64,000 nucleotides of DNA, taken from the NCBI GenBank assembly GCA_043798985.1, contig JAZDOE010000003.1, forward strand, positions 7,917 through 71,916, given 5' to 3'. The position numbers were made by a program, and so were the translations under genes. Shown here one piece after another: positions 1-64,000 of the stretch (positions within the stretch are counted from its first letter, which is position 1; each line of letters begins with the position of its first letter). Under the pieces are notes generated by a model that saw only the letters and a program-made list of their open reading frames with translations, was not told where the DNA came from and did no database searches. This stretch comes from Candidatus Falkowbacteria bacterium. GTDB taxonomy: Bacteria; Patescibacteriota; Patescibacteriia; UBA11705; JACRDX01.

Positions 1-130
1 GGGCTTGATCGCGATCAGATTAGATACGCAGAGCTTGATTGAGCTTTATTATAATGTTTATAATCCTGATATTTCCGCGAACCAGCGAATGACCGGAATT
101 GAGGAGCTAAAAATAGAGAATTAACCTTAA

Positions 131-268
131 AGCACGAAGCATGAATATCGAAATCCGAAACCCTCCATAGGCGGGCAGGCAAGCACGAAGCACGAATTTC
201 CCAATATTGAAACATTCTGATTTCGAATTTGTTTCGAATTTCGGATTTCTAATTTCTAATTTTCCCCT
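131..268. repeat. AT-rich conserved leader module, copy A (core gaatttcccaatattgaaacattctgatttcgaattt)
   Basis: Near-identical modules at 23300-23427 and 27187-27314, each ending immediately 5' of an ATG. Contains the palindrome AATRTTnAAACATT. Confidence 0.7.
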
Positions 269-269
269 T

Positions 270-2129
270 ATGGATATCAGTCAAATGCAACAATTAAAGG
301 ACAAAGCCGTTGCGCAGCAAACGCCAGCGCCAAAAGTTGATTCAACCACTGAACCAAAGTTAACGCCAGGGCAGGAAAAAGAACTTTTGGAGCAAGAAAA
401 AGTTTATCGGCATGGAGTAAGCACGATATTGGATTTGATCGCGCCATCAGCGTTTGAAGTGACGCCGTCGTTTGTCAAAATCGGCGGAAAATATTGCCGC
501 ACATTGTTTGTCATGACTTATCCGCGCTACATCAGCGTTGGCTGGTTCGCGCCGATTATTAATTACAACGCCATGCTGGATATTGGAATGTTTTTTTATC
601 CTTTGGAATCGCGGTTAGTGTTGGAGCAACTGAAAAAGAAAGTTGGCATTTTGCGCGCGCAGCTAACGATGGACGCGGAAAAGGGCGCGCCGCGCGATCC
701 AATGCGCGAGATAGCGTTGCAGGATATTGAAAAATTGCGCGACGACATTACGCAGGGCACGGAAAAGTTTTTTCAATTTTCATTGTATGTCACGTTTTAC
801 GCCAATTCCGAAGCAGCGCTTGATAAATTGACCGAAGACTTGGAAGCTGTTTTTGGATCGCGCGCGGTTTTTACGAAACGCGTGCTTTATCAGGCAGAGC
901 AGGGTTTTAATTCAACAATCCCGATTGGCAATGACGAGCTCATGATTTCTTCCAACTTGAATTCTTCGCCGATCGCGTCTTCTTTTCCGTTTATTTCAGC
1001 TGATTTAACGTCAGACGATGGCGTTCTTTACGGCGTTAATCGGCATAATAATAGTCTGATTATCTTTGATCGTTTTTCTTTGCAAAATGCCAATACCGTC
1101 GTGTTCGCGACTTCTGGCGCTGGTAAAAGCTATGCGATTAAACTTGAAGTTTTGCGGACAATGATGCTTGGCACGGATTTTCTTATTATTGATCCTGAGC
1201 GCGAATATAAAAATTTGTGCGATGCTGTTGGCGGAACTTATGTAAATATTTCGCTGAACTCTGAAACAAAAATAAATCCGTTTGATTTGCCGCGGGCTAT
1301 TGGTGAAGATACCAGCGCGGAGGATATTATTCGCAGCGCTGTCATTACCGTTAAGGGTTTGATTCGCTTGATGGTTGGCGCGATTACTTACGAAGAAGAT
1401 TCTATTTTGGATCAGGCATTACTTGCGACTTATGCGAAAAAAGATATTACGCCTGATGCTGATTTGTCAAAGATTGAGGCGCCATTGATGCAGGATTTTT
1501 ACGAAGTTTTGCAGGGAATGGCTGGTGGCGCGGCTTTGGCGCTACGGCTGAAAAAGTTTGTTGATGGAACATTCTCGGGCTTATTTAATTCGCCGACCAA
1601 TGTTGATGTTGAGAATCAGCTGGTGGCATTCAGCGTACGCGATTTGGAAGATGAGCTGCGACCCTTGGCAATTTATAATGTTGTAAATTACATTTGGAAT
1701 ATCGTGCGATCAAAAATGAAAAAACGTATTTTGGTCATTGATGAGGCGTGGTGGTTGCTGCAGCATGATGATTCCGCGAAATTTATTTTCGCGCTGGTGA
1801 AACGCTGTCGTAAATATTATTTGGGAGTGACAACGATTTCGCAGGATGTGAACGACTTTTTAACTTCTCCTTATGGCAAGGCGATCGTCACAAATTCTTC
1901 TTTGCAGATTTTATTAAAACAGTCGCCAGCCGCGATTGATTTGATACAAAAAACATTCATGCTTACCGAAGGCGAAAAATATTTATTGTTAGAATCTGGC
2001 GTTGGCGAAGGAATATTTTTTGCAGGACAAAAACGCGCGGCAATTCGCATTGTCGCGTCTCCGCAGGAAGATAAATTAATCACTTCTGATCCGCGACAAT
2101 TGCTGGCAATGGAAGAGGAAGAAAAATAA
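270..2129 (+). CDS. VirB4/TrbE-like conjugative transfer (type IV secretion) ATPase
   Basis: Walker A 'ATSGAGKSYAIK' and Walker B 'ILVIDEAWWLL' in a ~620-aa protein with VirB4/TraC-like architecture. The track ORF starts at 207 inside a repeat element; ATG at 270 chosen by analogy with the positions of the two other repeat copies. Confidence 0.7.
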   Translation: MDISQMQQLKDKAVAQQTPAPKVDSTTEPKLTPGQEKELLEQEKVYRHGVSTILDLIAPSAFEVTPSFVKIGGKYCRTLFVMTYPRYISVGWFAPIINYNAMLDIGMFFYPLESRLVLEQLKKKVGILRAQLTMDAEKGAPRDPMREIALQDIEKLRDDITQGTEKFFQFSLYVTFYANSEAALDKLTEDLEAVFGSRAVFTKRVLYQAEQGFNSTIPIGNDELMISSNLNSSPIASSFPFISADLTSDDGVLYGVNRHNNSLIIFDRFSLQNANTVVFATSGAGKSYAIKLEVLRTMMLGTDFLIIDPEREYKNLCDAVGGTYVNISLNSETKINPFDLPRAIGEDTSAEDIIRSAVITVKGLIRLMVGAITYEEDSILDQALLATYAKKDITPDADLSKIEAPLMQDFYEVLQGMAGGAALALRLKKFVDGTFSGLFNSPTNVDVENQLVAFSVRDLEDELRPLAIYNVVNYIWNIVRSKMKKRILVIDEAWWLLQHDDSAKFIFALVKRCRKYYLGVTTISQDVNDFLTSPYGKAIVTNSSLQILLKQSPAAIDLIQKTFMLTEGEKYLLLESGVGEGIFFAGQKRAAIRIVASPQEDKLITSDPRQLLAMEEEEK

Positions 2130-2130
2130 T

Positions 2131-2724
2131 ATGGAAAAAAAACAAAAAATTATCATTCTGCTCGTTGGTATTGTTGTGTTCGCGTTGATTATTGGTTGGA
2201 TTGTTTGGGATGTTTGGGGAAATAAAAATGAGATTTCAGCGCCAGCCGCGCAAGTAAAAGAAGCTGTGCTATTAACAACGCCATCCACGCAAACAACAAC
2301 GCCCGCGCAAGTTGTTATCGCGGATAAACAAGAGCAACAATCAATGCAAGCGCAGGTTTTGGCAAAAGTTTTCGCTGAAAAATTCGGCACTTTTTCCAAT
2401 CATGAAAATTATGCCAGTTTGGAAAAGTTGAAAAACATGATGACCACCAGTACGGCAAAGTGGTTTAATGATTATATTACTGATTTGAAGAAAAAATATG
2501 GCAATGAATTTGCGACATACTATGGCGTGACAACTACTGCTGTGAATGCTAATGTGCTTGAAGCGAGTGAAACCAAAATGATATTGCTTGTTGATTGTCA
2601 ACGCAAAGAATCAATGGGAATCGCGCCAATCATTGAGTATAATCAAAGTTTAAAATTGAACTTGGTAAAAATAAACAATGAATGGAAAATTGACGGCGTT
2701 TTTTGGCAAAATAAAGAAGCTTAG
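2131..2724 (+). CDS. hypothetical membrane protein (N-terminal TM), translationally coupled to the VirB4-like gene
   Basis: ORF; hydrophobic N-terminus 'IIILLVGIVVFALIIGWIVW'; start 1 nt after the VirB4-like gene stop. Confidence 0.4.
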   Translation: MEKKQKIIILLVGIVVFALIIGWIVWDVWGNKNEISAPAAQVKEAVLLTTPSTQTTTPAQVVIADKQEQQSMQAQVLAKVFAEKFGTFSNHENYASLEKLKNMMTTSTAKWFNDYITDLKKKYGNEFATYYGVTTTAVNANVLEASETKMILLVDCQRKESMGIAPIIEYNQSLKLNLVKINNEWKIDGVFWQNKEA

Positions 2725-3409
2725 CCTGAAAATCTGGGCGAGTTTGTTTCCCAAAGAATGTTTGGGTTGTGGCAAAGAAGATGTTTATTGTTGCGACCAG
2801 TGTGTAAGTAAAATGAAGATGAGCGCGCTAAATATTTGTTTTTTGTGTAATAAAAAGGCTACTGGGCTTGGAATATGTGAAGGTTGCGCTGAAATTTCAG
2901 GCGTGGACGCACTCATTGTTGCCACGAATTATAAAGACACATTGGCGGAAAAATTGATAAAGCATTTGAAATACGATTTTGTCGTGGAGTTGGTTCAACC
3001 GCTGGTCAGTTTGTTGAAACAAAAAATAGAGACAATGGAGGCGCGCCAGTTTTTTAGCGGAGCATTGTTAATTCCTGTTCCATTGCATCGTCGCCGTTTT
3101 TTATCACGAGGGTTTAATCAGTCGGAGATTATCGCGAAAGAATTGGTCAGCGCGTATGGCTGTGAGTTAAAAACAGACGTAGTAAAAAGAACAAAAGCAA
3201 CGAAAAAGCAATTTGGATTGTCGCGGGAAGCGAGGCAAAAAAATATTCAGGGAGCGTTTACCATTGTAAAACCAGAGTTGGTTAAAGGAAGAAAAATAAT
3301 TATAATTGATGATGTGCTGACAACAGGAGCCACGCTAAGCGAGCTGGCAAAAATTTTGAAAAAATGCGGGGCAATAAAAGTCGTTGGCGCGGCAATCGCG
3401 CATGAATAG
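2678..3409 (+). CDS. comFC: ComF-family phosphoribosyltransferase (competence protein ComFC-like)
   Basis: N-terminal CxxC...CxxC zinc finger plus C-terminal PRTase motif 'IIIIDDVLTTGATL'. Confidence 0.65.
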   Translation: MNGKLTAFFGKIKKLSLKIWASLFPKECLGCGKEDVYCCDQCVSKMKMSALNICFLCNKKATGLGICEGCAEISGVDALIVATNYKDTLAEKLIKHLKYDFVVELVQPLVSLLKQKIETMEARQFFSGALLIPVPLHRRRFLSRGFNQSEIIAKELVSAYGCELKTDVVKRTKATKKQFGLSREARQKNIQGAFTIVKPELVKGRKIIIIDDVLTTGATLSELAKILKKCGAIKVVGAAIAHE

Positions 3410-3424
3410 TTTAATTTTTAGAAT

Positions 3425-4483
3425 ATGAAAATACTGTTTGCGGGAGGAGGCACGATGGGGTCAGTAAGCCCGTTGCTGGCAGTATCGGAAAAATTAAAAA
3501 AAGAATTTCCTGATTGCGAAATGCTGTGGCTTGGCACGAAACATGGTCCGGAAAAAATGGTTGTGGAAAAAATCGGCATTATTTTCCGTCCGATTTGTTC
3601 AGGAAAGCTACGCAGATATTTTAGCTTGCTCAATTTCGTTGATCCATTTAAAATTTTTGTTGGTTTTTGCCAGTCAATCGGCGCGATTATAAAATTTAAA
3701 CCGGATATTATTTTAACCGCTGGCAGTTTTGTTGCCGTGCCAGTAGTTTGGGCCGGTTGGTTGTTGCGAAAAAAAATAATCGCGCATCAGCAGGATATTT
3801 TGGTGGGGCTGGCCAATAAATTGATTTTTCCGGCGGCAGCGCGCGTGACGGTAAGTTTTGAGGATTTGTTAAAAGTTTGCCCAATGGATAAAGGTATTTT
3901 TACTGGAAATCCAGTTCGTTCGTTTTTATCAAAGGCAAACAAGGATAAAGCAATTGAAACATTTAAATTGGAAAAAGGCGCGCCAGTTCTGTTAATTTTA
4001 GGCGGCGGAACTGGCGCGCGATCAATAAATGATTTTTTTGTAAAAATCAGCGACAGATTAACCGAGTTTTGCCAGATAATTCATGTTTGCGGAGTTGGAA
4101 AATTGGTTGAAGCTGAAAAAAATAATCGTTATCATCCAGTAGAATTTTTAACTGACGGATTGGCAGACGCTTATGCTGCGGCAGATTTGGTGATTACTCG
4201 CGCAGGACTTTCAACTTTGACAGAGCTGGCCTATTTGGCAAAGCCGACAATTATTGTCCCAATTCCTGATGGTCATCAGGAAAATAACGCGGCTTATTTT
4301 TCAAAATTGAACGCGGCGATTTATTGGAAACAAAAGGAGCTGGATGAAAATAAAGCGCTCGCGCAAGTTAAAAGTTTGTTAAACAACAGAGAAGAATTAG
4401 GACGATTATCAAATAATATAAAAGGTTTTGCCGTGGCTGACGCCGCGGATAGGTTTGTTAATGTTGTGAAAGATTTATTGTAA
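3425..4483 (+). CDS. murG: UDP-N-acetylglucosamine--N-acetylmuramyl-(pentapeptide) pyrophosphoryl-undecaprenol GlcNAc transferase
   Basis: 'MKILFAGGGTMGSVSPLLAV' N-terminus, GT28 architecture, 352 aa. Confidence 0.85.
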   Translation: MKILFAGGGTMGSVSPLLAVSEKLKKEFPDCEMLWLGTKHGPEKMVVEKIGIIFRPICSGKLRRYFSLLNFVDPFKIFVGFCQSIGAIIKFKPDIILTAGSFVAVPVVWAGWLLRKKIIAHQQDILVGLANKLIFPAAARVTVSFEDLLKVCPMDKGIFTGNPVRSFLSKANKDKAIETFKLEKGAPVLLILGGGTGARSINDFFVKISDRLTEFCQIIHVCGVGKLVEAEKNNRYHPVEFLTDGLADAYAAADLVITRAGLSTLTELAYLAKPTIIVPIPDGHQENNAAYFSKLNAAIYWKQKELDENKALAQVKSLLNNREELGRLSNNIKGFAVADAADRFVNVVKDLL

Positions 4484-4499
4484 AAATATTTATCGCGAT

Positions 4500-5168
4500 A
4501 TGCGCTTGCTGGACAAAATAAAATTGAGCGAAGGCGAAAAAGTTTTGCATGTCGTGAAACATTGGTTTGGGCTTTTGTTGCCGCATTTTGTTTTTTGTTT
4601 TTTGATAATTATTTTTGATTTTTTCCTGATGTATTATTTATTTTTGCAGGGATTGTGGGGCGTGATCGCGTTTGCCGCGATTTTGATAATCGCGATTGCG
4701 TACACAGGCAGACTGATTTTTTTGTGGAAACGCAACATAATGGTTTTGACGAACAAACGAATCATTGATTGGGAACAGCTTGGATTTTTTGAACAAACGA
4801 TTCAGGAATTATCATACGCGGACATTGAAAATGTTGAGGCTGGTCACAAAGGTTTGCTTGGAAAAATGTTCAAATTCGGAAATTTATCTTTTAAAATTAA
4901 AAATGAAGAATATCCGTTTGTTTTGTATAAGGTGAAATTTCCAGTGCGCGCCGCAGAAGCGGCGCGAAGACTTATGTCAGCGCCAACTGTCATCCTGAGC
5001 TTGTCGAAGGAGACAGTTCCAGCGGGGAAACCAGATTCGGTTGATTCGTTGTTGGAGCAAGCTAAGAAAATGTCATTGTCAGACAAAAAGAATTTTTATA
5101 AAGAGTTTAAAAAAATATTGCGGGCTGATTTGGAGGTGGCTATAAACAAACGCGTGGATGAAAGTTAA
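4500..5168 (+). CDS. hypothetical membrane protein (two N-terminal TM helices; possible bacterial PH-like domain)
   Basis: ORF, hydrophobic segments; no confident family assignment. Confidence 0.3.
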   Translation: MRLLDKIKLSEGEKVLHVVKHWFGLLLPHFVFCFLIIIFDFFLMYYLFLQGLWGVIAFAAILIIAIAYTGRLIFLWKRNIMVLTNKRIIDWEQLGFFEQTIQELSYADIENVEAGHKGLLGKMFKFGNLSFKIKNEEYPFVLYKVKFPVRAAEAARRLMSAPTVILSLSKETVPAGKPDSVDSLLEQAKKMSLSDKKNFYKEFKKILRADLEVAINKRVDES

Positions 5169-5186
5169 GCGCATTGTTATGATGTT

Positions 5187-5597
5187 ATGACAAAAAGATT
5201 GTCAAAACGCAACGCAATATTTTTAAAATGGCAGTTTTTTGTTTTGTTGGCCGTTATTGTTTTGTTGCTGATCGCGTGTGCTAGACAATTTTTCAATTAT
5301 CAAGATTTGTTGACGCGCGTTTCTGACGCAAAAAATGAAATTTCAAAATTGGAAATGAATAAAATTGCGCTCGCCGTAAAAATAGAACAATACGCGAGCG
5401 CGGAATTTTTGGAAGCAGAGGCGCGAAATAAACTGAATTTGAAAAAAAAGGGAGAAACTGTGGTTGTGATAAAAAACATTCCGGGCGCGGTGTTGCCAAT
5501 AGACACTGTTGGCGCGGATGATGAAACGGGCGACAAGGTCGCTGAAAAACAGAAAACTAATTTGGCGCTTTGGTGGAAATATTTTTTTGATAATTAA
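5187..5597 (+). CDS. FtsB/DivIC-like septum formation initiator (TM plus coiled coil)
   Basis: Single TM then coiled-coil 'EISKLEMNKIALAVKIEQYAS', size 136 aa; division-gene neighbourhood (murG, ftsEX). Confidence 0.4.
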   Translation: MTKRLSKRNAIFLKWQFFVLLAVIVLLLIACARQFFNYQDLLTRVSDAKNEISKLEMNKIALAVKIEQYASAEFLEAEARNKLNLKKKGETVVVIKNIPGAVLPIDTVGADDETGDKVAEKQKTNLALWWKYFFDN

Positions 5598-5608
5598 TTA
5601 TTATTTAT

Positions 5609-6595
5609 ATGATTAAAGAATTACCTAAAAAGGCGTTGGCAGTGTTGAAAAAAGTTTGGGCAGTACTGACAAAGGTATGGCACAAACGTAGAAAAAATAA
5701 ATTTTTAATTTTAGTGATTGTTTGCGTTTTGGTTTTGTTGATTTGTTTTATTGGTTTTACCAGCGCCGCGGCGTATAAATTTAAATGGGATAATGGATTC
5801 ACGCGCTTTGCGACGCGCGTTGTTCCTTTGCCTGTCGCGATCGTGAACGGCGGTCTTATTCCTTATTACGCTTGGGCAGACGAGGTGAGCGCGTTGAAAT
5901 CTTTGCGCGCGTTGACCGATCCGAATTCAGCATTAGACGCCGCGGCATTAAAGGAAATTGGAGACAATGCAATGACAAATTTGATACAAAAGAAGTTGCT
6001 TAAACAAGCTGCTAAAGAATATAAAGTTAAGGTTGCAAAAATTGATCTGGATAAAGTTTATAATCAGTACGTTGAAAAATTTACAGGCGAGGATAAATTA
6101 AAAGAAGAAGTTAAAAAAGCATTTGGCTGGGATATGGATGAGTTTATGGATAGGTTAATTTATTACAACGCGTTGAATATGAAGCTTAGTGAATCACTTG
6201 CGGATAATGAGACTAATTGGAAGGAAATAAAAACCAAAGCTGATTATGTTTTGTCATTGGTTCAAAAGGGAGATGAAAGTTTTGAGAATTTGGCAAAAGA
6301 ATTCAGCGATGACACTGGGTCAGCTGTAAATGGCGGTGATTTGGGATTTTTTCAAAAAGGCGCAATGGTAAAAGAATTTGAAACAGCGGCATTCGCGCTG
6401 GATGTTGGAAAAATAAGTGATTTGGTTAAAACAAAATACGGCTATCATATAATTAAAGTTGAAGAAAAAAAGAAAAATGATAAAGGAGAGGTGACGGACG
6501 TGCAAGCGCGGCATATTTTAATAAAGTTGAAAGATGTTTCTGAAATTTTGTCAGCGGCTGAAAATAGCGCGAACATTGTTAAATTGTTGAAATAA
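5609..6595 (+). CDS. parvulin-type peptidyl-prolyl cis-trans isomerase (SurA/PrsA-like)
   Basis: PpiC domain motif 'GGDLGFFQKGAMVKEFETAAFALDVGKISDLVKTKYGYHIIKV'; N-terminal TM. Confidence 0.7.
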   Translation: MIKELPKKALAVLKKVWAVLTKVWHKRRKNKFLILVIVCVLVLLICFIGFTSAAAYKFKWDNGFTRFATRVVPLPVAIVNGGLIPYYAWADEVSALKSLRALTDPNSALDAAALKEIGDNAMTNLIQKKLLKQAAKEYKVKVAKIDLDKVYNQYVEKFTGEDKLKEEVKKAFGWDMDEFMDRLIYYNALNMKLSESLADNETNWKEIKTKADYVLSLVQKGDESFENLAKEFSDDTGSAVNGGDLGFFQKGAMVKEFETAAFALDVGKISDLVKTKYGYHIIKVEEKKKNDKGEVTDVQARHILIKLKDVSEILSAAENSANIVKLLK

Positions 6596-6615
6596 AAAAG
6601 TTCTATAATCACCAA

Positions 6616-6687
6616 AGCCGCCTCTCGGACTTGAACCGAGGACCCACGGTTTACGATACCGTTGCTCTACCACTGAGCTAAGGCGGC
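6616..6687 (-). tRNA. tRNA-Thr (anticodon CGU)
   Basis: Reverse complement GCCGCCTTAGCTCAGTGGTAGAGCAACGGTATCGTAAACCGTGGGTCCTCGGTTCAAGTCCGAGAGGCGGCT folds as a cloverleaf; anticodon loop ATCGTAA. Confidence 0.8.
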
Positions 6688-6736
6688 GCGAGCAATTACA
6701 GAACAGGATTATCATATAAAAAATTACGCAAAGAAT

Positions 6737-6840
6737 CAAGGGTACACCACCACACCAATTACGGGTGAAAATAGGTGGATGGATAGACAAGCATTGCCGC
6801 GGAGCGTATTGTGAAATGCCGCACTCGTAATTGGTGTGGT
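6737..6840 (+). promoter_or_regulatory. long-stem structured 5' leader sequestering the RBS of the RlpA-like gene
   Basis: 17-19 bp perfect stem caccaccacaccaattacg...cgtaattggtgtggtgg ending 8 nt before the ATG at 6849; the 3' arm contains the GGTGG Shine-Dalgarno. Confidence 0.35.
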
Positions 6841-6848
6841 GGTAAATT

Positions 6849-7598
6849 ATGAAAAAACTTTTGATATTTGGTCTGATGATAAGAATTGTTTTTTTGCCTT
6901 TTTGTGTTGCGAGTGCGCAAATTATTGGCGAAGATACAGAAACAATGCACTTTGACAAAGCGTCTCTTGAAAAAGGGCTGCATTGGTTTTCGCGCGATAA
7001 AGCATTGATGCTGGTTATTTCGCCAAAATTGTTTAACATTGAAGTTAATTTAACTGTGAATACTTACAAAATTGACGGGTTGGCGTTTCCAAAAGGCTGG
7101 CAAGCTGTTTCAAAAATTTATGAATTTTCATTTTCATCTGCCGCGCAACTCAATTATCAACATCAAACAATAATGCAAATATTTGCCAATTCGGATATAA
7201 TGGATTTGAAAAAGATTTTCAAATGGAATGAGACGGTCGGGCAGTGGGAGCAGATAGATTCGTCCAGCCGCGATTTGAAATCCGCGCGCGCGAAGATTGC
7301 CCTATCTGGCGGTAAATATGTCATGTTGAAAAATGATAAAATCATGGAATTTGGCGCTGCCAGCTGGTACAAGTATAAAAATTGCGATTGCGCGGCTTCG
7401 CCAGATTATCCAAAAGGAACAAAGTTGAAAGTGACAAATTTGGAAAACGGAAAATCTGTAATTGTTAAAATAAATGATTGGGGACCAGAGAGAGATAAAC
7501 ATCCGGACAGAGTAATTGATTTGGATAAAACGGCATTTAAAAAATTGGGTTATTTGAGTCGTGGCATACTAAAAATGGTAAAAGTGGAAAAAATATGA
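6849..7598 (+). CDS. RlpA-like double-psi beta-barrel (DPBB) cell-wall protein, secreted
   Basis: Signal peptide; C-terminal 'GAASWYKYKNCDCAASPDYPKGTKLKVTNLENGKSVIVKINDWGPERDKHPDRVIDLDKTAFKKLG' typical of the RlpA DPBB domain. Confidence 0.7.
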   Translation: MKKLLIFGLMIRIVFLPFCVASAQIIGEDTETMHFDKASLEKGLHWFSRDKALMLVISPKLFNIEVNLTVNTYKIDGLAFPKGWQAVSKIYEFSFSSAAQLNYQHQTIMQIFANSDIMDLKKIFKWNETVGQWEQIDSSSRDLKSARAKIALSGGKYVMLKNDKIMEFGAASWYKYKNCDCAASPDYPKGTKLKVTNLENGKSVIVKINDWGPERDKHPDRVIDLDKTAFKKLGYLSRGILKMVKVEKI

Positions 7599-8275
7599 TT
7601 CGTTTCCGCAATGTGACGAAGCATTATGATCCGAACGTTTACGCGTTGAGGGATTTTAGTTTGCATATAAAACCGCAGGATTTTGTGAGTATCGTCGGAA
7701 AGAGTGGCGCTGGCAAGACAACTTTGATTAAATTGCTGACAGCCGAGGAGCGGCCAACCAAAGGAAAAATTATTGTGGGCGGCTGGGATATTACTGATAT
7801 CAATCACCGCGAAATTCCATTTTTGCGGCGACAAATTGGCGTTATTTTTCAGAATTTCAGGCTTTTGCCAAATCGCACGGCATTTGAGAATATCGCGTTT
7901 GCTCTGCAGGTTTGCGGCGCTGCGCCGCAGAAGGTCGCGAAAATTGTTCCGCAAATTTTAAAAATCGTTGGACTTGGTCATAAACAAAATTTTTATCCAC
8001 ACCAACTTTCAGGCGGTGAGCAACAGCGCGTTGGTATAGCGCGCGCGTTAATACATCGCCCGAAAATTTTGTTGGCAGACGAGCCGACCGGCAATCTGGA
8101 TGCTATCAATGAGCAGGAAATTATTAATTTGTTGAAAAAAATAAATGAACTCGGAACAACTGTAATTTTGGTGACGCATAATAAAGGAATTGTTAATTCT
8201 TTACGCAAACGAGTAATTACAATGGATTCTGGCGAATTGATCAATGATCAGCATCATGGGAAATACATCATATAA
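7595..8275 (+). CDS. ftsE: cell division ATP-binding protein FtsE
   Basis: ABC ATPase: Walker A 'GKSGAGKTT', signature 'LSGGEQQRV', Walker B 'ILLADEPT'; followed by ftsX. Confidence 0.9.
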
Positions 8276-8306
8276 ATTTTCAGTTTTCAATTTTTAATTT
8301 TCAAGT

Positions 8307-9218
8307 ATGGTAGTTTCGTTTTTGAGAATAATTAAATTCGCGTGGCAGGATTTTTGCCGCAACTTTTGGCTTTCTGCGGTTGTTATCATTGTGTTGATTT
8401 TGGCGTTAAGTTCTGTGAACGCGCTTGTTGGTTTGAATGTTCTTAATAGTGAGATGCTGAAGATTTTGCAGAATAAAATTAATGTCAATGTTTTTTTGAG
8501 TGAAAAAATATCAGCCGCGCAATTGGCAAATTTTCAAAACTATTTACATGGAATGAAGGAAATTGACAAGGTTGTCTATGTGTCTCCTGAACAGGGTTTG
8601 TCGCAGTTTAAGGCAAAACATAAAAATGATCAGGCAATGATTGACGCGCTTGGCGAGCTGGATCAAAATCCGCTTTTGCCAACATTGGTGCTTTACGCCA
8701 ACGACACAAAAGCTTTTGGCAATATTTTAGCGCAGATTGATTCTTCTGATTACGCGCACTTGGTTGTAGATAAAAATTTTGACGATCATGAAGATGCTAT
8801 AAATAAAATAAACAGTTTTAGTGAAAAAGCGCGCGTCGTAGGTTTGGTTTTGGTCGCGTTTTTCGCGTTAGTTTCAATTTTGTTGATATTTAATGCCATA
8901 AGGATAATCATTTACACGCATCGCGAGGAAATTGGAATCATGCGTTTGGTTGGCGCGACAAATAGTTTTATCCGGCTGCCGTTTATTGTTGAGAGCATTT
9001 TTTACGGGTTGTTTGCTGTCGCGCTGACGACAGCATTGTGTTATGGCGTTTGCTGGCTGGCATTGCCATACGTGAACGCGTTTTTCGGTAGTTCAATTGA
9101 TTTGTTTGCTTATTTGAATACGCATCTTTGGAAAATGCTGGGCATAGAAGTTGCGGGCGTAATTTTGTTGAATGTCGTGAGTAGCGGTTTGGCTGTGGCG
9201 AGGTATTTGAAAGTTTAA
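8307..9218 (+). CDS. ftsX: cell division permease FtsX
   Basis: 303 aa, N-terminal TM, large periplasmic loop, three C-terminal TM helices; directly after ftsE. Confidence 0.8.
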   Translation: MVVSFLRIIKFAWQDFCRNFWLSAVVIIVLILALSSVNALVGLNVLNSEMLKILQNKINVNVFLSEKISAAQLANFQNYLHGMKEIDKVVYVSPEQGLSQFKAKHKNDQAMIDALGELDQNPLLPTLVLYANDTKAFGNILAQIDSSDYAHLVVDKNFDDHEDAINKINSFSEKARVVGLVLVAFFALVSILLIFNAIRIIIYTHREEIGIMRLVGATNSFIRLPFIVESIFYGLFAVALTTALCYGVCWLALPYVNAFFGSSIDLFAYLNTHLWKMLGIEVAGVILLNVVSSGLAVARYLKV

Positions 9219-9271
9219 AAAGGTAAATATTGAAAAATGGAATTAGTAATGATAAACTGTGGTTACAAAAT

Positions 9272-9358
9272 GGAGAGGTGGCTGAGTGGCCTAAAGCAAC
9301 ACCGTGCTAAGGTGTAGTCTGGGAAACTGGACCGAGGGTTCGACTCCCTCCCTCTCCG
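9272..9358 (+). tRNA. tRNA-Ser (anticodon GCU), long variable arm
   Basis: GGAGAGGTGGCTGAGTGGCCTAAAGCAACACCGTGCTAAGGTGTAG...GAGGGTTCGACTCCCTCCCTCTCCG; anticodon loop GTGCTAA. Confidence 0.85.
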
Positions 9359-9452
9359 GTTTGATTTAAAATAGCTAAAATTACGGCTATTTTTTGTTTT
9401 GTCGGCAGGATTCATTTTTGCTATAATAAAAATAGACAATTAACTTCAACAT

Positions 9453-9719
9453 ATGAAAAAAATGTGTAAAAACTCGGTCGGATTGACGCTCGGTTTATTC
9501 GTAGCGTTAATTCATCTCTTTTGGGCAATCCTTGTTGCAGCGAACATTGCCAAGCCATTAGTGGATTGGAGTTTATCAATGCACATGCTACAGCTTGATT
9601 ATTCAATTCTCGTGTTTGATTTTGGCAAATCAGCAATGCTGATCGTAATGACGTTTGTGTGCGGCTATGTGTGCGGATGGGTTTTTTCCGCGATTTGGAA
9701 TTTATTTAGAAAAGATTAG
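9453..9719 (+). CDS. small hypothetical membrane protein
   Basis: ORF with two hydrophobic segments. Confidence 0.3.
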   Translation: MKKMCKNSVGLTLGLFVALIHLFWAILVAANIAKPLVDWSLSMHMLQLDYSILVFDFGKSAMLIVMTFVCGYVCGWVFSAIWNLFRKD

Positions 9720-9748
9720 TTTGCGAATTAGATTGGTAATTAAAAATT

Positions 9749-10360
9749 GTGACCAATTTCTTGGTGGAATTTTTTGTAAAAATTATTGAAACTGGCGGAT
9801 ACGCGGGCATTGTGTTTTTAATGACATTGGAAAGTATGGTGGCGCCAGTGCCGAGCGAAGCTGTTATGCCATTTGCAGGATTTTTGTGGTTTGAGGGCAA
9901 AATGGCACTGGCGCCCATAATTATTTTTAGCACGATCGGAAGTATCGTTGGTTCATTGCTTTCCTATTTGATCGGTTTGTATGGCGGAAGATTGTTTATT
10001 GAAAAATTTGGCAAATATTTTTTATTGAATAAAGAGCATCTGGTAGCAACCGAAAGATTTTTTAACAAGTTTGGCGCAAAAACGATTTTCATCAGCAGAT
10101 TTATTCCGGTTGTCCGTCATTTGATTTCATTGCCAGCCGGAATGGCAAAAATGTCATTGCCAAAATTTGTTGTTTATACAATAGTTGGCGCTGGTTTGTG
10201 GAATACATTTTTGGCATGGTTTGGATATTATCTTGGCGGAAAATGGGAAATAATCAGGCAATACAGCGAAAAGATTGACATCGTTGTTGTCGTGCTACTT
10301 GTTGCGATTGCTACGCTATGGTTTTGGAAAAGACGAATACTTGACCATGCTCAACGCTAA
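9749..10360 (+). CDS. DedA/SNARE-associated family membrane protein
   Basis: 'GYAGIVFLMTLESMVAPVPSEAVMPFAGFL' DedA signature region, multiple TM helices. Confidence 0.75.
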   Translation: MTNFLVEFFVKIIETGGYAGIVFLMTLESMVAPVPSEAVMPFAGFLWFEGKMALAPIIIFSTIGSIVGSLLSYLIGLYGGRLFIEKFGKYFLLNKEHLVATERFFNKFGAKTIFISRFIPVVRHLISLPAGMAKMSLPKFVVYTIVGAGLWNTFLAWFGYYLGGKWEIIRQYSEKIDIVVVVLLVAIATLWFWKRRILDHAQR

Positions 10361-10473
10361 TATAAAAAAATAACGGCATTCGGTGATTGGTTTCGACGCT
10401 CGTTTCGTTATTCGTTGGACGTTAACCGAAACTTGCATCGATACCGCAACCGGTCGCTGATTTAAATTACAAT

Positions 10474-10821
10474 ATGAATCTTAAAGATTATCAAGAATTG
10501 TGTAAAAAAACAGCAAGAGTTTTTGACAATAAAGAGCGCGAGATTATGGCATGGGGTTTGGGAATTGCTGGCGAGGCAGGCGATGTTGCGGGTTGTATTA
10601 AGAAAACTTACGCGCAGGGCGACGACCAGATTTTGGGTATTAGGGAAAATTTGGGAGACACAATGTGGTATATTGCAATGATGTGCAATTTTTACGGATG
10701 GAATTTTGAGGATGTTTTGCAGGAAAATATAGACAAATTAAGCAAGCGCTATAAGAGCGGGCAGTTCACGGTGCAGGAAGCACGGCGCAACGGAACGCGC
10801 ATTGATTGGAATGAAAAGTAG
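10474..10821 (+). CDS. MazG-like nucleoside triphosphate pyrophosphohydrolase
   Basis: 'LGIAGEAGDVAGCIKK...ENLGDTMWYIAMMCNFYGWNFEDVL' all-alpha NTP-PPase motifs. Confidence 0.65.
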   Translation: MNLKDYQELCKKTARVFDNKEREIMAWGLGIAGEAGDVAGCIKKTYAQGDDQILGIRENLGDTMWYIAMMCNFYGWNFEDVLQENIDKLSKRYKSGQFTVQEARRNGTRIDWNEK

Positions 10822-10824
10822 TAA

Positions 10825-11118
10825 TTGTGGTATAATAAATTAAGTATGTATTATCCAGATCAGCAAAAAAAATCAGTTGAATTAAAATCAGCTGGAAAAT
10901 TTTTGGTCATTGCTTATTTATTGCTGGTGGTTTGCTTTTTTTTGTGGAGCTGGCCGATTTTTGGATTGCCCACTGAAATTGTTATTTTAATTTTGTGCGT
11001 TTTTTCTTTACAAAGTTTGCAGCGTCGGTGGGCGATTGCCTGTCTGATTGTAGATTGTATTTTTCTGTTGTTGACATTGATTAATATCGGCGTCCGAGTT
11101 TATTTAGCTTATAGTTAA
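10825..11118 (+). CDS. hypothetical membrane protein
   Basis: ORF, three hydrophobic helices. Confidence 0.3.
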   Translation: MWYNKLSMYYPDQQKKSVELKSAGKFLVIAYLLLVVCFFLWSWPIFGLPTEIVILILCVFSLQSLQRRWAIACLIVDCIFLLLTLINIGVRVYLAYS

Positions 11119-11121
11119 AAT

Positions 11122-11595
11122 ATGAAAAAACAAAAAAACATTGAGTGGCAATTTCCAGAATATAATCAGTATGAGCGAAGCCGCGCGTGGTATGTTGCCA
11201 TGTTGATTTTGCTCGGCGGGTTGTTGCTTTATTCTGTCTTGACCGGCAACTTTTTATTTGCTATCATTTTGGTTCTGGTAGTGTTTATTTCAGTTTTGCA
11301 AAGGTTCCAGCCACCGCTTGCAATTGACGCGGGCATTGATGAAAAAGGATTGCAAATCGGCAAAAAAAATATTCCGTTCCGCGATTTGGAAAAGTTCTGG
11401 TTAGTCTATGATCCGCCGACCACCAAAGTTTTATACGTCGCTTTTAAAAAAGGACTAAGGGACAATTTGGCAATACCGCTTGAAGACGCGAATCCATTGG
11501 ATATACGCGCGGCGCTAAAGGAATTTTTGGCAGAGGATTTATCAAAGGAACAGGAGGATTTGAATGAACAGCTGGAGCGAATTTTGCGTGTGTAA
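11122..11595 (+). CDS. hypothetical membrane protein
   Basis: ORF, two N-terminal TM helices. Confidence 0.35.
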   Translation: MKKQKNIEWQFPEYNQYERSRAWYVAMLILLGGLLLYSVLTGNFLFAIILVLVVFISVLQRFQPPLAIDAGIDEKGLQIGKKNIPFRDLEKFWLVYDPPTTKVLYVAFKKGLRDNLAIPLEDANPLDIRAALKEFLAEDLSKEQEDLNEQLERILRV

Positions 11596-11605
11596 TTTAA
11601 ATTGT

Positions 11606-11677
11606 GCGCTCGTAGTTCAACGGATAGAACATGGGTTTGCGGAGCCCACGATCGAGGTTCAATTCCTCGCGGGCGCA
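11606..11677 (+). tRNA. tRNA-Arg (anticodon GCG)
   Basis: GCGCTCGTAGTTCAACGGATAGAACATGGGTTTGCGGAGCCCACGATCGAGGTTCAATTCCTCGCGGGCGCA; anticodon loop TTGCGGA. Confidence 0.7.
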
Positions 11678-11698
11678 TTTATAATATAGTGTTGCAAT

Positions 11699-12796
11699 AT
11701 GCAAAAACAGGAAGGGAGTGTTAACCTTTCGGCCGTTGGCCAAGAACAGCCAGAGCAGACAGCAGAATATTATTTTGATTTATTTAGAGAGGCGTCTGGC
11801 GGAGATCAACAAGATGTTGAAAACGCGAGGCGTCTTTTTTTAAATTTGCCGAAATTGAAACCAAACGCTTTTGATTCAGGTAAAATGGTAAGAGATTATT
11901 TGAAAGAAAATGGATTTAGCTATGATTCTTCGGTGTATAAACTACAAGATGTGGTTAGATTAAGAAAAGGTAATTGTCTAAGTTTATCGCTGATTATTGG
12001 ACTGATAATGAAAGAGCGCGGGATTGAGCAAAAATTTCAGACGTTGGTGCATCCAATGGACGCGGTGTATCAATATGAAATGCGATTGTTTGACGAATTG
12101 AAAAGCGGCGAACATTTTGATTTTCATAATCCTGTTCTGCCAGATGCGCAGGCTGACTCGCCACAATATTATTTCGCGCCAGTAGAGCATCCGGTGTTAT
12201 TTCTTGATGGTAGACATTTAGAAACCACGTCAATTTCCGAAGATGAGATATCAAGCGCGGAGACAGATACTGGAGAAAAAGTTGCGGCTGAAAGCACAAG
12301 AGACTCTTCTTTTGGAGAACTTATCGGGCAAGTTTATTTTTGTAGAGTGGTTGACGCGAAGAAAAGCGGTGATTTGGCTCAAGCTATTGAGCTATGCAAA
12401 AAATCTTTGGAAATTTATCCGCGTGGCAGAGAAAGTTGGGGAATGTTGGAATCATTGGCTGAACAAACAGGGGATAAAGAATTAATGGAAAAAGCAAAAA
12501 ATGAATATTTGGCCATTGGCGGACATGATTCTTTGTACTATTTTAGTTTATATGCCATGACGCAAGATGCTAACTTTCTTGATAAAGCCTTGGAAAGATT
12601 CCCTGCTTATGCTGACGCGTTCACTGCGAAAAACGTACGGAATATGCTTGGAAGAGTTGATGAGGCAAAATTTAATTTTGCTGTTGCTGCTTGGTGCGTG
12701 GCAAACTCCCGAGTTCTTGATTTGCGCCAATTTTACGAAAGAAATCAAGATATTATGATAAAATTGTTTGGAAAAGAAAAGTTGTTTGACTTTTAA
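11699..12796 (+). CDS. hypothetical protein (possible transglutaminase-like Cys core 'GNCLSLSLIIGLIMKERGIE', helical C-terminus)
   Basis: ORF; weak motif resemblance only. Confidence 0.3.
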   Translation: MQKQEGSVNLSAVGQEQPEQTAEYYFDLFREASGGDQQDVENARRLFLNLPKLKPNAFDSGKMVRDYLKENGFSYDSSVYKLQDVVRLRKGNCLSLSLIIGLIMKERGIEQKFQTLVHPMDAVYQYEMRLFDELKSGEHFDFHNPVLPDAQADSPQYYFAPVEHPVLFLDGRHLETTSISEDEISSAETDTGEKVAAESTRDSSFGELIGQVYFCRVVDAKKSGDLAQAIELCKKSLEIYPRGRESWGMLESLAEQTGDKELMEKAKNEYLAIGGHDSLYYFSLYAMTQDANFLDKALERFPAYADAFTAKNVRNMLGRVDEAKFNFAVAAWCVANSRVLDLRQFYERNQDIMIKLFGKEKLFDF

Positions 12797-12839
12797 ATTT
12801 AAATTGGTAAGATATAGATAATAGACAAAGGAGGCGACA

Positions 12840-13040
12840 ATGAAAGAGGGCGCGCAGAAGAAACCGAGAAGTCCTGTTGTCAATCCACCTGCGGCAGGTG
12901 GTAGTGGAGGGTATGGTGAGCCGCCGGGAATGTGGGGTGAATTGCGGCTTGAGCAGAGGCTTCATCTGACGCCGCAAGTGCGCAAAAAGGTCGATCCTGC
13001 GAAGGTCAGGAGCAAGACCTTTTTGCCGCAGAAGCGGTAG
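12840..13040 (+). CDS. small GC-rich hypothetical protein (Gly/Pro-rich, basic)
   Basis: AAGGAGG RBS 7 nt upstream; high GC relative to flanks; stop lies inside a 20-bp-stem hairpin. Confidence 0.35.
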   Translation: MKEGAQKKPRSPVVNPPAAGGSGGYGEPPGMWGELRLEQRLHLTPQVRKKVDPAKVRSKTFLPQKR

Positions 13041-13084
13041 AGACGAGATACCCGCCTGCCGTCGGGCAGGTATCTCGTCTCTAT
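13037..13084. terminator. perfect ~20-bp-stem palindrome of the GTAGAGAC...GTCTCTAC family
   Basis: gtagagacgagatacccgcctgccgtcgggcaggtatctcgtctctat. Confidence 0.6.
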
Positions 13085-13162
13085 GGACAGGATCAAGGGC
13101 GTTGCAAAATGTAACGCCTTTTTTTATTTGTTTTCTGCGGCAAAATCAGATAAAATTAAGTT

Positions 13163-15265
13163 ATGGATTTAAACACGTTGATTAAACAATTAAACAGAGT
13201 TGGCAAAACAACGTCTGGTCGTTTGGCGAAATTGGGATTGCACACGGTTGAAGACCTGATTTTTTATTTTCCGTTTCGCTACGAAGATTTTAGAACAATC
13301 GTTAAGATAAATGATTTGCAACCTGAAGCCGTTGTGACTGTCCGGGGCAGAATTGAACTTATCGCGAATCGTCGAAGTTTTCGGACGCGAAAAAATGTGA
13401 CAGAAGCGATTGTTGCTGATGATTCCGGGCAATTAAGAGTTGTATGGTTTAATCAACCATTTTTAACAAAAACGTTAAAACAAGGCGATGAAATTTTTTT
13501 GGCTGGAAAAGTTTCGGGTGACGATTTTGCGGTGCAGATGATTTCGCCGATGTACGAACCCGCCTTCGCCCCGCTATCAGCGGGGCTTCGGCAGGGCGAG
13601 CTAATACATACTGCGAGAATTGTGCCGATTTATCCGCTGACCGCAGGCGTGACCGAAAAACAACTTAGATTTTTGGTCAAACAAGCTTTGCCAACGGTCA
13701 GGCAGATGAAAGATTATTTACCAAAAGAATTAATAGCGGCCGACAACTTTTTAAAATTAAGCGAAGCTTTGGAACAAGTTCATTTTCCGACAGATGAAAT
13801 ATTGTTGTCGGCCGCGAAAAAGCGGTTGGGTTTTGATGAATTGTTTTTAATCCAGTTAAGAATACAGCGGGCGCGGCAAGAACTTGATGCCTCATCCGCG
13901 CCCGCCGTAAAATTTTTGCAAAAGCCGACAAAAGAGTTTGTTGAAAATTTGCCGTTCAAATTGACTTACGCGCAAAGACAAGTGTCATGGGAAATTTTGC
14001 AGGATTTGGAAAAATCGCGGCCAATGAATCGTTTATTGCAAGGCGATGTTGGTTCTGGCAAAACAGTGACAGCCGCGATTGCCATACTGAACGTCGTGCT
14101 GAATGGATACAAAGTTGTTGTAATGGCGCCAACAGAAATTTTAGCGCAGCAGCATTTTAAAACTTTTCAAAAATTGTTTGCTAAAAATAATTTTAGAATT
14201 GCGATTTTGACGCGCGGCAGCAAGTTGGTTGGCGATGAAAAAATGACGCCGAAAAAAATGTTGAATATTGTTAATGCCGGAGAATTTGATTTACTGGTTG
14301 GCACGCACGCTTTAATTCAGGAAAAAATTAAAATTCCAAATTTGGGGTTTGTTGTTGTTGACGAACAACACAGATTCGGCGTAAAACAAAGAATGGCGTT
14401 GGCAAAAGCTAAACAACAAAATGTTGTTGTGCCGCATTTTTTGTCAATGACCGCCACCCCGATTCCGCGTACTTTGATGCTGACTGTTTATGGAGATTTG
14501 GATTTGAGCGTGATAAAGCAAATGCCAGCTGGTCGCAAACCGATAATTACAAAAGTGGTGGATGAAAATAATCGCGCGAAAGCTTACGAATTTGTGCGTA
14601 AAGAAATACAAGCAGGCAAGCCATGCCTACCGGCAGGCAGGCAGGCGTTTGTAATTTGTCCATTGATTGATCCGTCAGACACTTTGGGTTACAAATCAGC
14701 GAAACAAGAAAGCGACTTTTTGGCAAAGGATATTTTTCAAGATTTGAAAATTGGTTTGATGCATGGCAAGTTAAAATCCGCTGAAAAAGAAACGGTCATG
14801 GCAAAATTCAGCAACAAAGAATTTGATATTTTAGTTTCAACTTCAGTTGTTGAGGTTGGCGTGGATATTCCAAACGCCACGATAATGATGATTGAGGGCG
14901 CTGACAGATTTGGTTTGGCGCAGCTTCATCAGTTTCGTGGTAGAGTTGGTCGCGCAGAGCACCAGTCATATTGTTTTTTGTTTTCGTCTAATAATAATCC
15001 AGCGGCAATAAAGCGCTTGCAATATTTAGAAACTTGCATTGACGGGTTTAGCTTAGCTGAAAAAGATTTAGAATCACGCGGGGCAGGCGAGATTTATGGT
15101 AGCAGGCAGTCTGGTTTGCCAGAGTTTAAAATAGCTAAAATTACAGATTTTGAGCTTGTTGCTTTGGCGCAAAAACAAGCAAAATGGATTTTGGAAAACG
15201 CAAAAATAACGCCGGAATTATCAGCGCAAATGGAACGAATGGAATTTGTCGGACATTGTGAATAA
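13163..15265 (+). CDS. recG: ATP-dependent DNA helicase RecG
   Basis: Wedge domain plus SF2 helicase motifs 'GDVGSGKT', 'VVDEQHRFG', 'QLHQFRGRVGR'; 700 aa. Confidence 0.9.
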   Translation: MDLNTLIKQLNRVGKTTSGRLAKLGLHTVEDLIFYFPFRYEDFRTIVKINDLQPEAVVTVRGRIELIANRRSFRTRKNVTEAIVADDSGQLRVVWFNQPFLTKTLKQGDEIFLAGKVSGDDFAVQMISPMYEPAFAPLSAGLRQGELIHTARIVPIYPLTAGVTEKQLRFLVKQALPTVRQMKDYLPKELIAADNFLKLSEALEQVHFPTDEILLSAAKKRLGFDELFLIQLRIQRARQELDASSAPAVKFLQKPTKEFVENLPFKLTYAQRQVSWEILQDLEKSRPMNRLLQGDVGSGKTVTAAIAILNVVLNGYKVVVMAPTEILAQQHFKTFQKLFAKNNFRIAILTRGSKLVGDEKMTPKKMLNIVNAGEFDLLVGTHALIQEKIKIPNLGFVVVDEQHRFGVKQRMALAKAKQQNVVVPHFLSMTATPIPRTLMLTVYGDLDLSVIKQMPAGRKPIITKVVDENNRAKAYEFVRKEIQAGKPCLPAGRQAFVICPLIDPSDTLGYKSAKQESDFLAKDIFQDLKIGLMHGKLKSAEKETVMAKFSNKEFDILVSTSVVEVGVDIPNATIMMIEGADRFGLAQLHQFRGRVGRAEHQSYCFLFSSNNNPAAIKRLQYLETCIDGFSLAEKDLESRGAGEIYGSRQSGLPEFKIAKITDFELVALAQKQAKWILENAKITPELSAQMERMEFVGHCE

Positions 15266-15342
15266 TTTAGTCTTGACATTTCAAGATGGTTTTGCTACAC
15301 TAAAGCCATCTTTTTTGTTCGTCACAACCTGAAGGAGGGAAC

Positions 15343-15705
15343 ATGACGAAGAGAGTGAGGGGAAAGTTCGTAAAGGAAGCGGAGTATTGTTGCGGCTGCC
15401 ATATGCGCGTGGCGCCGCAGGATCCGCGTCGCGTTCAGCTGGACGACGGTGCGCCGGCGCACAGGACTTGTCTCGGCAAGACGCTCTCACGGGCAGTAGA
15501 GATGAAAATGCCGGTGCAGGACCTCAAGCCGTTGTGTGAGGCAGTGCGCCGTAGCGTGGGCGAGTCTGCGTACGGCAAGTTGTTTGAGCGCGAAGTCCAG
15601 CCGGTGCTGATGGATCAGCGGCGTGAAGAGCAGTTCGCGCAGATAGCGCAGTTGCGTCGCGAGCGGCGACCGCAGGCCGCCAGAAAAGCTGGCGCCATGG
15701 CGTGA
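15343..15705 (+). CDS. GC-rich hypothetical protein with Cys/His cluster (CCGCH...H..C); foreign-looking cassette
   Basis: TTGACA-17-TACACT promoter and GAAGGAGGG RBS upstream, hairpin terminator downstream; GC far above backbone. Confidence 0.45.
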   Translation: MTKRVRGKFVKEAEYCCGCHMRVAPQDPRRVQLDDGAPAHRTCLGKTLSRAVEMKMPVQDLKPLCEAVRRSVGESAYGKLFEREVQPVLMDQRREEQFAQIAQLRRERRPQAARKAGAMA

Positions 15706-15714
15706 AGAACGTCA

Positions 15715-15748
15715 CCCCCTTACTATAACGTAGTAGGGGGATTTTTTT
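15715..15748 (+). terminator. rho-independent terminator (cccccttactataacgtagtaggggg plus T-run); homolog of the terminator at 32227
   Basis: GC stem plus T-run; compensatory differences versus the 32227 copy. Confidence 0.7.
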
Positions 15749-17084
15749 ATAAGTTAGAAATCAAATCTCTAATATTGCTGATTTTGCGCGCGGCAATAGA
15801 AAGGTTTGTCGGCGTATTTGGCGCGAGCGCGTGTTTGAAATTAAGTCGTTCCGCCTCTTTTAATCGTTGTTCAAGTTTTACAACATTGCGCACTTCTCCG
15901 CCGAGTCCAACCTCGCCGACAATAAGTGTGTTTTTTGGAATTATTTTGTCCAGTTTGCTGGAAAGAATTGCCGCGCAAACAGCAAGGTCAATTGACTGGT
16001 CGTTTACTTTAATGCCGCCGGTAATGTTTAGATGAATATCTTGGTTGGTTAAATTTATTTGTGTGCGTTTTGAAATTACCGCGGACAACATTTGTAAGCG
16101 GTTTATATCATAACCCGAAACTTTGCGTTGTGGATAACCAAAAACCGTTGGCGTGACAAGCGCTTGAATTTCAATTAAAAACGGTCGCGTGCCTTCCATG
16201 AAACAAGATATGGCCGTTCCTGATTGCTCGGCGGATTCAGATAAAAATATCTTATTTGGATTTTTCATTTCCAATAAACCTGTTTCAACCATTTCAAAAA
16301 CTCCGATTTCATTTGTTGAACCAAAACGATTTTTAACACCGCGCAAAATGCGAGCGTCTTGGAATCTTTCGCCTTCAAAATAAAGCACAACGTCAACCAA
16401 ATGTTCCAATGTTTTGGGACCTGCGATCGCGCCGTCTTTTGTGATGTGGCCGATTAAAATTATTGGAATATTTAGTTCTTTTGCAAGCATTAAAATTTTT
16501 GCGGCGCAACATCTTATTTGGCCAATGTTGCCGGGTTCTGATTCCATTTCGTCAGAATAAATTGTTTGGATTGAGTCAATCGCAACAAGCGTTGGTTTGA
16601 GTTGTTTAATGCTAGCAATTATTTTTTCCAAATTTGTTTCTGATAAAAAATTTACAGCTGCTGTAATATTCAATCTGTCATATCTTAATTTGATTTGTTC
16701 TGCTGATTCTTCTCCAGAGATATAAAGTAGGGGCGAGCCCACGGTTGTTTGAATGTGTTTGAAAATTTGTAAAAGCAATGTTGATTTTCCAATTCCCGGC
16801 TCGCCGCCAAGCAAAATCAAACTTCCGGGAACAATGCCGTTGCCAAGCACTCTGTCAAATTCCGCGAGATTTGTTTTGAGTCGCGGCGTTTTGTTTGGCG
16901 TGAGTTTTTGTAAGTCAATAATTTTTGCGGCGTCAAAAGAAACGGGAACTGCTTTTTGTTCCCTCCTTGAGATTGTTTCTTGTTGCAATGTTCCCCATGC
17001 TCCGCATTCTGGGCACCGTCCTTGCCATTTCAACGCCTGCGCTCCGCACTTGGAGCATGAGAATATTGTTTGATTTTTCGGCAT
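15747..17084 (-). CDS. radA: DNA repair protein RadA/Sms
   Basis: N-terminal C4 zinc finger 'CSKCGAQALKWQGRCPECGAW', RecA-like 'GGEPGIGKST', Lon-like C-terminus. Confidence 0.9.
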   Translation of the reverse strand: MPKNQTIFSCSKCGAQALKWQGRCPECGAWGTLQQETISRREQKAVPVSFDAAKIIDLQKLTPNKTPRLKTNLAEFDRVLGNGIVPGSLILLGGEPGIGKSTLLLQIFKHIQTTVGSPLLYISGEESAEQIKLRYDRLNITAAVNFLSETNLEKIIASIKQLKPTLVAIDSIQTIYSDEMESEPGNIGQIRCCAAKILMLAKELNIPIILIGHITKDGAIAGPKTLEHLVDVVLYFEGERFQDARILRGVKNRFGSTNEIGVFEMVETGLLEMKNPNKIFLSESAEQSGTAISCFMEGTRPFLIEIQALVTPTVFGYPQRKVSGYDINRLQMLSAVISKRTQINLTNQDIHLNITGGIKVNDQSIDLAVCAAILSSKLDKIIPKNTLIVGEVGLGGEVRNVVKLEQRLKEAERLNFKHALAPNTPTNLSIAARKISNIRDLISNL

Positions 17085-17085
17085 A

Positions 17086-18501
17086 TTATTTTATCGCGAC
17101 TGGACAATTTCCTCCTGGTTCCGCTTGGAACAAATTTGTCACTCCATATTTGTCCATTATTCTTTCTTTTCCTGCTTTGCGAACCGAGGCTGCTTTGCCT
17201 TTGCCATATTGGAGTCCTCCTATCGCTGCTTCCTGCAACGTCTTATAATAGCCTCCTGTCCAGTCGCTTGGTTGATAACCACCGTCTTTTGGAGTGCAAA
17301 CAGTTTTTCCTATATCAAACGCCTTTTCTTTGCAACGTTTTATAATTAGGGTCTGCCATGACAGCGCGAGTCCATTTTCAATATTTTCTCCGCCCTGGCA
17401 TCCCCCTTTATTTAAGGTGCTTGTTAGGTTGTCTATCCCGCTGTTATGATAAAGGTAAAGCAACGTTGCCATATCAGGATCAGATAAATTTTTTGTGCCG
17501 GCGCAATTGCTTTCTATTATTTTTTTTGCACTTAATATTGCCTTAGTTATGCCAGCAGTTTGTAAATTAACATCAAAAAGTCTAGGATCGTTTTCAACAA
17601 GCTCGCCGGTAGCCAAGCCCAATTCTGAAAAATAATAATTCATTTTTTTCACGTCTTTCTCCCCCCCCAAAGTTCCTTCTATGGATGATTTTTTAAATTG
17701 GAACAATCCTCCAAAACAAGAGCAGTTGACTACGTATGGTTGAAAGCTGGATTCGTAGTCAGCGATCCCCATTAATATTTTCCAGTTGAAATTTCCGCAA
17801 GCGGCGAAATTTCTGAATGTCTGTTCAAAGTTTCCCGGAGGAATGGAAGTGCTGTTTGTTTGTATTCCGCAATGTTTTAAAACAGATTCGTGACCAGCTC
17901 CGCAAGTGCCGTCAGAATTTGCCGCTTCATCTTTGCCGAATAAAATATCGTCCATTGTCACTCTTTTTACTAATTCCATGTTGAAGGATTTTAGTTTTGT
18001 AAGTTCTGGATTTATAAAGTATAAAATAAGATATGCCGATAGAAGAATGATTAAGCCGCTGATGCTGCCAAGAATAGTTTTTTTGCTTTTTTCAACCCAA
18101 GATTTATTAAGACCGCTTAGCATGTAGAAAAACCCGCCGATAATCAGCAAAAGAGTGGCAAAAACCGCGCCGATAATTAGGGCATATTTATAAATCGCAA
18201 GCAGATATTCAGCGATCCACGGAATATCAATTGATTGTGGCTCGCCTTGGTCGTTTTTAGTTATTGTTGCGTTTGAAAACTGGGGGAGCGTTGGACTTGG
18301 TATATTTAACTTTGGAGATTGTGGAGCGCCTGCGTTTTCGCCTTCTGATGCGATTATTTTTGCAAAATTCGGAAGCGTTGGGATCGGTATATTTAACTTT
18401 GGTCCTTCTATGATTTCTGTGCTAGTTGTTTGGGCAAATGCAAATAACGGAAAGAGCATTAGTATTAAGTTAAGTAGTAAAAATAATTTACGCATAACCA
18501 T
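17086..18501 (-). CDS. lytic transglycosylase (SLT domain) fused to a VirB2-like N-terminal membrane module
   Basis: SLT catalytic region 'ILMGIADYESSFQPYVV...GLFQF'. The N-terminal ~170 aa (signal peptide, IPIPTLP repeats, two TM helices) are paralogous to the N-terminus of the 18963-20237 product. Confidence 0.6.
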   Translation of the reverse strand: MVMRKLFLLLNLILMLFPLFAFAQTTSTEIIEGPKLNIPIPTLPNFAKIIASEGENAGAPQSPKLNIPSPTLPQFSNATITKNDQGEPQSIDIPWIAEYLLAIYKYALIIGAVFATLLLIIGGFFYMLSGLNKSWVEKSKKTILGSISGLIILLSAYLILYFINPELTKLKSFNMELVKRVTMDDILFGKDEAANSDGTCGAGHESVLKHCGIQTNSTSIPPGNFEQTFRNFAACGNFNWKILMGIADYESSFQPYVVNCSCFGGLFQFKKSSIEGTLGGEKDVKKMNYYFSELGLATGELVENDPRLFDVNLQTAGITKAILSAKKIIESNCAGTKNLSDPDMATLLYLYHNSGIDNLTSTLNKGGCQGGENIENGLALSWQTLIIKRCKEKAFDIGKTVCTPKDGGYQPSDWTGGYYKTLQEAAIGGLQYGKGKAASVRKAGKERIMDKYGVTNLFQAEPGGNCPVAIK

Positions 18502-18513
18502 TAGCCGTTGTTG

Positions 18514-18927
18514 TTATTTACAATCTCCTTTGGTAAATGTATAGCCGCCAGCTTCAGCGGACGCCACTCCTTGGCAGTCCATTTCTGTTAGAGCTGGAAG
18601 GGAAAGACCATTGTCTAGCAAACAACATCCGGTAGCTTCTTTTTCCGCTTGCGAGATTATGTCATCGCCAACTTTTCCACCGAATGCTTTATAAAATTCT
18701 GCTTCTGCGTTCGGCGCGGTTGATGGCACAGAGCTATAATAACTTTGAACGAGCGATAAGAAATGATTCCAGTCAAAAGCCGCGCCAGGATCACCGTGCG
18801 TATTATCTTGAACGTCAGCATGACCAACAATTCCAGGGCCTAAATCCCAGCAAACGCCCTCCTGACTCCAACTTGGACAATTTTGTGCCGGCGGAGACGT
18901 TGAGACTGCGCGCCGCATTTGGAGCAC
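18514..18927 (-). CDS. hypothetical secreted Cys-rich protein (possible amidase or LAS-like fragment)
   Basis: 'HADVQDNTHGDPGAAFDW' metal-site-like motif. C-terminal GCC...D...C.G...C motif shared with the 18963-20237 product; apparent GTG start. Confidence 0.3.
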   Translation of the reverse strand: MLQMRRAVSTSPPAQNCPSWSQEGVCWDLGPGIVGHADVQDNTHGDPGAAFDWNHFLSLVQSYYSSVPSTAPNAEAEFYKAFGGKVGDDIISQAEKEATGCCLLDNGLSLPALTEMDCQGVASAEAGGYTFTKGDCK

Positions 18928-18962
18928 GAGTGAACGATTGTGTTTTTTTGCATGTTTTTTTA

Positions 18963-20237
18963 TTAGCTACACGCACCTTGTTTCCATATTGGTAGATTGA
19001 TGGCGTCTAATCCTTCACAAAATTGAACGGTTGAATCTGGAATCACTGTCCCATCTACTGTCGTGCAACACCCTATAGCGTTTGGATCTGCTGTCGGCAC
19101 AACGCCTTCTTCGCACGCGCCGTTCCATTCAAAGTGCATTGGATCATAATAATTTTTCCATCCACCACCCCATATAAAATTATGTTTTTGGAAAATGTTA
19201 ATCACCCATGCTGGGATATTCGTTGGGATTGGCTGCCCATTGTTGTAGTCTTTGCATTCTGTGTCATAAGTTCCATCCTTTAGTTTTGAGCAAGCTGGGT
19301 TTTGACACGTTGCAATGTCAACAGCAACTGCAAACCTGTGGGGAGATGGTTTCCATTGGCCCGTTTTATTTGATATGCAAGTTTCTTTTGGACATTCTGT
19401 TTCGGGGCAGCTCGCAACGCAGCGCCACACATATATCCATGGACGTTGTTTGTCTGATTTGTTAGAGAGTTTTTTGCCATTTGCCGCGGGCGCATTACAC
19501 GGCGCATACACAATTTTTTCAAATTCCGGCCAGCGCGAGTCAGTCATTATTTCATTGCTGATTGCTTGAAAAATTGGTTTTACTACCTTTGCACATCCGC
19601 CAGTGTTATTATTTCCAAGGAAAGGGCACGAACTGTCTATGATAGCGGACATTTCAGATTTTGATTGTTTAACAACTTGATTCCAGCACGGGCCATGTTT
19701 TGTTTGGGAAATCCATTGTTGAAAGGGTTGGTCGTCAAAGATAACAGGTTCGCTTTTGACCATTGCGAGACGCAAGCTTTTTAATTTTGTGAGCTCTGGG
19801 TTGATTATGTACAAAAGCAAATAAGCGGCAAGAAGAATGATTAAGCCGCTAAGGCTGCCAAGAATAGTTTTTTTGCTTTTTTCAACCCAAGATTTATTAA
19901 CCCCGCTTGTCATGTAAAAAAAACCGCCGATGATTACCAAAAGCGTAGCGAACACCGCGCCAATAATCAGGGCGTATTTGTAAATCGCGATTAGATATTC
20001 AGCAATCCACGGAATATCAATTGATTGCGGCTCGCCGGCCGCGTTTGTTGTGATTGTTGCTTTTGAAAAACTGGGAAGTGTTGGAATCGGTATGTTTAAT
20101 GCCGGTCCTTCAACTGGATCAACGTTGGCTGGAGCTGTCCCTGTTGTTGGCCCCGCCAACGGTGGGGCGGTTTGGGCAAACGCGAAAATAGGATATAATA
20201 ATAAAATTAAGCTGGTAAGCAATAATAATTTGCGCAT
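18963..20237 (-). CDS. LAS-family (peptidase M15-like) zinc cell-wall peptidase fused to a VirB2-like N-terminal membrane module
   Basis: 'HRFAVAVDIA' and 'DPMHFEW' resemble the H-x-x-x-x-x-x-D / H-x-H-hydrophobic zinc motifs of M15/LAS peptidases; N-terminal 170 aa paralogous to the 17086-18501 product. Confidence 0.5.
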   Translation of the reverse strand: MRKLLLLTSLILLLYPIFAFAQTAPPLAGPTTGTAPANVDPVEGPALNIPIPTLPSFSKATITTNAAGEPQSIDIPWIAEYLIAIYKYALIIGAVFATLLVIIGGFFYMTSGVNKSWVEKSKKTILGSLSGLIILLAAYLLLYIINPELTKLKSLRLAMVKSEPVIFDDQPFQQWISQTKHGPCWNQVVKQSKSEMSAIIDSSCPFLGNNNTGGCAKVVKPIFQAISNEIMTDSRWPEFEKIVYAPCNAPAANGKKLSNKSDKQRPWIYVWRCVASCPETECPKETCISNKTGQWKPSPHRFAVAVDIATCQNPACSKLKDGTYDTECKDYNNGQPIPTNIPAWVINIFQKHNFIWGGGWKNYYDPMHFEWNGACEEGVVPTADPNAIGCCTTVDGTVIPDSTVQFCEGLDAINLPIWKQGACS

Positions 20238-20244
20238 GGCGAAG

Positions 20245-21501
20245 TTATTTTAATTGAATAGAGTGTAAGGTGTTGGTTTGTTTATCAACAAAATATAAAT
20301 AGTCGCCATCAGGAGAGACAGTCATTTTATCAATTGTGTAATTATATTCCGGTTCCGCGATAAAACTTGTCATTCCTGTTGTTAAATCAATTTTGTAGAC
20401 ATAGTCTGGAATGGAATCAGCAATTTCCGGAGTTGTCCCAGCGTTGGCGGGCAATTCTTTTGGAACAGCGCAATAAGCAGTGTCATTGTCTCCAAAAGCG
20501 CATTTGTTCACCCATGTTTTTAAATTAATTTTTTTGTGATTATAGCCGACAGTTGTTGGCGAAGCATTAACTATGTATAAACACGGATCCATGTTTTCCA
20601 CGGGATTGTATGTGCTGTACAATATTTTGTCACCAGCAGGCGACCAGTCATATTTAAAGCCAAGTCCTTTCGCGTCAAACGCTTGAAAATTTTCCTGATT
20701 TTGCCCGATCATTTGTATTTTTGTAGTAATACCGGTTCCGCCGCTTTTGAACAGCGCTATTACCTGCCCGTTTGGCGACCATTCAGGAAAAACATACATT
20801 GCTTTGTCGCCAACATTGTCAATGTATTTTTGGCCCGAGCCATCTGGATTGGCAATGGCAAGCCAGCTGTATTCTGGATTTGGATCCAAATCTTTAAACA
20901 CAATTTTGTCACCAGCCGGGCTAAAGCTGAAATTTTGCCAGCTTTTTGGCAAAGTTGTTTGCTGTCCCGTCTTAAAGTTGAACAAAATATTTGATCCATC
21001 TGGGAATTCTAGAATCGCCTGATCGTCATCATTTGCCCACACAATATTTTTTACGTTTTTATAAATTTTATCTGTCAAAAGTTCTTTGTCGCCAGTTGAT
21101 GTGATTTTATAAAACGCGCCAGAACTTGCGTCGTATGAATATAGTCCGCCAGTTTTAGTGACGCGAAATGATGGAGTAATGTCAAAGGAAAGTGTTTTTA
21201 CGGCCGTTATTCCGCCTTTGGCAATGGAGTCTGGCTTTTTGCCTTCTGGCGCTGCAACTTTGGTGATTTTTTTCTCGGCTGCAAATTGTTCTGCGGCTTT
21301 TTGCGTTGAAACTTTTGTTAAATCTTTCGCTGGAAGCTTGCCAAGCGCTTGGCCGGAAATTTCTTCTTCGGTCAACGTAGTTGATGGCGTTGTCGGTCCT
21401 GCTCCCGTGAAAAAAAGATAGTAAATAAAAAAACCGATAACTCCTACGATTATAATAAAACCAAAAATCAACAGCAGTTTTTTAACAGGAATTTGCGGCA
21501 T
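20245..21501 (-). CDS. TolB-like PD40 beta-propeller protein with N-terminal TM anchor
   Basis: Repeated 'WSPNG/WSPAGDKI' PD40-like motifs. Confidence 0.5.
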   Translation of the reverse strand: MPQIPVKKLLLIFGFIIIVGVIGFFIYYLFFTGAGPTTPSTTLTEEEISGQALGKLPAKDLTKVSTQKAAEQFAAEKKITKVAAPEGKKPDSIAKGGITAVKTLSFDITPSFRVTKTGGLYSYDASSGAFYKITSTGDKELLTDKIYKNVKNIVWANDDDQAILEFPDGSNILFNFKTGQQTTLPKSWQNFSFSPAGDKIVFKDLDPNPEYSWLAIANPDGSGQKYIDNVGDKAMYVFPEWSPNGQVIALFKSGGTGITTKIQMIGQNQENFQAFDAKGLGFKYDWSPAGDKILYSTYNPVENMDPCLYIVNASPTTVGYNHKKINLKTWVNKCAFGDNDTAYCAVPKELPANAGTTPEIADSIPDYVYKIDLTTGMTSFIAEPEYNYTIDKMTVSPDGDYLYFVDKQTNTLHSIQLK

Positions 21502-21773
21502 AAAAAGTAAAATTATTTTTATTTTTAAGGTAGTATTTCTTTTATTTTTTCAAGAAACACAACGACTAAAATTACTACAAACAAAATAAGCGCCACTGGC
21601 AAGCACGAACCAATTGAGCAACAACATCCGCTAATCGCTGGAATGATTGCTCTTTTTGCGACTTTTTTCGCGATCTTGCTGACTTTTTTTGCAGAGCTAC
21701 TATGTTGGTTGTTGTCGTTTGATAATGGATTGATTGCCATGATATTAATTTTATCACATTTGGGCGTGAATTG

Positions 21774-22658
21774 CTAAATCATGTCGCGCAAAGCTTTAAC
21801 GCGCTGTTCAATTGGTGGGTGAGTGGAAAAAAGAGAACTAAGAATTCTTTTGCTGGAAAAATATGGGCTGGCAAAAAATAAATGCGCGGTCGCGTTGCTG
21901 AATCGTTGCATTGGTTGTTTATATTGGCTGATTTTTTCAAGAGCGCGCGCTAATCCTTCTGGGTATCTTGTTAAAAGCGCGCCAGATGCGTCGGCTAAAA
22001 ATTCTCGTTTGCGGGAAATCGCAAGTTGAATCAATTGTCCGATAATCGGTGAAAGTATTATTAAAATAATTCCGACAATCGCTAAAATGCCGCCGCTATT
22101 TTTATTATTGTTCAGCCGTCGTCCGCCGAACAAAAAACTGCGCGTGAACATGTCCGCGATAATTGACAACGCGCCAACTAAAACAACAACCAGCGTCGCC
22201 AGACGGACATCATAATTTTTTACGTGCGAAAGTTCGTGCGCGATAACGCCTTCCAATTCTTCATTTTCCATTATCTGAATTAGCCCGGTTGTTATCGCGA
22301 TTGACGAGTGTTCTGGGTTGCGGCCGGTTGCAAACGCGTTTGGCGCGGGATCATTGATTATATAAACTTTTGGCGTTTGCAATCCGGCCGCGATGCAAAG
22401 ATTTTCAACTATTCGGTAAACATAAGGATTTTCTTCTTTGCTGATTGATTTTGCGCCAGCGGAAACCAGCGCGATTTTATCGCCGGCAAAGTAGCTGATT
22501 CCTACCATGAACATTGAAATTACAACAGCAACAACCAAGGGCGAATATCCATAATTCAAAACGCGCGACAAAATATAACCAATTCCAGCAATTAAAATGA
22601 AGAATATAAAAATCAAAAATATTGATTTGCGTTTGTTTGAATCAATTTGGGAATACAT
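21774..22658 (-). CDS. htpX: zinc metalloprotease HtpX (M48)
   Basis: 'HELSHVKNYD' HExxH motif, four TM helices; start trimmed to MYSQ to avoid overlap with lemA. Confidence 0.8.
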   Translation of the reverse strand: MYSQIDSNKRKSIFLIFIFFILIAGIGYILSRVLNYGYSPLVVAVVISMFMVGISYFAGDKIALVSAGAKSISKEENPYVYRIVENLCIAAGLQTPKVYIINDPAPNAFATGRNPEHSSIAITTGLIQIMENEELEGVIAHELSHVKNYDVRLATLVVVLVGALSIIADMFTRSFLFGGRRLNNNKNSGGILAIVGIILIILSPIIGQLIQLAISRKREFLADASGALLTRYPEGLARALEKISQYKQPMQRFSNATAHLFFASPYFSSKRILSSLFSTHPPIEQRVKALRDMI

Positions 22659-22659
22659 A

Positions 22660-23232
22660 CTAGAATTTAACGGCGACCGGTTGTTTTTCTGATTCTTCCG
22701 CGGCAAAGAAATCAAATTTGGCGAATCCGAAGATGGCGGCGATTATGTTGCTTGGAAAAGTTTCTCGTTTGATGTTAAAATCACGAACATTCCCGTTATA
22801 AAATCTGCGGGCGGCCTGGATTTTATTTTCCGTGTCAGAAAGTTCGTCCTGCAATTTTGCAAAATTGGTTGACGCTTTCAAATCCGGATACGCTTCGGCT
22901 ACCGCGAACAAAGATTTTAAAGTCGCGGAAAGCATGTTTTCAGCGTTTTCAATTTGTTTTTTGTCTCCAGATGCTTCGGCGTTCATTGCTGACGCGCGGG
23001 CGATTGTCACTTTTTCAAAAAGTTCTTTTTCGTGCGCCGCATAACCTTTCACCGTTTCCAATAAATTTGGAATAAGGTCGTACCTACGTTTGAGCTGGAC
23101 GTCAATATCTGACCAAGCTTCTTGCGCGCGATTGCGCAAACGGATGAATCCGTTGAATACAACGATGAGCCAAAAGATGATTACCGCGACAACCGCGATA
23201 ATAATCCAAACAAACGTTGGGATTGTGTTCAT
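22660..23232 (-). CDS. lemA: LemA family protein
   Basis: N-terminal TM plus 'AWSDIDVQLKRRYDLIPNLLETVKGYAAHEKELFEKVT' LemA signature; classic LemA-HtpX pair. Confidence 0.8.
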   Translation of the reverse strand: MNTIPTFVWIIIAVVAVIIFWLIVVFNGFIRLRNRAQEAWSDIDVQLKRRYDLIPNLLETVKGYAAHEKELFEKVTIARASAMNAEASGDKKQIENAENMLSATLKSLFAVAEAYPDLKASTNFAKLQDELSDTENKIQAARRFYNGNVRDFNIKRETFPSNIIAAIFGFAKFDFFAAEESEKQPVAVKF

Positions 23233-23299
23233 AAGATTATAATGTTAAGTTAAGTTTGCATTTCTTATCAATATTGTATAATTAAGCAATCTGAATTGC

Positions 23300-23427
23300 A
23301 AATTCGAAGCGCGAAGTTCGAAATACGAAACAAGTTCGAAACACGAATTTCCCAATGTTTGAAACGTTCTGATTTCGAATTTGGAATTTGTTTAGGATTT
23401 AGGATTTCGAATTTCGTATTTATAAGT
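23300..23427. repeat. AT-rich conserved leader module, copy B
   Basis: acacgaatttcccaatgtttgaaacgttctgatttcgaatttggaatttgtttaggatttaggatttcgaatttcgtatttataag, ending 3 nt before the ATG. Confidence 0.7.
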
Positions 23428-23429
23428 TT

Positions 23430-24761
23430 ATGGACAACATTTTTAAAGCTTACGACGTGAGAGGCGTTTACCCGAATGAATTGAATGAGGAAATAATGGA
23501 AAAGATCGGAGGGGCTTTTGTTAAATTTTTAGGCGCAAGTTCAATATTGGTTGGTTGCGATATGCGAATTTCTACGCCGCAGCTGGTTGAAGCGTTTAAG
23601 CGAGGAGCGTTGAAAGGTGGCGCGCAAGTGACTGACCTTGGGCAAATTAGTACTGACTGTTTATATTTTGCTTCTGGGAAATATAATTTGGCTGGCGCTA
23701 TGATTACTGCGTCGCACAATCCAAAAGAATGGAATGGCGTGAAATTTTGCCGAGCTGGCGCAGAACCGATTGGGGCTGATTCTGGTTTGCGAGAAATTGA
23801 GTCATTAGTAATTAAACAAAGTATTTTGTCGGAATTTCGCGACCATTGCCAAAGTTTTATTGATAAAACAAAGCTGCGATCATTGAAAGTTGTGATAGAC
23901 GCGGGAAATGGAATGGCAGGCAAAATGGTTCCAGCTGTTTTTCAGGGGTTGCCGATTCAAGTTGTCCCGTTATTTTTTGAGCTTGATGGAAATTTTCCAA
24001 ATCACCAGCCAAGTCCGATTGAAAAAAAGAACAACTTGGCGTTGATTGAGCGGGTGAAAGTTGAGCGCGCGGATTTGGGTTTGGCGTTTGATGGTGATGC
24101 TGATCGTGTATTTTTTGTTGATGAGCACGGAGAAATGGTTGATAGTTCGTTTATCACCGCGATGATTGCGAAAAAAATGCTGGAAAAATTTCCACGCGAA
24201 AAAATTATTTATTCTGTGACAGTCAGCAACGCTGTGCCAGAGTTGGTCGCGAAAATGGGAGGCAGCGCGATTTTAACGAAAGTGGGGCATTCGTTTATCA
24301 AACAAGTGATGAAAGAGACCAATGCGATTTTTGGTGGGGAACATTCTGGGCATTATTATTTTCGCGATAATTTTCGCGCGGATAGTGGAATAATCGCGGC
24401 ATTGATCGTGTTGGAAATGTTGAGCGAAGCCTCGGCGCAAGACGGGCGAAACGGCAAACCGTTTTCAGAATTGGTTGGCGAATTCCAAACATATCATAAA
24501 ATTGAAGAGACGAATTTTCAGGTTGCCGATGTCAAAGTTGTTTTGGAAAATTTTAAAAAACAATTTGGAGCGAATTTGGCGCAAGATTTTGATGGAATGA
24601 GTTTTGAATTTAAAGATGCTTTTGGAAAAATAGAATGGTGGTTTAATGTCCGCGCGTCAAATACAGAGCCGGTTTTGCGGTTGAATTTGGAGGCAAAGAC
24701 AAGGGAGTTGATGGCAGAGAAGTTTGGTGAGATTGCTTCAATAATAAAATACCCCCGCTAA
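23430..24761 (+). CDS. phosphomannomutase/phosphoglucomutase (alpha-D-phosphohexomutase)
   Basis: Active-site 'TASHNPKEWNG', metal loop 'DGDADR', 443 aa. Confidence 0.85.
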   Translation: MDNIFKAYDVRGVYPNELNEEIMEKIGGAFVKFLGASSILVGCDMRISTPQLVEAFKRGALKGGAQVTDLGQISTDCLYFASGKYNLAGAMITASHNPKEWNGVKFCRAGAEPIGADSGLREIESLVIKQSILSEFRDHCQSFIDKTKLRSLKVVIDAGNGMAGKMVPAVFQGLPIQVVPLFFELDGNFPNHQPSPIEKKNNLALIERVKVERADLGLAFDGDADRVFFVDEHGEMVDSSFITAMIAKKMLEKFPREKIIYSVTVSNAVPELVAKMGGSAILTKVGHSFIKQVMKETNAIFGGEHSGHYYFRDNFRADSGIIAALIVLEMLSEASAQDGRNGKPFSELVGEFQTYHKIEETNFQVADVKVVLENFKKQFGANLAQDFDGMSFEFKDAFGKIEWWFNVRASNTEPVLRLNLEAKTRELMAEKFGEIASIIKYPR

Positions 24762-24775
24762 GTTTTAGCGGGGGA
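24753..24775. terminator. bidirectional hairpin cccccgctaagttttagcggggg (family also at 51300 and 39776)
   Basis: Perfect GC stem between convergent genes. Confidence 0.6.
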
Positions 24776-24781
24776 CTTGCT

Positions 24782-25762
24782 TTACGCGCCAGCGCCTGCT
24801 TCCGGCGCTGGCGTTTCGGTTGCGTCCGGTATCTTTACCAGCGCAACGAATTCTCTGAATGTTTGTGACTCTAACACCTGCTCTTCGACGCATGTCTCGA
24901 ACGCCATCTGAATCGTTGTCTTTCCGTTGTTACTGGCTACGAGCATCTGCGCGCGTTGCAAACACTCGGCGTACATTCTGACGGCTTGCAATATCTGTGA
25001 CTTTTTGGGCCATTTTTTGCAACCGACAGCAATGTCCATAACGACGCGGTAAACAAAGTCTCCGAAAAAGCGTTCGTCGGCACATTTGTTGCGCAGTTCT
25101 TTCTCTCTTTCGCGTGCGGCCTTGAGCTCTTGCTCGTTTGTGTTGAGTTGACTGAAAATAGGGAAATCATCCGCAGTAGCGGAGTTGATCAGTCGGAGCG
25201 CTGATGGAATTTCAACTCGCACACGTGGGGACGCTGCCCCGAGTGTTTTGATTACCCCGCTTCCAAATCCCAGCTCAATCATCCACGTTGCATAGTTGCC
25301 AGTACATTTCGTAAAGTATATGCGAGTGGGAATCCAGTTTTTTTCATTTTTCGGTAGGATCTTGGGCTTGCGGAACTTGCTCGTGGAAATCCAGAGAATT
25401 GCGCCTGGAATTTCGTGGTCCGGCTTGATCGCAGAATTCCAGTAGGGCTTGTCTTCCTCGTCTCTAAACGGCTTGTCAGGATGCGAGTGAAACTGATCGT
25501 CTTTGTCAGCGAAAAAGTAGAATCCTTGTCCGATGACCGAATGCCGGATGAACTTGCACAGGATCGTCCCCGCAATGAGCAATAAGACTAATGTGAGCAG
25601 ACCCGTCAGCAGCATTGGCAGTCCTGTCGTGAAAAGAAACAGGAGGGCAGCGAAAGCGCCAAGAAAGATGAGTCCAATTGCTTCGGCGACAGACCACCAA
25701 CTTTGAGGAAAAACTTTCCAGTACTCTTCGCATGCCGCACATTTCTTCATCTCTTCAACCAT
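24782..25762 (-). CDS. GC-rich hypothetical membrane protein (two N-terminal TM helices, cytoplasmic domain of unknown function)
   Basis: AAAGGAG RBS before MVEEMKK; GC-rich relative to backbone; no recognisable domain. Confidence 0.4.
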   Translation of the reverse strand: MVEEMKKCAACEEYWKVFPQSWWSVAEAIGLIFLGAFAALLFLFTTGLPMLLTGLLTLVLLLIAGTILCKFIRHSVIGQGFYFFADKDDQFHSHPDKPFRDEEDKPYWNSAIKPDHEIPGAILWISTSKFRKPKILPKNEKNWIPTRIYFTKCTGNYATWMIELGFGSGVIKTLGAASPRVRVEIPSALRLINSATADDFPIFSQLNTNEQELKAAREREKELRNKCADERFFGDFVYRVVMDIAVGCKKWPKKSQILQAVRMYAECLQRAQMLVASNNGKTTIQMAFETCVEEQVLESQTFREFVALVKIPDATETPAPEAGAGA

Positions 25763-25922
25763 GACCGACTCCTTTCGCAACAGGCCCGTTTGTCCCATTG
25801 CTCAAGTGCGTTGGTTAGCCTTTTCCAAGACCCTGTGCCTTGAAAATACCTAACCGCAGCGTTGTTAATGAACAGGACAACTTTATCATTTTTTTAAAAA
25901 GAAGTCAAATTGGATGGGATGT

Positions 25923-26013
25923 CATTTCGACCCCACATCGTGGGGGAGAAATCCCTCGTAAAGATTCTGCGAAGGGATTTCTCACCCTTTTCAAGGGTTC
26001 GAAATGACAGTGC
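25923..26013. repeat. ~90-nt multi-hairpin palindromic element (partial second copy at 33737-33775)
   Basis: Outer stem tgtcatttcgaaccc/gggttcgaaatgaca, inner hairpins cccacatcgtggg, ggagaaatccctcg...cgaagggatttctc and acccttttcaagggt. Confidence 0.6.
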
Positions 26014-26058
26014 GCTAGGTTGCGTTGGTTATTTCGTTTATGGTATCATTATAAAGAT

Positions 26059-27186
26059 ATGTTGACAGTGATTATTTTTATTTTAGTTTTAGGCGCGCTG
26101 GTTTTTGTTCACGAGTTGGGTCATTTTATTTCTGCGAAAAAATTGGGCATACGGTCAGATGAATTTGGTTTTGGTTTTCCGCCGAGAATTTGCGGGCTTA
26201 AAAAAGTGGATGGCAAGCGAAAGTTTTTTTGGGGAAACGTGAATGTTCAATCAGAAGACACGATTTATTCTTTAAACTGGATTCCACTGGGCGGGTTTGT
26301 AAAAATAAAAGGCGAGGATGGTGAAAATAAAGAAGAAAAAGACAGTTTTGCTTGCCGCAAACCATGGCAGAGATTTGTGGTTTTGAGCGCTGGCGTTGCA
26401 ATGAATTTTTTGTTTGCGGCCGTAATATTCATGTTTATTTTTTCCATTGGCGCGCCGCAAGGAATTGATGATGGCAATTCTCGTTTTATAAAATCAATCA
26501 AAGAACCGGCTGTTCAGGTAATACAAATAGTTCCAAATTCGCCAGCTGAAAAAGCGGGAATGAAATTGGGAGATGTGATTTCTATGATTGGCGGCGCGCC
26601 AGTTAAAAATGTTGATGAGGTGCGCGCCGCGTTAAAAGATAAAGATGGAAAAGAAGTGGTTGTTCAAATTGCGAGAATCGGTGAGACTCAAACATTGAAA
26701 ATTACGCCAACAAAAATGGATAGCGCGGACGGCGCGGCACTTGGCGTTGGTTTAACCGCGACAGGAATTGTCACTTACAAATTTCCATATGGTTTATGGA
26801 TTGGCCTTAAAACAACGGTATTGCTGACTGGCGCCATTGTCCAAGGGCTTTATTTGGTAATAAAAAACTTGATTATTTCCGCGCCGATTGGCGTTGACGT
26901 GGCCGGTCCTGTTGGCATTGCGGTAATTACCGGTCAAGCGGCGCGCATGGGTTTTGTCTATTTGCTCCAGTTCACAGCATTGCTGTCAATCAATCTTGGC
27001 ATTATTAATTTTTTGCCATTTCCGGCATTGGACGGCGGTCGCGTGTTGTTTTTGCTGATTGAAAAAATACGGCGCAAACCAATTGACCAAAAAATTGAAA
27101 ATGTGGTTCATACCATTGGATTCGCGTTGTTGATTGGGCTTATTGTTTTAATTACCGGTAGAGATATTTGGGGATTAGTTGGCTAA
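26059..27186 (+). CDS. rseP: RIP metalloprotease RseP (site-2 protease, M50) with PDZ domain
   Basis: 'HELGHF' in the first TM, PDZ 'IVPNSPAEKAGMKLGDVI', C-terminal 'LPFPALDGG'. Confidence 0.8.
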   Translation: MLTVIIFILVLGALVFVHELGHFISAKKLGIRSDEFGFGFPPRICGLKKVDGKRKFFWGNVNVQSEDTIYSLNWIPLGGFVKIKGEDGENKEEKDSFACRKPWQRFVVLSAGVAMNFLFAAVIFMFIFSIGAPQGIDDGNSRFIKSIKEPAVQVIQIVPNSPAEKAGMKLGDVISMIGGAPVKNVDEVRAALKDKDGKEVVVQIARIGETQTLKITPTKMDSADGAALGVGLTATGIVTYKFPYGLWIGLKTTVLLTGAIVQGLYLVIKNLIISAPIGVDVAGPVGIAVITGQAARMGFVYLLQFTALLSINLGIINFLPFPALDGGRVLFLLIEKIRRKPIDQKIENVVHTIGFALLIGLIVLITGRDIWGLVG

Positions 27187-27314
27187 AATACGAAGCACGA
27201 AACCCGAAACCCTAAACAAGCTCGAAATTCGAATTTCCCAATGTTTAAAACATTCTGATTTCAGGTTTCGCATTTGTTTCGGATTTAGTGCTTCTAATTT
27301 CGAATTTACAAGTT
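27187..27314. repeat. AT-rich conserved leader module, copy C
   Basis: tcgaatttcccaatgtttaaaacattctgatttcaggtttcgcatttgtttcggatttagtgcttctaatttcgaatttacaag. Confidence 0.7.
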
Positions 27315-27316
27315 TT

Positions 27317-28015
27317 ATGGCCAAGATATTACAATTTCGACCAGCAGAGCAATTTACCCCGCCAATGGCGGGACCGCAAACTGAAAAACGCGAAAACGCG
27401 CTGGATTTTAAAATTTGGTTGCAAAAATTTGATGAATTGAAAAATTATTGGTCAGCGCAACAGGACGATTTTTTGGCAAAACGAGAAGATCGCGATGTTT
27501 ATGATATTGAAGAAGAAGGCGTGGCAATTGGCGCGGAAACGCAGGTTTTGCGGGATTTTCAAGATTTTTTAGTGCGCAACTTTATAGAAAAGCGCGTGCC
27601 ATTGATTGAAGTTGATGGTGATGATTTTAAAAAAATTGAAGGTGGTGAAAAATTGATTCAACACTTGCGCGTAGCAGGTTATGACTTTGAAAAGCTAATG
27701 AAATATTGGCAAGGCAAATATAACAAATATCGTTTGAATTGGTCTAGTTCGGTTTTTGGGGAAGCGCAATTGTTTTTAGATGTTATTAAAGATGAAAAAG
27801 AGAAAGCAAAAATTGAAAGAGAATTGTTTGGTTTGATGGCGCGGATGAAAATGGTTTATAAAATGGAGATTGATGGTGTTGATGAGACAACCCGCGCGAT
27901 TGCAATGAAAGAGCGCGAGCTGTTGCTCGGGGCAGTTGATGATTTTTTGGAAGATTTGATGGAATATTGTCGCGCTAATTTAGTTGGCGCAAGCAGTCGT
28001 CGGAACGCCGGTTGA
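27317..28015 (+). CDS. hypothetical protein (acidic, helical)
   Basis: ORF in frame with track ORF 27179; start placed after the repeat by analogy with copies A and B. Confidence 0.35.
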   Translation: MAKILQFRPAEQFTPPMAGPQTEKRENALDFKIWLQKFDELKNYWSAQQDDFLAKREDRDVYDIEEEGVAIGAETQVLRDFQDFLVRNFIEKRVPLIEVDGDDFKKIEGGEKLIQHLRVAGYDFEKLMKYWQGKYNKYRLNWSSSVFGEAQLFLDVIKDEKEKAKIERELFGLMARMKMVYKMEIDGVDETTRAIAMKERELLLGAVDDFLEDLMEYCRANLVGASSRRNAG

Positions 28016-28594
28016 TTGATTAACCCAAAAACTGATTGAGCCGCCGCAGGGACCGGCAAACGGATCGTCTAGAGGATATCCGTATTTTTTTATTTCAAAA
28101 TGCAAATGCGGACCAGTTGATTTTCCGGAATTTCCGGTTTTTCCGATTTTTGCGCCGCACAAAAGCGACTGATACCATGGCACAGTTCCTTTTGTCATAT
28201 GACCATAAATTGTAATTTCGCCAATGCCATCTGTCATGTTGTTTTCGTGATCTATTTTAACGTAATTGCCATAGCCACTGCCGCACGTGCTGGTCCAACT
28301 TCCTTGGTCAGGACAATTGTCATAGCGATAATAAAGTCCGCCTTTTGCCGCGGAATATATTTGCGTTCCTTTCGCCGCAAGAAAATCTGTTCCTTTGTGG
28401 CCATTGTAAGTTAAATTTGCACTGCAATAATAATTTTTCAAGCCGGCCGCTTTATCATTGTCATAGTAGGCGCTGAATACAGCGCCGATTGTTGTATTTA
28501 GCGGCCGGCGGAGTTTTACAAATGCGGCGTTGGTTGTTGAGCAGGCGACGCACATAAGAGCGATCATGATTGTGATGAAAAGTTTGTGGAACAT
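27980..28594 (-). CDS. M23 family peptidase (LytM-like)
   Basis: 'GHKGTDFLAAKGTQIYSAAKG' and 'GNSGKSTGPHLHFEI' zinc-site motifs; signal peptide. Confidence 0.8.
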   Translation of the reverse strand: MFHKLFITIMIALMCVACSTTNAAFVKLRRPLNTTIGAVFSAYYDNDKAAGLKNYYCSANLTYNGHKGTDFLAAKGTQIYSAAKGGLYYRYDNCPDQGSWTSTCGSGYGNYVKIDHENNMTDGIGEITIYGHMTKGTVPWYQSLLCGAKIGKTGNSGKSTGPHLHFEIKKYGYPLDDPFAGPCGGSISFWVNQSTGVPTTACAN

Positions 28595-28667
28595 ATAAGT
28601 ATAATGTCAAATATCAAATTTCAAATATCAAATCAATGTCAAAATTTTAATTTCAAATGTCAAAATA

Positions 28668-29027
28668 TTATTTTTGTTTTGTTATTGCGGAAAATATTAA
28701 TGTTAATTCATGCGCTTCCTGCCAAAGCTTTCTGCCCGCATCTTTGTTTGTGGGATTTTCTATTGCGATAATATGCAGCCAATACATCGTTTCCTTAGAT
28801 TCTTTTTTGCAGATGCCGAGTTTGTGATAGAAATCTTTTTTGGATTCTGCCCCGTCTGCTTCGGCGTAATTCGCGCCAATGCTCGTTGCCGATCGGATCA
28901 ATTGTTTTGTCATAATTTCATTGGCCGCAGTCTTTACGAGGTTTTTAACAAAATTAATGACATCGCAGCTAAACGCAGTTGTGCGCGAAGCAAGATTATA
29001 TTTTGGTTTGAGCTCAGTATTTGTCAT
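28668..29027 (-). CDS. four-helix-bundle protein (23S rRNA intervening-sequence protein family)
   Basis: 'LIRSATSIGANYAEADGAESKKDFYHKLGICKKESKETMYWLHII' family signature; flanked by inverted 'ttcaaatatcaaat' repeats (28595-28667 and 29028-29072). Confidence 0.8.
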   Translation of the reverse strand: MTNTELKPKYNLASRTTAFSCDVINFVKNLVKTAANEIMTKQLIRSATSIGANYAEADGAESKKDFYHKLGICKKESKETMYWLHIIAIENPTNKDAGRKLWQEAHELTLIFSAITKQK

Positions 29028-29072
29028 TTGAACTTTGGATTTGATTTGGCATTTGATATTTGAACTTTGAAA

Positions 29073-30053
29073 TTATTGCACGAGGTTTCCATTTACATCA
29101 ACATTAATAATATTTTTCGGGCTGGTGTTTGTTAAAATGCTGATAATTTTTCCATCTTGATTCCATGTTGGCGACTTGCCAAAAGAAATTCGCTGGCTGC
29201 GCAAGATTGAATTTAAATCTGCCGCAAATTCTAATAACCAAATTTCATTGTCCGATTCAAAAATTAGATATTTGCCATTTGGCGACCAGCTAGGTTGCTC
29301 GGTTGGTATTGGCACAGTAGTGTTTGTCACGAATTTTTGGCCAAGGTTTGTTAATTGTTTGCGGTTATTGCTGGTTGTATCAACTATAAAGAACGAAGCA
29401 AGCCCTTCTGGGCTCAAAGAATTAAAAATAATTTTTGTTGCTTTGGGAGAAAAAATCGGCGCAAAGTCTTCAGGGCTGTTTGTTATTTGTCGCTCTTTGT
29501 TGGTTGTAAGGTTAAAAATGAAAATGCCGCGGCTGTTTTCAAAATAATCATTTGATTGCCAATTGTCAGCAAGCTTTTGATACGTTAAAAATTTCTCGTC
29601 AGCGGAAATTGTTGGCGACATTACTTTGTCCGCGATCGTGGCAATGTTTGCGCCATCAAAACTCATGCTGAACAATTTTGCTTCATTTGTTAAATAAAAT
29701 ATTTTTTGCGAACGTAAGGCGATGAGGGCGTCAATAACATTTTTGTCGTTGATAAGTTGTTTGTGAATTGTTGCCTGTTTGTTTATTAACCAAAGATCTC
29801 CACTGCCGATGGCTTCGCTTGCCGTAAGTTGTTCTTTGATTGTTTCCGCGTAGACCGCAAAATCGTCCTGTTGATCATAAAGGCGCGCGGCAATATTTGC
29901 CGCGACTGTTTGCTGATTATCCGCGTTGATTAACATTAGAGAGTTGTTTGCGAGAGAAAAAAGCGCGGCGGCAGACTGTTTGGGCGTAATAAAAAATTGA
30001 ACCGCGAGAATAATGGCGACCGCAAGAAGCAGGGGAAGTAAGATTTTGCGCAT
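29073..30053 (-). CDS. PD40/TolB-like beta-propeller periplasmic protein
   Basis: 'QPSWSPNGKYLIFESDNEIWLLEF' PD40-like repeats, N-terminal TM/signal. Confidence 0.45.
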   Translation of the reverse strand: MRKILLPLLLAVAIILAVQFFITPKQSAAALFSLANNSLMLINADNQQTVAANIAARLYDQQDDFAVYAETIKEQLTASEAIGSGDLWLINKQATIHKQLINDKNVIDALIALRSQKIFYLTNEAKLFSMSFDGANIATIADKVMSPTISADEKFLTYQKLADNWQSNDYFENSRGIFIFNLTTNKERQITNSPEDFAPIFSPKATKIIFNSLSPEGLASFFIVDTTSNNRKQLTNLGQKFVTNTTVPIPTEQPSWSPNGKYLIFESDNEIWLLEFAADLNSILRSQRISFGKSPTWNQDGKIISILTNTSPKNIINVDVNGNLVQ

Positions 30054-30143
30054 AAGGGCGTGGATAATTTTTAATTTTCCCCAAAGGGGTCCCTTCGGGA
30101 TAATTTTTAATTTTAAATGAATTTTTAAATTCTAATATCTAAC

Positions 30144-30494
30144 TTAGAATTTTTTTTGTTCGTTCGTTGTGGCAGTTCTGACTATTTTACTGAATATTAG
30201 CGTTAACTCTTGTGCCTCTTGCCATAATCGGCGCAATGCTTCTTTTTCTTGAGGATAGTACTCTGCAATCATGCGGAGCCAATGTTTCGTTTCCTGCGTT
30301 TCTTTTTTTGCGATGTATATTTTGTTTTTGAAATCTTTTTTCGAACTTGCCCCATTGGCTTCCATATAATTTGCACCGATGCTAGTTGCTGCGCGTATAA
30401 GTTGGATGATCAAAGGTTTAGACAACGGGGAAAGCGCTAGTCGTTTTGAAAACTTAATTATCGCAATGCCAAAATTGGCAGTACGCTCTTCCAA
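30144..30494 (-). CDS. four-helix-bundle protein (23S rRNA IVS protein family), second copy
   Basis: 'LIRAATSIGANYMEANGASSKKDFKNKIYIAKKETQETKHWLRMI'. Confidence 0.75.
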   Translation of the reverse strand: MEERTANFGIAIIKFSKRLALSPLSKPLIIQLIRAATSIGANYMEANGASSKKDFKNKIYIAKKETQETKHWLRMIAEYYPQEKEALRRLWQEAQELTLIFSKIVRTATTNEQKKF

Positions 30495-30640
30495 ATCATA
30501 AATTTTGGTGGTGGTCAGCTCGCGGTCAAGGTGCGGTTTAATTCAAGCATATATCAGGACTCGCCCTATAATTAAATTGAGGGTTGTGGATAAAAGACCC
30601 CTACGAGTTTCATTCATGTCCAATTTGTTGTATACTAACA

Positions 30641-31354
30641 ATGACGTGTATGCCAAAAACAAAAATCAAAAAGAAAATTGAAAATCCCGCATTGGTTGAC
30701 GAAGTGAATTTTGCAAAAGCAGAAGTGAGCTATTTTAAAGGCTTGAGTATTTTTTTGGTGTGCCTATTGGTTTTAATTTTCTTTTCATTCAGTTCTTTGT
30801 TCGCGTTGATGTATTTGGAAACGCGATATATCAGCATTCAGGTTGATGAAGCTGTGACAAGTTTGAAAAGCACAACTGTTGGAAATTGCAGCTGCGATTT
30901 GTGTGAACAAAAGGCCTCGGCTGAAAGTTCGGCGACGCAGGTTGAACAACCATCTGCGGCGATTGATTTTTCCAAATGGATGAATTTTGACAAATATGGT
31001 TTTGAAATTTGGTTTCCAAACACTTGGTCATATCTGGATTTGCCAAACCAAAAGCAGGTGCATTTGTTTGTTGATGGCGTGGTGCGCGAAGAATTGAATG
31101 GCGAGTGGGGTGATGTTGTTGTGTCATTGGCGAGCAAGGATAATTATAAGGATAAATTCGCAAAAGAGGTGATTGATATTGGCGGAACTTATGGGTTTAA
31201 TTATGCGGTGAAAAAGGGGACAAGTGAAAGCGAGGTGATCATCGTCCCCGTTGCAAAAGGTTTTGTTGAGCTGCATATTTATAAGATTCAAAATGGAAAA
31301 ACCATAATTTCGCAGGATATTGTTAGCGCTTTGGTTAGTAAGTTTAGCTTGTAG
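30641..31354 (+). CDS. hypothetical membrane-anchored protein
   Basis: ORF; TM 'LSIFLVCLLVLIFFSFSSLFALMYL'; start uncertain (30641 or 30649). Confidence 0.3.
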   Translation: MTCMPKTKIKKKIENPALVDEVNFAKAEVSYFKGLSIFLVCLLVLIFFSFSSLFALMYLETRYISIQVDEAVTSLKSTTVGNCSCDLCEQKASAESSATQVEQPSAAIDFSKWMNFDKYGFEIWFPNTWSYLDLPNQKQVHLFVDGVVREELNGEWGDVVVSLASKDNYKDKFAKEVIDIGGTYGFNYAVKKGTSESEVIIVPVAKGFVELHIYKIQNGKTIISQDIVSALVSKFSL

Positions 31355-31545
31355 GCGAGTAGCAGAGTAGCTTGTAGGAAGTTAGGAAAAAGAGTCCAAA
31401 GTTTACTATATCCTGTCTTATTTTAGCTAAGTTTCTTGGGCGCGATTGACTTCGCGCTTTTTATGTGCTATAATGATTTGTTCTTTGATTTAAGGTCATA
31501 GACAACTGGCTGGGAAAATCCCCTGCCCTTTTCAAGGAGGAAGTT

Positions 31546-32217
31546 ATGAACGAGGAAACCATGAACAAGGCGTTGCGTCAGGTTCGTAGGATTGTTGCGC
31601 GGGAGACGGTGGCAAAGTTCGCGGGTGTTCTCGTGAAGGTTCCGGCGCAGGGCGGACTGCAGTTCATTGAGAAGAGTTTGACCGTTCCGGAGTACTACAA
31701 CTCCGCGATGAGCTGCGCTGTTGGAACAACTGGAGCGGAACACATCAACAGGATGTTCTTCGGACTCATGCCGAGCGAGGACTGCGGTCGCGAACGGCTT
31801 TTCGACATGATCGTGCAGAAGTGGACGCTGGAAGACGGTGAGTGGTACATCCATTTGCTGTTCACCAAGTCCGACCGCAAGATCGCGAAGCACACGTTGT
31901 CATTCCCGCCCAAGTTCAGGGCAGACGCGACAGACATTCAGCTCTCGCACAACGGACTTAGCTTCGTTCGGGTACTGGACGCGGAGACGTTCGTCTCGAC
32001 GTGCGGCGAGTGCGGCAAGCGGATCTACTCCAGCCACGCGCCGAATCCGAAGTTCGCGCGGAACGCGGCCGAGGCGAAGGCTACGGGCAAGGAGCGCTAC
32101 AAGTGCCCGGACTGCTTGCCGAGAGAGCTGCGGGTGCCTGCGCCGCCGAAGACTCGCTTCGAGCGGGATCAGGAGGAACTGCGGCAGGCGCAGTTCAGAG
32201 GAATGCGGCGCGGTTAG
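31546..32217 (+). CDS. GC-rich hypothetical protein with C-terminal C4 zinc ribbon (CGECG...CPDC); foreign-looking cassette
   Basis: TTGACT-17-TATAAT promoter at ~31446-31480, AAGGAGG RBS, terminator at 32227; GC far above backbone. Confidence 0.5.
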   Translation: MNEETMNKALRQVRRIVARETVAKFAGVLVKVPAQGGLQFIEKSLTVPEYYNSAMSCAVGTTGAEHINRMFFGLMPSEDCGRERLFDMIVQKWTLEDGEWYIHLLFTKSDRKIAKHTLSFPPKFRADATDIQLSHNGLSFVRVLDAETFVSTCGECGKRIYSSHAPNPKFARNAAEAKATGKERYKCPDCLPRELRVPAPPKTRFERDQEELRQAQFRGMRRG

Positions 32218-32226
32218 TCTGCGCCA

Positions 32227-32263
32227 TCCCCCTCACTACAACGTAGTGGGGGGTGATTTTTTT
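32227..32263 (+). terminator. rho-independent terminator ccccctcactacaacgtagtgggggg plus T-run
   Basis: Homologous to the 15715 terminator with compensatory stem changes. Confidence 0.7.
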
Positions 32264-32303
32264 GTTGTTATCTTGAATTGGACGTGATAAAATATAAACA
32301 AAT

Positions 32304-33104
32304 ATGGTCGTGATTTATTATATTATTGTTTTTGTTTTCGGATTGTGCGTGGGTAGTTTTTTGAATGTTGTAATTGAGCGCACTTTGCGCGACGAATCAA
32401 TTGTTTTTCGCGCGTCACATTGCCTGATGTGTGATAAAAAAATCAAGTGGTATGACCTTTGTCCATTGATAAGCTATTTATTCTTAAGATGCAAATGCCG
32501 GCAGTGCGGCGCGAAAATTTCTTTACAATATCCATTGGTTGAATTATTCACCGGACTTTTTGCAATGCTGTGCGTTTATGGATATCTTGGTTCATTTTCA
32601 ACGTTATTGAACAACGAAGTTTTTTGGCTGCTGAATTTTTTCATTTGCTGTGTGTTAGTGGTTATTTTCACGTCAGATATTCGCTATTATCTAATTCTTG
32701 ATGAAGTAATGATTCCCGGAATTTTTTTCGTGTTTTTTGTCAAATTGTGGCTGGGCTATGAAAACAACATATTGTTGCACGAATTAAAATATTTGTTGGT
32801 TTCCGGCGCGATCGGATTCTTGTTCTTTGGCGTGCAATATTGGTTGTCCAGCGGAAAATGGATTGGCGGAGGTGACATGCGCTTGGGCGCGTTCATGGGC
32901 GTGGCATTGGGCTGGCAAAAATTGCTGGCAGCTTTGGCAATCGGCTATATTATCGGCGCGATTGTGGCAGTAATATTGTTGCTAAAAAAACAGACGTCGT
33001 GGAAAAGCAAATTGCCGCTGGGCGTTTTTTTGTCATCAAGCTCAATAATCGCACTGTTTTGGGGAGAGAAAATTATTGAATGGTATTTGACAATATTGAA
33101 ATAA
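32304..33104 (+). CDS. pilD: prepilin peptidase (A24 family, PilD-like)
   Basis: 'GLCVGSFLNVVIERT', zinc-binding CxxC...CxxC, multiple TM helices, 'GGGDMRLGAFMG' with catalytic D. Confidence 0.85.
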   Translation: MVVIYYIIVFVFGLCVGSFLNVVIERTLRDESIVFRASHCLMCDKKIKWYDLCPLISYLFLRCKCRQCGAKISLQYPLVELFTGLFAMLCVYGYLGSFSTLLNNEVFWLLNFFICCVLVVIFTSDIRYYLILDEVMIPGIFFVFFVKLWLGYENNILLHELKYLLVSGAIGFLFFGVQYWLSSGKWIGGGDMRLGAFMGVALGWQKLLAALAIGYIIGAIVAVILLLKKQTSWKSKLPLGVFLSSSSIIALFWGEKIIEWYLTILK

Positions 33105-33223
33105 TTTTGAATTTCGAATTTTTAATTTTGAATCAAGGTTTAATGTCTGAATGTTTGAATGTTTCAAAATTCAGATTTTAAAATTCAATCAAAATTCGAG
33201 CTTCAAAATTCAAAATTTTAACT
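33104..33223. repeat. AT-rich palindromic upstream module (pilin-type copy D) with ctgaatgtttgaatgtttcaaaattcag
   Basis: Related copies at 34384-34463 and 35040-35153, each directly 5' of a pilin gene. Confidence 0.65.
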
Positions 33224-33727
33224 ATGTCTCGTGGATTTACAATTATTGAATTGTTGGTTTCAATGGCGATTATTGTTGTATTAACAACAATGGTGACGAT
33301 CGCGTTTGGTTATAATCAACAACATAAAGTGTTGGTCGCGAATGGCCAGGGTTTTTTGAATGTTTTGAAAGAAACGCAAACAAAAGCCTTGTCAGGCATT
33401 AAAGATCCTGCCACAAAAATTATGCCGGCTGGCGGATATGGAGTGCGCATTAACGCGACTCAATATTTTGTGTTCGCGGATAGCAATTCTAACGCGAAGC
33501 TGGACATTGGCGAAACATTGGCGACTGGTAATCTTGAAAAAAACATTCAGTTCAAAGTTCCGCAAAGCGACATTGTTTTTTTGCCATACAAAACAATTGA
33601 TTCGGTTTGTTGGAATACTGTGTGCGCTGATGCTGTTGTCAAGATTATTTCACTTGAACAAACGCAGACAAAAGAAACATATTCAATTTATTTGGATCAA
33701 AAAATCGGAAAAATTTGGGCGGAATAG
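33224..33727 (+). CDS. type IV pilin (prepilin-type N-terminal cleavage/methylation domain)
   Basis: 'MSRGFTIIELLVSMAIIVVL' class III signal. Confidence 0.75.
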   Translation: MSRGFTIIELLVSMAIIVVLTTMVTIAFGYNQQHKVLVANGQGFLNVLKETQTKALSGIKDPATKIMPAGGYGVRINATQYFVFADSNSNAKLDIGETLATGNLEKNIQFKVPQSDIVFLPYKTIDSVCWNTVCADAVVKIISLEQTQTKETYSIYLDQKIGKIWAE

Positions 33728-33798
33728 GTCTGTTGCGAAGGGATTCCTCACCCTTTTCAAGGGTTCGGAATGACATGCACAGCGATTCATGCGTAATT

Positions 33799-34383
33799 AT
33801 GAATAATCAAAAAGGCCAGACAATTATTGAGGCAGTTGTGGCAATCGCAGTGATCAGCTTGGCGATGCTGGGCTTTTTGTCGCAGGCAACGAGCAATTTT
33901 GTGATGGGCCGAACGAGTGAAAATCATTTTATCGCGTATAATTTGGCGAGCGAGGCGATTGAAGTAAGCCGAAACGTGCGCGATTCAAATTGGCTAAAAG
34001 GTTGTATTGATCCGGCTGTTCCTGCGAAATGTTTTTTGTGGAATAGCGGGCTGGCAAATGGTACTGATTATTCGGCTGTGTTGAATTTTAACGCAACAAC
34101 CGGCAATTGGTTATTGGATTTCTCGCCAAAAGATTTAGCAACGTGCGGAGGGGCGTGTTTGGCTGGCGACAAAACAAAATTTTCGCGCATGGTTTTTTTA
34201 CAACCTGTTTGCAAAGACAAATTTGATTGCCTTGCCGATGGCGGGGTAAACGGGATTTGCGGTGATGGAGAAAAGTGCGCTGGCGAGCAAATTGGAATTA
34301 AAGTGACAGCACAAGTTGGCTGGAGCGAGGCAAGCGGGCTGAAAACGTACGAAGCAACGGAATATTTGTATAATTGGAAGTAG
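33799..34383 (+). CDS. pilin-like / pseudopilin protein
   Basis: 'MNNQKGQTIIEAVVAIAVISLAML' prepilin-like N-terminus. Track ORF 33715 begins inside a repeat element; start trimmed to 33799 (in frame). Confidence 0.55.
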   Translation: MNNQKGQTIIEAVVAIAVISLAMLGFLSQATSNFVMGRTSENHFIAYNLASEAIEVSRNVRDSNWLKGCIDPAVPAKCFLWNSGLANGTDYSAVLNFNATTGNWLLDFSPKDLATCGGACLAGDKTKFSRMVFLQPVCKDKFDCLADGGVNGICGDGEKCAGEQIGIKVTAQVGWSEASGLKTYEATEYLYNWK

Positions 34384-34463
34384 AAAATTTTGAATTTCTA
34401 ATTTTGAATTTTGATTGAATGTTGAATGATTGAATGTTTTAAAATTCGAAATTGACAATAGGT

Positions 34464-35039
34464 ATGGTTGACTCAACGGGACAGCGTGGGTTTTCTTTAA
34501 TAGAATTGCTCGTGGCAATGGCGGTTTTTTTGACTGTTTTGTTGGTTGCCACTGATATTTTTGTTTCTGTTTCTCGGCGCGAGCAACAAACACTTATACA
34601 ACAGCGAGCGCTGAACGAGTTGCGCTATGACCTTTACTTTTTAACGCAACAAGCAAAAATCAATCAGATAAATTATGAAATGTATCCGGAAAAGTTAAAC
34701 ATTGTTGAAACACAATTGTTTTTGCAGGATAAAAATGAAAAAGTGATAATTTTCAAATTATCTGACCAAAGTTGCGTTGCCGGCGTGAAAAAATGTTTGC
34801 TTTATTTTAAGGAGGGCGTTGGCTGGAAAACTTTGTCGTCAACCGCAGTTGATTTTGATTTTATGAAATTTTACATAACGCCAAATAAAAATCCGTTTGA
34901 TTTGGACAAGACGACTGGAAAGTACGCGGCAGATGATCAGCCGAAGGTGACAATTGTTGCGCAGGCGTTTGCGCCGGGCCAGCCGGACAGAAAAATAAAT
35001 TTACAGACAACCATAAGCGGGAGGATATATGGGAGATAA
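34464..35039 (+). CDS. type IV pilin-like protein
   Basis: 'QRGFSLIELLVAMAVFLTVLLVA' class III signal. Confidence 0.65.
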   Translation: MVDSTGQRGFSLIELLVAMAVFLTVLLVATDIFVSVSRREQQTLIQQRALNELRYDLYFLTQQAKINQINYEMYPEKLNIVETQLFLQDKNEKVIIFKLSDQSCVAGVKKCLLYFKEGVGWKTLSSTAVDFDFMKFYITPNKNPFDLDKTTGKYAADDQPKVTIVAQAFAPGQPDRKINLQTTISGRIYGR

Positions 35040-35153
35040 ATTTTGAATTTTGAATTTCGAATTTTGAATCAAATCTGAATGTTTTAATTTTGAAACATTC
35101 AATCATTCAACATTCAATCAAAATTCAAAATTCTAATTTCAAAATTATTTAAT

Positions 35154-35894
35154 ATGTCTGATCAGCAAGGAAATGTCTTGGTTTATACAGTGCTCGCGGT
35201 CGCGGCAATCTTGAGTACTATTTTGATTGTGTCAAATTTGATGATTGGCGAAATTCGGCAAGCTGGAAATTTTGACAACATGATTAAAGCAACGTACGCG
35301 GCTGAAAGCGGGGCAGAATGGGGAATTTTTAATTTGCGCAAAAATAATATTATGATTGAGAGCGATTGCGACATGCCAGACGTTGATTGTTATGCTGGAG
35401 TAGATGAAACTGGCGTGAAAAAATTGCAATCTGATTTGCCGCAAAACCAGACATTGCAAATTGATTTGTATAATCCGATAAAATTGAACAAGGCTTCTGG
35501 CGTTGAGTCAATGAAAATTGGTTGGTTGGGCGCTGGCTGGGTTGAAGTGACATTGGTTGAATGGCAGGCCGGCAGCCAGGTTGTTTGGAATGACAATGCA
35601 ATGCAAAAATTTTTGTTTAACGCGCCGGCCGTTTTAAATGTTTTTAATAAAAGTAAAAATTATATTGTCCGATTAAAATCTTTAAACGCGCCATTGGCCG
35701 CGTTGTCCGTTGAAATTTTTTCTGGTGACAACGCGGCGGGCGCAGCCCTGCCGTTCCCTCAATTTGTGCGTGTGACTGCCGAGGGAACGGCCAATGGCGC
35801 GTCGCAAATTATCAATGTTGATTTGCCGAAAAAATCCCCGCTCATGGGTTTATTTGATTACGCGTTGTTTAGCGAGGAGGATATTATAAAGTAG
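35154..35894 (+). CDS. pilus-associated hypothetical protein (PilX-like N-terminal helix)
   Basis: Hydrophobic N-terminus 'VLVYTVLAVAAILSTILIV'; follows the pilins. Confidence 0.35.
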   Translation: MSDQQGNVLVYTVLAVAAILSTILIVSNLMIGEIRQAGNFDNMIKATYAAESGAEWGIFNLRKNNIMIESDCDMPDVDCYAGVDETGVKKLQSDLPQNQTLQIDLYNPIKLNKASGVESMKIGWLGAGWVEVTLVEWQAGSQVVWNDNAMQKFLFNAPAVLNVFNKSKNYIVRLKSLNAPLAALSVEIFSGDNAAGAALPFPQFVRVTAEGTANGASQIINVDLPKKSPLMGLFDYALFSEEDIIK

Positions 35895-35928
35895 CTTGTA
35901 GCTGGTAGCTTGTAGCAGGGTAGGTTTT

Positions 35929-38350
<2,422 letters not shown>

Positions 38351-38465
38351 AAGCTTGAATATAAAAGAAAAAACACCGCCTAAGGACGAGCCAGAAGAGG
38401 TGCTTTTTCGTGTGGATTACATTTATAGTATAGCAAGTCAGTAGAATAAGTCAATATTTATCCAC

Positions 38466-38870
38466 ATGGCGAATATTATGACAAAAGATGAAGTGATTAT
38501 TCAAAAGTACAAAAGCGAAAATCCATGGGGAATGAGCGTTTGCGTGGATTTAAAAGAATGTAATTTCGCGACAATGACAAACGCGGAAAAAATAAAGCAG
38601 TTTGTCATTGAAATTTGTGATTTGATAAAAGTGACAAAATTTGGGGAGCCGGTAATTGTGAATTTTGGTGAAAATGCTCGCGTTTTTGGTTTTTCAATGA
38701 CGCAATTGATTGAAACATCTTTGGTGTCAGGACATTTCGCGAATGAAAGCCGCGCGATTTATTTGGATATTTTCAGTTGCAAGGAATATTCGCCGTACGC
38801 GGCAGCTGAATTTTGCAAAAAGTTTTTTGAGGCAAAATCAATGGTAATAAAAATCAATTTTAGATATTAA
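38466..38870 (+). CDS. speH: S-adenosylmethionine decarboxylase proenzyme-like (SpeH class, pyruvoyl-dependent)
   Basis: 'FSMTQLIETSLVSGHF...YLDIFSCK' resembles the E-S self-cleavage region of class 1 AdoMetDC. Confidence 0.5.
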   Translation: MANIMTKDEVIIQKYKSENPWGMSVCVDLKECNFATMTNAEKIKQFVIEICDLIKVTKFGEPVIVNFGENARVFGFSMTQLIETSLVSGHFANESRAIYLDIFSCKEYSPYAAAEFCKKFFEAKSMVIKINFRY

Positions 38871-38873
38871 TAT

Positions 38874-38901
38874 GTAGAGACGAGATATATCTCGTCTCTA
38901 C
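38874..38901. repeat. 26-bp perfect palindrome gtagagacgagatatatctcgtctctac (identical copy at 39743-39770)
   Basis: Exact duplicate flanking the 39064-39735 cassette; same GTAGAGAC...GTCTCTAC family as 13037, 47773 and 58317. Confidence 0.7.
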
Positions 38902-38984
38902 CGTATATATAAAACATTTTTGTTTTGCCGCAAAATTGAGGGTTGTGGATATTCATGCCCCTCAATTTTATTTTTCTAATTTTA

Positions 38985-39063
38985 TTGACAGAATATTTTC
39001 AAAATAGTAAAGTGAATTGTTCAGAAGTTGCTTGACAATTTGGCTGACAAATGGAGGTGGCGC
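38985..39063 (+). promoter_or_regulatory. cassette leader/promoter, copy 1 (TTGACA...aaatagtaaagtgaattgttcag...cttgacaattt...tggaggtg)
   Basis: ~70% identical to the leader at 39822-39897 upstream of trpS, including both TTGACA boxes and the GGAGGTG RBS. Confidence 0.55.
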
Positions 39064-39735
39064 ATGAAAAAGAAGGTGGAATGGCCGGTGGATGTGTCGC
39101 CATGGTTTGGCGAAGCGCAGAAGGTTGTTGAAGCGGTTTTGCGCGCAGGCGTGCCGATAGATAGCGCGATTCTGGATGACTGGAATGCTGGCACAGATCA
39201 AAACGGAGTAAGGATCAAGGGACCGAGAATTATTTGGGGCTTGGAAGCTTGTCGCATGTCAAGATGCAGTGGGTGCAAGTTGTTTTGCGCTGTTGGTGCA
39301 GACATGCGCAAGACGATGATTCAAAATGATAATGCGCTCCGCCTTCGTCGAACATTGTGCCTCGCGAAGAAAAAACATTTGTCGTTTTTGCCTGTGACAT
39401 GCTGGCAAAAGTACCTGAACTGCAAGACCATTGAGCAATACAACGCCGCGTTCGTGGCGTTTGTCATGGAGCGATGTGACACTGAAGAAAAGATGCATGC
39501 AGAGCTTGCATGGATTCTCGGATTCCGTTTGCTGTATCTGAATGAAGAAGGAATTGGATGGGATTGTGCTACGCTCTTGTCAAAAGAGCAGGAAATGAAG
39601 CGCGAAATCATTGGGCGCGTCATGATGGAACTTGTTTGTCAGGGAGAATCAGCGCGACTCCCTTGGTTGTTCACATACAACTGCCAAAACAAAGATTTTT
39701 GGAAAGCGCTCGCAGATTTGAGTCCGCTCCGCTGA
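39064..39735 (+). CDS. GC-rich Cys-rich hypothetical protein (cassette gene 1)
   Basis: GGAGGTG RBS; 224 aa with 'CRMSRCSGCKLFCAVG' and 11 Cys; no recognisable family; bounded by identical palindromes. Confidence 0.45.
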   Translation: MKKKVEWPVDVSPWFGEAQKVVEAVLRAGVPIDSAILDDWNAGTDQNGVRIKGPRIIWGLEACRMSRCSGCKLFCAVGADMRKTMIQNDNALRLRRTLCLAKKKHLSFLPVTCWQKYLNCKTIEQYNAAFVAFVMERCDTEEKMHAELAWILGFRLLYLNEEGIGWDCATLLSKEQEMKREIIGRVMMELVCQGESARLPWLFTYNCQNKDFWKALADLSPLR

Positions 39736-39742
39736 TCGTGCG

Positions 39743-39770
39743 ATAGAGACGAGATATATCTCGTCTCTAC
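39743..39770. repeat. second identical palindrome atagagacgagatatatctcgtctctac, followed by hairpin cctcgctaaaatttagcgggg (39776-39800)
   Basis: Exact copy of 38874-38901. Confidence 0.7.
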
Positions 39771-39821
39771 AAATATCCCTCGCTAAAATTTAGCGGGGCA
39801 TTTTTTGTTAATTCATATTTG

Positions 39822-39897
39822 ACAAGGGATTTTTTAAATAGTAAGGTGAAGTGTTCAGGGGGGCCTTGACAATTTAATGCAAAAGTGGAGGTGAATT
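39822..39897 (+). promoter_or_regulatory. cassette leader/promoter, copy 2, upstream of trpS
   Basis: tttgacaagggattttttaaatagtaaggtgaagtgttcaggggggccttgacaatttaatgcaaaagtggaggtgaattATG. Confidence 0.55.
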
Positions 39898-40923
39898 ATG
39901 GAACAGAGCGCACAGAAGGCAGTTGTGTTGTCCGGTATCCGGGCAACAGGCAAGATGCACCTTGGAAACTACTTGGGAGCCATTCAGCATTTCGCGAGAC
40001 TTTCGCATGATCCGACGAAAAAGTGTTTCTATTTCATCGCGAATTTGCACACATTGACAACATGGACAAAGCCAGATGATCTTCGGAAGTATCTGGCAGG
40101 CATTGTGCTGGATTTTGTCGCGTGCGGCGTTGATCCGCAGACCGCGACGATTTACGCGCAGTCAAGCGTGCCAGAACTTGGCGAGCTTTGCTGGCTGTTG
40201 AACTGTTTGACTCCGGTTGGAGATTTGCTGGGAATGGGGCATTACAAGGACAAGCAGGAAGCAATGAAAGCGACTGGCGAAATGGTCAGTTCTGGATTGT
40301 TGATCTATCCTGTGCTGATGGCCGCTGACATTCTTGGTCCAAAGGCGAATTTGGTGCCAGTTGGGCAGGATCAGCACGCGCATGTGGAATTGGCGCGCGA
40401 TATCGCGCGCAGATTCAATCGGCTGTATTGCGAAGGATTCTTTCCGATTCCAGATTTGCTGGAAGGGCCGGGTCTTCGCGTGCCCGGGCTTGGCGCGTCT
40501 GGCAAAATGGGCAAGAGCGATGACCAGAGCGGAGTTATCAACTTGGACGATGCTCCGGATGTCGTCACACGCAAATTTTTGGTGGCAGTCACTGACACTG
40601 CGAGACAGCGTCGCAAGGATCCGGGAAATCCGGAGAATTGCAACATTTTCACGTTCCATCATTTGATCAGCACGCCCGACGAAATCGTGTGGGCGCAGAA
40701 TGGCTGTATGAACGCTGGTATCGGTTGTCACGATTGCAAGCTGGTCGTGGCTGGACATGTAAATGATTTGCTCGCTCCGATCCAGCAGAAACGCAAGGAA
40801 CTGGAGCAATTGGGAGAATCGTTTGTGTGGGATTTGCTGGCAGACGGAGGCGCTTTTGCGCGCAATGTCGTTGGCAAAACCGTTGAGATAGTGAAAGAGA
40901 AAATGGGCGTTCCTGCCTATTAG
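39898..40923 (+). CDS. trpS: tryptophanyl-tRNA synthetase (class I aaRS, TrpS-like; GC-rich cassette gene 2)
   Basis: 'GKMHLGNYLGAI' HIGH-region variant typical of TrpS, 'KMGKSD' KMSKS variant, 341 aa. Confidence 0.8.
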   Translation: MEQSAQKAVVLSGIRATGKMHLGNYLGAIQHFARLSHDPTKKCFYFIANLHTLTTWTKPDDLRKYLAGIVLDFVACGVDPQTATIYAQSSVPELGELCWLLNCLTPVGDLLGMGHYKDKQEAMKATGEMVSSGLLIYPVLMAADILGPKANLVPVGQDQHAHVELARDIARRFNRLYCEGFFPIPDLLEGPGLRVPGLGASGKMGKSDDQSGVINLDDAPDVVTRKFLVAVTDTARQRRKDPGNPENCNIFTFHHLISTPDEIVWAQNGCMNAGIGCHDCKLVVAGHVNDLLAPIQQKRKELEQLGESFVWDLLADGGAFARNVVGKTVEIVKEKMGVPAY

Positions 40924-40956
40924 ATTAACTGACAAGCGGAACAATGGAGGTGTGTC

Positions 40957-42417
40957 ATGAAAAGAGGCGTGGATGATGGATGGCGATGGCCCAAGGCAGG
41001 GTTTGGCAGCGATGAGCTGAAGAAAGTGCTTGAGGAAATTGATAGCATCGGTTCGCTTTACGAACGGGAAAAGCCCCCGATGTGCTATCCGGGTACGAAC
41101 TTGGAATACCTTGCGTTTCATGAAGTGTATAGAGTTGTCGGCAGGTTGCTTGCGAAGCAGATTAATCAGATTGGATGTCACACGCAGGGCAAGTTGAGCG
41201 AGGGCGGTTTTAAGCGGGCGCAGGAGATGGAAAAAGAGGTTATCGGTTGGATTGCTTCTGTCCTTGGCGGAATGCCTGATACGGTTGACGGGTACTTCTG
41301 CGGAGGCGGGACTGAAGCGAACATTCAGGGATTGTGGATTGGTCGCGAATGGGTGCGCAAGGCACATCCGATTTCCAGAGAAGAGCTTGAACTTGGTATC
41401 AAGCCTGGCATTGTCGTGTTTACGACGCCATTGCTTCACTATTCGTTGGTCAAGGCAGTTGAATTGCTTGGCATTGGCCAGCATACGCGCAACAGAGATG
41501 TTGGAACGCAGGAATTCATGTTTGACCCGAGCGGAAGCGGACTTTGCTTTGTTGAAATGGACGACAGAGGACAGATGTCGATGCCCGCGTTGAAAGATGC
41601 GTTTGAGGAGAAGTTTTTGCATGGATACCGACGTTTCATCTTCGCGCCTACGGTCGGCACTTGCTTGATGGGATCCATTGATCCTGTCCCGGAAATCGCA
41701 AGATTCATCGCTGATCGTGAGCGAGATACGGACGCTGGTTTGTACTTGCACATTGACGCGAGCTTCGCGGCATATACGGTGCCGTTCTTGAATCCAGACT
41801 TCAGGTTTGGATTTGACGTTCTGGCAGACCAGCCTGAGCGTTTGAAAGGAATGTCCATGACGGTTGACGCGGACAAAATGGGTGGTCTGCCGTATCCGTC
41901 TGGCGTTTTCCTGTGTAGGAAGGGGCTGATGGATTTTGTGAATCGCCACGCAGACTACGTCAATGGACATCGGGACGATACGGTCTCTGGGTCGCGGTCT
42001 GCGCTTGCGCCGGTCATGGCGTGGTACTTGTATCAAAGGTTCGGCTATGACGGTCACAAGGAATACGTGGCAAACTGCATCAGGCGCAGAGATTACTTGG
42101 TGCAGCTTGTCAAAGTCCAGTTGCCGTGGGTCAAGGTTCTGCCGTGCTCGCCGTTGGTGAATTTCGCGCCCATGGAGATCCCGATTGATCCTGTGAAGGG
42201 AGACATTCCGGAGCAAGTGTTGGGCGGTGAGTTGCTGAAGGATTATGAGTTGCGTTCCGGCAAACTGCCGTTGCGAGCTGATAATCCAAATGGTGAGCAC
42301 AGCACTGTTTATAAGATCTGCGTCATGCCGCATCATTCGCGGGAGCAGTTGGAGCAGTTCGTGAGGGATATTGCCGAGGCGCGCAGGGCAGAGATTGCAA
42401 GGACTCATGTGGTGTAG
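40957..42417 (+). CDS. group II PLP-dependent amino-acid decarboxylase (MfnA/tyrosine-decarboxylase-like)
   Basis: 'GGTEANIQGLW', 'HIDASFAAY', PLP-lysine region 'SMTVDADKMGGLPYPSGVFLCRKG' (D in place of the usual H before the Lys). Confidence 0.75.
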   Translation: MKRGVDDGWRWPKAGFGSDELKKVLEEIDSIGSLYEREKPPMCYPGTNLEYLAFHEVYRVVGRLLAKQINQIGCHTQGKLSEGGFKRAQEMEKEVIGWIASVLGGMPDTVDGYFCGGGTEANIQGLWIGREWVRKAHPISREELELGIKPGIVVFTTPLLHYSLVKAVELLGIGQHTRNRDVGTQEFMFDPSGSGLCFVEMDDRGQMSMPALKDAFEEKFLHGYRRFIFAPTVGTCLMGSIDPVPEIARFIADRERDTDAGLYLHIDASFAAYTVPFLNPDFRFGFDVLADQPERLKGMSMTVDADKMGGLPYPSGVFLCRKGLMDFVNRHADYVNGHRDDTVSGSRSALAPVMAWYLYQRFGYDGHKEYVANCIRRRDYLVQLVKVQLPWVKVLPCSPLVNFAPMEIPIDPVKGDIPEQVLGGELLKDYELRSGKLPLRADNPNGEHSTVYKICVMPHHSREQLEQFVRDIAEARRAEIARTHVV

Positions 42418-42536
42418 CGCTTGAGTATTCCGTCGTTGTTAAAAACAGCGGCGGATTTTTTGTTTTACAATAATTATCAAGCGTGAGATGATAAAAAAAG
42501 CAAGAGTAGCTGGTAGCTTGTAGATGTAAGAGAAAT

Positions 42537-43566
42537 ATGAAGAAACAAAGTTTCAAATTGGATTTGAACGAGAATGTTGCGGATATTTATTATCCGAGCT
42601 TGTTGAAGTTGCAAAAAAGATTGAGCGATGTTCAATTTTACGCGAGAGCAAATGATGAAATCACAGTAAAACGGGTGATAGCAAAATACAATAAAATTTC
42701 AGCTGAAAATATCGTTTTGACAAACGGTTCGTATCACGCGCTTGAGTTGCTGTCCGGTTTTTTGCTTGACAAAAACGATGAGATGATAATTTTGGCGCCG
42801 ACATTTCCGTTTTACGATAAGTTTGAAAAATATAAAAAGTTTAAAATAAAAAAAGTTTTTTATCGCGCCGCGACGATTGCAATTGATGAAATAATTGGGG
42901 CGATTACTAACAAAACCAAAATTGTTTATATTGCGAATCCGAATAATCCAATCGGTTCAAGTTTGTCGCGGCGCGAGTTGTTAAAACTTATTAAAATTTG
43001 CGAGAAGAAGAAAATTTTCGCATTGATAGATGAAGCATATTGCGAATTTGGAGGAGAATCAGTTGTAGATTTGGTTGATAAATATAAATATTTAATTGTT
43101 TTACGGACATTTTCAAAATTTTTAGGACTTGCGGGCATTAAAGTTGGATATATTGTTGTGAATTCGGCCCGCGCACAAGAATTTGAATTTGTGCGCGGGC
43201 CGTCGTTTGCGATTAGCAAATTTGGATTGATTGTTGCTGAAACAATTTTGCGCAACCCTAAATTAATTAAAAAAATTCAAAAAAGAAATAGATGCGACTA
43301 GAAAAGTTTTTTTTGCGTATTGTTTGAAAAAGAAAATTTTCTTTTATCCTTCTGTAACAAACTTTGTTGTTATTAAGTTGGAACGCATGCAGAAGTTTGT
43401 TGACTTCATGAACAAAAACGGAATCTTAGTTAAGTCGCTGGATAATTATATTGATGATAAAAACAAGGTGTTGAAAAATTGCGTTCGCGTGACGTTGGCG
43501 CCAATGAGCAAAATGAAATATTTTTTTGCGGCGTTTGACAGATTTTTGGCAGATCAAGACATTTGA
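42537..43566 (+). pseudogene. class-II aminotransferase (HisC-like), split into 42537-43301 and 43324-43566
   Basis: N-terminal part 'NPNNPIGS...FSKFLGLAGIKVGY' (PLP Lys region); the C-terminal remainder is in a different frame after stop codons; low-GC backbone composition. Confidence 0.5.
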
Positions 43567-43657
43567 CAGCGGGGTCGCTATTTGCTAACTTGTGAAGTTA
43601 GTGTGTATTGGACGTGGCGTCTTTCGTATAACGAACATTGACAACGTGGAGGCTGCC

Positions 43658-44617
43658 ATGAAACAGAATGAAGAAACGACTGATGAAAGAAAAAGCGCTG
43701 TTAAGGCTTATGCGTTGGCAGTTCTTGGAGTAGTATGCGCCGCGCTTGGGCCTGTTCTTTTTCAGCGACTATCAACGGACTTTCCCGCTATCTGGGTGAT
43801 ATTCTGGTTTCTCTTGTCAGGCGGAGGTTTTTCTTTGATCGCCGGCGCGATAATTCTGCGTTTGAAGGGGCAGCGCGGTTTGGGTACGCTCAATGGCAAG
43901 ATAATCGCCATGCTAGCGCTTGTTGGCTTGACATGGACGCTCTACTTTTACCTCTATGTTTTTGCTATTAGTATTAAGGGTGCAACAGAGGCAAGTGTTT
44001 TGACGCGCGTCGGGCCGTTGTTTAATGTGATTTTCGCGGCCGCGATTCTGAAAGAAAAAGTCAAAAGTTGGGCGCGCGTGTTCTTAGCAGCTATAATTTG
44101 TGTTGTTGGTCTATCAGTATCAACTGGCGAGTTCGTTCAAAGCTTGACCGCTGGAGTTTCGCTATGCCTTGTCGTGGGGGTAATGGCAGGCATGTTTGGA
44201 GCATTGAACTACGCGCTATTAACACGGGAAGAGCGGCGCAATCAGGTCGATCCATTGATTGCCGTTGGTATATCAATGTGTTTTGGCGCAGCGATTTTGT
44301 TGATGTGGCTGTTTGTTGGAGAGCACAATAGCAACATTGTCTTTCCAGTAAATAGAGAGCAATGGCTGAGCATTGGTGTCCTTGGCATAGTGACGGTAGC
44401 CATGTGGCGGTATTGTTTCGTCCTTGCCGCAACGGCAAGCAAAATGAGCAAAATCGGCATGGTTGAATATCTGATTCCGATCTTTGTCGCGATCTATGCT
44501 TGGCTGATTAGTAACCAAACAGCAGATTATGCCAGCATGGGGGGCGGGCTCGCGATCATTATCATAGGGCTACTTATAGCAGATGCCAGCGTTGAAAAGA
44601 AAAAAGAATCGAGCTGA
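43658..44617 (+). CDS. EamA/DMT-superfamily transporter (10 TM), GC-rich
   Basis: Two EamA-like halves; GGAGGC RBS before MKQNEETTD. Confidence 0.65.
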   Translation: MKQNEETTDERKSAVKAYALAVLGVVCAALGPVLFQRLSTDFPAIWVIFWFLLSGGGFSLIAGAIILRLKGQRGLGTLNGKIIAMLALVGLTWTLYFYLYVFAISIKGATEASVLTRVGPLFNVIFAAAILKEKVKSWARVFLAAIICVVGLSVSTGEFVQSLTAGVSLCLVVGVMAGMFGALNYALLTREERRNQVDPLIAVGISMCFGAAILLMWLFVGEHNSNIVFPVNREQWLSIGVLGIVTVAMWRYCFVLAATASKMSKIGMVEYLIPIFVAIYAWLISNQTADYASMGGGLAIIIIGLLIADASVEKKKESS

Positions 44618-44948
44618 GAGGCAGGATAGTTCTGCTGTCAGGAGGATGTAAACAACATCTTCCTTTTTAATTCTTGACATAGATAAAATATTTGCTATAC
44701 TAACAATATATGAACAGTATTGATTGCAGAATGGTTTTGAATTATTGGTGGCACAACAAGACTTCGTCGTAAAGTTCGGATTTATTTTTTGCTCATTTGA
44801 GACTTCCGAATTTTACGAGGAAGTCTTTTTAAATTTACGTTGACGCTTGCATGTTTTGTAAATTTGTTATAAAGTATGCGGTCGCTAGCGGAAATTGTAC
44901 AGGGTGTCATTTTCGCTATGAACATTGATATTGATAAGGGGGCGTGTC

Positions 44949-45536
44949 ATGAAGATTGAGCGTGGAGTTCCGAGTCAGGCAAAAGCAGTTGAACTGGTTT
45001 CTCGCGGGTTTGTCCAACCCGTTTCACAGGCATTGATCGCCGATACGAGAGACCATTTGCACGCAGGTGATTTTGTGTATTCTGCAACGGCTGATGACCG
45101 GTTGGTAGGTTTTGCGGTTTTCGATGAGCTGCCCAGCAAGCTACTGTTCGTTGCGGGGATCATGATTGATCCTGCCCATCAAGGCGAAAAGGTTGGACGC
45201 CAGATGATTCTGAAAGCAAAGGATCAGGTCAGTGCCGAGTTTCTCGGGCTTCGCACGCAGTCGCCGAGAATGTGGTCTGCTGGGCGCAGCATTTGCGCGG
45301 AGTGGTATCCGAATTTTGACAATGGGGTTTTGCGGTTCAGGCTTCAGGCGCAGGCGGAACTTATCCGCGCGCGACTTGGTCCGAAGTACGAGTACCCTGT
45401 TGTTGAAAGCTGCTACGGCGGCGCGTTGTATGGCGAAAAGCCGACACATCGCGAGCCTAGTGTTCAGTCGTGGTGGGACAGCATCTGCAATTTCGCGCGC
45501 GGAGATGCGGTGTTGTGTATTGGTAAGTTTCGCTGA
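44949..45536 (+). CDS. GNAT-family N-acetyltransferase, GC-rich
   Basis: 'LVGFAVFDELPSKLLFVAGIMIDPAHQGEKVGRQMI' acetyl-CoA binding motif; TTGACA-17-TATACT promoter at ~44675-44705. Confidence 0.6.
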   Translation: MKIERGVPSQAKAVELVSRGFVQPVSQALIADTRDHLHAGDFVYSATADDRLVGFAVFDELPSKLLFVAGIMIDPAHQGEKVGRQMILKAKDQVSAEFLGLRTQSPRMWSAGRSICAEWYPNFDNGVLRFRLQAQAELIRARLGPKYEYPVVESCYGGALYGEKPTHREPSVQSWWDSICNFARGDAVLCIGKFR

Positions 45537-45595
45537 TACAATGGGGGTAGGTGCAAAGCATCTGCCCTCGATTTTTTAAAAATAGTTTTTAAAAT

Positions 45596-46744
45596 ATGAT
45601 TAATAAACAACGTTTGATTAAATTGTTTTGTGAATTAGTGAAAATAAAAAGTCCAACCGGTAGCGAAGAACAAATCAGCCGACGAGTTATTTTTTACTTG
45701 AAAAAGTTCGGCGCAAAAGTTCAGCGAGATAAATTCGGCAATATTGTTGCGAAGTTGGTTGGAACTGGCAAGCCGTTAATTCTGTGCGCACATTTGGATA
45801 CTGTCGCTGTGGGCGCTGGAAAAAATATTAGGCCGATTATTAAAAAAGGAAAAATTTTTAGCGATGGAAAAACAATTCTCGGCGCTGATAATAAAGATTC
45901 GATCGCGGCAATTTTAGAGATGTTGAATGTTATTAAAGAAAATAAAATAAAACATTGCCCCGCCGCAGCGAGGCACCGCGCGCTGGAAATTGTTTTCACG
46001 CGAGAAGAAGAGGCGATTTCTCGCGGCGCGCGGTCATTGGATTTAAGTTTGTTGAAAGGCAAAGAATGTATAATTTCCGATCATTGCAATGAATATGGAA
46101 CAATTGTGACATCTGCTCCGGGCTGCTATAAATTTGAAATCAAAATTTTTGGCAAACGATGTCATGTTAAGGAGCCGGAAAAAGGAATTAACGCTATAAA
46201 AATCGCGGCAGAAATAATCAGAAAAATTCCGCTCGGCAAAGTTGATAATTTTACAAACGCGAATATTGGTTATCAAATCGCTGGATTAGATGGCGTTGTA
46301 AATAAGGCAGGCGCGGTCATTGACCAGTTGTTTAATGAGAATCGCAACACTGTTCCTGATTTGGCGATTCTGTTGGGTGAAGTGCGCGGAGTAAGGTCGG
46401 AAAATTTGCAACGGGCTTTGTTGAAAATTCAAAAAATAGCGGAAAAAATCACTGCGCGATTTTGCGGTCGTATTGAGTTTTGCGCTGACAAATTAACAGA
46501 CGGCTATTGTTTGAAACAAAATAACAAATTGATTTTGCAAATTAAAAATACTTTTAAGAAGCAGGGCATTGAACCGCAGTTTTGCCAAGCGCTCGGCGGA
46601 TCTGACGCGAATATCTTGAATAATCGCGGAATACGATCGGTTGTTATTGCTTCAGCGCACAGAAACAATCACCAAACTTATGAATATTTGATAATCAAAG
46701 ACTTGGAGCGGCTCGCAGAATTTTATTTGTTATTTGTTCAATGA
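45596..46744 (+). CDS. M20-family metallopeptidase/deacylase (ArgE/DapE/PepT-like)
   Basis: 'ILCAHLDTV' and 'GADNKDSIAA' metal-binding motifs. Confidence 0.65.
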   Translation: MINKQRLIKLFCELVKIKSPTGSEEQISRRVIFYLKKFGAKVQRDKFGNIVAKLVGTGKPLILCAHLDTVAVGAGKNIRPIIKKGKIFSDGKTILGADNKDSIAAILEMLNVIKENKIKHCPAAARHRALEIVFTREEEAISRGARSLDLSLLKGKECIISDHCNEYGTIVTSAPGCYKFEIKIFGKRCHVKEPEKGINAIKIAAEIIRKIPLGKVDNFTNANIGYQIAGLDGVVNKAGAVIDQLFNENRNTVPDLAILLGEVRGVRSENLQRALLKIQKIAEKITARFCGRIEFCADKLTDGYCLKQNNKLILQIKNTFKKQGIEPQFCQALGGSDANILNNRGIRSVVIASAHRNNHQTYEYLIIKDLERLAEFYLLFVQ

Positions 46745-46781
46745 AAAAAAAGAGGTCAGTTTCGTTGAAACTGACCGGAAG

Positions 46782-46854
46782 TGCCGGCGACAGGGTTTGA
46801 ACCTGCAACCAACGGTTTTGGAGACCGTCGCTCCGCCATTTGAGCTACGCCGGC
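46782..46854 (-). tRNA. tRNA-Trp (anticodon CCA)
   Basis: Reverse complement GCCGGCGTAGCTCAAATGGCGGAGCGACGGTCTCCAAAACCGTTGGTTGCAGGTTCAAACCCTGTCGCCGGCA; anticodon loop CTCCAAA. Confidence 0.8.
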
Positions 46855-47104
46855 ACTTCTTCGCCAAAAGATTGCCACAGGGGGTTGGCGTTCCATTCGG
46901 CGAAGAAGCCACAAAGGAGACAGCCATGAACAGTTTGAATTTAGCATAGTTTTAAAATTAAATCAAGAGCAATGGCTGGTTTTTGTGAAAAAACGCGCAA
47001 TTTTGCGCGTTTTTTGGTTTAGGATTTTGTTTATTTTTGGAAGTATGCTAATTTATTTATATGTACCTTAGGTTAAAAAATAACTAAGAAAAGCGGAGGC
47101 GAGC

Positions 47105-47776
47105 ATGGACGCGAAAAAACTGTTTGCCAGGCTTGATGCTGATACATGGTTCTTTGACTTGGACGGAACATTGTATTCAGCAATGAATAAAATCAGCCAA
47201 GTATTTAAGGCAAAATACTTGGAATTGGTGATGGCGGTTTATGGTCTTGATTTGGCAAAAGCCGAGCAAAAACTTATTGAACTTCAGTTCAAACACAAGA
47301 CGCGTTTGATGCGTCCGGCGCTTGTCAGAGACGGCGTGCCAATAGGGATTATTTCAAGCTTTACGGCCTTTAGAATTGACGCGAAAAAGCTTGGAATCGC
47401 GTTGCCACGAAAGCGGCGAGAGAATCTGTTGGCTGCCGTGGGAGAGCGCATTGTGCTGACCAATAGCCCTGAATCTTACGCTTGGCAAATGTTAAGCGCG
47501 CTTGGCGTGGGAGATCTGTTTGCGCAGGTGATTGGCGCGGAAAGCATGGACAATGGCCGTGTTTTCAAACCAGAATGCGGAGCATATAACGCGCTCATCG
47601 TTGCGCTGGGAAATGGACGACGAGTCGTGTTGGTTGATGATGAGGAACCAAATCTGGACGCGGCCGTTGAAATCAGCCACGCGATTGGCAATGTCGCGGT
47701 AAGCAATCTCGTGACAATTCTTGTTGGAAATAAGCCGAAATCATCAACGCATTTGAACATCGCACATTTGGATTAA
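47105..47776 (+). CDS. HAD-superfamily hydrolase, GC-rich
   Basis: Motif I 'FFDLDGTLY', motif IV 'VLVDDEEPN'; ends at palindrome 47773-47803. Confidence 0.55.
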   Translation: MDAKKLFARLDADTWFFDLDGTLYSAMNKISQVFKAKYLELVMAVYGLDLAKAEQKLIELQFKHKTRLMRPALVRDGVPIGIISSFTAFRIDAKKLGIALPRKRRENLLAAVGERIVLTNSPESYAWQMLSALGVGDLFAQVIGAESMDNGRVFKPECGAYNALIVALGNGRRVVLVDDEEPNLDAAVEISHAIGNVAVSNLVTILVGNKPKSSTHLNIAHLD

Positions 47777-47803
47777 TAGAGACGTATTGCAATGTGTCTC
47801 TAC
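47773..47803. repeat. imperfect palindrome atagagacgtattgcaatgtgtctctacc (GTAGAGAC family)
   Basis: Family member with two spacer mismatches. Confidence 0.5.
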
Positions 47804-47974
47804 CTTTGTGGAGCAGGTTGAATCAACTTTGCTCCATTTTTTTATTTTTCGTGATATAATCGTAATATGGCTACGAATTGTGGCTACGAACCTACGAATC
47901 ATTCGAATATTACGAATCTACTAATTAATTAGTAATTGGTAGTATTCGCAGTGATTTGTAATTGGTAGCAGTAT

Positions 47975-48292
47975 ATGAATTTTGATAAAGAACAAATTGA
48001 ACATTTGGCAAAATTGGCGCGGCTTGAAATTACGACAGCCGAAAAAGAAAAGTACGCAGAGCAGATTGCTTCAATTATTGATTATTTTGGAAAGTTGAAC
48101 GCAATTGACATGAAAAATGTTGAGCCATTGGATTTTATTACAGAATTGAAAAATGTTTGGCGCGAAGACGAGGCCGCGCAATTTTTTGATAAAGAAAAAA
48201 CGCTGGCCGCTTGCCCGCGGACGCGGGACGCGGCCAGGGAAGCGCCGGAGTTGAAAGACGACCAAATTGTTGTGCCTAATATATGGATTTGA
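47975..48292 (+). CDS. gatC: Asp/Glu-tRNA amidotransferase subunit C
   Basis: 'IEHLAKLARLEITTAEKEKYAEQIASIIDYFGKLNAIDMKNVEP'; overlaps the gatA start. Confidence 0.8.
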   Translation: MNFDKEQIEHLAKLARLEITTAEKEKYAEQIASIIDYFGKLNAIDMKNVEPLDFITELKNVWREDEAAQFFDKEKTLAACPRTRDAAREAPELKDDQIVVPNIWI

Positions 48293-49707
48293 CAAGGATG
48301 ACAATCAAGCAAGCGCATTATGGCTTGGAAAACAAGGATTTCACCTGCTTGGAATTGGTGGACGGTTTTTTGCGAAAAATAAAAAAGCGCAATAAAAATA
48401 TAAACGCGTTTATTACGATTGACGAGGATGGCGCATTACAAGCCGCTGAAAATGTTGACGCGAAAATTCGGCATGGCCAGCCAGTCGGTTTGTTGGAAGG
48501 TGTTCCTGTCGCGATTAAAGATAATATTTTAGTAAAAGGATTAAAAGCAACCGCCGGCTCAAAAATTTTGGAATATTATGTCGCGCCATATGACGCCACT
48601 GCGATTGAACGGCTGAAAAAAGCTGGCGTAATTATCTTGGGCAAAACCAATATGGACGAATTCGCCTTAGGCGGATCAGGCGAATCGTCGTATTTTGGCG
48701 CGACCAAAAATCCTTGCGATGAAAAACGCGTGCCCGGCGGTTCGTCGTCCGGGTCAGCCGCGGCTGTCGCTGATTTTCAATGCGTCGCAGGGCTTGGTTC
48801 TGACACCGGCGGATCTGTGCGCCAGCCGGCTGGTTTTTGCGGGGTCACGGGATTAAAGCCGACTTATGGTAGGGTGTCGCGCCACGGTTTGATAGCAATG
48901 GCATCCAGTTTTGATCAAATCGGACCAATCGCGCGCAATGTTGAAGATGCTGAAATTTTGTTTAATGAAATTTCAGGCACTGACAACTTTGATTCAACGG
49001 TAAATGATTTTTCAAAAAAGATAAAAAAGAAAAATGAAATAACTATTGGTGTTCCGAAAGAATATTTTGTCGCAGGAATGGATGTTGAGGTTGAACAAAA
49101 AATCAAAGAAGCCATCGCGGTGATGAAAGAATCTGGTTTTAATATTAAAGAAATCAGTTTACCGCATGCTGATTTGGCATTGGCTGTTTATTATATTTTG
49201 ATGCCGGCCGAAGTGTCGTCAAATCTGGCGCGATTTGACGGGGTAAAATATGGTTTTCGCGCAGAGGCCGGCAATTTATTGGAACAATATTTGTGGACGC
49301 GTTCTATTGGTTTTGGCGATGAAGCAAAGCGCCGAATAATGCTTGGCACATTTGTTTTGTCCGCCGGTTATCAGGATGCTTATTACAAAAAAGCGCAAAA
49401 GGCGCGGCGTCTGATTAAAAATGATTTTGACGCCGCGTTTAAAGAAGTTGACGCGATTTTGACGCCGACAAGTCCGACGCCAGCGTTTAAACTTGGTGAA
49501 AAATTTAATGATCCATTGACAATGTATTTGGCAGATATTTTTACTGTTTCCGCGAACGTGGCAGGCATTCCGGCAATGAGCATTCCAGCCGGAAAAACAA
49601 AAGCAGGATTGCCAATTGGATTGCAAATAATGGCAAACTATTTTAACGAAGATTTGATTTTTTCCATAGCGAAAAAGTTTGAGCGGGAAAACGGTTATGT
49701 CAATTAA
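48283..49707 (+). CDS. gatA: Asp/Glu-tRNA amidotransferase subunit A
   Basis: Amidase signature 'GGSSSGSAAAVA', 474 aa. Confidence 0.9.
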   Translation: MDLTRMTIKQAHYGLENKDFTCLELVDGFLRKIKKRNKNINAFITIDEDGALQAAENVDAKIRHGQPVGLLEGVPVAIKDNILVKGLKATAGSKILEYYVAPYDATAIERLKKAGVIILGKTNMDEFALGGSGESSYFGATKNPCDEKRVPGGSSSGSAAAVADFQCVAGLGSDTGGSVRQPAGFCGVTGLKPTYGRVSRHGLIAMASSFDQIGPIARNVEDAEILFNEISGTDNFDSTVNDFSKKIKKKNEITIGVPKEYFVAGMDVEVEQKIKEAIAVMKESGFNIKEISLPHADLALAVYYILMPAEVSSNLARFDGVKYGFRAEAGNLLEQYLWTRSIGFGDEAKRRIMLGTFVLSAGYQDAYYKKAQKARRLIKNDFDAAFKEVDAILTPTSPTPAFKLGEKFNDPLTMYLADIFTVSANVAGIPAMSIPAGKTKAGLPIGLQIMANYFNEDLIFSIAKKFERENGYVN

Positions 49708-50137
49708 TTGGGAGTTTCAAACAACTGATGTTGTAATCGCGATGGTTGTCATTGTCGCGGGATTTTTGCTTTATTTTTGGTTGCGCAAAATAAGCAGGCC
49801 AGAATTGGTTGGTATATCGCAAAAGGAAATTCAACGTCGTTGGAATGAGATTTGTGGCATGGTAAAAGTTAGAAAGGAAATGAATTATAAATTGGCAGTG
49901 ATTGAGGCGGACAAATTGCTGGATCATATTTTGAAGGCAATGAATTTTCAGGGTGACACAATGGGCGATCGGTTAAAATTGGCAATATACAGGTTTCCAA
50001 AGTTGCGCAAAGTCGTTTGGGCGCATCGCGTACGCAATCAAATTGTTCATGAAGTGAATTATAGTTTGCGGTATGGCGTGGCGCGATTGTTGTTGAAGTT
50101 ATACAAGAATGCGTTGAAACATTTGCGAGTGTTGTAG
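49679..50137 (+). CDS. hypothetical protein (N-terminal TM)
   Basis: ORF only; stop codon lies inside a gtagcttgtagc repeat. Confidence 0.3.
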   Translation: MSGKTVMSINWEFQTTDVVIAMVVIVAGFLLYFWLRKISRPELVGISQKEIQRRWNEICGMVKVRKEMNYKLAVIEADKLLDHILKAMNFQGDTMGDRLKLAIYRFPKLRKVVWAHRVRNQIVHEVNYSLRYGVARLLLKLYKNALKHLRVL

Positions 50138-50163
50138 CTTGTAGCTGGTAGCAGGGTAGCTTA

Positions 50164-50709
50164 TTGGCAATGAAAATAAATTACGTTTTCACAATTTTAG
50201 TTGCGATTTTATTTTTTGGAGGCGTGGCGCAAGCGCAACAGTTTTTTATTGAGCCATTGCAAAACGCGTATATTAAAGTTGAACGTTTGGATTGGCAGAC
50301 TTATGAATTTTCCGGCCGCACAAATATTCAAGACAATGTTGGATTGAATTTTACGTGGACAGTGGATGGCGCGCAGGTTTTTTACACAAAGACTTTTCAA
50401 CATGTTTTTACGACTGGCGCGCATGTGATATCAATGCAGGTTGCGGATTCTTTTGGGAACAGGATTAATGACACGGCGCAAATTCAGGCGTCGTTTTGGC
50501 AGGTGACAAATCCATGGCTGTGGTGGTTGGCTTATTTTATTATCGTTGCGTTTATTTTGTATTATTGGGTTGGCAAGGTTGTGTATCTTGCTTTTCGTAA
50601 AAAATTTCAAAATGAAGCAAAGATATTTTTGGACACGATATTTGATGAGCGCGGTTTTGTGAGCAAAGTAATTGAAACCAAGGTGCGCAAAGCAATGTTG
50701 CGGAAATGA
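50164..50709 (+). CDS. hypothetical secreted/membrane protein
   Basis: Signal peptide plus C-terminal TM. Confidence 0.3.
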   Translation: MAMKINYVFTILVAILFFGGVAQAQQFFIEPLQNAYIKVERLDWQTYEFSGRTNIQDNVGLNFTWTVDGAQVFYTKTFQHVFTTGAHVISMQVADSFGNRINDTAQIQASFWQVTNPWLWWLAYFIIVAFILYYWVGKVVYLAFRKKFQNEAKIFLDTIFDERGFVSKVIETKVRKAMLRK

Positions 50710-50713
50710 TTTT

Positions 50714-51247
50714 ATGAAAATTTTGTTGCATGTTTGTTGTGCTGTTTGCGGCGGCGCGGTAATTGAAAAATTAAAACAAGATGACAATAAAGTCATTGCG
50801 TTTTTTTATAATCCCAATATTTTTCCGGAGGAAGAATATATGCGCCGCCGCGACGAGGCCGCGCGAATTTGTAAAGAAATGGGAATTGAATTTATTGAAG
50901 GTGAATACGATTATAAAAGTTGGTTGAGCAAGGTTAAAGATTATGCTGGAGAAAAAGAAGGCGGAAAGCGATGTGAAATTTGTTTTGCGATCAGATTGAG
51001 CGAGGCCAGCCAAAAAGCAAAAGAACTTGATTGCGATGCGATTGCCACTACATTAACAATAAGTCCGCATAAAAACGCGGAAGTTGTGAATAGAGTCGGA
51101 AAAGAATGTTCTGAAATTTATGGATTGAAATTTATTGATACTATTTGGCGAAAAGGCGGAGGATTCAAACGGGCGTGCGAAATTGCCAAAGAACAAAATG
51201 TTTATCATCAGCATTATTGCGGCTGCGAATATAGCGTCGGCTACTAA
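50714..51247 (+). CDS. queH: epoxyqueuosine reductase QueH (DUF208)
   Basis: 'MKILLHVCCAVCGG' N-terminal Cys cluster and conserved C-terminal 'HYCGCEYS'. Confidence 0.75.
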   Translation: MKILLHVCCAVCGGAVIEKLKQDDNKVIAFFYNPNIFPEEEYMRRRDEAARICKEMGIEFIEGEYDYKSWLSKVKDYAGEKEGGKRCEICFAIRLSEASQKAKELDCDAIATTLTISPHKNAEVVNRVGKECSEIYGLKFIDTIWRKGGGFKRACEIAKEQNVYHQHYCGCEYSVGY

Positions 51248-51299
51248 TTACTAATCACTACGAATTGTTACCAATTACGAATATACGAATAAAAAAATA

Positions 51300-51324
51300 C
51301 CCCGACTAAGTTTTAGCGGGGGGC
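51300..51324. terminator. bidirectional hairpin ccccgactaagttttagcgggggg (same family as 24753)
   Basis: Perfect GC stem at the 3' end of a GC-rich minus-strand gene. Confidence 0.6.
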
Positions 51325-51330
51325 GTTTGT

Positions 51331-51963
51331 TCACGTTTTCCTACACGTGGCGTAGACAAAGTTTTTCCGAAGTTCGTGGAATATCGGCGAACCTGCAAGT
51401 AATTCCCATGTGCCGCTACAAAAGAACATTTCTTTGCCATCGCCACCTAAGAAATCAAAGTGGCCAGCGCTCATTTTGTGCGGATAATGCGTTGCCAGCG
51501 CTGTCAATTCAACTGGCGTAAGAACGCGTCGCCCGTGTTCGGCAAGTTCGGTCTTGATGTCAGTGACCAGTTTGCCAACGTCTTCTCCTGATCTACTGAT
51601 GTCTGTGTCAAATATCAAGTACGGCTGTTGTGCTTCTTCGGTAAACTTGGACAGATGGCCATCCGCGATAGCGCCACGTCCATAGTGCGCAGTGTTAGAA
51701 TTGGGGCGATTCCTGGTTTGATGATCAGGCGCTGGGGCCCAAATCTTGGAAAGCTGGTGAGCTAATGGAACCATTGTTTGCGGAATAATGACAAGTACTC
51801 GCACTGATGTGTCATGGTCGTACATCCAACGCGCTGCATCTACGAGCAGTGCGTTGAATGTTTCGCGAAAAGCAAGCTCGCTTTTATTCGCGACCTGATG
51901 ATAGCCAAGCTTGATCAACTGCTCAATCTGGCGCTCGACGATTCCAACGAAGTGTCTGGGCAT
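51331..51963 (-). CDS. GC-rich hypothetical protein (210 aa, no recognisable domain)
   Basis: ORF; composition clearly distinct from flanks; terminator immediately 3'. Confidence 0.4.
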   Translation of the reverse strand: MPRHFVGIVERQIEQLIKLGYHQVANKSELAFRETFNALLVDAARWMYDHDTSVRVLVIIPQTMVPLAHQLSKIWAPAPDHQTRNRPNSNTAHYGRGAIADGHLSKFTEEAQQPYLIFDTDISRSGEDVGKLVTDIKTELAEHGRRVLTPVELTALATHYPHKMSAGHFDFLGGDGKEMFFCSGTWELLAGSPIFHELRKNFVYATCRKT

Positions 51964-52068
51964 TGCGGCCTCCTTTGTTCATTGTTTAAGAACAATTAAA
52001 TTTATCACGGATTTTGGAGCGCGTCAAGCTTTTTGTTTCACGCGTTGCATGTGATAGAATGATTAAAT

Positions 52069-54078
52069 ATGATTGATTATAAAGCTTTGCTGAACGATGA
52101 ACAATATGAAATCGTCACAAAAGGCGATGGTCCGTGTTTGGTTTTGGCTGGCGCTGGCAGTGGCAAAACGCGGACATTGGTTTTTCGCGTGGCGTATTTG
52201 ATTGAAAAAGGTGTTGCGCCGGAGAATATTTTGCTTGTCACATTTACAAACAAAGCTGCGAAAGAAATGATGGAGCGCGTTGAGAAATTGTTGGGTTGTC
52301 GGCCGCAAGGTTTGTGGGGCGGAACTTTTCATCATATTGCGAATTTGATTTTGCGGAAACAGTCTGAAAAGTTGGGTTATAAAAATAATTTTAATATTTT
52401 GGATGAGGATGACAGCACAAGCTTGATTAAAAAGGCAATGGATGATTTGGGGCTGAATACAAAAGGACAAAGTTTTCCAAAGCCAAATATTATTCGCGGG
52501 ATTATAAGTTTTAGCCGAAACACAAACCAAGATGTTCGCGAGGTTGCTGAATGCAATTATGGTTTGCCTGATTTTGTGGCGAAAAAAGCAGAGGAAATCG
52601 CAAGCGCTTATGAAACAAAGAAAAAAACCGCGAATGTAATGGATTTTGATGATTTGCTTGTGAATTGGTTGAAGTTGCTGGAAAAATTTCCAGAGCTTTG
52701 CGAACGTTATTCGCGGCAATTTCAACATATTTTGGTTGATGAATATCAGGATACGAATTATATTCAGGCGGAAATAATCAAACGATTGGCAGGCGTTCAT
52801 AAAAACATTTTGGTGGTTGGCGATGACTCGCAAAGCATTTATTCTTTTCGCGCCGCTGACGTTAAAAATATTTTGAATTTTCCAAAGCTTTTCATCAGGG
52901 CGCAGATTTTTAAAATTGAAACAAATTATCGCAGTACCCCGCAGATTCTTGATTTGGCCAATGAAATTATAAAACACAATCACTATAAATATCCGAAAAA
53001 TTTACAGGCAAAGCGCGGAGATGGTTTTATGCCAATGGTTGTTCCGTGCCGCGATAATCAGCAACAAGCGACTTTGATTATTGAGCGGATTAAAGAACTT
53101 AGAAATGGCGGCGCAACACTCGGCCAAATGGCCGTACTTTTCCGCGCCGCGTTTCATTCCGTTGAATTGCAAATGGAATTAAACCGCGCCCAAATTCCAT
53201 ATGTTGTGCGCGGCGGCACGCGCTATTTTGAGCAAGCGCATATTAAAGATGTTTTGGCATATTTGAAAATTTTGGCGAATTTTCAAGATGAGTCAGCATG
53301 GATTCGCGTTTTGAAAACTTTTGACGGCATTGGTCCGGGCACAATCGCCAAAATTTGGCAGGATATAAAAAACCAGCAGTCGCTGGCAGATATTTTTACG
53401 GTTGAGACACGTTTGCCAGCAAAAGCAGCCGCGAGTTGGGAAAAATTGAGAAATATTTTCGAGCGGCTGTTGAGTCTGAATCAAACCAAATCAGGTTTTA
53501 TTGCCGAGGCATTGGATTGCGTAATTGCCAAGCATTATTCAGAATTTTTGCGAAATAATTTTGAAAATTATCGCGACAGGCAAGAAGATTTGGACGAGCT
53601 CATTGATTTTGTTTATAACTATGAAAGTCTAGACAAACTTTTGGCTGATTTGATGCTTGATGAAAATTTCGCGGGAGAAAGCAGTAAAAAAGAAGCGCGT
53701 GATGCCCCGCCGTGGCGGGGCGAGGTTTTGGTTTTATCAACAATTCATCAGGCAAAGGGTTTGGAATGGTCATGCGTTTTTGTGATTGGTTTGCGCGATG
53801 GCCAATTTCCGCATTACAAATCTTTGGAAAACGCGGTTGAGCTGGAAGAAGAGCGCAGACTTTTTTACGTGGCAGCAACCCGCGCGCAAAATGAGTTGGT
53901 GTTATTATATCCGGCGCGGGCGCACCCCGCCGGTGGCGGGGCAAGCTTTTGGGCAAATCAATCAACCGGGCCATCAATGTTTATTAAAGAATTGGATCGC
54001 AAAAAATACGTGACGTTGCATAAATTCGGATTTCGGTGGGACAAAGATGAGACAGATGAGGAAGTCAGATATGAATAA
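52069..54078 (+). CDS. ATP-dependent DNA helicase UvrD/PcrA
   Basis: 'AGAGSGKTRTL' Walker A, 'ILVDEYQDTN', 'TIHQAKGLEW'. Confidence 0.9.
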   Translation: MIDYKALLNDEQYEIVTKGDGPCLVLAGAGSGKTRTLVFRVAYLIEKGVAPENILLVTFTNKAAKEMMERVEKLLGCRPQGLWGGTFHHIANLILRKQSEKLGYKNNFNILDEDDSTSLIKKAMDDLGLNTKGQSFPKPNIIRGIISFSRNTNQDVREVAECNYGLPDFVAKKAEEIASAYETKKKTANVMDFDDLLVNWLKLLEKFPELCERYSRQFQHILVDEYQDTNYIQAEIIKRLAGVHKNILVVGDDSQSIYSFRAADVKNILNFPKLFIRAQIFKIETNYRSTPQILDLANEIIKHNHYKYPKNLQAKRGDGFMPMVVPCRDNQQQATLIIERIKELRNGGATLGQMAVLFRAAFHSVELQMELNRAQIPYVVRGGTRYFEQAHIKDVLAYLKILANFQDESAWIRVLKTFDGIGPGTIAKIWQDIKNQQSLADIFTVETRLPAKAAASWEKLRNIFERLLSLNQTKSGFIAEALDCVIAKHYSEFLRNNFENYRDRQEDLDELIDFVYNYESLDKLLADLMLDENFAGESSKKEARDAPPWRGEVLVLSTIHQAKGLEWSCVFVIGLRDGQFPHYKSLENAVELEEERRLFYVAATRAQNELVLLYPARAHPAGGGASFWANQSTGPSMFIKELDRKKYVTLHKFGFRWDKDETDEEVRYE

Positions 54079-54105
54079 AATTTGGATGTGTTATAATATT
54101 CAAAT

Positions 54106-54468
54106 ATGAGTGGAGGGCTAGTTTTCCAGTCCATAAGTTTTGTCGCCAAAGAAATCGTGGGTGATATTTTGTATTTTCCGATTTGGTGGTATTCGGTTGG
54201 GCTGAAAAAACGATTGGACGGATTTGTTGAAACCGCGAAACAAGCAAATCAAGAATTCGCGTTGTCAATTTGGTTGAAAAATTTATTTGTGCCAATGTAT
54301 GGGCAAAATGACTGGCAGGGCAGGCTTGTCAGTTTTTTTATGCGGCTGGTGCAAATTATCGGGCGCGGTATTCTGGCTGGTTTGTGGTTAATCATCGGAT
54401 TGGTGGTAATTGTTGTGTGGATTTTTGCGCCAGTATTCATTATCTGGCAGCTTGTCATAAATTTATAA
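54106..54468 (+). CDS. small hypothetical membrane protein (three TM)
   Basis: ORF, hydrophobic. Confidence 0.3.
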   Translation: MSGGLVFQSISFVAKEIVGDILYFPIWWYSVGLKKRLDGFVETAKQANQEFALSIWLKNLFVPMYGQNDWQGRLVSFFMRLVQIIGRGILAGLWLIIGLVVIVVWIFAPVFIIWQLVINL

Positions 54469-54471
54469 ACA

Positions 54472-57258
54472 ATGCATACAGTGCTGACAACTAAACGCGA
54501 AAAGGATTTTCTGGTTTGCGAGCATTGCAATGGAACGGGCGAGCGCGAAAATAGCAAATGCGGCGTTTGCAATGGTTTTGGCGTTGTAGCGTTTTTGGAA
54601 GATACGATTTTGTATTGGGGCAAAAAACTGGACAAAGTCCAGATTTATTTTGAAAAAGTTTTGAAAGTTGTCCGCGCGATATTTAATTTGTTTTTGTTGA
54701 TTATTGGCTTATCCGGACTGGGCATGTTGTTTTTTGTTTCGTATCAAGATAATTTTACAAATTTGTTCAGCTTGGATTTTTGGACAACGGCAAGTGTTGA
54801 TAAAGCATATTTTTGGTTTTCTTTGCTAATATTTTTGTATGTGTTTTATCGGCTGGAAAGCGATACAATAGGAAAGCGGTCGGTTTTTAGCCATTGCTAT
54901 TCTCGGCACAACAGACTTTACTCAACGTGGGAAGATGTGCTGCGACAGCCCATGCCTACCGGCAGGCAGGCGCGATCAAGTTTTGTTGATGTTGCGAAAA
55001 GTTTGGACGATGATGTGGAGCGGGCGTTTGAAAAAGCTTATGTTTTGGCAAGCGGCTGGGGACAAAAGGAAATTACGCGGCTGCATTTATTCGCGGAATT
55101 GTTAACCTGCCGCGACGCGGCCATGGTTGCCGCGCGCTTGGGGTTGGCTGCTGAAAAAATTGAAGACAAACTGGCGCGCGTCTTGTTGCGTGATGGAACA
55201 GGACAAATTAAAAACACGTTGCTTTCGGCCGAAGCAAAAAAAATAGCGCTGACCGCGTACATTGACGCGCATCATTTTGGCGAAAATCACGTAAGCGCAC
55301 TTAATATTTTCAACGCGCTGCTTGATAAAACGGTTGGCGATGATTTAGTGTCTGACATTTTATTGGATTTTAATGTTAAGCAACAAGACGCGCGCAATGT
55401 CATTCAATGGATAAGAATTTTGGAAAAAATACGGCAACGTTGGGGCAAATTTAAATCGCGTAGCAGATACAAACCGAAAAAAGGAATGGATCGCGCAATG
55501 ACTGCTGTTGCCACGCCGGTTTTAAATTCAGTCAGCGAGGATTTGACATTGGCGGCAATAAACGGAAGCCTTTTTCCGTGTCTTGGTCGCGACAAAGAAT
55601 TTGAAGAAATTTTTAGAATAATGGAAGGCAGCCGCAAACCGGTCTTATTGATTGGAAGTCAAGGAGTTGGTCGGACGTCAATCATTCATGGTTTGGCGCA
55701 AAAAATGGCAGAAGAAACTGTGCCTGAAATTTTGCAGGATAAGCGGCTTGTGTCGGTTAGTCTGCCGCATTTATTGGCAGGGGATCAACATACGACAACA
55801 GAACAAAAATTATTGATGCTTGCGCAGGAGTTAATAAGAGCAGGGAACGCTGTTTTGGTTGTTGAATCGTTGCATAATCTAGTTGGCCCCGCCAACGGCG
55901 AGATAAACCTCGGACTGGGTGATATATTGGCGCAGTTTTTGGAACGAGGCGCTTTTTACGCGATTGCAACAACAACACCTCAAGAATTTAAGACGCAGAT
56001 TGAGGGGACTGCCTTAGCTGAACAGTTTCAGGTTGTTCGCGTAGATGAAATGGAAATAAATGACGCGATACAAATTTTGGAGATAAAAAGTAGCACAATT
56101 GAATATGAAAATAATGTGTTTTTTTCATATCAGGCGATTGCGAAAGCAGCGGAATTGGCAACAAAATATTTGCACGAAACGCATTTGCCGGAAAACGCGT
56201 TGAGCGTTTTGGAACAAGCCGCGACAATGGCGCGAAAAACCCGCGGAGAAAAAACAATGGTGACTGCGGAAGATATTGCGATTGTTTTGTCGGAAAAAAT
56301 CAATATTCCGCTTACGGCCGTCACAGAAAGTGAAAGCGAAAAATTATTAAACTTGGAAGAGCGTTTGCACGAAAGAGTAATCGGACAAAATGAAGCAGTA
56401 AAAATGGTGGCGAACAGTTTGAGGCGCGCGCGAGCTGAATTGAGAGATGAAAAGCGGCCCATTGCTTCATTATTATTCATCGGGCCGACTGGCGTTGGAA
56501 AAACCGAGCTCGCGCGCGCGGTCGCAGAAATTTATTTTGGAAAAGAAGAAAATATGGTGCGGCTTGATATGTCAGAATTTCAAGAAGCAACCAGCGTGTT
56601 TAGATTTTTGGGCGCGCCTGCTGGCGCGGCAACTTACAAATCCGGCGGATATTTGACAGAAGCAATTCGCAAAAAGCCATTCAGTTTGTTGCTTGTTGAT
56701 GAAATTGAAAAAGCGCATCCTGATATTTTAAATTTATTTTTGCAGATTATGGATGATGGCAGGCTGACCGACAACATGGGACGCACAGTTTCTTTTACAA
56801 ATACAATAATAATAATGACATCAAACGCTGCCGCTGATTTTGTGCAAGCAGCGCTTTTGGAGCGCAAGTCGCTTGATGAAATCAAGCAAACGTTGATTAA
56901 CGAAAAATTGCAAGCGTATTTTAAACCAGAATTTATAAATCGTCTGGATGGATTGATTGTGTTTTCGCCATTGTCGCGCAAAGATTTGGTTGAAGTCGCG
57001 CGCCTGTTGGTCGGAAAAGTGGCCAAACAATTGGAAGCGCGCGGCATCACGTTAAAAATCACTGACGCTGGTTTGGCCGAATTCGCAGAACATGGTTATG
57101 ACGTGGTTTTTGGCGCGCGACCATTGCGCAGATTAATTCAGGAAAAGATTGATGATTTGCTGGCAAAATATTTGCTGGCAAACAAGCTTGATCCAAGGGA
57201 TGTTGTAGTTATTGAAGGAATTGATAAGATAAGGGTAGAGAAGAGGGAAGAGTTATAA
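54472..57258 (+). CDS. ClpB/ClpC-like two-domain AAA+ chaperone with N-terminal zinc finger and TM anchor; degenerate Walker A in the first nucleotide-binding domain
   Basis: The first nucleotide-binding domain has 'GSQGVGRTSIIHGLA' (K to R). The second is intact: 'GPTGVGKTELARAVA', Walker B 'LLLVDEIEKAH', sensor 'SN' and 'GARPLRR'. N-terminus: 'CEHCNGTGERENSKCGVCNGFG' plus hydrophobic helices. Confidence 0.7.
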   Translation: MHTVLTTKREKDFLVCEHCNGTGERENSKCGVCNGFGVVAFLEDTILYWGKKLDKVQIYFEKVLKVVRAIFNLFLLIIGLSGLGMLFFVSYQDNFTNLFSLDFWTTASVDKAYFWFSLLIFLYVFYRLESDTIGKRSVFSHCYSRHNRLYSTWEDVLRQPMPTGRQARSSFVDVAKSLDDDVERAFEKAYVLASGWGQKEITRLHLFAELLTCRDAAMVAARLGLAAEKIEDKLARVLLRDGTGQIKNTLLSAEAKKIALTAYIDAHHFGENHVSALNIFNALLDKTVGDDLVSDILLDFNVKQQDARNVIQWIRILEKIRQRWGKFKSRSRYKPKKGMDRAMTAVATPVLNSVSEDLTLAAINGSLFPCLGRDKEFEEIFRIMEGSRKPVLLIGSQGVGRTSIIHGLAQKMAEETVPEILQDKRLVSVSLPHLLAGDQHTTTEQKLLMLAQELIRAGNAVLVVESLHNLVGPANGEINLGLGDILAQFLERGAFYAIATTTPQEFKTQIEGTALAEQFQVVRVDEMEINDAIQILEIKSSTIEYENNVFFSYQAIAKAAELATKYLHETHLPENALSVLEQAATMARKTRGEKTMVTAEDIAIVLSEKINIPLTAVTESESEKLLNLEERLHERVIGQNEAVKMVANSLRRARAELRDEKRPIASLLFIGPTGVGKTELARAVAEIYFGKEENMVRLDMSEFQEATSVFRFLGAPAGAATYKSGGYLTEAIRKKPFSLLLVDEIEKAHPDILNLFLQIMDDGRLTDNMGRTVSFTNTIIIMTSNAAADFVQAALLERKSLDEIKQTLINEKLQAYFKPEFINRLDGLIVFSPLSRKDLVEVARLLVGKVAKQLEARGITLKITDAGLAEFAEHGYDVVFGARPLRRLIQEKIDDLLAKYLLANKLDPRDVVVIEGIDKIRVEKREEL

Positions 57259-57261
57259 ATT

Positions 57262-58263
57262 ATGTTTTCTTTTGGTATTTTGGCAATTGTTATCGGCGCG
57301 GCGATTTTGTCGGCCGTTTTTACTTTTTTTGCCGCCAAAATCGCCGCGCATTTTAAAATTGTTGACCAACCTGACAGTGAAAGAAAAATTCATAAACGGC
57401 CGGTTCCGTTAATTGGCGGAGCGGCGATTTTTTTGGCGTTTAATTTTATTGTCGCGATTTTGCTGCTTTTGGGAGAATTGAATCTTGAAAATTTCAGACT
57501 AAAAAATTTAATTGGAATTTTTATTGCCGGCTTGTGGCTTGTTGTCGGCGGATTGTTGGACGACAAATTTAATTTGAAACCGCGCGTACAAATTATTTTT
57601 CCGATTCTGGCTATTGCCACTGTTATTGCCAGTGGTATTGGCATTGATTGGATTTCAAATCCATTTTCAGCCGGCTTATTGTATTTGGACAAATATGTTA
57701 TGCCAGTTTTTTGGGCTGGCGGAGTTTTGTACAAAGTGACTTTGTTCGCTGATATTTTCACATTGATTTGGCTTTTGGGCATGACATATTCAACAAAATT
57801 GTTGGACGGATTGGACGGACTTGTCGCGGGGATTTCATTTATCGCGTCAATTTTTATATTTTTTACGTCTTTGATAAAAGACATTCCGCAATATGACACA
57901 GCATTGTTGGCGCTTGTTTTTGGCGCGTCATGTTTGGGATTTTTATTTTTCAATTTCCATCCAGCGAAAATTTTTCTCGGCGAAGGCGGAAGCACTTTTT
58001 GCGGATTTATGTTAGGCGTTTTGTCAATTGTTTCCGGTAGCAAAATCGCGATAACGGTAATGTTAATGGCAGTGCCATTGTTGGATTTAATCCGAACGGT
58101 TGTGCGCAGGTTATTGGCAAAAAAATCGTTGTTCAAAACCAGCGACAAAAAACACATTCATCATCTTTTGCTGGACTTTGGTTTTTCACACAGATCAGCT
58201 GTTTTGTTGTTGTATTTGGTGACAATGCTGTTGGGCGCCGGGGCGTTATTGTTGCAGTTGTGA
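57262..58263 (+). CDS. glycosyltransferase family 4 (MraY/WecA-like polyprenyl-phosphate sugar-1-phosphate transferase)
   Basis: 10-11 TM, 'LLDGLDGLVAGISFIAS', 'DDKFNLKP'. Confidence 0.7.
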   Translation: MFSFGILAIVIGAAILSAVFTFFAAKIAAHFKIVDQPDSERKIHKRPVPLIGGAAIFLAFNFIVAILLLLGELNLENFRLKNLIGIFIAGLWLVVGGLLDDKFNLKPRVQIIFPILAIATVIASGIGIDWISNPFSAGLLYLDKYVMPVFWAGGVLYKVTLFADIFTLIWLLGMTYSTKLLDGLDGLVAGISFIASIFIFFTSLIKDIPQYDTALLALVFGASCLGFLFFNFHPAKIFLGEGGSTFCGFMLGVLSIVSGSKIAITVMLMAVPLLDLIRTVVRRLLAKKSLFKTSDKKHIHHLLLDFGFSHRSAVLLLYLVTMLLGAGALLLQL

Positions 58264-58316
58264 TTTGTCCACAGCCCTAGATTTTACGCGGGAAATTAAA
58301 TGGCGTATATATAAAG

Positions 58317-58344
58317 GTAGAGACAATTCATGAATTGTCTCTAC
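58317..58344. repeat. perfect palindrome gtagagacaattcatgaattgtctctac (GTAGAGAC family)
   Basis: 13-bp arms; upstream of rplU. Confidence 0.6.
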
Positions 58345-58413
58345 ATACAAGGTGATATTGACAAAAATAAAAAACGCGATTATAATGGTTGAAACATTAA
58401 ATATCAATAAAAT

Positions 58414-58713
58414 ATGTTATCAGTTATAAAAACAGGCGGGAAGCAATACGTTGTTTCTGCTGGCAAGAAGCTTAAAGTTGAAAAATTAGCCGGAAACGCT
58501 GGCGACAGCATTGAATTTGACGCTGTTTTGTTAAAAGCTGACGAAGAAAAAGTTGAAATTGGCGCGCCGTATTTGGAAGGTGAAAAAGTTTCAGCCAAAC
58601 TTGTCAGACAAGGGCGCGCGAAAAAAGTGCGCGTGGTAAAATATAAGCGCAAGGTGCGCTATCATAAAGTTCACGGTCATAGACAGGCATTTACCGAGGT
58701 AGAAATCGTATAA
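58414..58713 (+). CDS. rplU: 50S ribosomal protein L21
   Basis: 'MLSVIKTGGKQYVVSAGKKLKVEKL', ~100 aa; terminator aaaaaatcccccattatgggggatttttta follows. Confidence 0.85.
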   Translation: MLSVIKTGGKQYVVSAGKKLKVEKLAGNAGDSIEFDAVLLKADEEKVEIGAPYLEGEKVSAKLVRQGRAKKVRVVKYKRKVRYHKVHGHRQAFTEVEIV

Positions 58714-58741
58714 TAAAAAATCCCCCATTATGGGGGATTTT

Positions 58742-59344
58742 TTATATTGTCTCGCGATTTTTTAGCGCGTTTATTAAGGTCACTTCATCAGCATATTCTA
58801 TATCCGCGCCCATTGGCAGGCCTCGCGCGAGTTGAGTGATTTTAACGCCCAAAGGTTGTAGCGCGCGTTTTAAGGCGATTGCCGTTGACTCGCCTTGCAT
58901 GTTTGGATTTAACGCGAGAATTATTTCCTGCGTTTTTTCGGTTTTGACGCGTTCCAGCAATTCTTTAATGCGCAGTTTGTCCGCAGTAATGCCGTCCAGC
59001 GGATTTAATTGTCCGCCAAGCACATGATAAACGCCGTTGTATTTTCCGGTACTTTCAATTACATTCAAATCATGCAACTCTTCAACAACGCACAGCAATT
59101 GTTGATTGCGCGATTTGTCATTACAAATGCGGCAAGTTGTGGCAGTGTTCGTTAAATTAAAACAACGCGGGCAAAAATTTAAATTTTCCTCAAATGCTCG
59201 TAGCGCGGTAATCAAATCTTCCATGCTTTGCTTGCCCTGTTTTACCAAATAAAAAACAAACTTTTCCGAAGTTTTTCTGCCAATGCCCGGAAGTTTGGAA
59301 AACTGCGTAATTAAATTTTCAAGTTGTTGAGAAAAAGGAAGCAT
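58742..59344 (-). CDS. recR: recombination protein RecR
   Basis: C4 zinc finger 'CPRCFNLTNTATTCRIC', Toprim domain. Confidence 0.9.
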   Translation of the reverse strand: MLPFSQQLENLITQFSKLPGIGRKTSEKFVFYLVKQGKQSMEDLITALRAFEENLNFCPRCFNLTNTATTCRICNDKSRNQQLLCVVEELHDLNVIESTGKYNGVYHVLGGQLNPLDGITADKLRIKELLERVKTEKTQEIILALNPNMQGESTAIALKRALQPLGVKITQLARGLPMGADIEYADEVTLINALKNRETI

Positions 59345-59346
59345 CT

Positions 59347-60720
59347 TTATTCTTTATATTGTTTTTCCAGACTTTTGAACGATGCTTTTGGTTCGTCAAA
59401 AAATAATTTTATGAGGCCTGTCGGACCATTGCGATGTTTCGCAATGTGAACCTCTGCGGTGTACCTGTCTTCTGGCGTCAAATCTTCGGGTCGGTAATTT
59501 CTGTCAGCTGATTTGCGGTAAATGAAAAGCACAATGTCAGCGTCTTGCTCAATTGAGCCGGATTCGCGGAGATGCGCTAATTTTGGAATTGCCGGTTTGC
59601 TCATTTCAACTGCGCGAGACAACTGTGAAAGCGCGAGAACAGGAATATCCAACTCGCGCGCGATTTGTTTGAGAGAGCGTGTAATTTCAGCGACTTCTTG
59701 CACGCGATTTTCAGAATAGCCGCTTGATTCCATCAGTTGTAAATAATCAATTACAATTAATCCAAGCCCATGTTCGGCTTTTAAACGTCTGGCTTTGGTT
59801 TTGATTTCCATCACGTTGATTGCCGCTGAATCATCAATAAAAATCGGCGATTCTGCCAAAACGCCCATTGCGCGTCCAATGCGCGGGAAATCGCTATCCT
59901 CTTCTTTGTCTGACAACCGTCCAGTTCGCATTTTCCAAAGATCCACATTTGCTTCAGAACAAAGCAAGCGATCAACAAGCTGTTCTTTGCTCATTTCCAA
60001 ACTGAAAAGTCCGACAGGAATTTTTGTTTTAGTGGCAACGTTTTTTGCGATGTCCAACGCGAGCGAGGTTTTACCAACGGACGGTCGCGCGGCGAGAATT
60101 ATTAAATCTGATTTTTGTAAACCGGCGAGAATATTGTCCAAATCCTTGAAGCCGGTTGGTACGCCGCGCAATTTTGCTCCGCCTTGATGCAATTCGTCAA
60201 TTCTATCAAACGCTTCCGACAAAATATTTTTTATCGGAATAAAAATATTTTTTAATTTGTCTTTTGCCACGTCAAAAAGTTTTCGCTCCGCGCGATCCAG
60301 CAATTTTTCAACATGTTCTTCTTTTTCGTCCAAGGACAATTCGGCAATGTCATTTGCCGCTTCAAACAATCTGCGACGCAATGCTTTTTGATGAAGTATT
60401 TTCGCGTAATTCGCAACGTGAGTAGAGGTCGGAACTATTTGCGAAAGTTGAACAAGGTAGCTGCGGCCGCCGACTTTTTCCAATTGATCTCTTTCGGATA
60501 GTAAATTGGTTAGTGTCAAAAAATCAATGGGCTCGTTTTTGCGGTAAAGCTCAACCATTGCGTCGTAAATTAAGCCATGCGCGGCGCGATAAAAATCCGA
60601 AGCAGTGATAGCGTCCGCGATTTTAATAAAAGCGTTCGGGTCAATCAAAATAGAACCGAGCAAAGATTGCTCCGCTTCAATGTTGTGCGGTAAAATTCTA
60701 AAATTTTGATCCTCTGCCAT
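59347..60720 (-). CDS. dnaB: replicative DNA helicase DnaB
   Basis: 'ILAARPSVGKTSLALDIA' Walker A, 'LIVIDYLQLM', 'IAKHRNGPTG'. Confidence 0.9.
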   Translation of the reverse strand: MAEDQNFRILPHNIEAEQSLLGSILIDPNAFIKIADAITASDFYRAAHGLIYDAMVELYRKNEPIDFLTLTNLLSERDQLEKVGGRSYLVQLSQIVPTSTHVANYAKILHQKALRRRLFEAANDIAELSLDEKEEHVEKLLDRAERKLFDVAKDKLKNIFIPIKNILSEAFDRIDELHQGGAKLRGVPTGFKDLDNILAGLQKSDLIILAARPSVGKTSLALDIAKNVATKTKIPVGLFSLEMSKEQLVDRLLCSEANVDLWKMRTGRLSDKEEDSDFPRIGRAMGVLAESPIFIDDSAAINVMEIKTKARRLKAEHGLGLIVIDYLQLMESSGYSENRVQEVAEITRSLKQIARELDIPVLALSQLSRAVEMSKPAIPKLAHLRESGSIEQDADIVLFIYRKSADRNYRPEDLTPEDRYTAEVHIAKHRNGPTGLIKLFFDEPKASFKSLEKQYKE

Positions 60721-60731
60721 ATCGCTTTATG

Positions 60732-61553
60732 TTACTTGTTTTTGCTCGAAAGCGCAAGCCCCGTTGCTGGCGTGGCGAGCAGATTTTTCAACAGCATTGC
60801 GATTGTCATCGGACCAACTCCGCCCGGAACGGGCGACAACCAGCTGGCAATGTTTTCTACGCTTTGCGCGTCAACGTCGCCAATTGTTTTGTCGTCCGGC
60901 GTTTTGTTTATTCCAACGTCAATGATAATAGTACCCGGTTTAATCTTATCCGCTGTAATTGTGTTAATTTTGCCAACGCACACAACAAGCACGTCTGCGG
61001 TTTTTGTTATTTTTTGCCAGTCGGGTAATGTTGGCGCCGCGTATTCAACGGTATTTGTTGGAAATAAAGTTTTTAAAGATTCGTAAATCGCAGGATGATT
61101 GGCAAGGACAACAATCTTCTTGCTGGATAGTTGTTCGCCCGTGCTTTTGATCAGTTCAGCAATGCTTTGCGCGAGCGGTGAAACAACTAGCGGAGTTGAC
61201 GTGAGCGCGTCAATATCTTTTGCCGGCAAAATCGCGTTCAATATTTTTGTTTGGTCAAATCCATTTGGCAATGGCAGTTGAACAAGAATTCCAGTGACAT
61301 CTTTGTCGTCGTTTAAAAAATTAATCGCTTCAATGATTTTGTCCTGCGCTGTGTCGTCTGAAAAAAGATATACGTGGCAATCAATGCCCAGTTTGTCGCA
61401 GGTTTTGTGTTTTAGTTTAACGTAAAGTTTTGACGCTGGGTCATTGCCAATAAGAATAATCGCCAAGCTTGGTTTTTTGTCATTTTGTTCAATCTGGTTT
61501 TTTACGTCGGCTAGAATTTTGTCGGCCAGTTCTTTGCCATTGATTAGATTCAT
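60732..61553 (-). CDS. folD: bifunctional methylenetetrahydrofolate dehydrogenase/cyclohydrolase FolD
   Basis: 'SKLYVKLKHKTCDKLGI', 'PVPGGVGPMTIAMLLKN'. Confidence 0.9.
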   Translation of the reverse strand: MNLINGKELADKILADVKNQIEQNDKKPSLAIILIGNDPASKLYVKLKHKTCDKLGIDCHVYLFSDDTAQDKIIEAINFLNDDKDVTGILVQLPLPNGFDQTKILNAILPAKDIDALTSTPLVVSPLAQSIAELIKSTGEQLSSKKIVVLANHPAIYESLKTLFPTNTVEYAAPTLPDWQKITKTADVLVVCVGKINTITADKIKPGTIIIDVGINKTPDDKTIGDVDAQSVENIASWLSPVPGGVGPMTIAMLLKNLLATPATGLALSSKNK

Positions 61554-61608
61554 AGGAGAGTAGCTTGCCCCAAAGGGGCCCCTTCGGGGTAGCAGGGTAG
61601 CTTGTAGG

Positions 61609-62835
61609 TTAGTAAGGAAGTGGAAATTTTTCGGTTAGGTTTTCAACTTGTTTCAATGTTTGATCTTTAACTTGTTTGTCTGTTGGCGACGATAAACAAT
61701 CGCTTATCATTTTGCCGACCAGCGCGAATTCTTCTTCCTTAAATCCGCGGGTTGTCATTGCTGGCGTGCCAAGTCTGATGCCAGACGGGTCAAGCGGCTG
61801 GCGTGGATCATCTGGAATCATGTTTTTGTTGCAAATGATATTGACGTCCTCCAGCGCGGTCTGCGCTTCGTTGCCAGAAATATTTTTACTGCGCAAGTCA
61901 ATTAACAACAAGTGGTTTTCCGTTGTGCCAAAAGCAATGGTAAAGCCGTTTTCTTTCAAAACATTTTCCAATGCTTTGGCGTTTTTCAAAATTTGCTCGG
62001 CGTATTGTTTGAATTCTGGTTGTAGCGCCTCGCCAAACGCGACCGCTTTCGCGGCAATATTATGTTCATGCGGCCCGCCTTGTAGCCCGGGGAAAACGGC
62101 CTTATCTATTTTTTCAGCCAAAACTTTTTTGCATAAGATAAGGCCGCCTCGCGGGCCGCGCAATGTTTTATGAGTTGTTGTTGTCACTACGTCAAAGAGT
62201 GGAACCGGATTTTCCAAAACATTGGCAGCAATAAGTCCGGCGATATGCGCGATGTCAGCCATTGTGTACGCGTTAACTTCATCCGCGATTTGTTTTATTT
62301 TTTTATAATCTATTGAACGAGAGTACGCGGAAAAACCCACGAGAATCAGTCGCGGTTTGTACTTTAATGCCATTTCTCGTAGCTGTGCGTAATCAATTTT
62401 TCCGTTTGGCAACGTTTTATAGCGAATAAAGTTGAAAATTTTCGCGATTTTTGTCACAGGATGTCCGTGCGTCAAATGTCCGCCGTGGCTCAAATCCATT
62501 CCCAAAATTGTTTCGCCGGGTTTAAGCAACGCAAAATAAGCGGCAATGTTTGCTTGCGCGCCGGACAGCGGTTGAACGTTGGCATGCTCTGCGTTAAACA
62601 ATTGTTTCGCGCGATCAATGGCCGTTTGCTCAACAATATCAACGTTCGCTGTGCCGCCATAATAACGTTTTCCCGGATAACCTTCTGCGTATTTGTTTGT
62701 CAAAACACTGCCCAGCGCTTCCAAAACCGCGGGTGAAACATAATTTTCCGACGGGATTAATTCTATCGTGTTTTTTTGACGCGTTAATTCTTTTTGAATC
62801 GCGTCGTAAATTATTGGATCTTGTTTTTTTAACAT
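61609..62835 (-). CDS. glyA: serine hydroxymethyltransferase
   Basis: 'VVTTTTHKTLRGPRGG' PLP-Lys motif, 408 aa. Confidence 0.9.
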   Translation of the reverse strand: MLKKQDPIIYDAIQKELTRQKNTIELIPSENYVSPAVLEALGSVLTNKYAEGYPGKRYYGGTANVDIVEQTAIDRAKQLFNAEHANVQPLSGAQANIAAYFALLKPGETILGMDLSHGGHLTHGHPVTKIAKIFNFIRYKTLPNGKIDYAQLREMALKYKPRLILVGFSAYSRSIDYKKIKQIADEVNAYTMADIAHIAGLIAANVLENPVPLFDVVTTTTHKTLRGPRGGLILCKKVLAEKIDKAVFPGLQGGPHEHNIAAKAVAFGEALQPEFKQYAEQILKNAKALENVLKENGFTIAFGTTENHLLLIDLRSKNISGNEAQTALEDVNIICNKNMIPDDPRQPLDPSGIRLGTPAMTTRGFKEEEFALVGKMISDCLSSPTDKQVKDQTLKQVENLTEKFPLPY

Positions 62836-62836
62836 A

Positions 62837-63943
62837 TTATGGAGTTAGCGTTATTTCATTGCTATAAATTCCGCAGTTGTCGCCCTGTTTCAAACAAATT
62901 CTGACGTAATAAGTGTTTTTTTCCAATCCTTTCCACGTGTCTGCTTTTGCGCTGCCGGAAACAATGTGACTTGGCGCTGTTGGAAATGTGACATCCGGAT
63001 TTTTGCCAACCAACGTGATAAAAGCGGCCGGATTGTTAATCCCGCTTGTTGTCCATTCTAGTTTTATTGAATCGTTTTCTTGTTTCGCGGTTAATGTGAT
63101 TTTCGCGTCAGGTTCAATCGTTTCTTTTGTGGATGGTTGGTCAACTGGGGTGTCCAATAACTCGCTAAGCATTCCGAGAAAAAAATTGTTTTGTTTGTCC
63201 AAATCTTTGTTCCAAGTAAACCACGTGTCATTTAACAAATCATTTTGCGTAAGCGGTTTTTTCTGAATCATTTTTTCTTTTTCAAGAGAAGGATTAATCG
63301 TGGCTTTTTCTCCTTGGTCAACAGTGTCAATGTTCAAAAGTGAATTGTCAGTCGCGTTATAAATTTTTATTTTTGTTTCGTTCGCAATGGCGGAAATTTC
63401 AACCGTCTGGCCAAGAATTGAAACGTCAAATGCCGTGCCAAGCGCGATTAATTCGGTTTTGCCGTGCAAAACTTTGTAAATAATGGGGGTGTTGTCATTG
63501 ACGCGATGAAAAGCATGACCATAAGTTTGCTCTATCGTGACGTCAGAAAGTGAAAGTTGCTTCAAAAATATTTCAGTGTTTGCGTCCATGCGCACAAAGC
63601 TTTTGTCAGGAAGCTGGATTACAGATTTGGTCGCGCCGTTTGTCCTGACTGTGTCGCCTTGTTTTATTTCGTAATTAAGATTAAGCGGTTCCCAATTTGT
63701 TGCGCCAAAAGTTTTTATTTCAGCTGTTCCTTCCAAAAACACAAGCTGAGCGGTTGGCAGATTTTGCGCGGGTTGAATCGCTTGCCCCGCCGTAGGATTT
63801 GCCAGAGGCAAGGGGATTTTTTTAATTGACCAGTAAACAAAAGCACTGGCGAAAATAATCAAAAAAATTAAAAATTTAAAACCGCGCGTTTTGTAAAACG
63901 GTCGGCGATAATAATTTGAAGTGCGCGAATGACGAGAAATCAT
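62837..63943 (-). CDS. hypothetical secreted protein (FecR-like beta domain then Fn3-like C-terminus), N-terminal TM
   Basis: ORF; weak resemblance 'GTAEIKTFGATNWEPL...GDTVRTNGATKSVIQLPDKSFVRMDANTEIFL'. Confidence 0.3.
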   Translation of the reverse strand: MISRHSRTSNYYRRPFYKTRGFKFLIFLIIFASAFVYWSIKKIPLPLANPTAGQAIQPAQNLPTAQLVFLEGTAEIKTFGATNWEPLNLNYEIKQGDTVRTNGATKSVIQLPDKSFVRMDANTEIFLKQLSLSDVTIEQTYGHAFHRVNDNTPIIYKVLHGKTELIALGTAFDVSILGQTVEISAIANETKIKIYNATDNSLLNIDTVDQGEKATINPSLEKEKMIQKKPLTQNDLLNDTWFTWNKDLDKQNNFFLGMLSELLDTPVDQPSTKETIEPDAKITLTAKQENDSIKLEWTTSGINNPAAFITLVGKNPDVTFPTAPSHIVSGSAKADTWKGLEKNTYYVRICLKQGDNCGIYSNEITLTP

Positions 63944-64000
63944 ATTTGTTTTACCATGTATGTTCCTTTGATGCGGTAGCCGAGCTTTTTGTAATATTCC

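Follow-up and report, generated by a model that had tools for sequence, protein, structure and literature searches.

A probable mobile-type 22-bp double-hairpin insert in repeat-rich spacers of a Candidatus Falkowbacteria chromosome segment

Two intergenic spacers of a Candidatus Falkowbacteria chromosome carry a 22-bp GC-rich double hairpin that is probably a non-coding, mobile-type (selfish or neutral) mini-insert, added exactly and without target duplication to repeat-rich spacers by a mechanism that we infer. The reading is supported by a gain at an orthologous site, by an exact difference of 22 bp, by maintained pairing within the element, by its many unrelated contexts in other genomes, and by an enrichment of GIY-YIG nuclease genes beside it there. 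The window, i.e., the whole 64-kb stretch of DNA that was analysed, is all of this genome that was seen. It is a bacterial chromosome segment (Candidatus Falkowbacteria, CPR/Patescibacteria) of about 42% GC with housekeeping genes; a 326-aa protein encoded beside the element shares 100% identity with one from a Candidatus Falkowbacteria metagenome-assembled genome. The window ORFs scanned against Pfam and a local GIY-YIG profile all fall among housekeeping, pilus or type IV secretion-like genes, and no transposase, GIY-YIG nuclease, integrase or Nop-domain protein was found among them (Pfam, local HMM).

The window holds two copies of the element only. Copy 1, CCCCAAAGGGGTCCCTTCGGGA, is flanked by two exact copies of GGATAATTTTTAATTTT, and copy 2, CCCCAAAGGGGCCCCTTCGGGG, interrupts a GTAGCTT-type array, a different array, 31 kb away (Table 1). 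Both copies lie between co-oriented genes, 15–25 nt before a start codon and 19–44 nt after a stop codon; from copy 2 it is 15 nt to the folD ATG downstream. Two sites in the window match the 21-nt pattern, where 100 shuffles predict 0.00, and no third copy within three mismatches occurs in the 64 kb. The sequence-only reading had placed a GC-rich element with its flanking repeats at 30061–30115, and re-reading of the sequence confirms it, as follows: g at 30063, ataatttttaatttt at 30064–30078, ccccaaaggggtcccttcggg at 30079–30099 and ataatttttaatttt again at 30100–30114. It had described a 15-bp duplication flanking a 21-nt insert. The repeat is real. Because the element's last 3 nt also belong to the second repeat copy, the exact repeat is 17 nt, with a spacing of 36. 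The element proper is 22 nt. The right repeat is part of an AT-rich array of ~7–8-nt units that continues to 30135. The second copy does split a gtagcttg-type repeat, as had been claimed (gagtagcttg, the element, then tagcagggtagcttgtagg), at 61568–61589 rather than at 61569–61590. The uninterrupted arrays said to be at 50133 and 35890 are present as well, each one base further on. With the element deleted, the copy 2 array reads GTAGCTTGTAGCAGGGTAGCTTGTAGG and resembles these intact arrays, which is the outcome of the comparison that the same reading had proposed for reconstructing the empty site. Arrays of 7-nt units are common in the window.

Table 1. The two element copies, their flanking sequences and neighbouring genes, and uninterrupted arrays in the 64-kb window.
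Feature	Position	Strand	Description
PD40-repeat gene	29073–30053	minus	
Copy 1 spacer, 90 nt	30053–30144	both genes minus	from the stop of the four-helix-bundle gene (30144) to the start of the PD40 gene (30053)
Left 17-nt direct repeat	30062–30078		GGATAATTTTTAATTTT; the 15-nt repeat of the sequence-only reading is 30064–30078; by alignment, its counterpart already exists in L119
Element copy 1, 22 nt	30079–30100		CCCCAAAGGGG + TCCCTTCGGGA, two hairpins (4-bp stem, 3-nt loop); limits based on outer-pair covariation and the exact 22-column gap against the relative L119
Right 17-nt direct repeat	30098–30114		GGATAATTTTTAATTTT; begins with GGA, the final 3 nt of copy 1
Four-helix-bundle gene	30144–30494	minus	23S-rRNA-IVS-type
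Uninterrupted GTAGCTT array	35891–35923	plus	model of the empty copy 2 site
Uninterrupted GTAGCTT array	50134–50161	plus	GTAGCTTGTAGCTGGTAGCAGGGTAGCTTA
folD	60732–61553	minus	
Copy 2 spacer, 55 nt	61553–61609	both genes minus	from the glyA stop (61609) to the folD start (61553)
Copy 2 left flank	61553–61567		TAGGAGAGTAGCTTG; one half of the GTAGCTT-type array; repeats the right flank directly at 13/15 positions
Element copy 2, 22 nt	61568–61589		CCCCAAAGGGG + CCCCTTCGGGG
Copy 2 right flank	61590–61608		TAGCAGGGTAGCTTGTAGG; other half of the GTAGCTT-type array
glyA	61609–62835	minus	

Relatives were found by protein search, the closest in the collections searched being GCA_016212745.1 (PD40 protein 80% and FolD 76% identical). 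Its gene order is the same as that of the window at both spacers, and the element is present at neither. When the copy 1 spacer is aligned by MAFFT with its counterpart in this genome (L119), there is a single 22-column gap exactly opposite TCCCGAAGGGACCCCTTTGGGG, and from the gap to the ATG the two spacers are colinear and ungapped. Both of the supposedly duplicated 14–15-mers align ungapped to the empty site, AAAATTAAAAATTA followed directly by AAAATTTTAAATTA, with 12 of 14 positions alike. The length difference is 22 nt, whereas an insertion accompanied by a 15-bp duplication would give 36–37 nt. Since there is a single 22-column gap and both flanks exist in L119, copy 1 is best described as a precise 22-bp addition to an existing AT-rich tandem repeat, although two taxa, with one relative, do not fix whether the element was gained here or lost there. 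The target-site duplication that had been suggested for copy 1 does not stand, since both repeat units are found in the empty site and the lengths differ by 22 nt rather than 37; the 15–17-nt repeat belongs to the AT-rich tandem repeat of the spacer itself. The fallback that had been offered, an ordinary AT-rich tandem repeat that has nothing to do with insertion, is correct for the repeat and wrong for the GC-rich element.

At copy 2, the glyA–folD spacer of the closest relative (L122) contains a shorter array, cctacaagctaacagctaactcct, without the element, and that of a more distant relative (L123) is 6 nt long and has neither array nor element. This points to a gain of copy 2 rather than a loss, and comparison of the three sequences suggests a likely order of states from spacer, to array, to array plus element. 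The length difference between copy 2 and L122 is 31 nt (22 + 9), which is neither 22 nor 37. No element within four mismatches was found in ~35 kb of relatives' sequence, and a search of metagenomes for strain-level filled and empty alleles at copy 1 gave 0 matches. With the element absent from the closest relative at both spacers and carried by at least 118 stretches elsewhere, the idea of a very small inserted element is upheld.

The consensus element, CCCCAAAGGGG-CCCCTTCGGGG, is a quasi-palindrome, and each of its strands forms two adjacent 4-bp G:C mini-hairpins. Each half has a 4-bp G:C stem and a 3-nt loop (AAA in one, TTC in the other), the alternative being a 3-bp stem with a cTTCGg loop. 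The earlier description of two tetraloop-like hairpins is roughly right. Because whole-spacer folding energies are no better than those of shuffles, the structural support is covariation across copies, not energy. Covariation was assessed in an ungapped alignment of 127 copies (the two of the window and 125 others), in which the base after hairpin 1 is complementary to the base after the search pattern. Counted on the 114 distinct rows, the outer pair of hairpin 1 is CG in 81, UA in 16, AU in 10, GC in 1 and UG in 0, with 6 unpaired; the outer pair of hairpin 2 is CG in 73, UA in 28, AU in 8, GC in 2 and UG in 2, with 1 unpaired. The observed covariation was reached by 0 of 500 shuffles. Positions −1 and +1 are paired in 43% of rows only and form no maintained pair. 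The search pattern left the outer positions unconstrained; their pairing is therefore an observation and not an artefact of the pattern, and since the outer pairs covary, the unit is 22 nt, i.e., two 4-bp G:C stems with 3-nt loops.

Among the matches listed, the loop combination AAA+TTC (equivalent to GAA+TTT on the other strand) outnumbers both fully symmetric versions. Extra copies in the same loci, found with a relaxed pattern, have loops one substitution from the consensus, and G–C outer pairs, as stable as C–G, are almost absent (1–2 of 114). The asymmetric loops, the single-step variants and the scarcity of G–C pairs favour descent from one sequence with decay over convergence. Hairpins as simple and as stable as these could be partly of convergent origin.

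The family was surveyed with the pattern CCCCRAAGGGGNCCCTTYGGG in one genome per species from 185,579 species. At least 118 stretches matched, holding 125 distinct sites with unrelated flanks, where about 4 matches would be expected by chance (our own arithmetic, with equal base frequencies). The further copies for which the sequence-only reading had proposed a search are thus present in the genome collection. Since the sample of at least 118 stretches was chosen by an exact pattern, the copy numbers, taxonomic shares and loop frequencies drawn from it are biased. By the labels in the record titles of these loci, and among the matches listed, ~59 loci, about half, belong to CPR lineages (Saccharibacteria, Peribacteria, Berkelbacteria, Uhrbacteria, Doudnabacteria, Paceibacterota, Kazan, Abawacabacteria, Microgenomates and others), ~23 to Bacteroidota or Ignavibacteria and ~11 to Proteobacteria; ~17 are unclassified and ~8 carry other labels. 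Some genomes have several copies on multiple contigs, with at least 10 loci in CAYWRA01 and at least 9 in DAIPLH01. A phage origin was considered and rejected, as 0 of 2.9 million viral contigs matched.

Among the matches listed, the element lies in spacers, in 5′ fragments of tRNA genes and in one gene for a CCA-adding enzyme. The partial 5′ tRNA gene copies that carry it are located 50–350 nt upstream of an intact tRNA (L001, L026, L049, L053/L033, L023, L028, L020, L032, L081 and L102). In homologous 5′ fragments of the tRNA-Ser type, the element is found after GTCG, after GTCGCA or after GTCGCATAG; because these are three different positions in homologous fragments, the insertions are taken to be separate events. 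In the tRNA fragments the flanks rejoin as continuous tRNA sequence, with nothing duplicated, and at L063 a tRNA-Val is called only once the 22 nt are deleted. At L115 the element is in frame in the CCA-adding enzyme and adds eight residues, NPEGAPSG, between the conserved LLGRER and KDIDF, the point at which the alignment to solved CCA-adding enzymes breaks. One orthologous copy, upstream of tRNA-Pro, is kept in two species (L033/L053).

Small GIY-YIG nuclease ORFs occur within 700 nt of the element at 16 loci or more. Their density, among the matches listed, is 0.114/kb within 700 nt and 0.005/kb farther away in the same loci, a difference of ~25-fold; the association is statistical and comes from the loci of other genomes, not from the window. 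The element is 12–45 nt upstream of the GIY-YIG start codons. GIY-YIG proteins are encoded beside it at, e.g., 5589–5885 of L102 and 1079–1360 of L023. An exact 46-nt repeat, consisting of a tRNA-Ser 5′ fragment plus the element, stands on both sides of a GIY-YIG gene at L102, and L072 has a tandem pair of elements with a 36-nt period. An association with four-helix-bundle genes was also considered and rejected (two near vs. three far).

The arrangement at copy 1 resembles what a miniature transposon would leave, namely a 15-nt staggered cut by a transposase, joining of the 21–22-nt element, and duplication of the target by gap filling. Exact repeats of 15–17 nt abut copy 1, a 13/15 repeat abuts copy 2, and across the family 17 of 125 sites have flanks that agree in at least 11 of 15 positions (13.6%, against 3.2% for random non-coding adjacent 15-mers, p = 5e-6), examples being L105 with 14/15 and L111 with 13/15. 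Similar flanks being enriched about 4-fold, the element may prefer short tandem repeats or may occasionally duplicate a flank; this excess would not be expected if the element always entered random spacers without any duplication. What counts against the transposon is that the empty site in L119 already has both units and differs by 22 nt rather than 37, that the 31-nt difference at copy 2 fits neither expectation, that tRNA flanks rejoin without duplicated bases, and that ~86% of copies, among the matches listed, are without flank similarity. Nor are exact flank repeats longer at the 125 copies than at random positions, none exceeding 8 nt, as in the controls. The 125 other copies, which were to be inspected for flanking duplications, thus show no exact duplication beyond the level of random positions and no consistent duplication length, and an exact target-site duplication was rejected family-wide, its length distribution being that of random positions. 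Regular target-site duplication is excluded, and we consider the miniature transposon quite unlikely. Other properties of the site were tried and rejected, as follows: insertion at the tips of larger hairpins, since the flanks are no more complementary than controls; a conserved target motif, since 86 oriented copies show no more than a weak preference for G at −1 (63%) and for C at +1 (47%); and a specific link to 7/8-nt tandem arrays, which is weak (11.5% vs. 6.8% in non-coding controls). That there is no element at all, only tandem duplication or slippage in a low-complexity AT-rich spacer around a GC stretch that arose by chance, is highly improbable. The spacer does consist of ~7–8-nt AT-rich units, such arrays being frequent in the window, and unit plus hairpin do repeat at a 36-nt spacing; this explanation is refuted by the recurrence of the 21-nt GC sequence, both within another array at a distance of 31 kb and in at least 118 other stretches, and by a relative that has the AT-rich array without the GC stretch.

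A different proposal is that the host selects the element as a structural signal, e.g., to stabilise the 3′ or 5′ end of an RNA, to mark a site of processing, to act as an unusual terminator or to bind a protein as a palindrome, and that lineages have converged on the most stable mini-hairpins. Such a role would suit the compensatory changes that maintain pairing, the position of the window copies between co-oriented genes near start and stop codons, the 12–45-nt distance to GIY-YIG start codons elsewhere, the ratio of convergent to divergent spacers (14 to 7, with 44 tandem, all near background) and the copy kept upstream of tRNA-Pro in two species. We nevertheless find it doubtful, given that the nearest relative lacks the element at both orthologous spacers and that copies are found inside protein-coding sequence and broken tRNA copies. 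Orientation relative to transcription shows no bias (17 vs. 14), and neither does orientation relative to GC skew (32 vs. 20, p = 0.13); in the absence of such biases, a DNA-level parasite fits better than a strand-specific RNA signal. A U-tract in gene orientation is absent at both copies, although ordinary hairpin-plus-T-run terminators are present in this genome, and an intrinsic terminator was rejected because copy 1 is terminator-like only on the plus strand, antisense to both genes, and copy 2 gave no match. Among Rfam families only tRNAs reached the gathering threshold and the element was unmatched, the best permissive matches having E of 0.1 or worse, far below gathering scores. Convergence on stability would also not account for the near absence of G–C outer pairs, which equal C–G in stability, or for variant loops that are single-step neighbours of the consensus and not other stable loops. 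The 36-nt spacing at copy 1 and the 36-nt-period tandem pair at L072 further recall guide-RNA arrays, whether CRISPR-like or of the TIGR type. In TIGR-Tas systems, 36-nt units that combine box C/D-like repeats with two spacers stand in tandem beside the gene for a Nop-domain Tas protein, and TIGR arrays, processed to 36-nt units, are known in parasitic bacteria (PMC12045711). A fragment of such an array was rejected and has a vanishingly small probability: copy 1 has one full unit only and no box C/D-like motifs, no Nop-domain or Tas-like protein was found among the window ORFs scanned, the copies are dispersed and not arrayed, and the hairpin is conserved while the flanks repeat, the reverse of spacer logic.

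We return to the duplication-free mini-insert. As its most likely route, we suggest that the element would be copied in at the DNA level during break repair or fork stalling, with another copy as the template. Structure-specific nucleases might promote the copying, and the GIY-YIG proteins that adjoin the element elsewhere are of this kind. Alternatively, a single-strand transposase that recognises hairpins could act in trans. Where an inserted element is transcribed, its hairpins may have incidental effects on the ends of mRNAs. No observation calls for a host function, and protection of RNA ends or a similar use, although possible as a secondary effect, has little support in the data.

The element is not a member of the GC-cluster, double-hairpin or REP/REPIN families, and would work like them by analogy only; its closest parallels appear to be mitochondrial GC clusters and the double-hairpin or repetitive hairpin-forming elements. 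The GC clusters of yeast mitochondria (e.g., GC42) are short GC-rich hairpins in AT-rich DNA, mostly intergenic and in some cases within genes (PMC4478555). They are non-coding, their presence varies between relatives, copies merge, and interspecies exchange occurs; their mover is not known, and intron-encoded or free-standing endonucleases are suspected (PMC4478555). Like the element, they are GC-rich hairpins dispersed in AT-richer DNA and sporadic between relatives, and yeast clusters and the element have a common CCTTCGGGG core. In contrast, GC clusters are organellar and usually longer (about 18–50+ nt) and have been reported with short AG/ACT-type target duplications (PMC4478555), whereas the element has a fixed length of 22 nt, resides in bacterial chromosomes, is added without duplication and has one sequence across phyla. 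The double-hairpin elements of Allomyces and other fungal mitochondrial DNAs, and the repetitive hairpin-forming elements of sponge mitochondrial DNA, are considered potentially mobile, lie in spacers, beside tRNA genes and in variable parts of genes, and stay in transcripts (PMC2800124). The fungal double-hairpin elements match the element in two-hairpin architecture and in location in spacers, near tRNA genes and inside genes. They differ in being mitochondrial, lineage-specific in sequence and of other sizes, and no homology is claimed. Double-hairpin elements of Allomyces reportedly stand at the borders of inserted endonuclease ORFs accompanied by partial gene duplication, an arrangement that resembles that of the element with GIY-YIG genes and tRNA fragments.

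Among bacterial repeats, REP and REPIN sequences are 20–40-nt imperfect palindromes, extragenic and multi-copy, without target duplication (PMC3733652, PMC3337134), and the element is like them in being a short, imperfect, extragenic, multi-copy palindrome inserted without duplication. REPs carry a GTAG or CGTC tag, are species-specific, often form inverted doublets and flank a RAYT gene (PMC3733652). The element, in contrast, has no tetranucleotide tag in 86 oriented copies, forms no doublets and has one sequence across phyla; no RAYT (Y1 transposase) gene was found in the part of the ORFs of these 64 kb of genome that was scanned against Pfam. Rickettsia palindromic elements are longer, about 100–150 bp, and restricted to Rickettsia, and differ in both respects from the 22-nt element. 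IS200/IS605-type elements and their miniature derivatives share hairpins at both ends and the lack of target duplication. They need a conserved 4–5-nt target on one side and TnpA and show strand bias, whereas the element has no target motif and no strand bias, and no TnpA was found among the window ORFs scanned. IS-derived MITEs have terminal inverted repeats, a fixed-length duplication and typically 50–500 bp, unlike the 22-nt element with no consistent duplication. No earlier description of this sequence or of palindromic repeats of CPR was found in the literature searched, and the element is apparently a hitherto undescribed repeat.

It is tempting to go further, and we put forward as a tentative possibility that the 22-bp double hairpin is truly mobile, is common to CPR phyla and some Bacteroidota and Ignavibacteria, would be the smallest dispersed mobile-type bacterial repeat known and the counterpart in bacteria of mitochondrial GC clusters, and is copied precisely, without target duplication, into spacers, tRNA genes and coding sequences via a structure-specific nuclease pathway with the adjoining GIY-YIG proteins. 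If so, streamlined, ultra-small, uncultured bacteria would carry 22-bp parasitic DNA that is near letter-for-letter the same across phyla. One would then ask which enzyme recognises two 4-bp hairpins, how the element crosses phyla, and what allows genes for tRNAs and proteins to tolerate its presence. It would also offer a bacterial system for studying how GC clusters and double-hairpin elements move, a long-unsolved problem, and, in CPR genomes, a marker of recent insertions and of the borders of gene cassettes with GIY-YIG and four-helix-bundle genes. For annotation, there is a warning that inserts of 22–24 nt can break tRNA detection and add eight residues to proteins. In the window, the GTAGCTT array at 35891–35923 and an inverted array at 36282–36315 bracket a four-helix-bundle gene.

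Across several CPR phyla, the 22-nt element recurs within the same order of features, in which the 5′ part of a tRNA gene, bearing the element, is followed by an intact tRNA. A small GIY-YIG nuclease ORF lies between the element-bearing fragment and the intact tRNA in the element-containing stretches L023, L026, L028, L020, L032, L081, and L102; among the matches listed, the fragment–element arrangement itself is found in these loci and in L001, L049, and L053/L033. In several loci, the tRNA-like 5′ sequence GGAG(R)GGTCGCATAG encodes the final codons of the GIY-YIG ORF (GGVA or GEVA, plus the stop). A GIY-YIG gene, together with ‘gattgcttc...ctcgcaatgac’ palindromes, also adjoins the CCA-adding enzyme gene of locus L115 (5993-7051). 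This gene carries the 22-nt element and two more in-frame hairpin-like inserts, one being LPRRSSEEAKAG and the other a 14-residue stretch, PTSAFSGLRTASLA, that is absent in solved homologs.

The element also occurs in multiple copies. In L089, from an Ignavibacteriae MAG, six copies are found at 81-5454, each embedded in a larger conserved repeat with GTTAGGC at its end, and they are spaced 0.8-1.4 kb apart. The series resembles a gene-cassette array, but no GCCTAAC partner matching the repeat end was seen, so it is at most a candidate integron. In L072 (7195-7255), a tandem pair of elements is separated by cttaccgcttaccg, giving a 36-nt period, which is the spacing of the repeat flanking window copy 1. 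Among the matches listed, many lie near a contig or locus end, most within about 200 nt and up to about 550 nt from it (L002, L003, L005, L016, L018, L024, L041, L065, L074, L085, L087, L089, and L091). The element and its flanking sequence may be repetitive, or else the hairpin may reduce coverage and fragment short-read assemblies.

The window holds other repeats (see table). Tandem arrays with a 7-nt period occur in many spacers, and some form inverted pairs enclosing one whole gene; similar arrays are present in other CPR and Bacteroidota loci that carry the element. The GTAGCTT-type arrays are a separate dispersed repeat family, all in spacers adjoining gene ends. The closest available relative, GCA_016212745.1, has a shorter array of this type in the same glyA-folD spacer (L122).

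Features of the window and of related loci.
Feature	Locus	Positions	Strand	Remark
TraG-like P-loop ATPase and type IV secretion pilin-like protein	window	207-2129 and 17086-18501
Type IV pilus gene cluster	window	32304-35894
4HB gene 1 (PF05635)	window	28668-29027	-	23S-rRNA-IVS type
4HB gene 2 (PF05635)	window	30144-30494	-	23S-rRNA-IVS type
4HB gene 3 (PF05635)	window	35929-36282	+	23S-rRNA-IVS type
Inverted ~7-nt arrays, 4HB gene 1	window	28601-28658 / 29019-29076
Inverted ~7-nt arrays, 4HB gene 3	window	35891-35923 / 36282-36315
Inverted 7-nt array pair	window	34386-34438 + 35094-35146		encloses pilin-like gene 34452-35039
7-nt-period arrays, examples	window	220-262, 4586-4623, 8275-8304, 23372-23422, 33103-33217, 34386-34438, 35039-35146, 51242-51260
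GTAGCTT-type arrays	window	31344-31378, 35891-35923, 36282-36315(-), 42506-42524, 50134-50161, 61553-61608
tRNA fragment/element/GIY-YIG	L023	1020-1470
tRNA fragment/element/GIY-YIG	L102	5420-5900
tRNA fragment/element/GIY-YIG	L026	5710-6130

Three four-helix-bundle (4HB) genes are present in the window, and two of the three have inverted arrays of ~7-nt repeats on both sides. Since the 60%-identical relative (L120) lacks both of the 4HB copies that adjoin the PD40 gene, these two copies behave like inserted gene cassettes. In the closest available relative (L119), the ortholog of 4HB gene 2 has an ATG, ~9 initial codons and, upstream of them, an AT-rich array that are all missing from the window gene (window 30480-30545 versus L119 2350-2440); 4HB gene 2 may be a decaying copy.

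The spacer that stands in place of the 4HB cassette in L120 (1160-1290) is full of palindromic repeats of the ‘gtcattgcgag...ctcgcaatgac’ type, which include one single CCCCAACGGGG hairpin. The same repeat type is host to the 22-nt element in L010, L012, L014, L029, and L043.

Follow-up and report, generated by a model that had tools for sequence, protein, structure and literature searches.

The window analysed here is a 64,000-nucleotide stretch of contig JAZDOE010000003.1 from a Candidatus Falkowbacteria bacterium (Patescibacteria/CPR), and the features described below lie on its + strand unless stated otherwise. Downstream of an AdoMetDC gene, whose unit ends in an intrinsic terminator-like hairpin with a T-run (38932..38975, recognised from its fold and from the sequence read directly), there are two separate transcription units. 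The first consists of a promoter, a gene for a Cys-rich protein (39064..39735) and an intrinsic terminator (CCTCGCTAAAATTTAGCGGGG followed by a T-run, 39778..39808), which is conserved in the related locus L001. The second consists of a promoter, trpS (39898..40923), a gene for a decarboxylase-like protein, deC (40957..42417), and an intrinsic terminator (42429..42462). The search for terminators gave none between trpS and deC and none before 42429, and the two genes are therefore presumably co-transcribed.

Both units begin with the same kind of leader. Leader copy 1 (38985..39063) contains the promoter of the Cys-rich gene (TTGACA-17-TAAAGT), a 5'UTR of about 44 nt, CTTGACAAT and the Shine-Dalgarno sequence GGAGGTG, and leader copy 2 (39819..39897) contains the promoter of the trpS–deC operon (TTGACA-17-TAAGGT), a 5'UTR, the CCTTGACAAT box and the same GGAGGTG. 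The duplication of the leader noted in the preliminary description was borne out, with 71% identity over 89 nt between 38985-39073 and 39819-39907, and both leader motifs occur nowhere else in the window than at these two sites. The leader of about 89 nt is a shared promoter and 5'UTR, paralogous between the two units. An orthologue of copy 1 occurs in L001. Related lineages retain the CCTTGACAAT box, which lies about 20 nt downstream of the -10 element, in their trpS leaders, and L002, L008 and L215 carry CCTTGACAAT or CATTGACATT at the same position; it is conserved neither in the Cys-rich leader of L001 nor in distant CPR. The leader RNA showed no significant fold (z -1.1 and -1.5) and no Rfam match. 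A shared leader would allow co-regulation of the Cys-rich protein with trpS.

The Cys-rich protein has 223 residues with the pattern C-x4-C-x2-C ... LNCKT ... C. It had been described as belonging to no recognisable family, and searches against Pfam and NCBIfam gave no match. Its predicted structure, proposed as a check at the same time, is an AF2 model with a pLDDT of 89.5 and no fold match in PDB. The family is small and uncharacterised, with 57 representative clusters, and its alignment shows conserved Cys residues. The protein probably binds metal or an Fe-S cluster. The gene adjoins trpS in three lineages.

The trpS product is a normal CPR tryptophan-tRNA ligase of the Fe-S type. It carries C-x21-C-x6-C-x2-C at residues 248-280, HLGN and KMGKS are intact, and it scored 263.9 against the trpS equivalog TIGR00233 (cutoff 176.75). 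The best PDB match was 2g36 (2e-69) with the four Cys aligned, and the motif, which resembles that of T. maritima, is common to 2g36 and all type-A CPR copies (PMC2954223). The closest relatives are CPR TrpS proteins with 55-69% identity; deC is next door in P0015 and not in P0011. TrpS clusters with its CPR orthologues, and the earlier label of a TrpS paralogue was an interpretation rather than an observation and lacks support. The complete CPR chromosome L021 has two trpS genes.

The deC product resembles group II PLP decarboxylases and belongs to a clade specific to CPR; its PLP lysine lies in ...DADK... and the aspartate in HIDAS. It matched Pfam PF00282 (Pyridoxal_deC; score 55, cutoff 27), and it fell under all NCBIfam equivalog cutoffs, far below MfnA, HDC, PanP and GAD. 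The PDB matches were Ser, His and Tyr decarboxylases (about 1e-18), similarity to 4obu, a solved group II decarboxylase from a gut bacterium, was weak (E 6.6e-06), and relatives of deC are annotated by JGI as tyrosine/aspartate decarboxylase. Every member of the family alignment has the PLP lysine, the Asp and the stacking His, and Asp replaces the usual His ahead of the PLP lysine. The clade has a D-K motif and an N-terminal WRWP...PPxCYPGT region that is unique to it.

Downstream of deC, an AT-rich split hisC-like aminotransferase separates it from a gene for an EamA/DMT transporter (43592..44617) that weakly resembles the aromatic amino-acid exporter YddG. This transporter is a candidate carrier of substrate or product and is not a conserved neighbour of deC in the other loci. 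A GNAT acetyltransferase (44925..45536) lies 2.5 kb downstream of deC, followed by a PepT-like M20 peptidase (45596..46744), tRNA-Trp (CCA) on the - strand (46781..46854) and a HAD phosphatase resembling pyrimidine 5'-nucleotidase (47105..47776). These genes, TrpS and the Pyridoxal_deC protein had all been named correctly from the sequence. The GNAT–M20–tRNA-Trp block is common to the window and L008, where the GNAT orthologue (53% identity) adjoins M20–tRNA-Trp–trpS–deC, and the HAD gene recurs as a neighbour in L008 and L022. P0175 joins a deC homologue and a GNAT domain in one fusion protein, and this domain is homologous to the GNAT of the window over the full length of the latter (E 2e-10).

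Comparison with other genomes showed that trpS, the CPR-specific deC clade and tRNA-Trp, the third member of the neighbourhood, have been kept as neighbours across many CPR lineages despite changing flanks and orientations. trpS adjoins deC in 9/10 loci from CPR genomes, where the two genes may be co-directional, divergent or convergent, and in 0/70 Bacteroidota, archaeal or other loci; at least 13 further pairs of TrpS and deC matches on contigs of equal size were counted in favour of adjacency. Of the 13 distinct CPR deC loci examined, 12 contained tRNA-Trp, as their sole tRNA, versus 1 of 60 non-CPR deC loci, and tRNA-Trp immediately adjoins deC (8-150 nt) in L009, L020, L021, L022, L023 and L218. 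The exceptions were trpS without deC in L012 and one deC without trpS in L015. That the linkage is near-universal in the sampled CPR loci and absent among neighbours in 60-70 non-CPR loci was unexpected.

The upstream part of the locus is conserved as well. With 100% identity, the Cys-rich protein and deC match proteins encoded in a MAG of Falkowbacteria. In L001 the 3' end of ligA is followed by AdoMetDC (84% identity), the same leader, the Cys-rich gene (60%) and the same terminator, and the palindrome is absent. In L002-L004 the order is tRNA-Trp ... Cys-rich gene (58%), LMWPc on the - strand, leader and trpS (70%), and in L214-L216 it is ligA, a membrane protein, Cys-rich gene (43%) and trpS (68%). 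Since the order ligA–(AdoMetDC)–Cys-rich gene–trpS was found again in three related lineages, vertical inheritance is indicated. The locus genes are richer in GC than their flanks, as first noticed, but the values of 55-60% against 38% were overstated: GC is 49.0% in the Cys-rich gene, 52.2% in trpS and 52.6% in deC, with a window mean of 42% and 34-41% in flanking genes. Orthologues in other genomes are likewise GC-richer than their flanks and the AT-rich/GC-rich junction was found again in an independent assembly; this disfavours both a chimeric assembly and a recent island.

Two palindromes bracket the Cys-rich gene. Copy 1 (GTAGAGACGAGATA|TATCTCGTCTCTAC, 38874..38901) lies 3 nt past the stop codon of the AdoMetDC gene, forms a stem of 12-14 bp (z -7.2 for the region) and is absent from the same junction in L001, and copy 2 (39743..39770) lies 7 nt past that of the Cys-rich gene, just before the terminator, and is absent from the equivalent place in L001 and L002. 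An exact repeat does exist, 27 nt being common to 38875-38901 and 39744-39770 (2 matches in the window vs 0.00 expected), but the 28-nt string originally quoted is exact at 38874 only, because copy 2 begins with A and not G. Nor is the pair alone. The hairpin family (GTAGAGAC…GTCTCTAC) has five copies in the window, and AGAGAC-N(6-36)-GTCTCT gave 5 matches there vs 0.01 expected. A copy with a different centre (GTATTGCAATGTG, 47776..47803, z -4.8) overlaps the stop codon of the HAD gene, with a terminator coming after it; two stem positions of this copy pair solely as G-U/G-T on the + strand. The other two lie outside the locus, one at 13037..13084 with the same GAGATA stem and a nested 20-nt hairpin in its loop (z -9.2), the other, with the centre AATTCATGAATT, at 58317..58344 upstream of the rplU promoter. 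Folding predicted strong stems for all five. No copy was found in 97 other loci, CPR relatives included, and a scan with GTAGAGAC-N12-GTCTCTAC matched at least 120 metagenome contigs, where 118 of 135 centres were at least 5/6 self-complementary. The commonest ORF adjoining these metagenome hairpins encodes an IS200-like Y1/REP-associated tyrosine transposase (RAYT), so the palindromes are REP-like elements and not cassette borders; a RAYT gene was not found within the window. Our data indicate a dispersed family of REP-like hairpins inserted, in this genome only, between stop codons and terminators. They would be selfish REP-type insertions tolerated in 3'UTRs, which may stabilise transcripts incidentally and would have had no part in assembling the locus.

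We favour the view, with a probability of about 0.55, that the locus is a vertically inherited tryptophan neighbourhood, in which trpS, an unusual PLP decarboxylase and tRNA-Trp have been kept together across CPR lineages, with small REP-like hairpins scattered in the genome. The preliminary description had instead proposed an array of mobile GC-rich cassettes of the form palindrome, leader and gene, that had arisen through recombination at the palindromes or in an integron-like manner, with a trpS paralogue horizontally acquired for self-resistance. The identical palindromes on either side of the Cys-rich gene, the duplicated leader, the GC excess and the position of 3/5 hairpins inside this 9-kb neighbourhood agree with such an array. 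It is nevertheless very improbable and already largely refuted: the hairpins are dispersed and also accompany unrelated genes at 13 kb and 58 kb, they are not conserved at the orthologous junctions of relatives with the same genes, order and leaders, and none separates deC from the downstream genes. Promoter and terminator come with every gene or unit, as opposed to promoterless cassettes, TrpS groups with CPR orthologues, the GC excess and the gene order are kept in other lineages, and a Pfam scan of the neighbouring genes revealed no integrase. It has also to be considered whether the hairpins, instead of being selfish repeats, primarily serve the host as functional RNA or DNA elements, for example as stabilisers of mRNA 3' ends, RNase III sites or protein operators. 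All five in the window are intergenic and on the coding strand, 3/5 follow a stop codon by no more than 10 nt, 4/5 precede a terminator, the 47776 copy keeps its pairing only via G-U on the transcribed strand, and variation in the upper stem shows compensatory changes. Such a primary role is unlikely, given that the orthologous 3'UTRs of relatives are without hairpins, that in other organisms the family is linked to genes for Y1/RAYT transposases, with partial half-copies left behind, and that 60/140 metagenome copies lie inside long open frames. The two explanations of the hairpins are not mutually exclusive.

As to function, the best reading, which is part of the same favoured view, is that the neighbourhood is a module for the decarboxylation of tryptophan, as a putative substrate, to an aromatic amine, coupled to Trp-tRNA charging. 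deC would convert an aromatic amino acid, tryptophan being the most likely one, into the amine, the neighbouring GNAT would N-acetylate this product, the EamA carrier may transport substrate or product, and trpS and tRNA-Trp beside deC would couple Trp-tRNA charging capacity to Trp consumption. The initial suggestion of aromatic-amine metabolism is strengthened by the conservation of the pair with tRNA-Trp across CPR and by the deC–GNAT fusion. Several points count against the module: deC scores far below the equivalog cutoffs and is only weakly similar to 4obu, its family has Asp ahead of the PLP lysine, the EamA gene is separated from deC and not conserved beside it, and the very tight adjacency of deC and tRNA-Trp is not demanded by a model in which deC decarboxylates a free amino acid. 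The same coupling logic has been put forward to account for tyrS in tyramine gene clusters from lactic acid bacteria, tyrS-tdcA-tyrP (PMC3315439), which likewise combine an aminoacyl-tRNA synthetase with a decarboxylase; unlike these, and as a further point against the module, the present locus lacks an amino-acid/amine antiporter of the LAB type. The combination is therefore not undescribed in general, but no published description of a trpS/CPR version was found in the literature. PLP enzymes that work on tRNA-bound amino acids exist in SepCysS and SepSecS, and deC might similarly act on tRNA-Trp or aminoacyl-tRNA-Trp, in a tRNA-dependent transformation or tRNA modification that explains the gene linkage. 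The spacing of 8-150 nt in six lineages, the presence of tRNA-Trp in 12/13 CPR deC loci vs 1/60 controls, and the divergence of the clade, with its own motifs, from all characterised decarboxylases point in this direction. We consider it improbable, however: decarboxylation of an esterified alpha-carboxylate is impossible, deC keeps all typical group II PLP-binding residues and best matches genuine decarboxylases, Pfam detected no tRNA-binding domain in it, and acetylation of an amine fits the GNAT fusion better. Somewhat less doubtful, yet still unlikely, is a merely historical gene order without biochemical coupling, with an MfnA/PanP-like deC whose product, beta-alanine, tyramine, ethanolamine or histamine, meets an unrelated demand, and with trpS and tRNA-Trp as no more than operon partners. 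The closest named families (MfnA, histidine decarboxylase and serine decarboxylase), the JGI names and the exceptions L012 and L015 are compatible with this, but the adjacency persists while the orientation changes and the flanking genes are completely replaced (in Falkowbacteria, Uhrbacteria, Saccharibacteria, Jorgensenbacteria, Moranbacteria and others), the three linked partners all concern one amino acid, and the linkage is absent among non-CPR homologues.

The noteworthy result of this analysis is a linkage of trpS, a group II PLP decarboxylase-like gene (deC) and tRNA-Trp throughout the CPR (Patescibacteria), which extends the known aaRS-decarboxylase loci. In the window, the trpS gene (39898-40923) has its stop at 40923 and deC (40957-42417) starts at 40957. 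In a survey of deC loci with one genome per species, trpS adjoined deC in nine of 10 CPR loci and in none of 70 others. The two genes are co-directional in the comparison loci L014 and L017-L021, divergent in L022 and L023, and convergent in L016. The sole tRNA in these CPR loci is tRNA-Trp(CCA), which lies directly beside deC in L009, L020, L021, L022, L023 and L218 and near trpS in L008, L016 and L019. Among 13 distinct CPR deC loci it was found in 12; among 60 non-CPR deC loci it was found in one. Almost every lineage has its own genes around trpS-deC (UvrA, trigger factor, radical SAM and others), and the adjacency has therefore been maintained through extensive rearrangement. In the window itself, tRNA-Trp lies 4.4 kb downstream, inside a GNAT-M20-tRNA-Trp(-) block common to L008. 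No description of the CPR trpS-decarboxylase(-tRNA-Trp) linkage was found in the searchable literature. CPR genomes are tiny and have very few conserved non-housekeeping gene linkages; a three-way linkage of TrpRS, tRNA-Trp and a divergent PLP decarboxylase, in some cases fused to an acetyltransferase, across the radiation therefore probably marks something important for the lifestyle of these bacteria.

Some neighbours recur beside the triad in several CPR lineages, namely a TrpD-like Glycos_transf_3 protein, BtpA, a PfkB kinase and a HAD hydrolase (L009, 3193-5254; L018, 11238-12062; L020, 4373-5539; L022, 9651-13096). The TrpD-like protein scored 148.7 with the trpD model, for which the cutoff is 199. 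The sole deC locus with tRNA-Trp that is not labelled as CPR is L034, where the tRNA gene lies 180 nt after deC (324-1739). The contig, 3 kb long, was binned as 'Francisellaceae' and is possibly CPR sequence in the wrong bin.

By its domain and cofactor residues, deC is assigned to the group II PLP-dependent decarboxylase family. It matched PF00282 with 55 bits (cutoff 27), and the predicted PLP lysine K307, the pyridine-nitrogen aspartate D267 (in HxDA) and the stacking histidine H161 are invariant in the alignment of the deC family. In the structural matches the PLP lysine pairs with that of the SGHK motif in serine decarboxylase. The scores with the substrate-defined NCBIfam equivalogs are all far below the cutoffs (MfnA 116.8 vs 299.4, HDC 112.2 vs 305, PanP 56.2 vs 606, GAD 38.8 vs 380). 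Among solved structures, the closest were decarboxylases of serine, histidine and tyrosine/aspartate, which were matched over the core only at approximately 1e-18. The protein shares PF00282, the PLP lysine, the HxDA aspartate and the GGTEAN loop with MfnA and with histidine and serine decarboxylases, but the residue before its PLP lysine is D instead of H or S, and it has a CPR-specific N-terminal extension. The source-named relatives of deC in a large protein database are Patescibacteria. In the survey, the CPR loci were followed by those of Bacteroidota and others (27-31% identity) and then by archaeal MfnA (22-26%); the loci of MfnA and of Bacteroidota lack the trpS/tRNA-Trp linkage of CPR deC.

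The window TrpS passed the TIGR00233 equivalog (263.9, cutoff 176.75), matched PF00579 with an E-value of 7.6e-54 and has the HLGN and KMGKS motifs. Its best solved relative is the [4Fe-4S] TrpRS of Thermotoga maritima (2g36, 2e-69), and a C-x21-C-x6-C-x2-C motif at residues 248-280 aligns to all four cluster cysteines of that structure. The published motif of Fe-S TrpRS is C-x(21-24)-C-x6-C-x2-C in the anticodon-binding domain (PMC2954223). The window TrpS is thus a T. maritima-type Fe-S TrpRS by motif, and cluster binding is predicted. For the T. maritima TrpRS, unlike the window enzyme, no link to a decarboxylase or a Cys-rich partner is described. The preliminary description had regarded this TrpS as a paralogue. 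However, it clusters with vertical CPR orthologues: its best 120 database relatives are all CPR TrpS with 48-69% identity, from Falkowbacteria, Parcubacteria, Uhrbacteria, Moranbacteria and others. Two TrpS from other genomes, P0015 with a decarboxylase gene next door and P0011 with none, both have 60% identity to it. That the closest relatives include CPR TrpS both beside deC and away from it speaks against a separate clade for this copy, and the window TrpS appears to be an ordinary CPR enzyme. Two copies can nevertheless occur in one CPR genome. L021 (OY970175.1, a complete CPR chromosome of 898,885 bp) has two divergently transcribed trpS genes, 5590-6618(-) and 6859-7881(+), both above the trpS cutoff; the copy with the Fe-S motif lies beside deC and tRNA-Trp, and the motif-less copy lies beside a radical SAM/SPASM gene. 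L016 has the motif-less type only, beside deC.

We favour the interpretation that trpS, deC and tRNA-Trp form a module for decarboxylation of tryptophan, or of an aromatic amino acid, in which deC would act on the amino acid and be coupled to Trp-tRNA charging. An aromatic-amine pathway had been hinted at in the preliminary description, and this idea is strengthened by the linkage across the CPR and by a fusion of deC with GNAT. One member of the deC family, P0175, is such a fusion, and the window GNAT (44925-45536) aligns full-length, C-terminal extension included, to the GNAT part of P0175 (E 2e-10). Arylalkylamines are made and acetylated in this way, by a decarboxylase and then an N-acetyltransferase. 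The locus of P0175 (L218) has the order trpS, a chorismate mutase (CM_2)/methyltransferase fusion (5624-6778), tRNA-Trp and deC-GNAT, and the CM_2-methyltransferase is a further link to aromatic metabolism. A related methyltransferase stands straight after trpS in L012. The window also has an EamA carrier, 1.2 kb downstream of deC, that is weakly similar to the aromatic amino-acid exporter YddG; it is not conserved at the other loci. The deC-GNAT fusion, the GNAT homology, the similarity of EamA to YddG and the logic of tyrS-tdcA-tyrP together are the grounds on which we prefer this reading.

Synthetase and decarboxylase genes are also associated in the hdc clusters with hisS, and lysU lies near cadBA in E. 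coli. In the tyramine cluster tyrS-tdcA-tyrP of enterococci and lactobacilli, tyrS lies beside the decarboxylase gene, is itself regulated by its amino acid and has been proposed to secure or sense the amino-acid pool during decarboxylation (PMC3315439). The window locus resembles this cluster (tyrS-tdcA-tyrP(-nhaC) in Enterococcus and Lactobacillus) in having a class I aaRS gene directly beside that of a PLP group II decarboxylase and a dedicated leader before the aaRS gene; that TrpRS is cognate to the substrate of deC is our inference. The two differ in several respects. The aaRS of the window is a TrpRS and seemingly the ordinary copy of the lineage, not a cluster-specific paralogue, and the cognate tRNA gene belongs to the CPR neighbourhood. 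The trpS leader has no T-box because it is only about 44 nt long. A Pfam scan found no APC-type antiporter, such as the amino-acid/amine antiporter TyrP, in the trpS-deC cluster, and a GNAT is linked or fused; the antiporter and T-box of the lactic acid bacterial (LAB) loci are both missing here.

The tight adjacency of deC and the tRNA gene leaves room for another role. The deC protein might be a partner of TrpRS and tRNA-Trp instead of a decarboxylase of free amino acid, for example in a tRNA-dependent transformation of a substrate bound to tRNA-Trp, in the manner of SepCysS/SepSecS, or in a modification specific to tRNA-Trp, and the Cys-rich protein encoded upstream might serve the Fe-S TrpRS as an accessory factor for metal or Fe-S. 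Such a role would explain why deC is fixed beside the tRNA-Trp gene and trpS throughout Patescibacteria, and tRNA-linked chemistry of this kind would be new; the fusion with GNAT and the resemblance to tyrS-tdcA-tyrP point instead to decarboxylation, and we regard the tRNA-linked role as very unlikely. If the favoured decarboxylation module makes tryptamine or N-acetyltryptamine, it would provide these episymbionts with a route to energy or pH homeostasis, or with a host-directed signal, and the aaRS-decarboxylase logic of LAB would be extended to a new amino acid and a new phylum.

The Cys-rich gene (39064-39735) encodes 223 aa without a Pfam or NCBIfam match. Like the deC protein, its product has 100% identity to an NCBI protein of a Candidatus Falkowbacteria MAG, the kind of genome to which the window belongs. 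A profile search found its family in 57 representative clusters of 180-220 aa, with invariant or near-invariant residues that include C63, C68, C71, C120 (in LNCKT) and C138. In one member the protein is joined to a C_GCAxxG_C_C redox domain, and another has a weak Fer4_12 region at its N-terminus. A confident structure model of the family found no match among solved folds. The protein is plausibly a metal or Fe-S binding protein, tied functionally to the Fe-S TrpRS. Three lineages have its gene a short way upstream of trpS, and three likewise have ligA upstream, which indicates that the gene order in this region is inherited. In L001, another Falkowbacteria assembly, the order is the ligA 3' end, AdoMetDC (84% identity), leader, Cys-rich (60%), terminator and LMWPc(-). 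In L002-L004 it is tRNA-Trp(-) followed at some distance by Cys-rich (58%), LMWPc(-), leader and trpS (70%), and in L214-L216 it is ligA, a membrane protein, Cys-rich (43%) and trpS (68%). A 225-aa orphan ORF in L012 was considered as a further homologue and rejected because it is not homologous. An exact-sequence look-up with the window Cys-rich protein and TrpS gave no contig match. Directly upstream of the Cys-rich gene is a small gene of the AdoMetDC family of pyruvoyl decarboxylases (38466-38870 in the window, 138-530 in L001), which scored 33.7 with the SAM decarboxylase equivalog, below the cutoff of 75.65.

The features listed in the preliminary description are largely correct. Its gene calls agree with ours for Cys-rich, trpS and deC, and for the downstream aminotransferase, EamA, GNAT, M20, tRNA-Trp (minus strand) and HAD. 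Its GC values for the first three were exaggerated: they are 49.0, 52.2 and 52.6% for Cys-rich, trpS and deC, compared with a window mean of 42% and 34-41% in the neighbours. We considered whether this excess is a sign of recent horizontal transfer or of a chimeric assembly, and rejected both. The trpS and deC genes of other lineages likewise exceed their flanks in GC, and the independent assembly L001 shows the same junction from AT-rich to GC-rich (AdoMetDC 34%, Cys-rich 50%). Because orthologues elsewhere have such an excess too and the junction is reproduced, the excess is a conserved property of these genes and not the mark of a recent island or chimera. GC3 is high in these genes. A 748-aa antisense ORF at 40162-42408 was taken as a GC-rich shadow ORF of trpS and deC. 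The hisC-like aminotransferase is split into two AT-rich (34%) ORFs, 42537-43301 and 43324-43566, and is probably a pseudogene or an assembly frameshift.

The leaders of the Cys-rich gene (38985-39073) and of trpS (39819-39907) are indeed duplicates, with 71% identity over 89 nt. Each has a -35 element TTGACA, a 17-nt spacer, a -10 element TAAAGT or TAAGGT, a 5'UTR of approximately 44 nt and a Shine-Dalgarno sequence GGAGGTG. The extended promoter motif and the CTTGACAAT box occur at exactly these two sites in 64 kb. The trpS leaders of L002, L008 and L215 have CCTTGACAAT or CATTGACATT about 20 nt past the -10 element; neither was found in the Cys-rich leader of L001 or in distant CPR. A search of Rfam over 38300-48000 (E <= 1) placed tRNA-Trp alone above threshold, with no T-box or other cis-regulatory RNA family in the leaders; matches to SNORA20 and STnc40 were sub-threshold noise due to the palindrome. 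Folding of the leader RNAs did not differ significantly from shuffled sequences (z -1.1 and -1.5), and a predicted pairing of CCUUG with the Shine-Dalgarno sequence was without support. A second promoter at the internal TTGACA was rejected, as no lineage has a -10-like hexamer at 16-18 nt. Since there is no Rfam match, no significant fold and no -10 element for a second promoter, the most economical reading of the box is a shared operator or 5'UTR element that would co-regulate the Cys-rich gene and trpS. L001 has a third TTGACA-N17-TAAATTGAAATGTT promoter copy (1953-2000) after LMWPc, at the position expected for trpS; it diverges after approximately 45 nt and the contig ends 135 nt further, which suggests an assembly break at the trpS leader.

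The two palindromes beside the Cys-rich gene had been described as identical and as boundaries of integron-like cassettes. They are near-identical: the 28-nt palindrome starts with G in copy 1 but with A in copy 2, and the exact repeat is 27 nt (38875-38901 and 39744-39770). An inverted-repeat scan revealed further hairpins at 13037-13084, with the same GAGATA inner stem and a 20-nt hairpin nested inside its loop, at 47776-47803 (centre GTATTGCAATGTG) and at 58317-58344 (centre AATTCATGAATT). All members share the outer stem, and a scan of the window with the pattern AGAGAC-N(6-36)-GTCTCT gave five copies of 26-48 nt per 64 kb, where 0.01 are expected. All five are intergenic, begin with GTAG or ATAG and have strong stems of 12-14 bp (region z-scores of -3 to -9 on folding). 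A stop codon lies at most 10 nt before three of them, and the next element is an intrinsic terminator after four and the rplU promoter after the fifth.

A cassette array would account for short, imperfect or perfect palindromes between successive genes on the same strand, but it is not supported by the other features of the locus. A Pfam and NCBIfam scan of the ORFs in 38.4-47.8 kb found no recombinase, and so no tyrosine-recombinase integrase (intI), and the locus has neither the R''/L''-L'/R' architecture of attC nor a common Pc promoter. Integron cassettes are promoterless and end in attC, whereas each unit here has its own sigma70-like promoter and terminator. A hairpin follows the Cys-rich gene, none follows deC, and the genes upstream of copy 1 are ligA and AdoMetDC. 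The palindromes have a dispersed distribution, and relatives without hairpins (L001, L002 and the L214-L216 group) have the genes in conserved order. In L001 the AdoMetDC stop leads directly into the same promoter, and Cys-rich into the same terminator, with a hairpin at neither junction, and no family member occurred in 97 other loci, including all fetched CPR relatives.

A metagenome scan with the pattern GTAGAGAC-N12-GTCTCTAC matched at least 120 contigs. Among the 135 matches listed, the centre is fully self-complementary in 85 and self-complementary at five of six positions in a further 33. As the chance rate of full self-complementarity is about 1 in 4096, the GTAGAGAC hairpins are a large family in which the 8-bp base is fixed and the upper stem co-varies freely. 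Among the matches listed, no conserved flanks surround the hairpins, and partial half-copies often lie beside full ones. The common variant GTAGAGACGCGATTAATCGCGTCTCTAC matched only cyanobacterial plasmids, of Nostoc, Calothrix, Trichormus, Kovacikia and Halotia. When all ORFs within 3 kb of the metagenome hairpins were clustered, the joint-largest recurrent neighbour families were an IS200-like Y1 transposase, at 10 loci among the matches listed, and an uncharacterised repeat-rich protein with an equal number of loci. The transposase scored 30 with Pfam Y1_Tnp (cutoff 23), and its sole NCBIfam match, 'REP-associated tyrosine transposase', had an E-value of 7e-17 and was under its cutoff. Hairpins flank the transposase gene and also occur in the linker after the HUH motif. 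In L097, L099, L112, L114, L138, L140, L145, L151, L160 and L192 the hairpin is in frame in this linker of RAYT-like genes and encodes VETxxxxSL, or RDxxxxVST in another frame; in these organisms it is thus tolerated within coding sequence.

REPs are reportedly defined by a tetranucleotide, GT[AG]G, that is conserved where the hairpin starts on its 5' side. The general picture of REPs and RAYTs has been described (PMC3116915). The window hairpins share with REPs and REPINs a short, perfectly palindromic form, the 5' GTAG head and an extragenic, multi-copy distribution, often between a stop codon and a terminator, and in other genomes members of the GTAGAGAC-headed family lie within Y1/RAYT genes and next to them. 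On the basis of these shared features we consider the window palindromes to be REP-like elements. REPs have a cognate RAYT (Y1 transposase) gene in their genome, usually with REPs on either side of it, and the membership of the window hairpins is incomplete, since tblastn found no RAYT gene in the 64-kb window (E > 0.4). They also differ in being single hairpins and not the inverted doublets of REPINs, and in having an 8-bp base and a free upper stem common to Nostocales cyanobacteria and this distant CPR bacterium. The small dispersed repeats (SDR) of Nostocales are hairpin-forming repeats of 21-27 nt in cyanobacterial genomes. The window family resembles them by description, as short dispersed hairpins whose GTAGAGACGCGATTAATCGCGTCTCTAC variant matched only cyanobacterial plasmids, but its host here is a CPR bacterium. 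Literature searches with the hairpin sequence gave nothing relevant, and we know of no description of the GTAGAGAC hairpin family in any CPR genome. One hairpin family is thus common to very distant bacteria, and identical palindromes around a gene can be REP-type repeats and not recombination sites.

The genome is compositionally mosaic beyond the trpS-deC region. Further isolated GC-rich ORFs without a Pfam match lie at 31546-32217 (+), with 60% GC and a GC3 of 0.80, and at 24782-25798 (-) and 51331-51963 (-), both with approximately 50% GC. An ORF at 35929-36282, by eye a four-helix bundle like the '23S rRNA intervening sequence protein', is bracketed by the inverted repeats GTAGCTTGTAGCTGGTAGCTTGTAGCAGGGTAGG (35893-35925) and CTACAAGCTACCATCCTACCAGCTACAAGC (36283-36316), and a solo copy, GTAGCTGGTAGCTTGTAG, lies at 42503-42520, just upstream of the split aminotransferase. 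These repeats look like a second family of small mobile or insertion elements. The four-helix-bundle (S23p) gene was also considered as a unit flanked by GTAGAGAC hairpins, and this was rejected because no such hairpin flanks it. Between the HAD terminator and gatC (47868-47960) there is a run of degenerate short repeats (ggctacgaa, cctacgaa, ttacgaa and gtaattggtag), which are possibly related to the CTACAAGCTAC repeats around the four-helix-bundle ORF.
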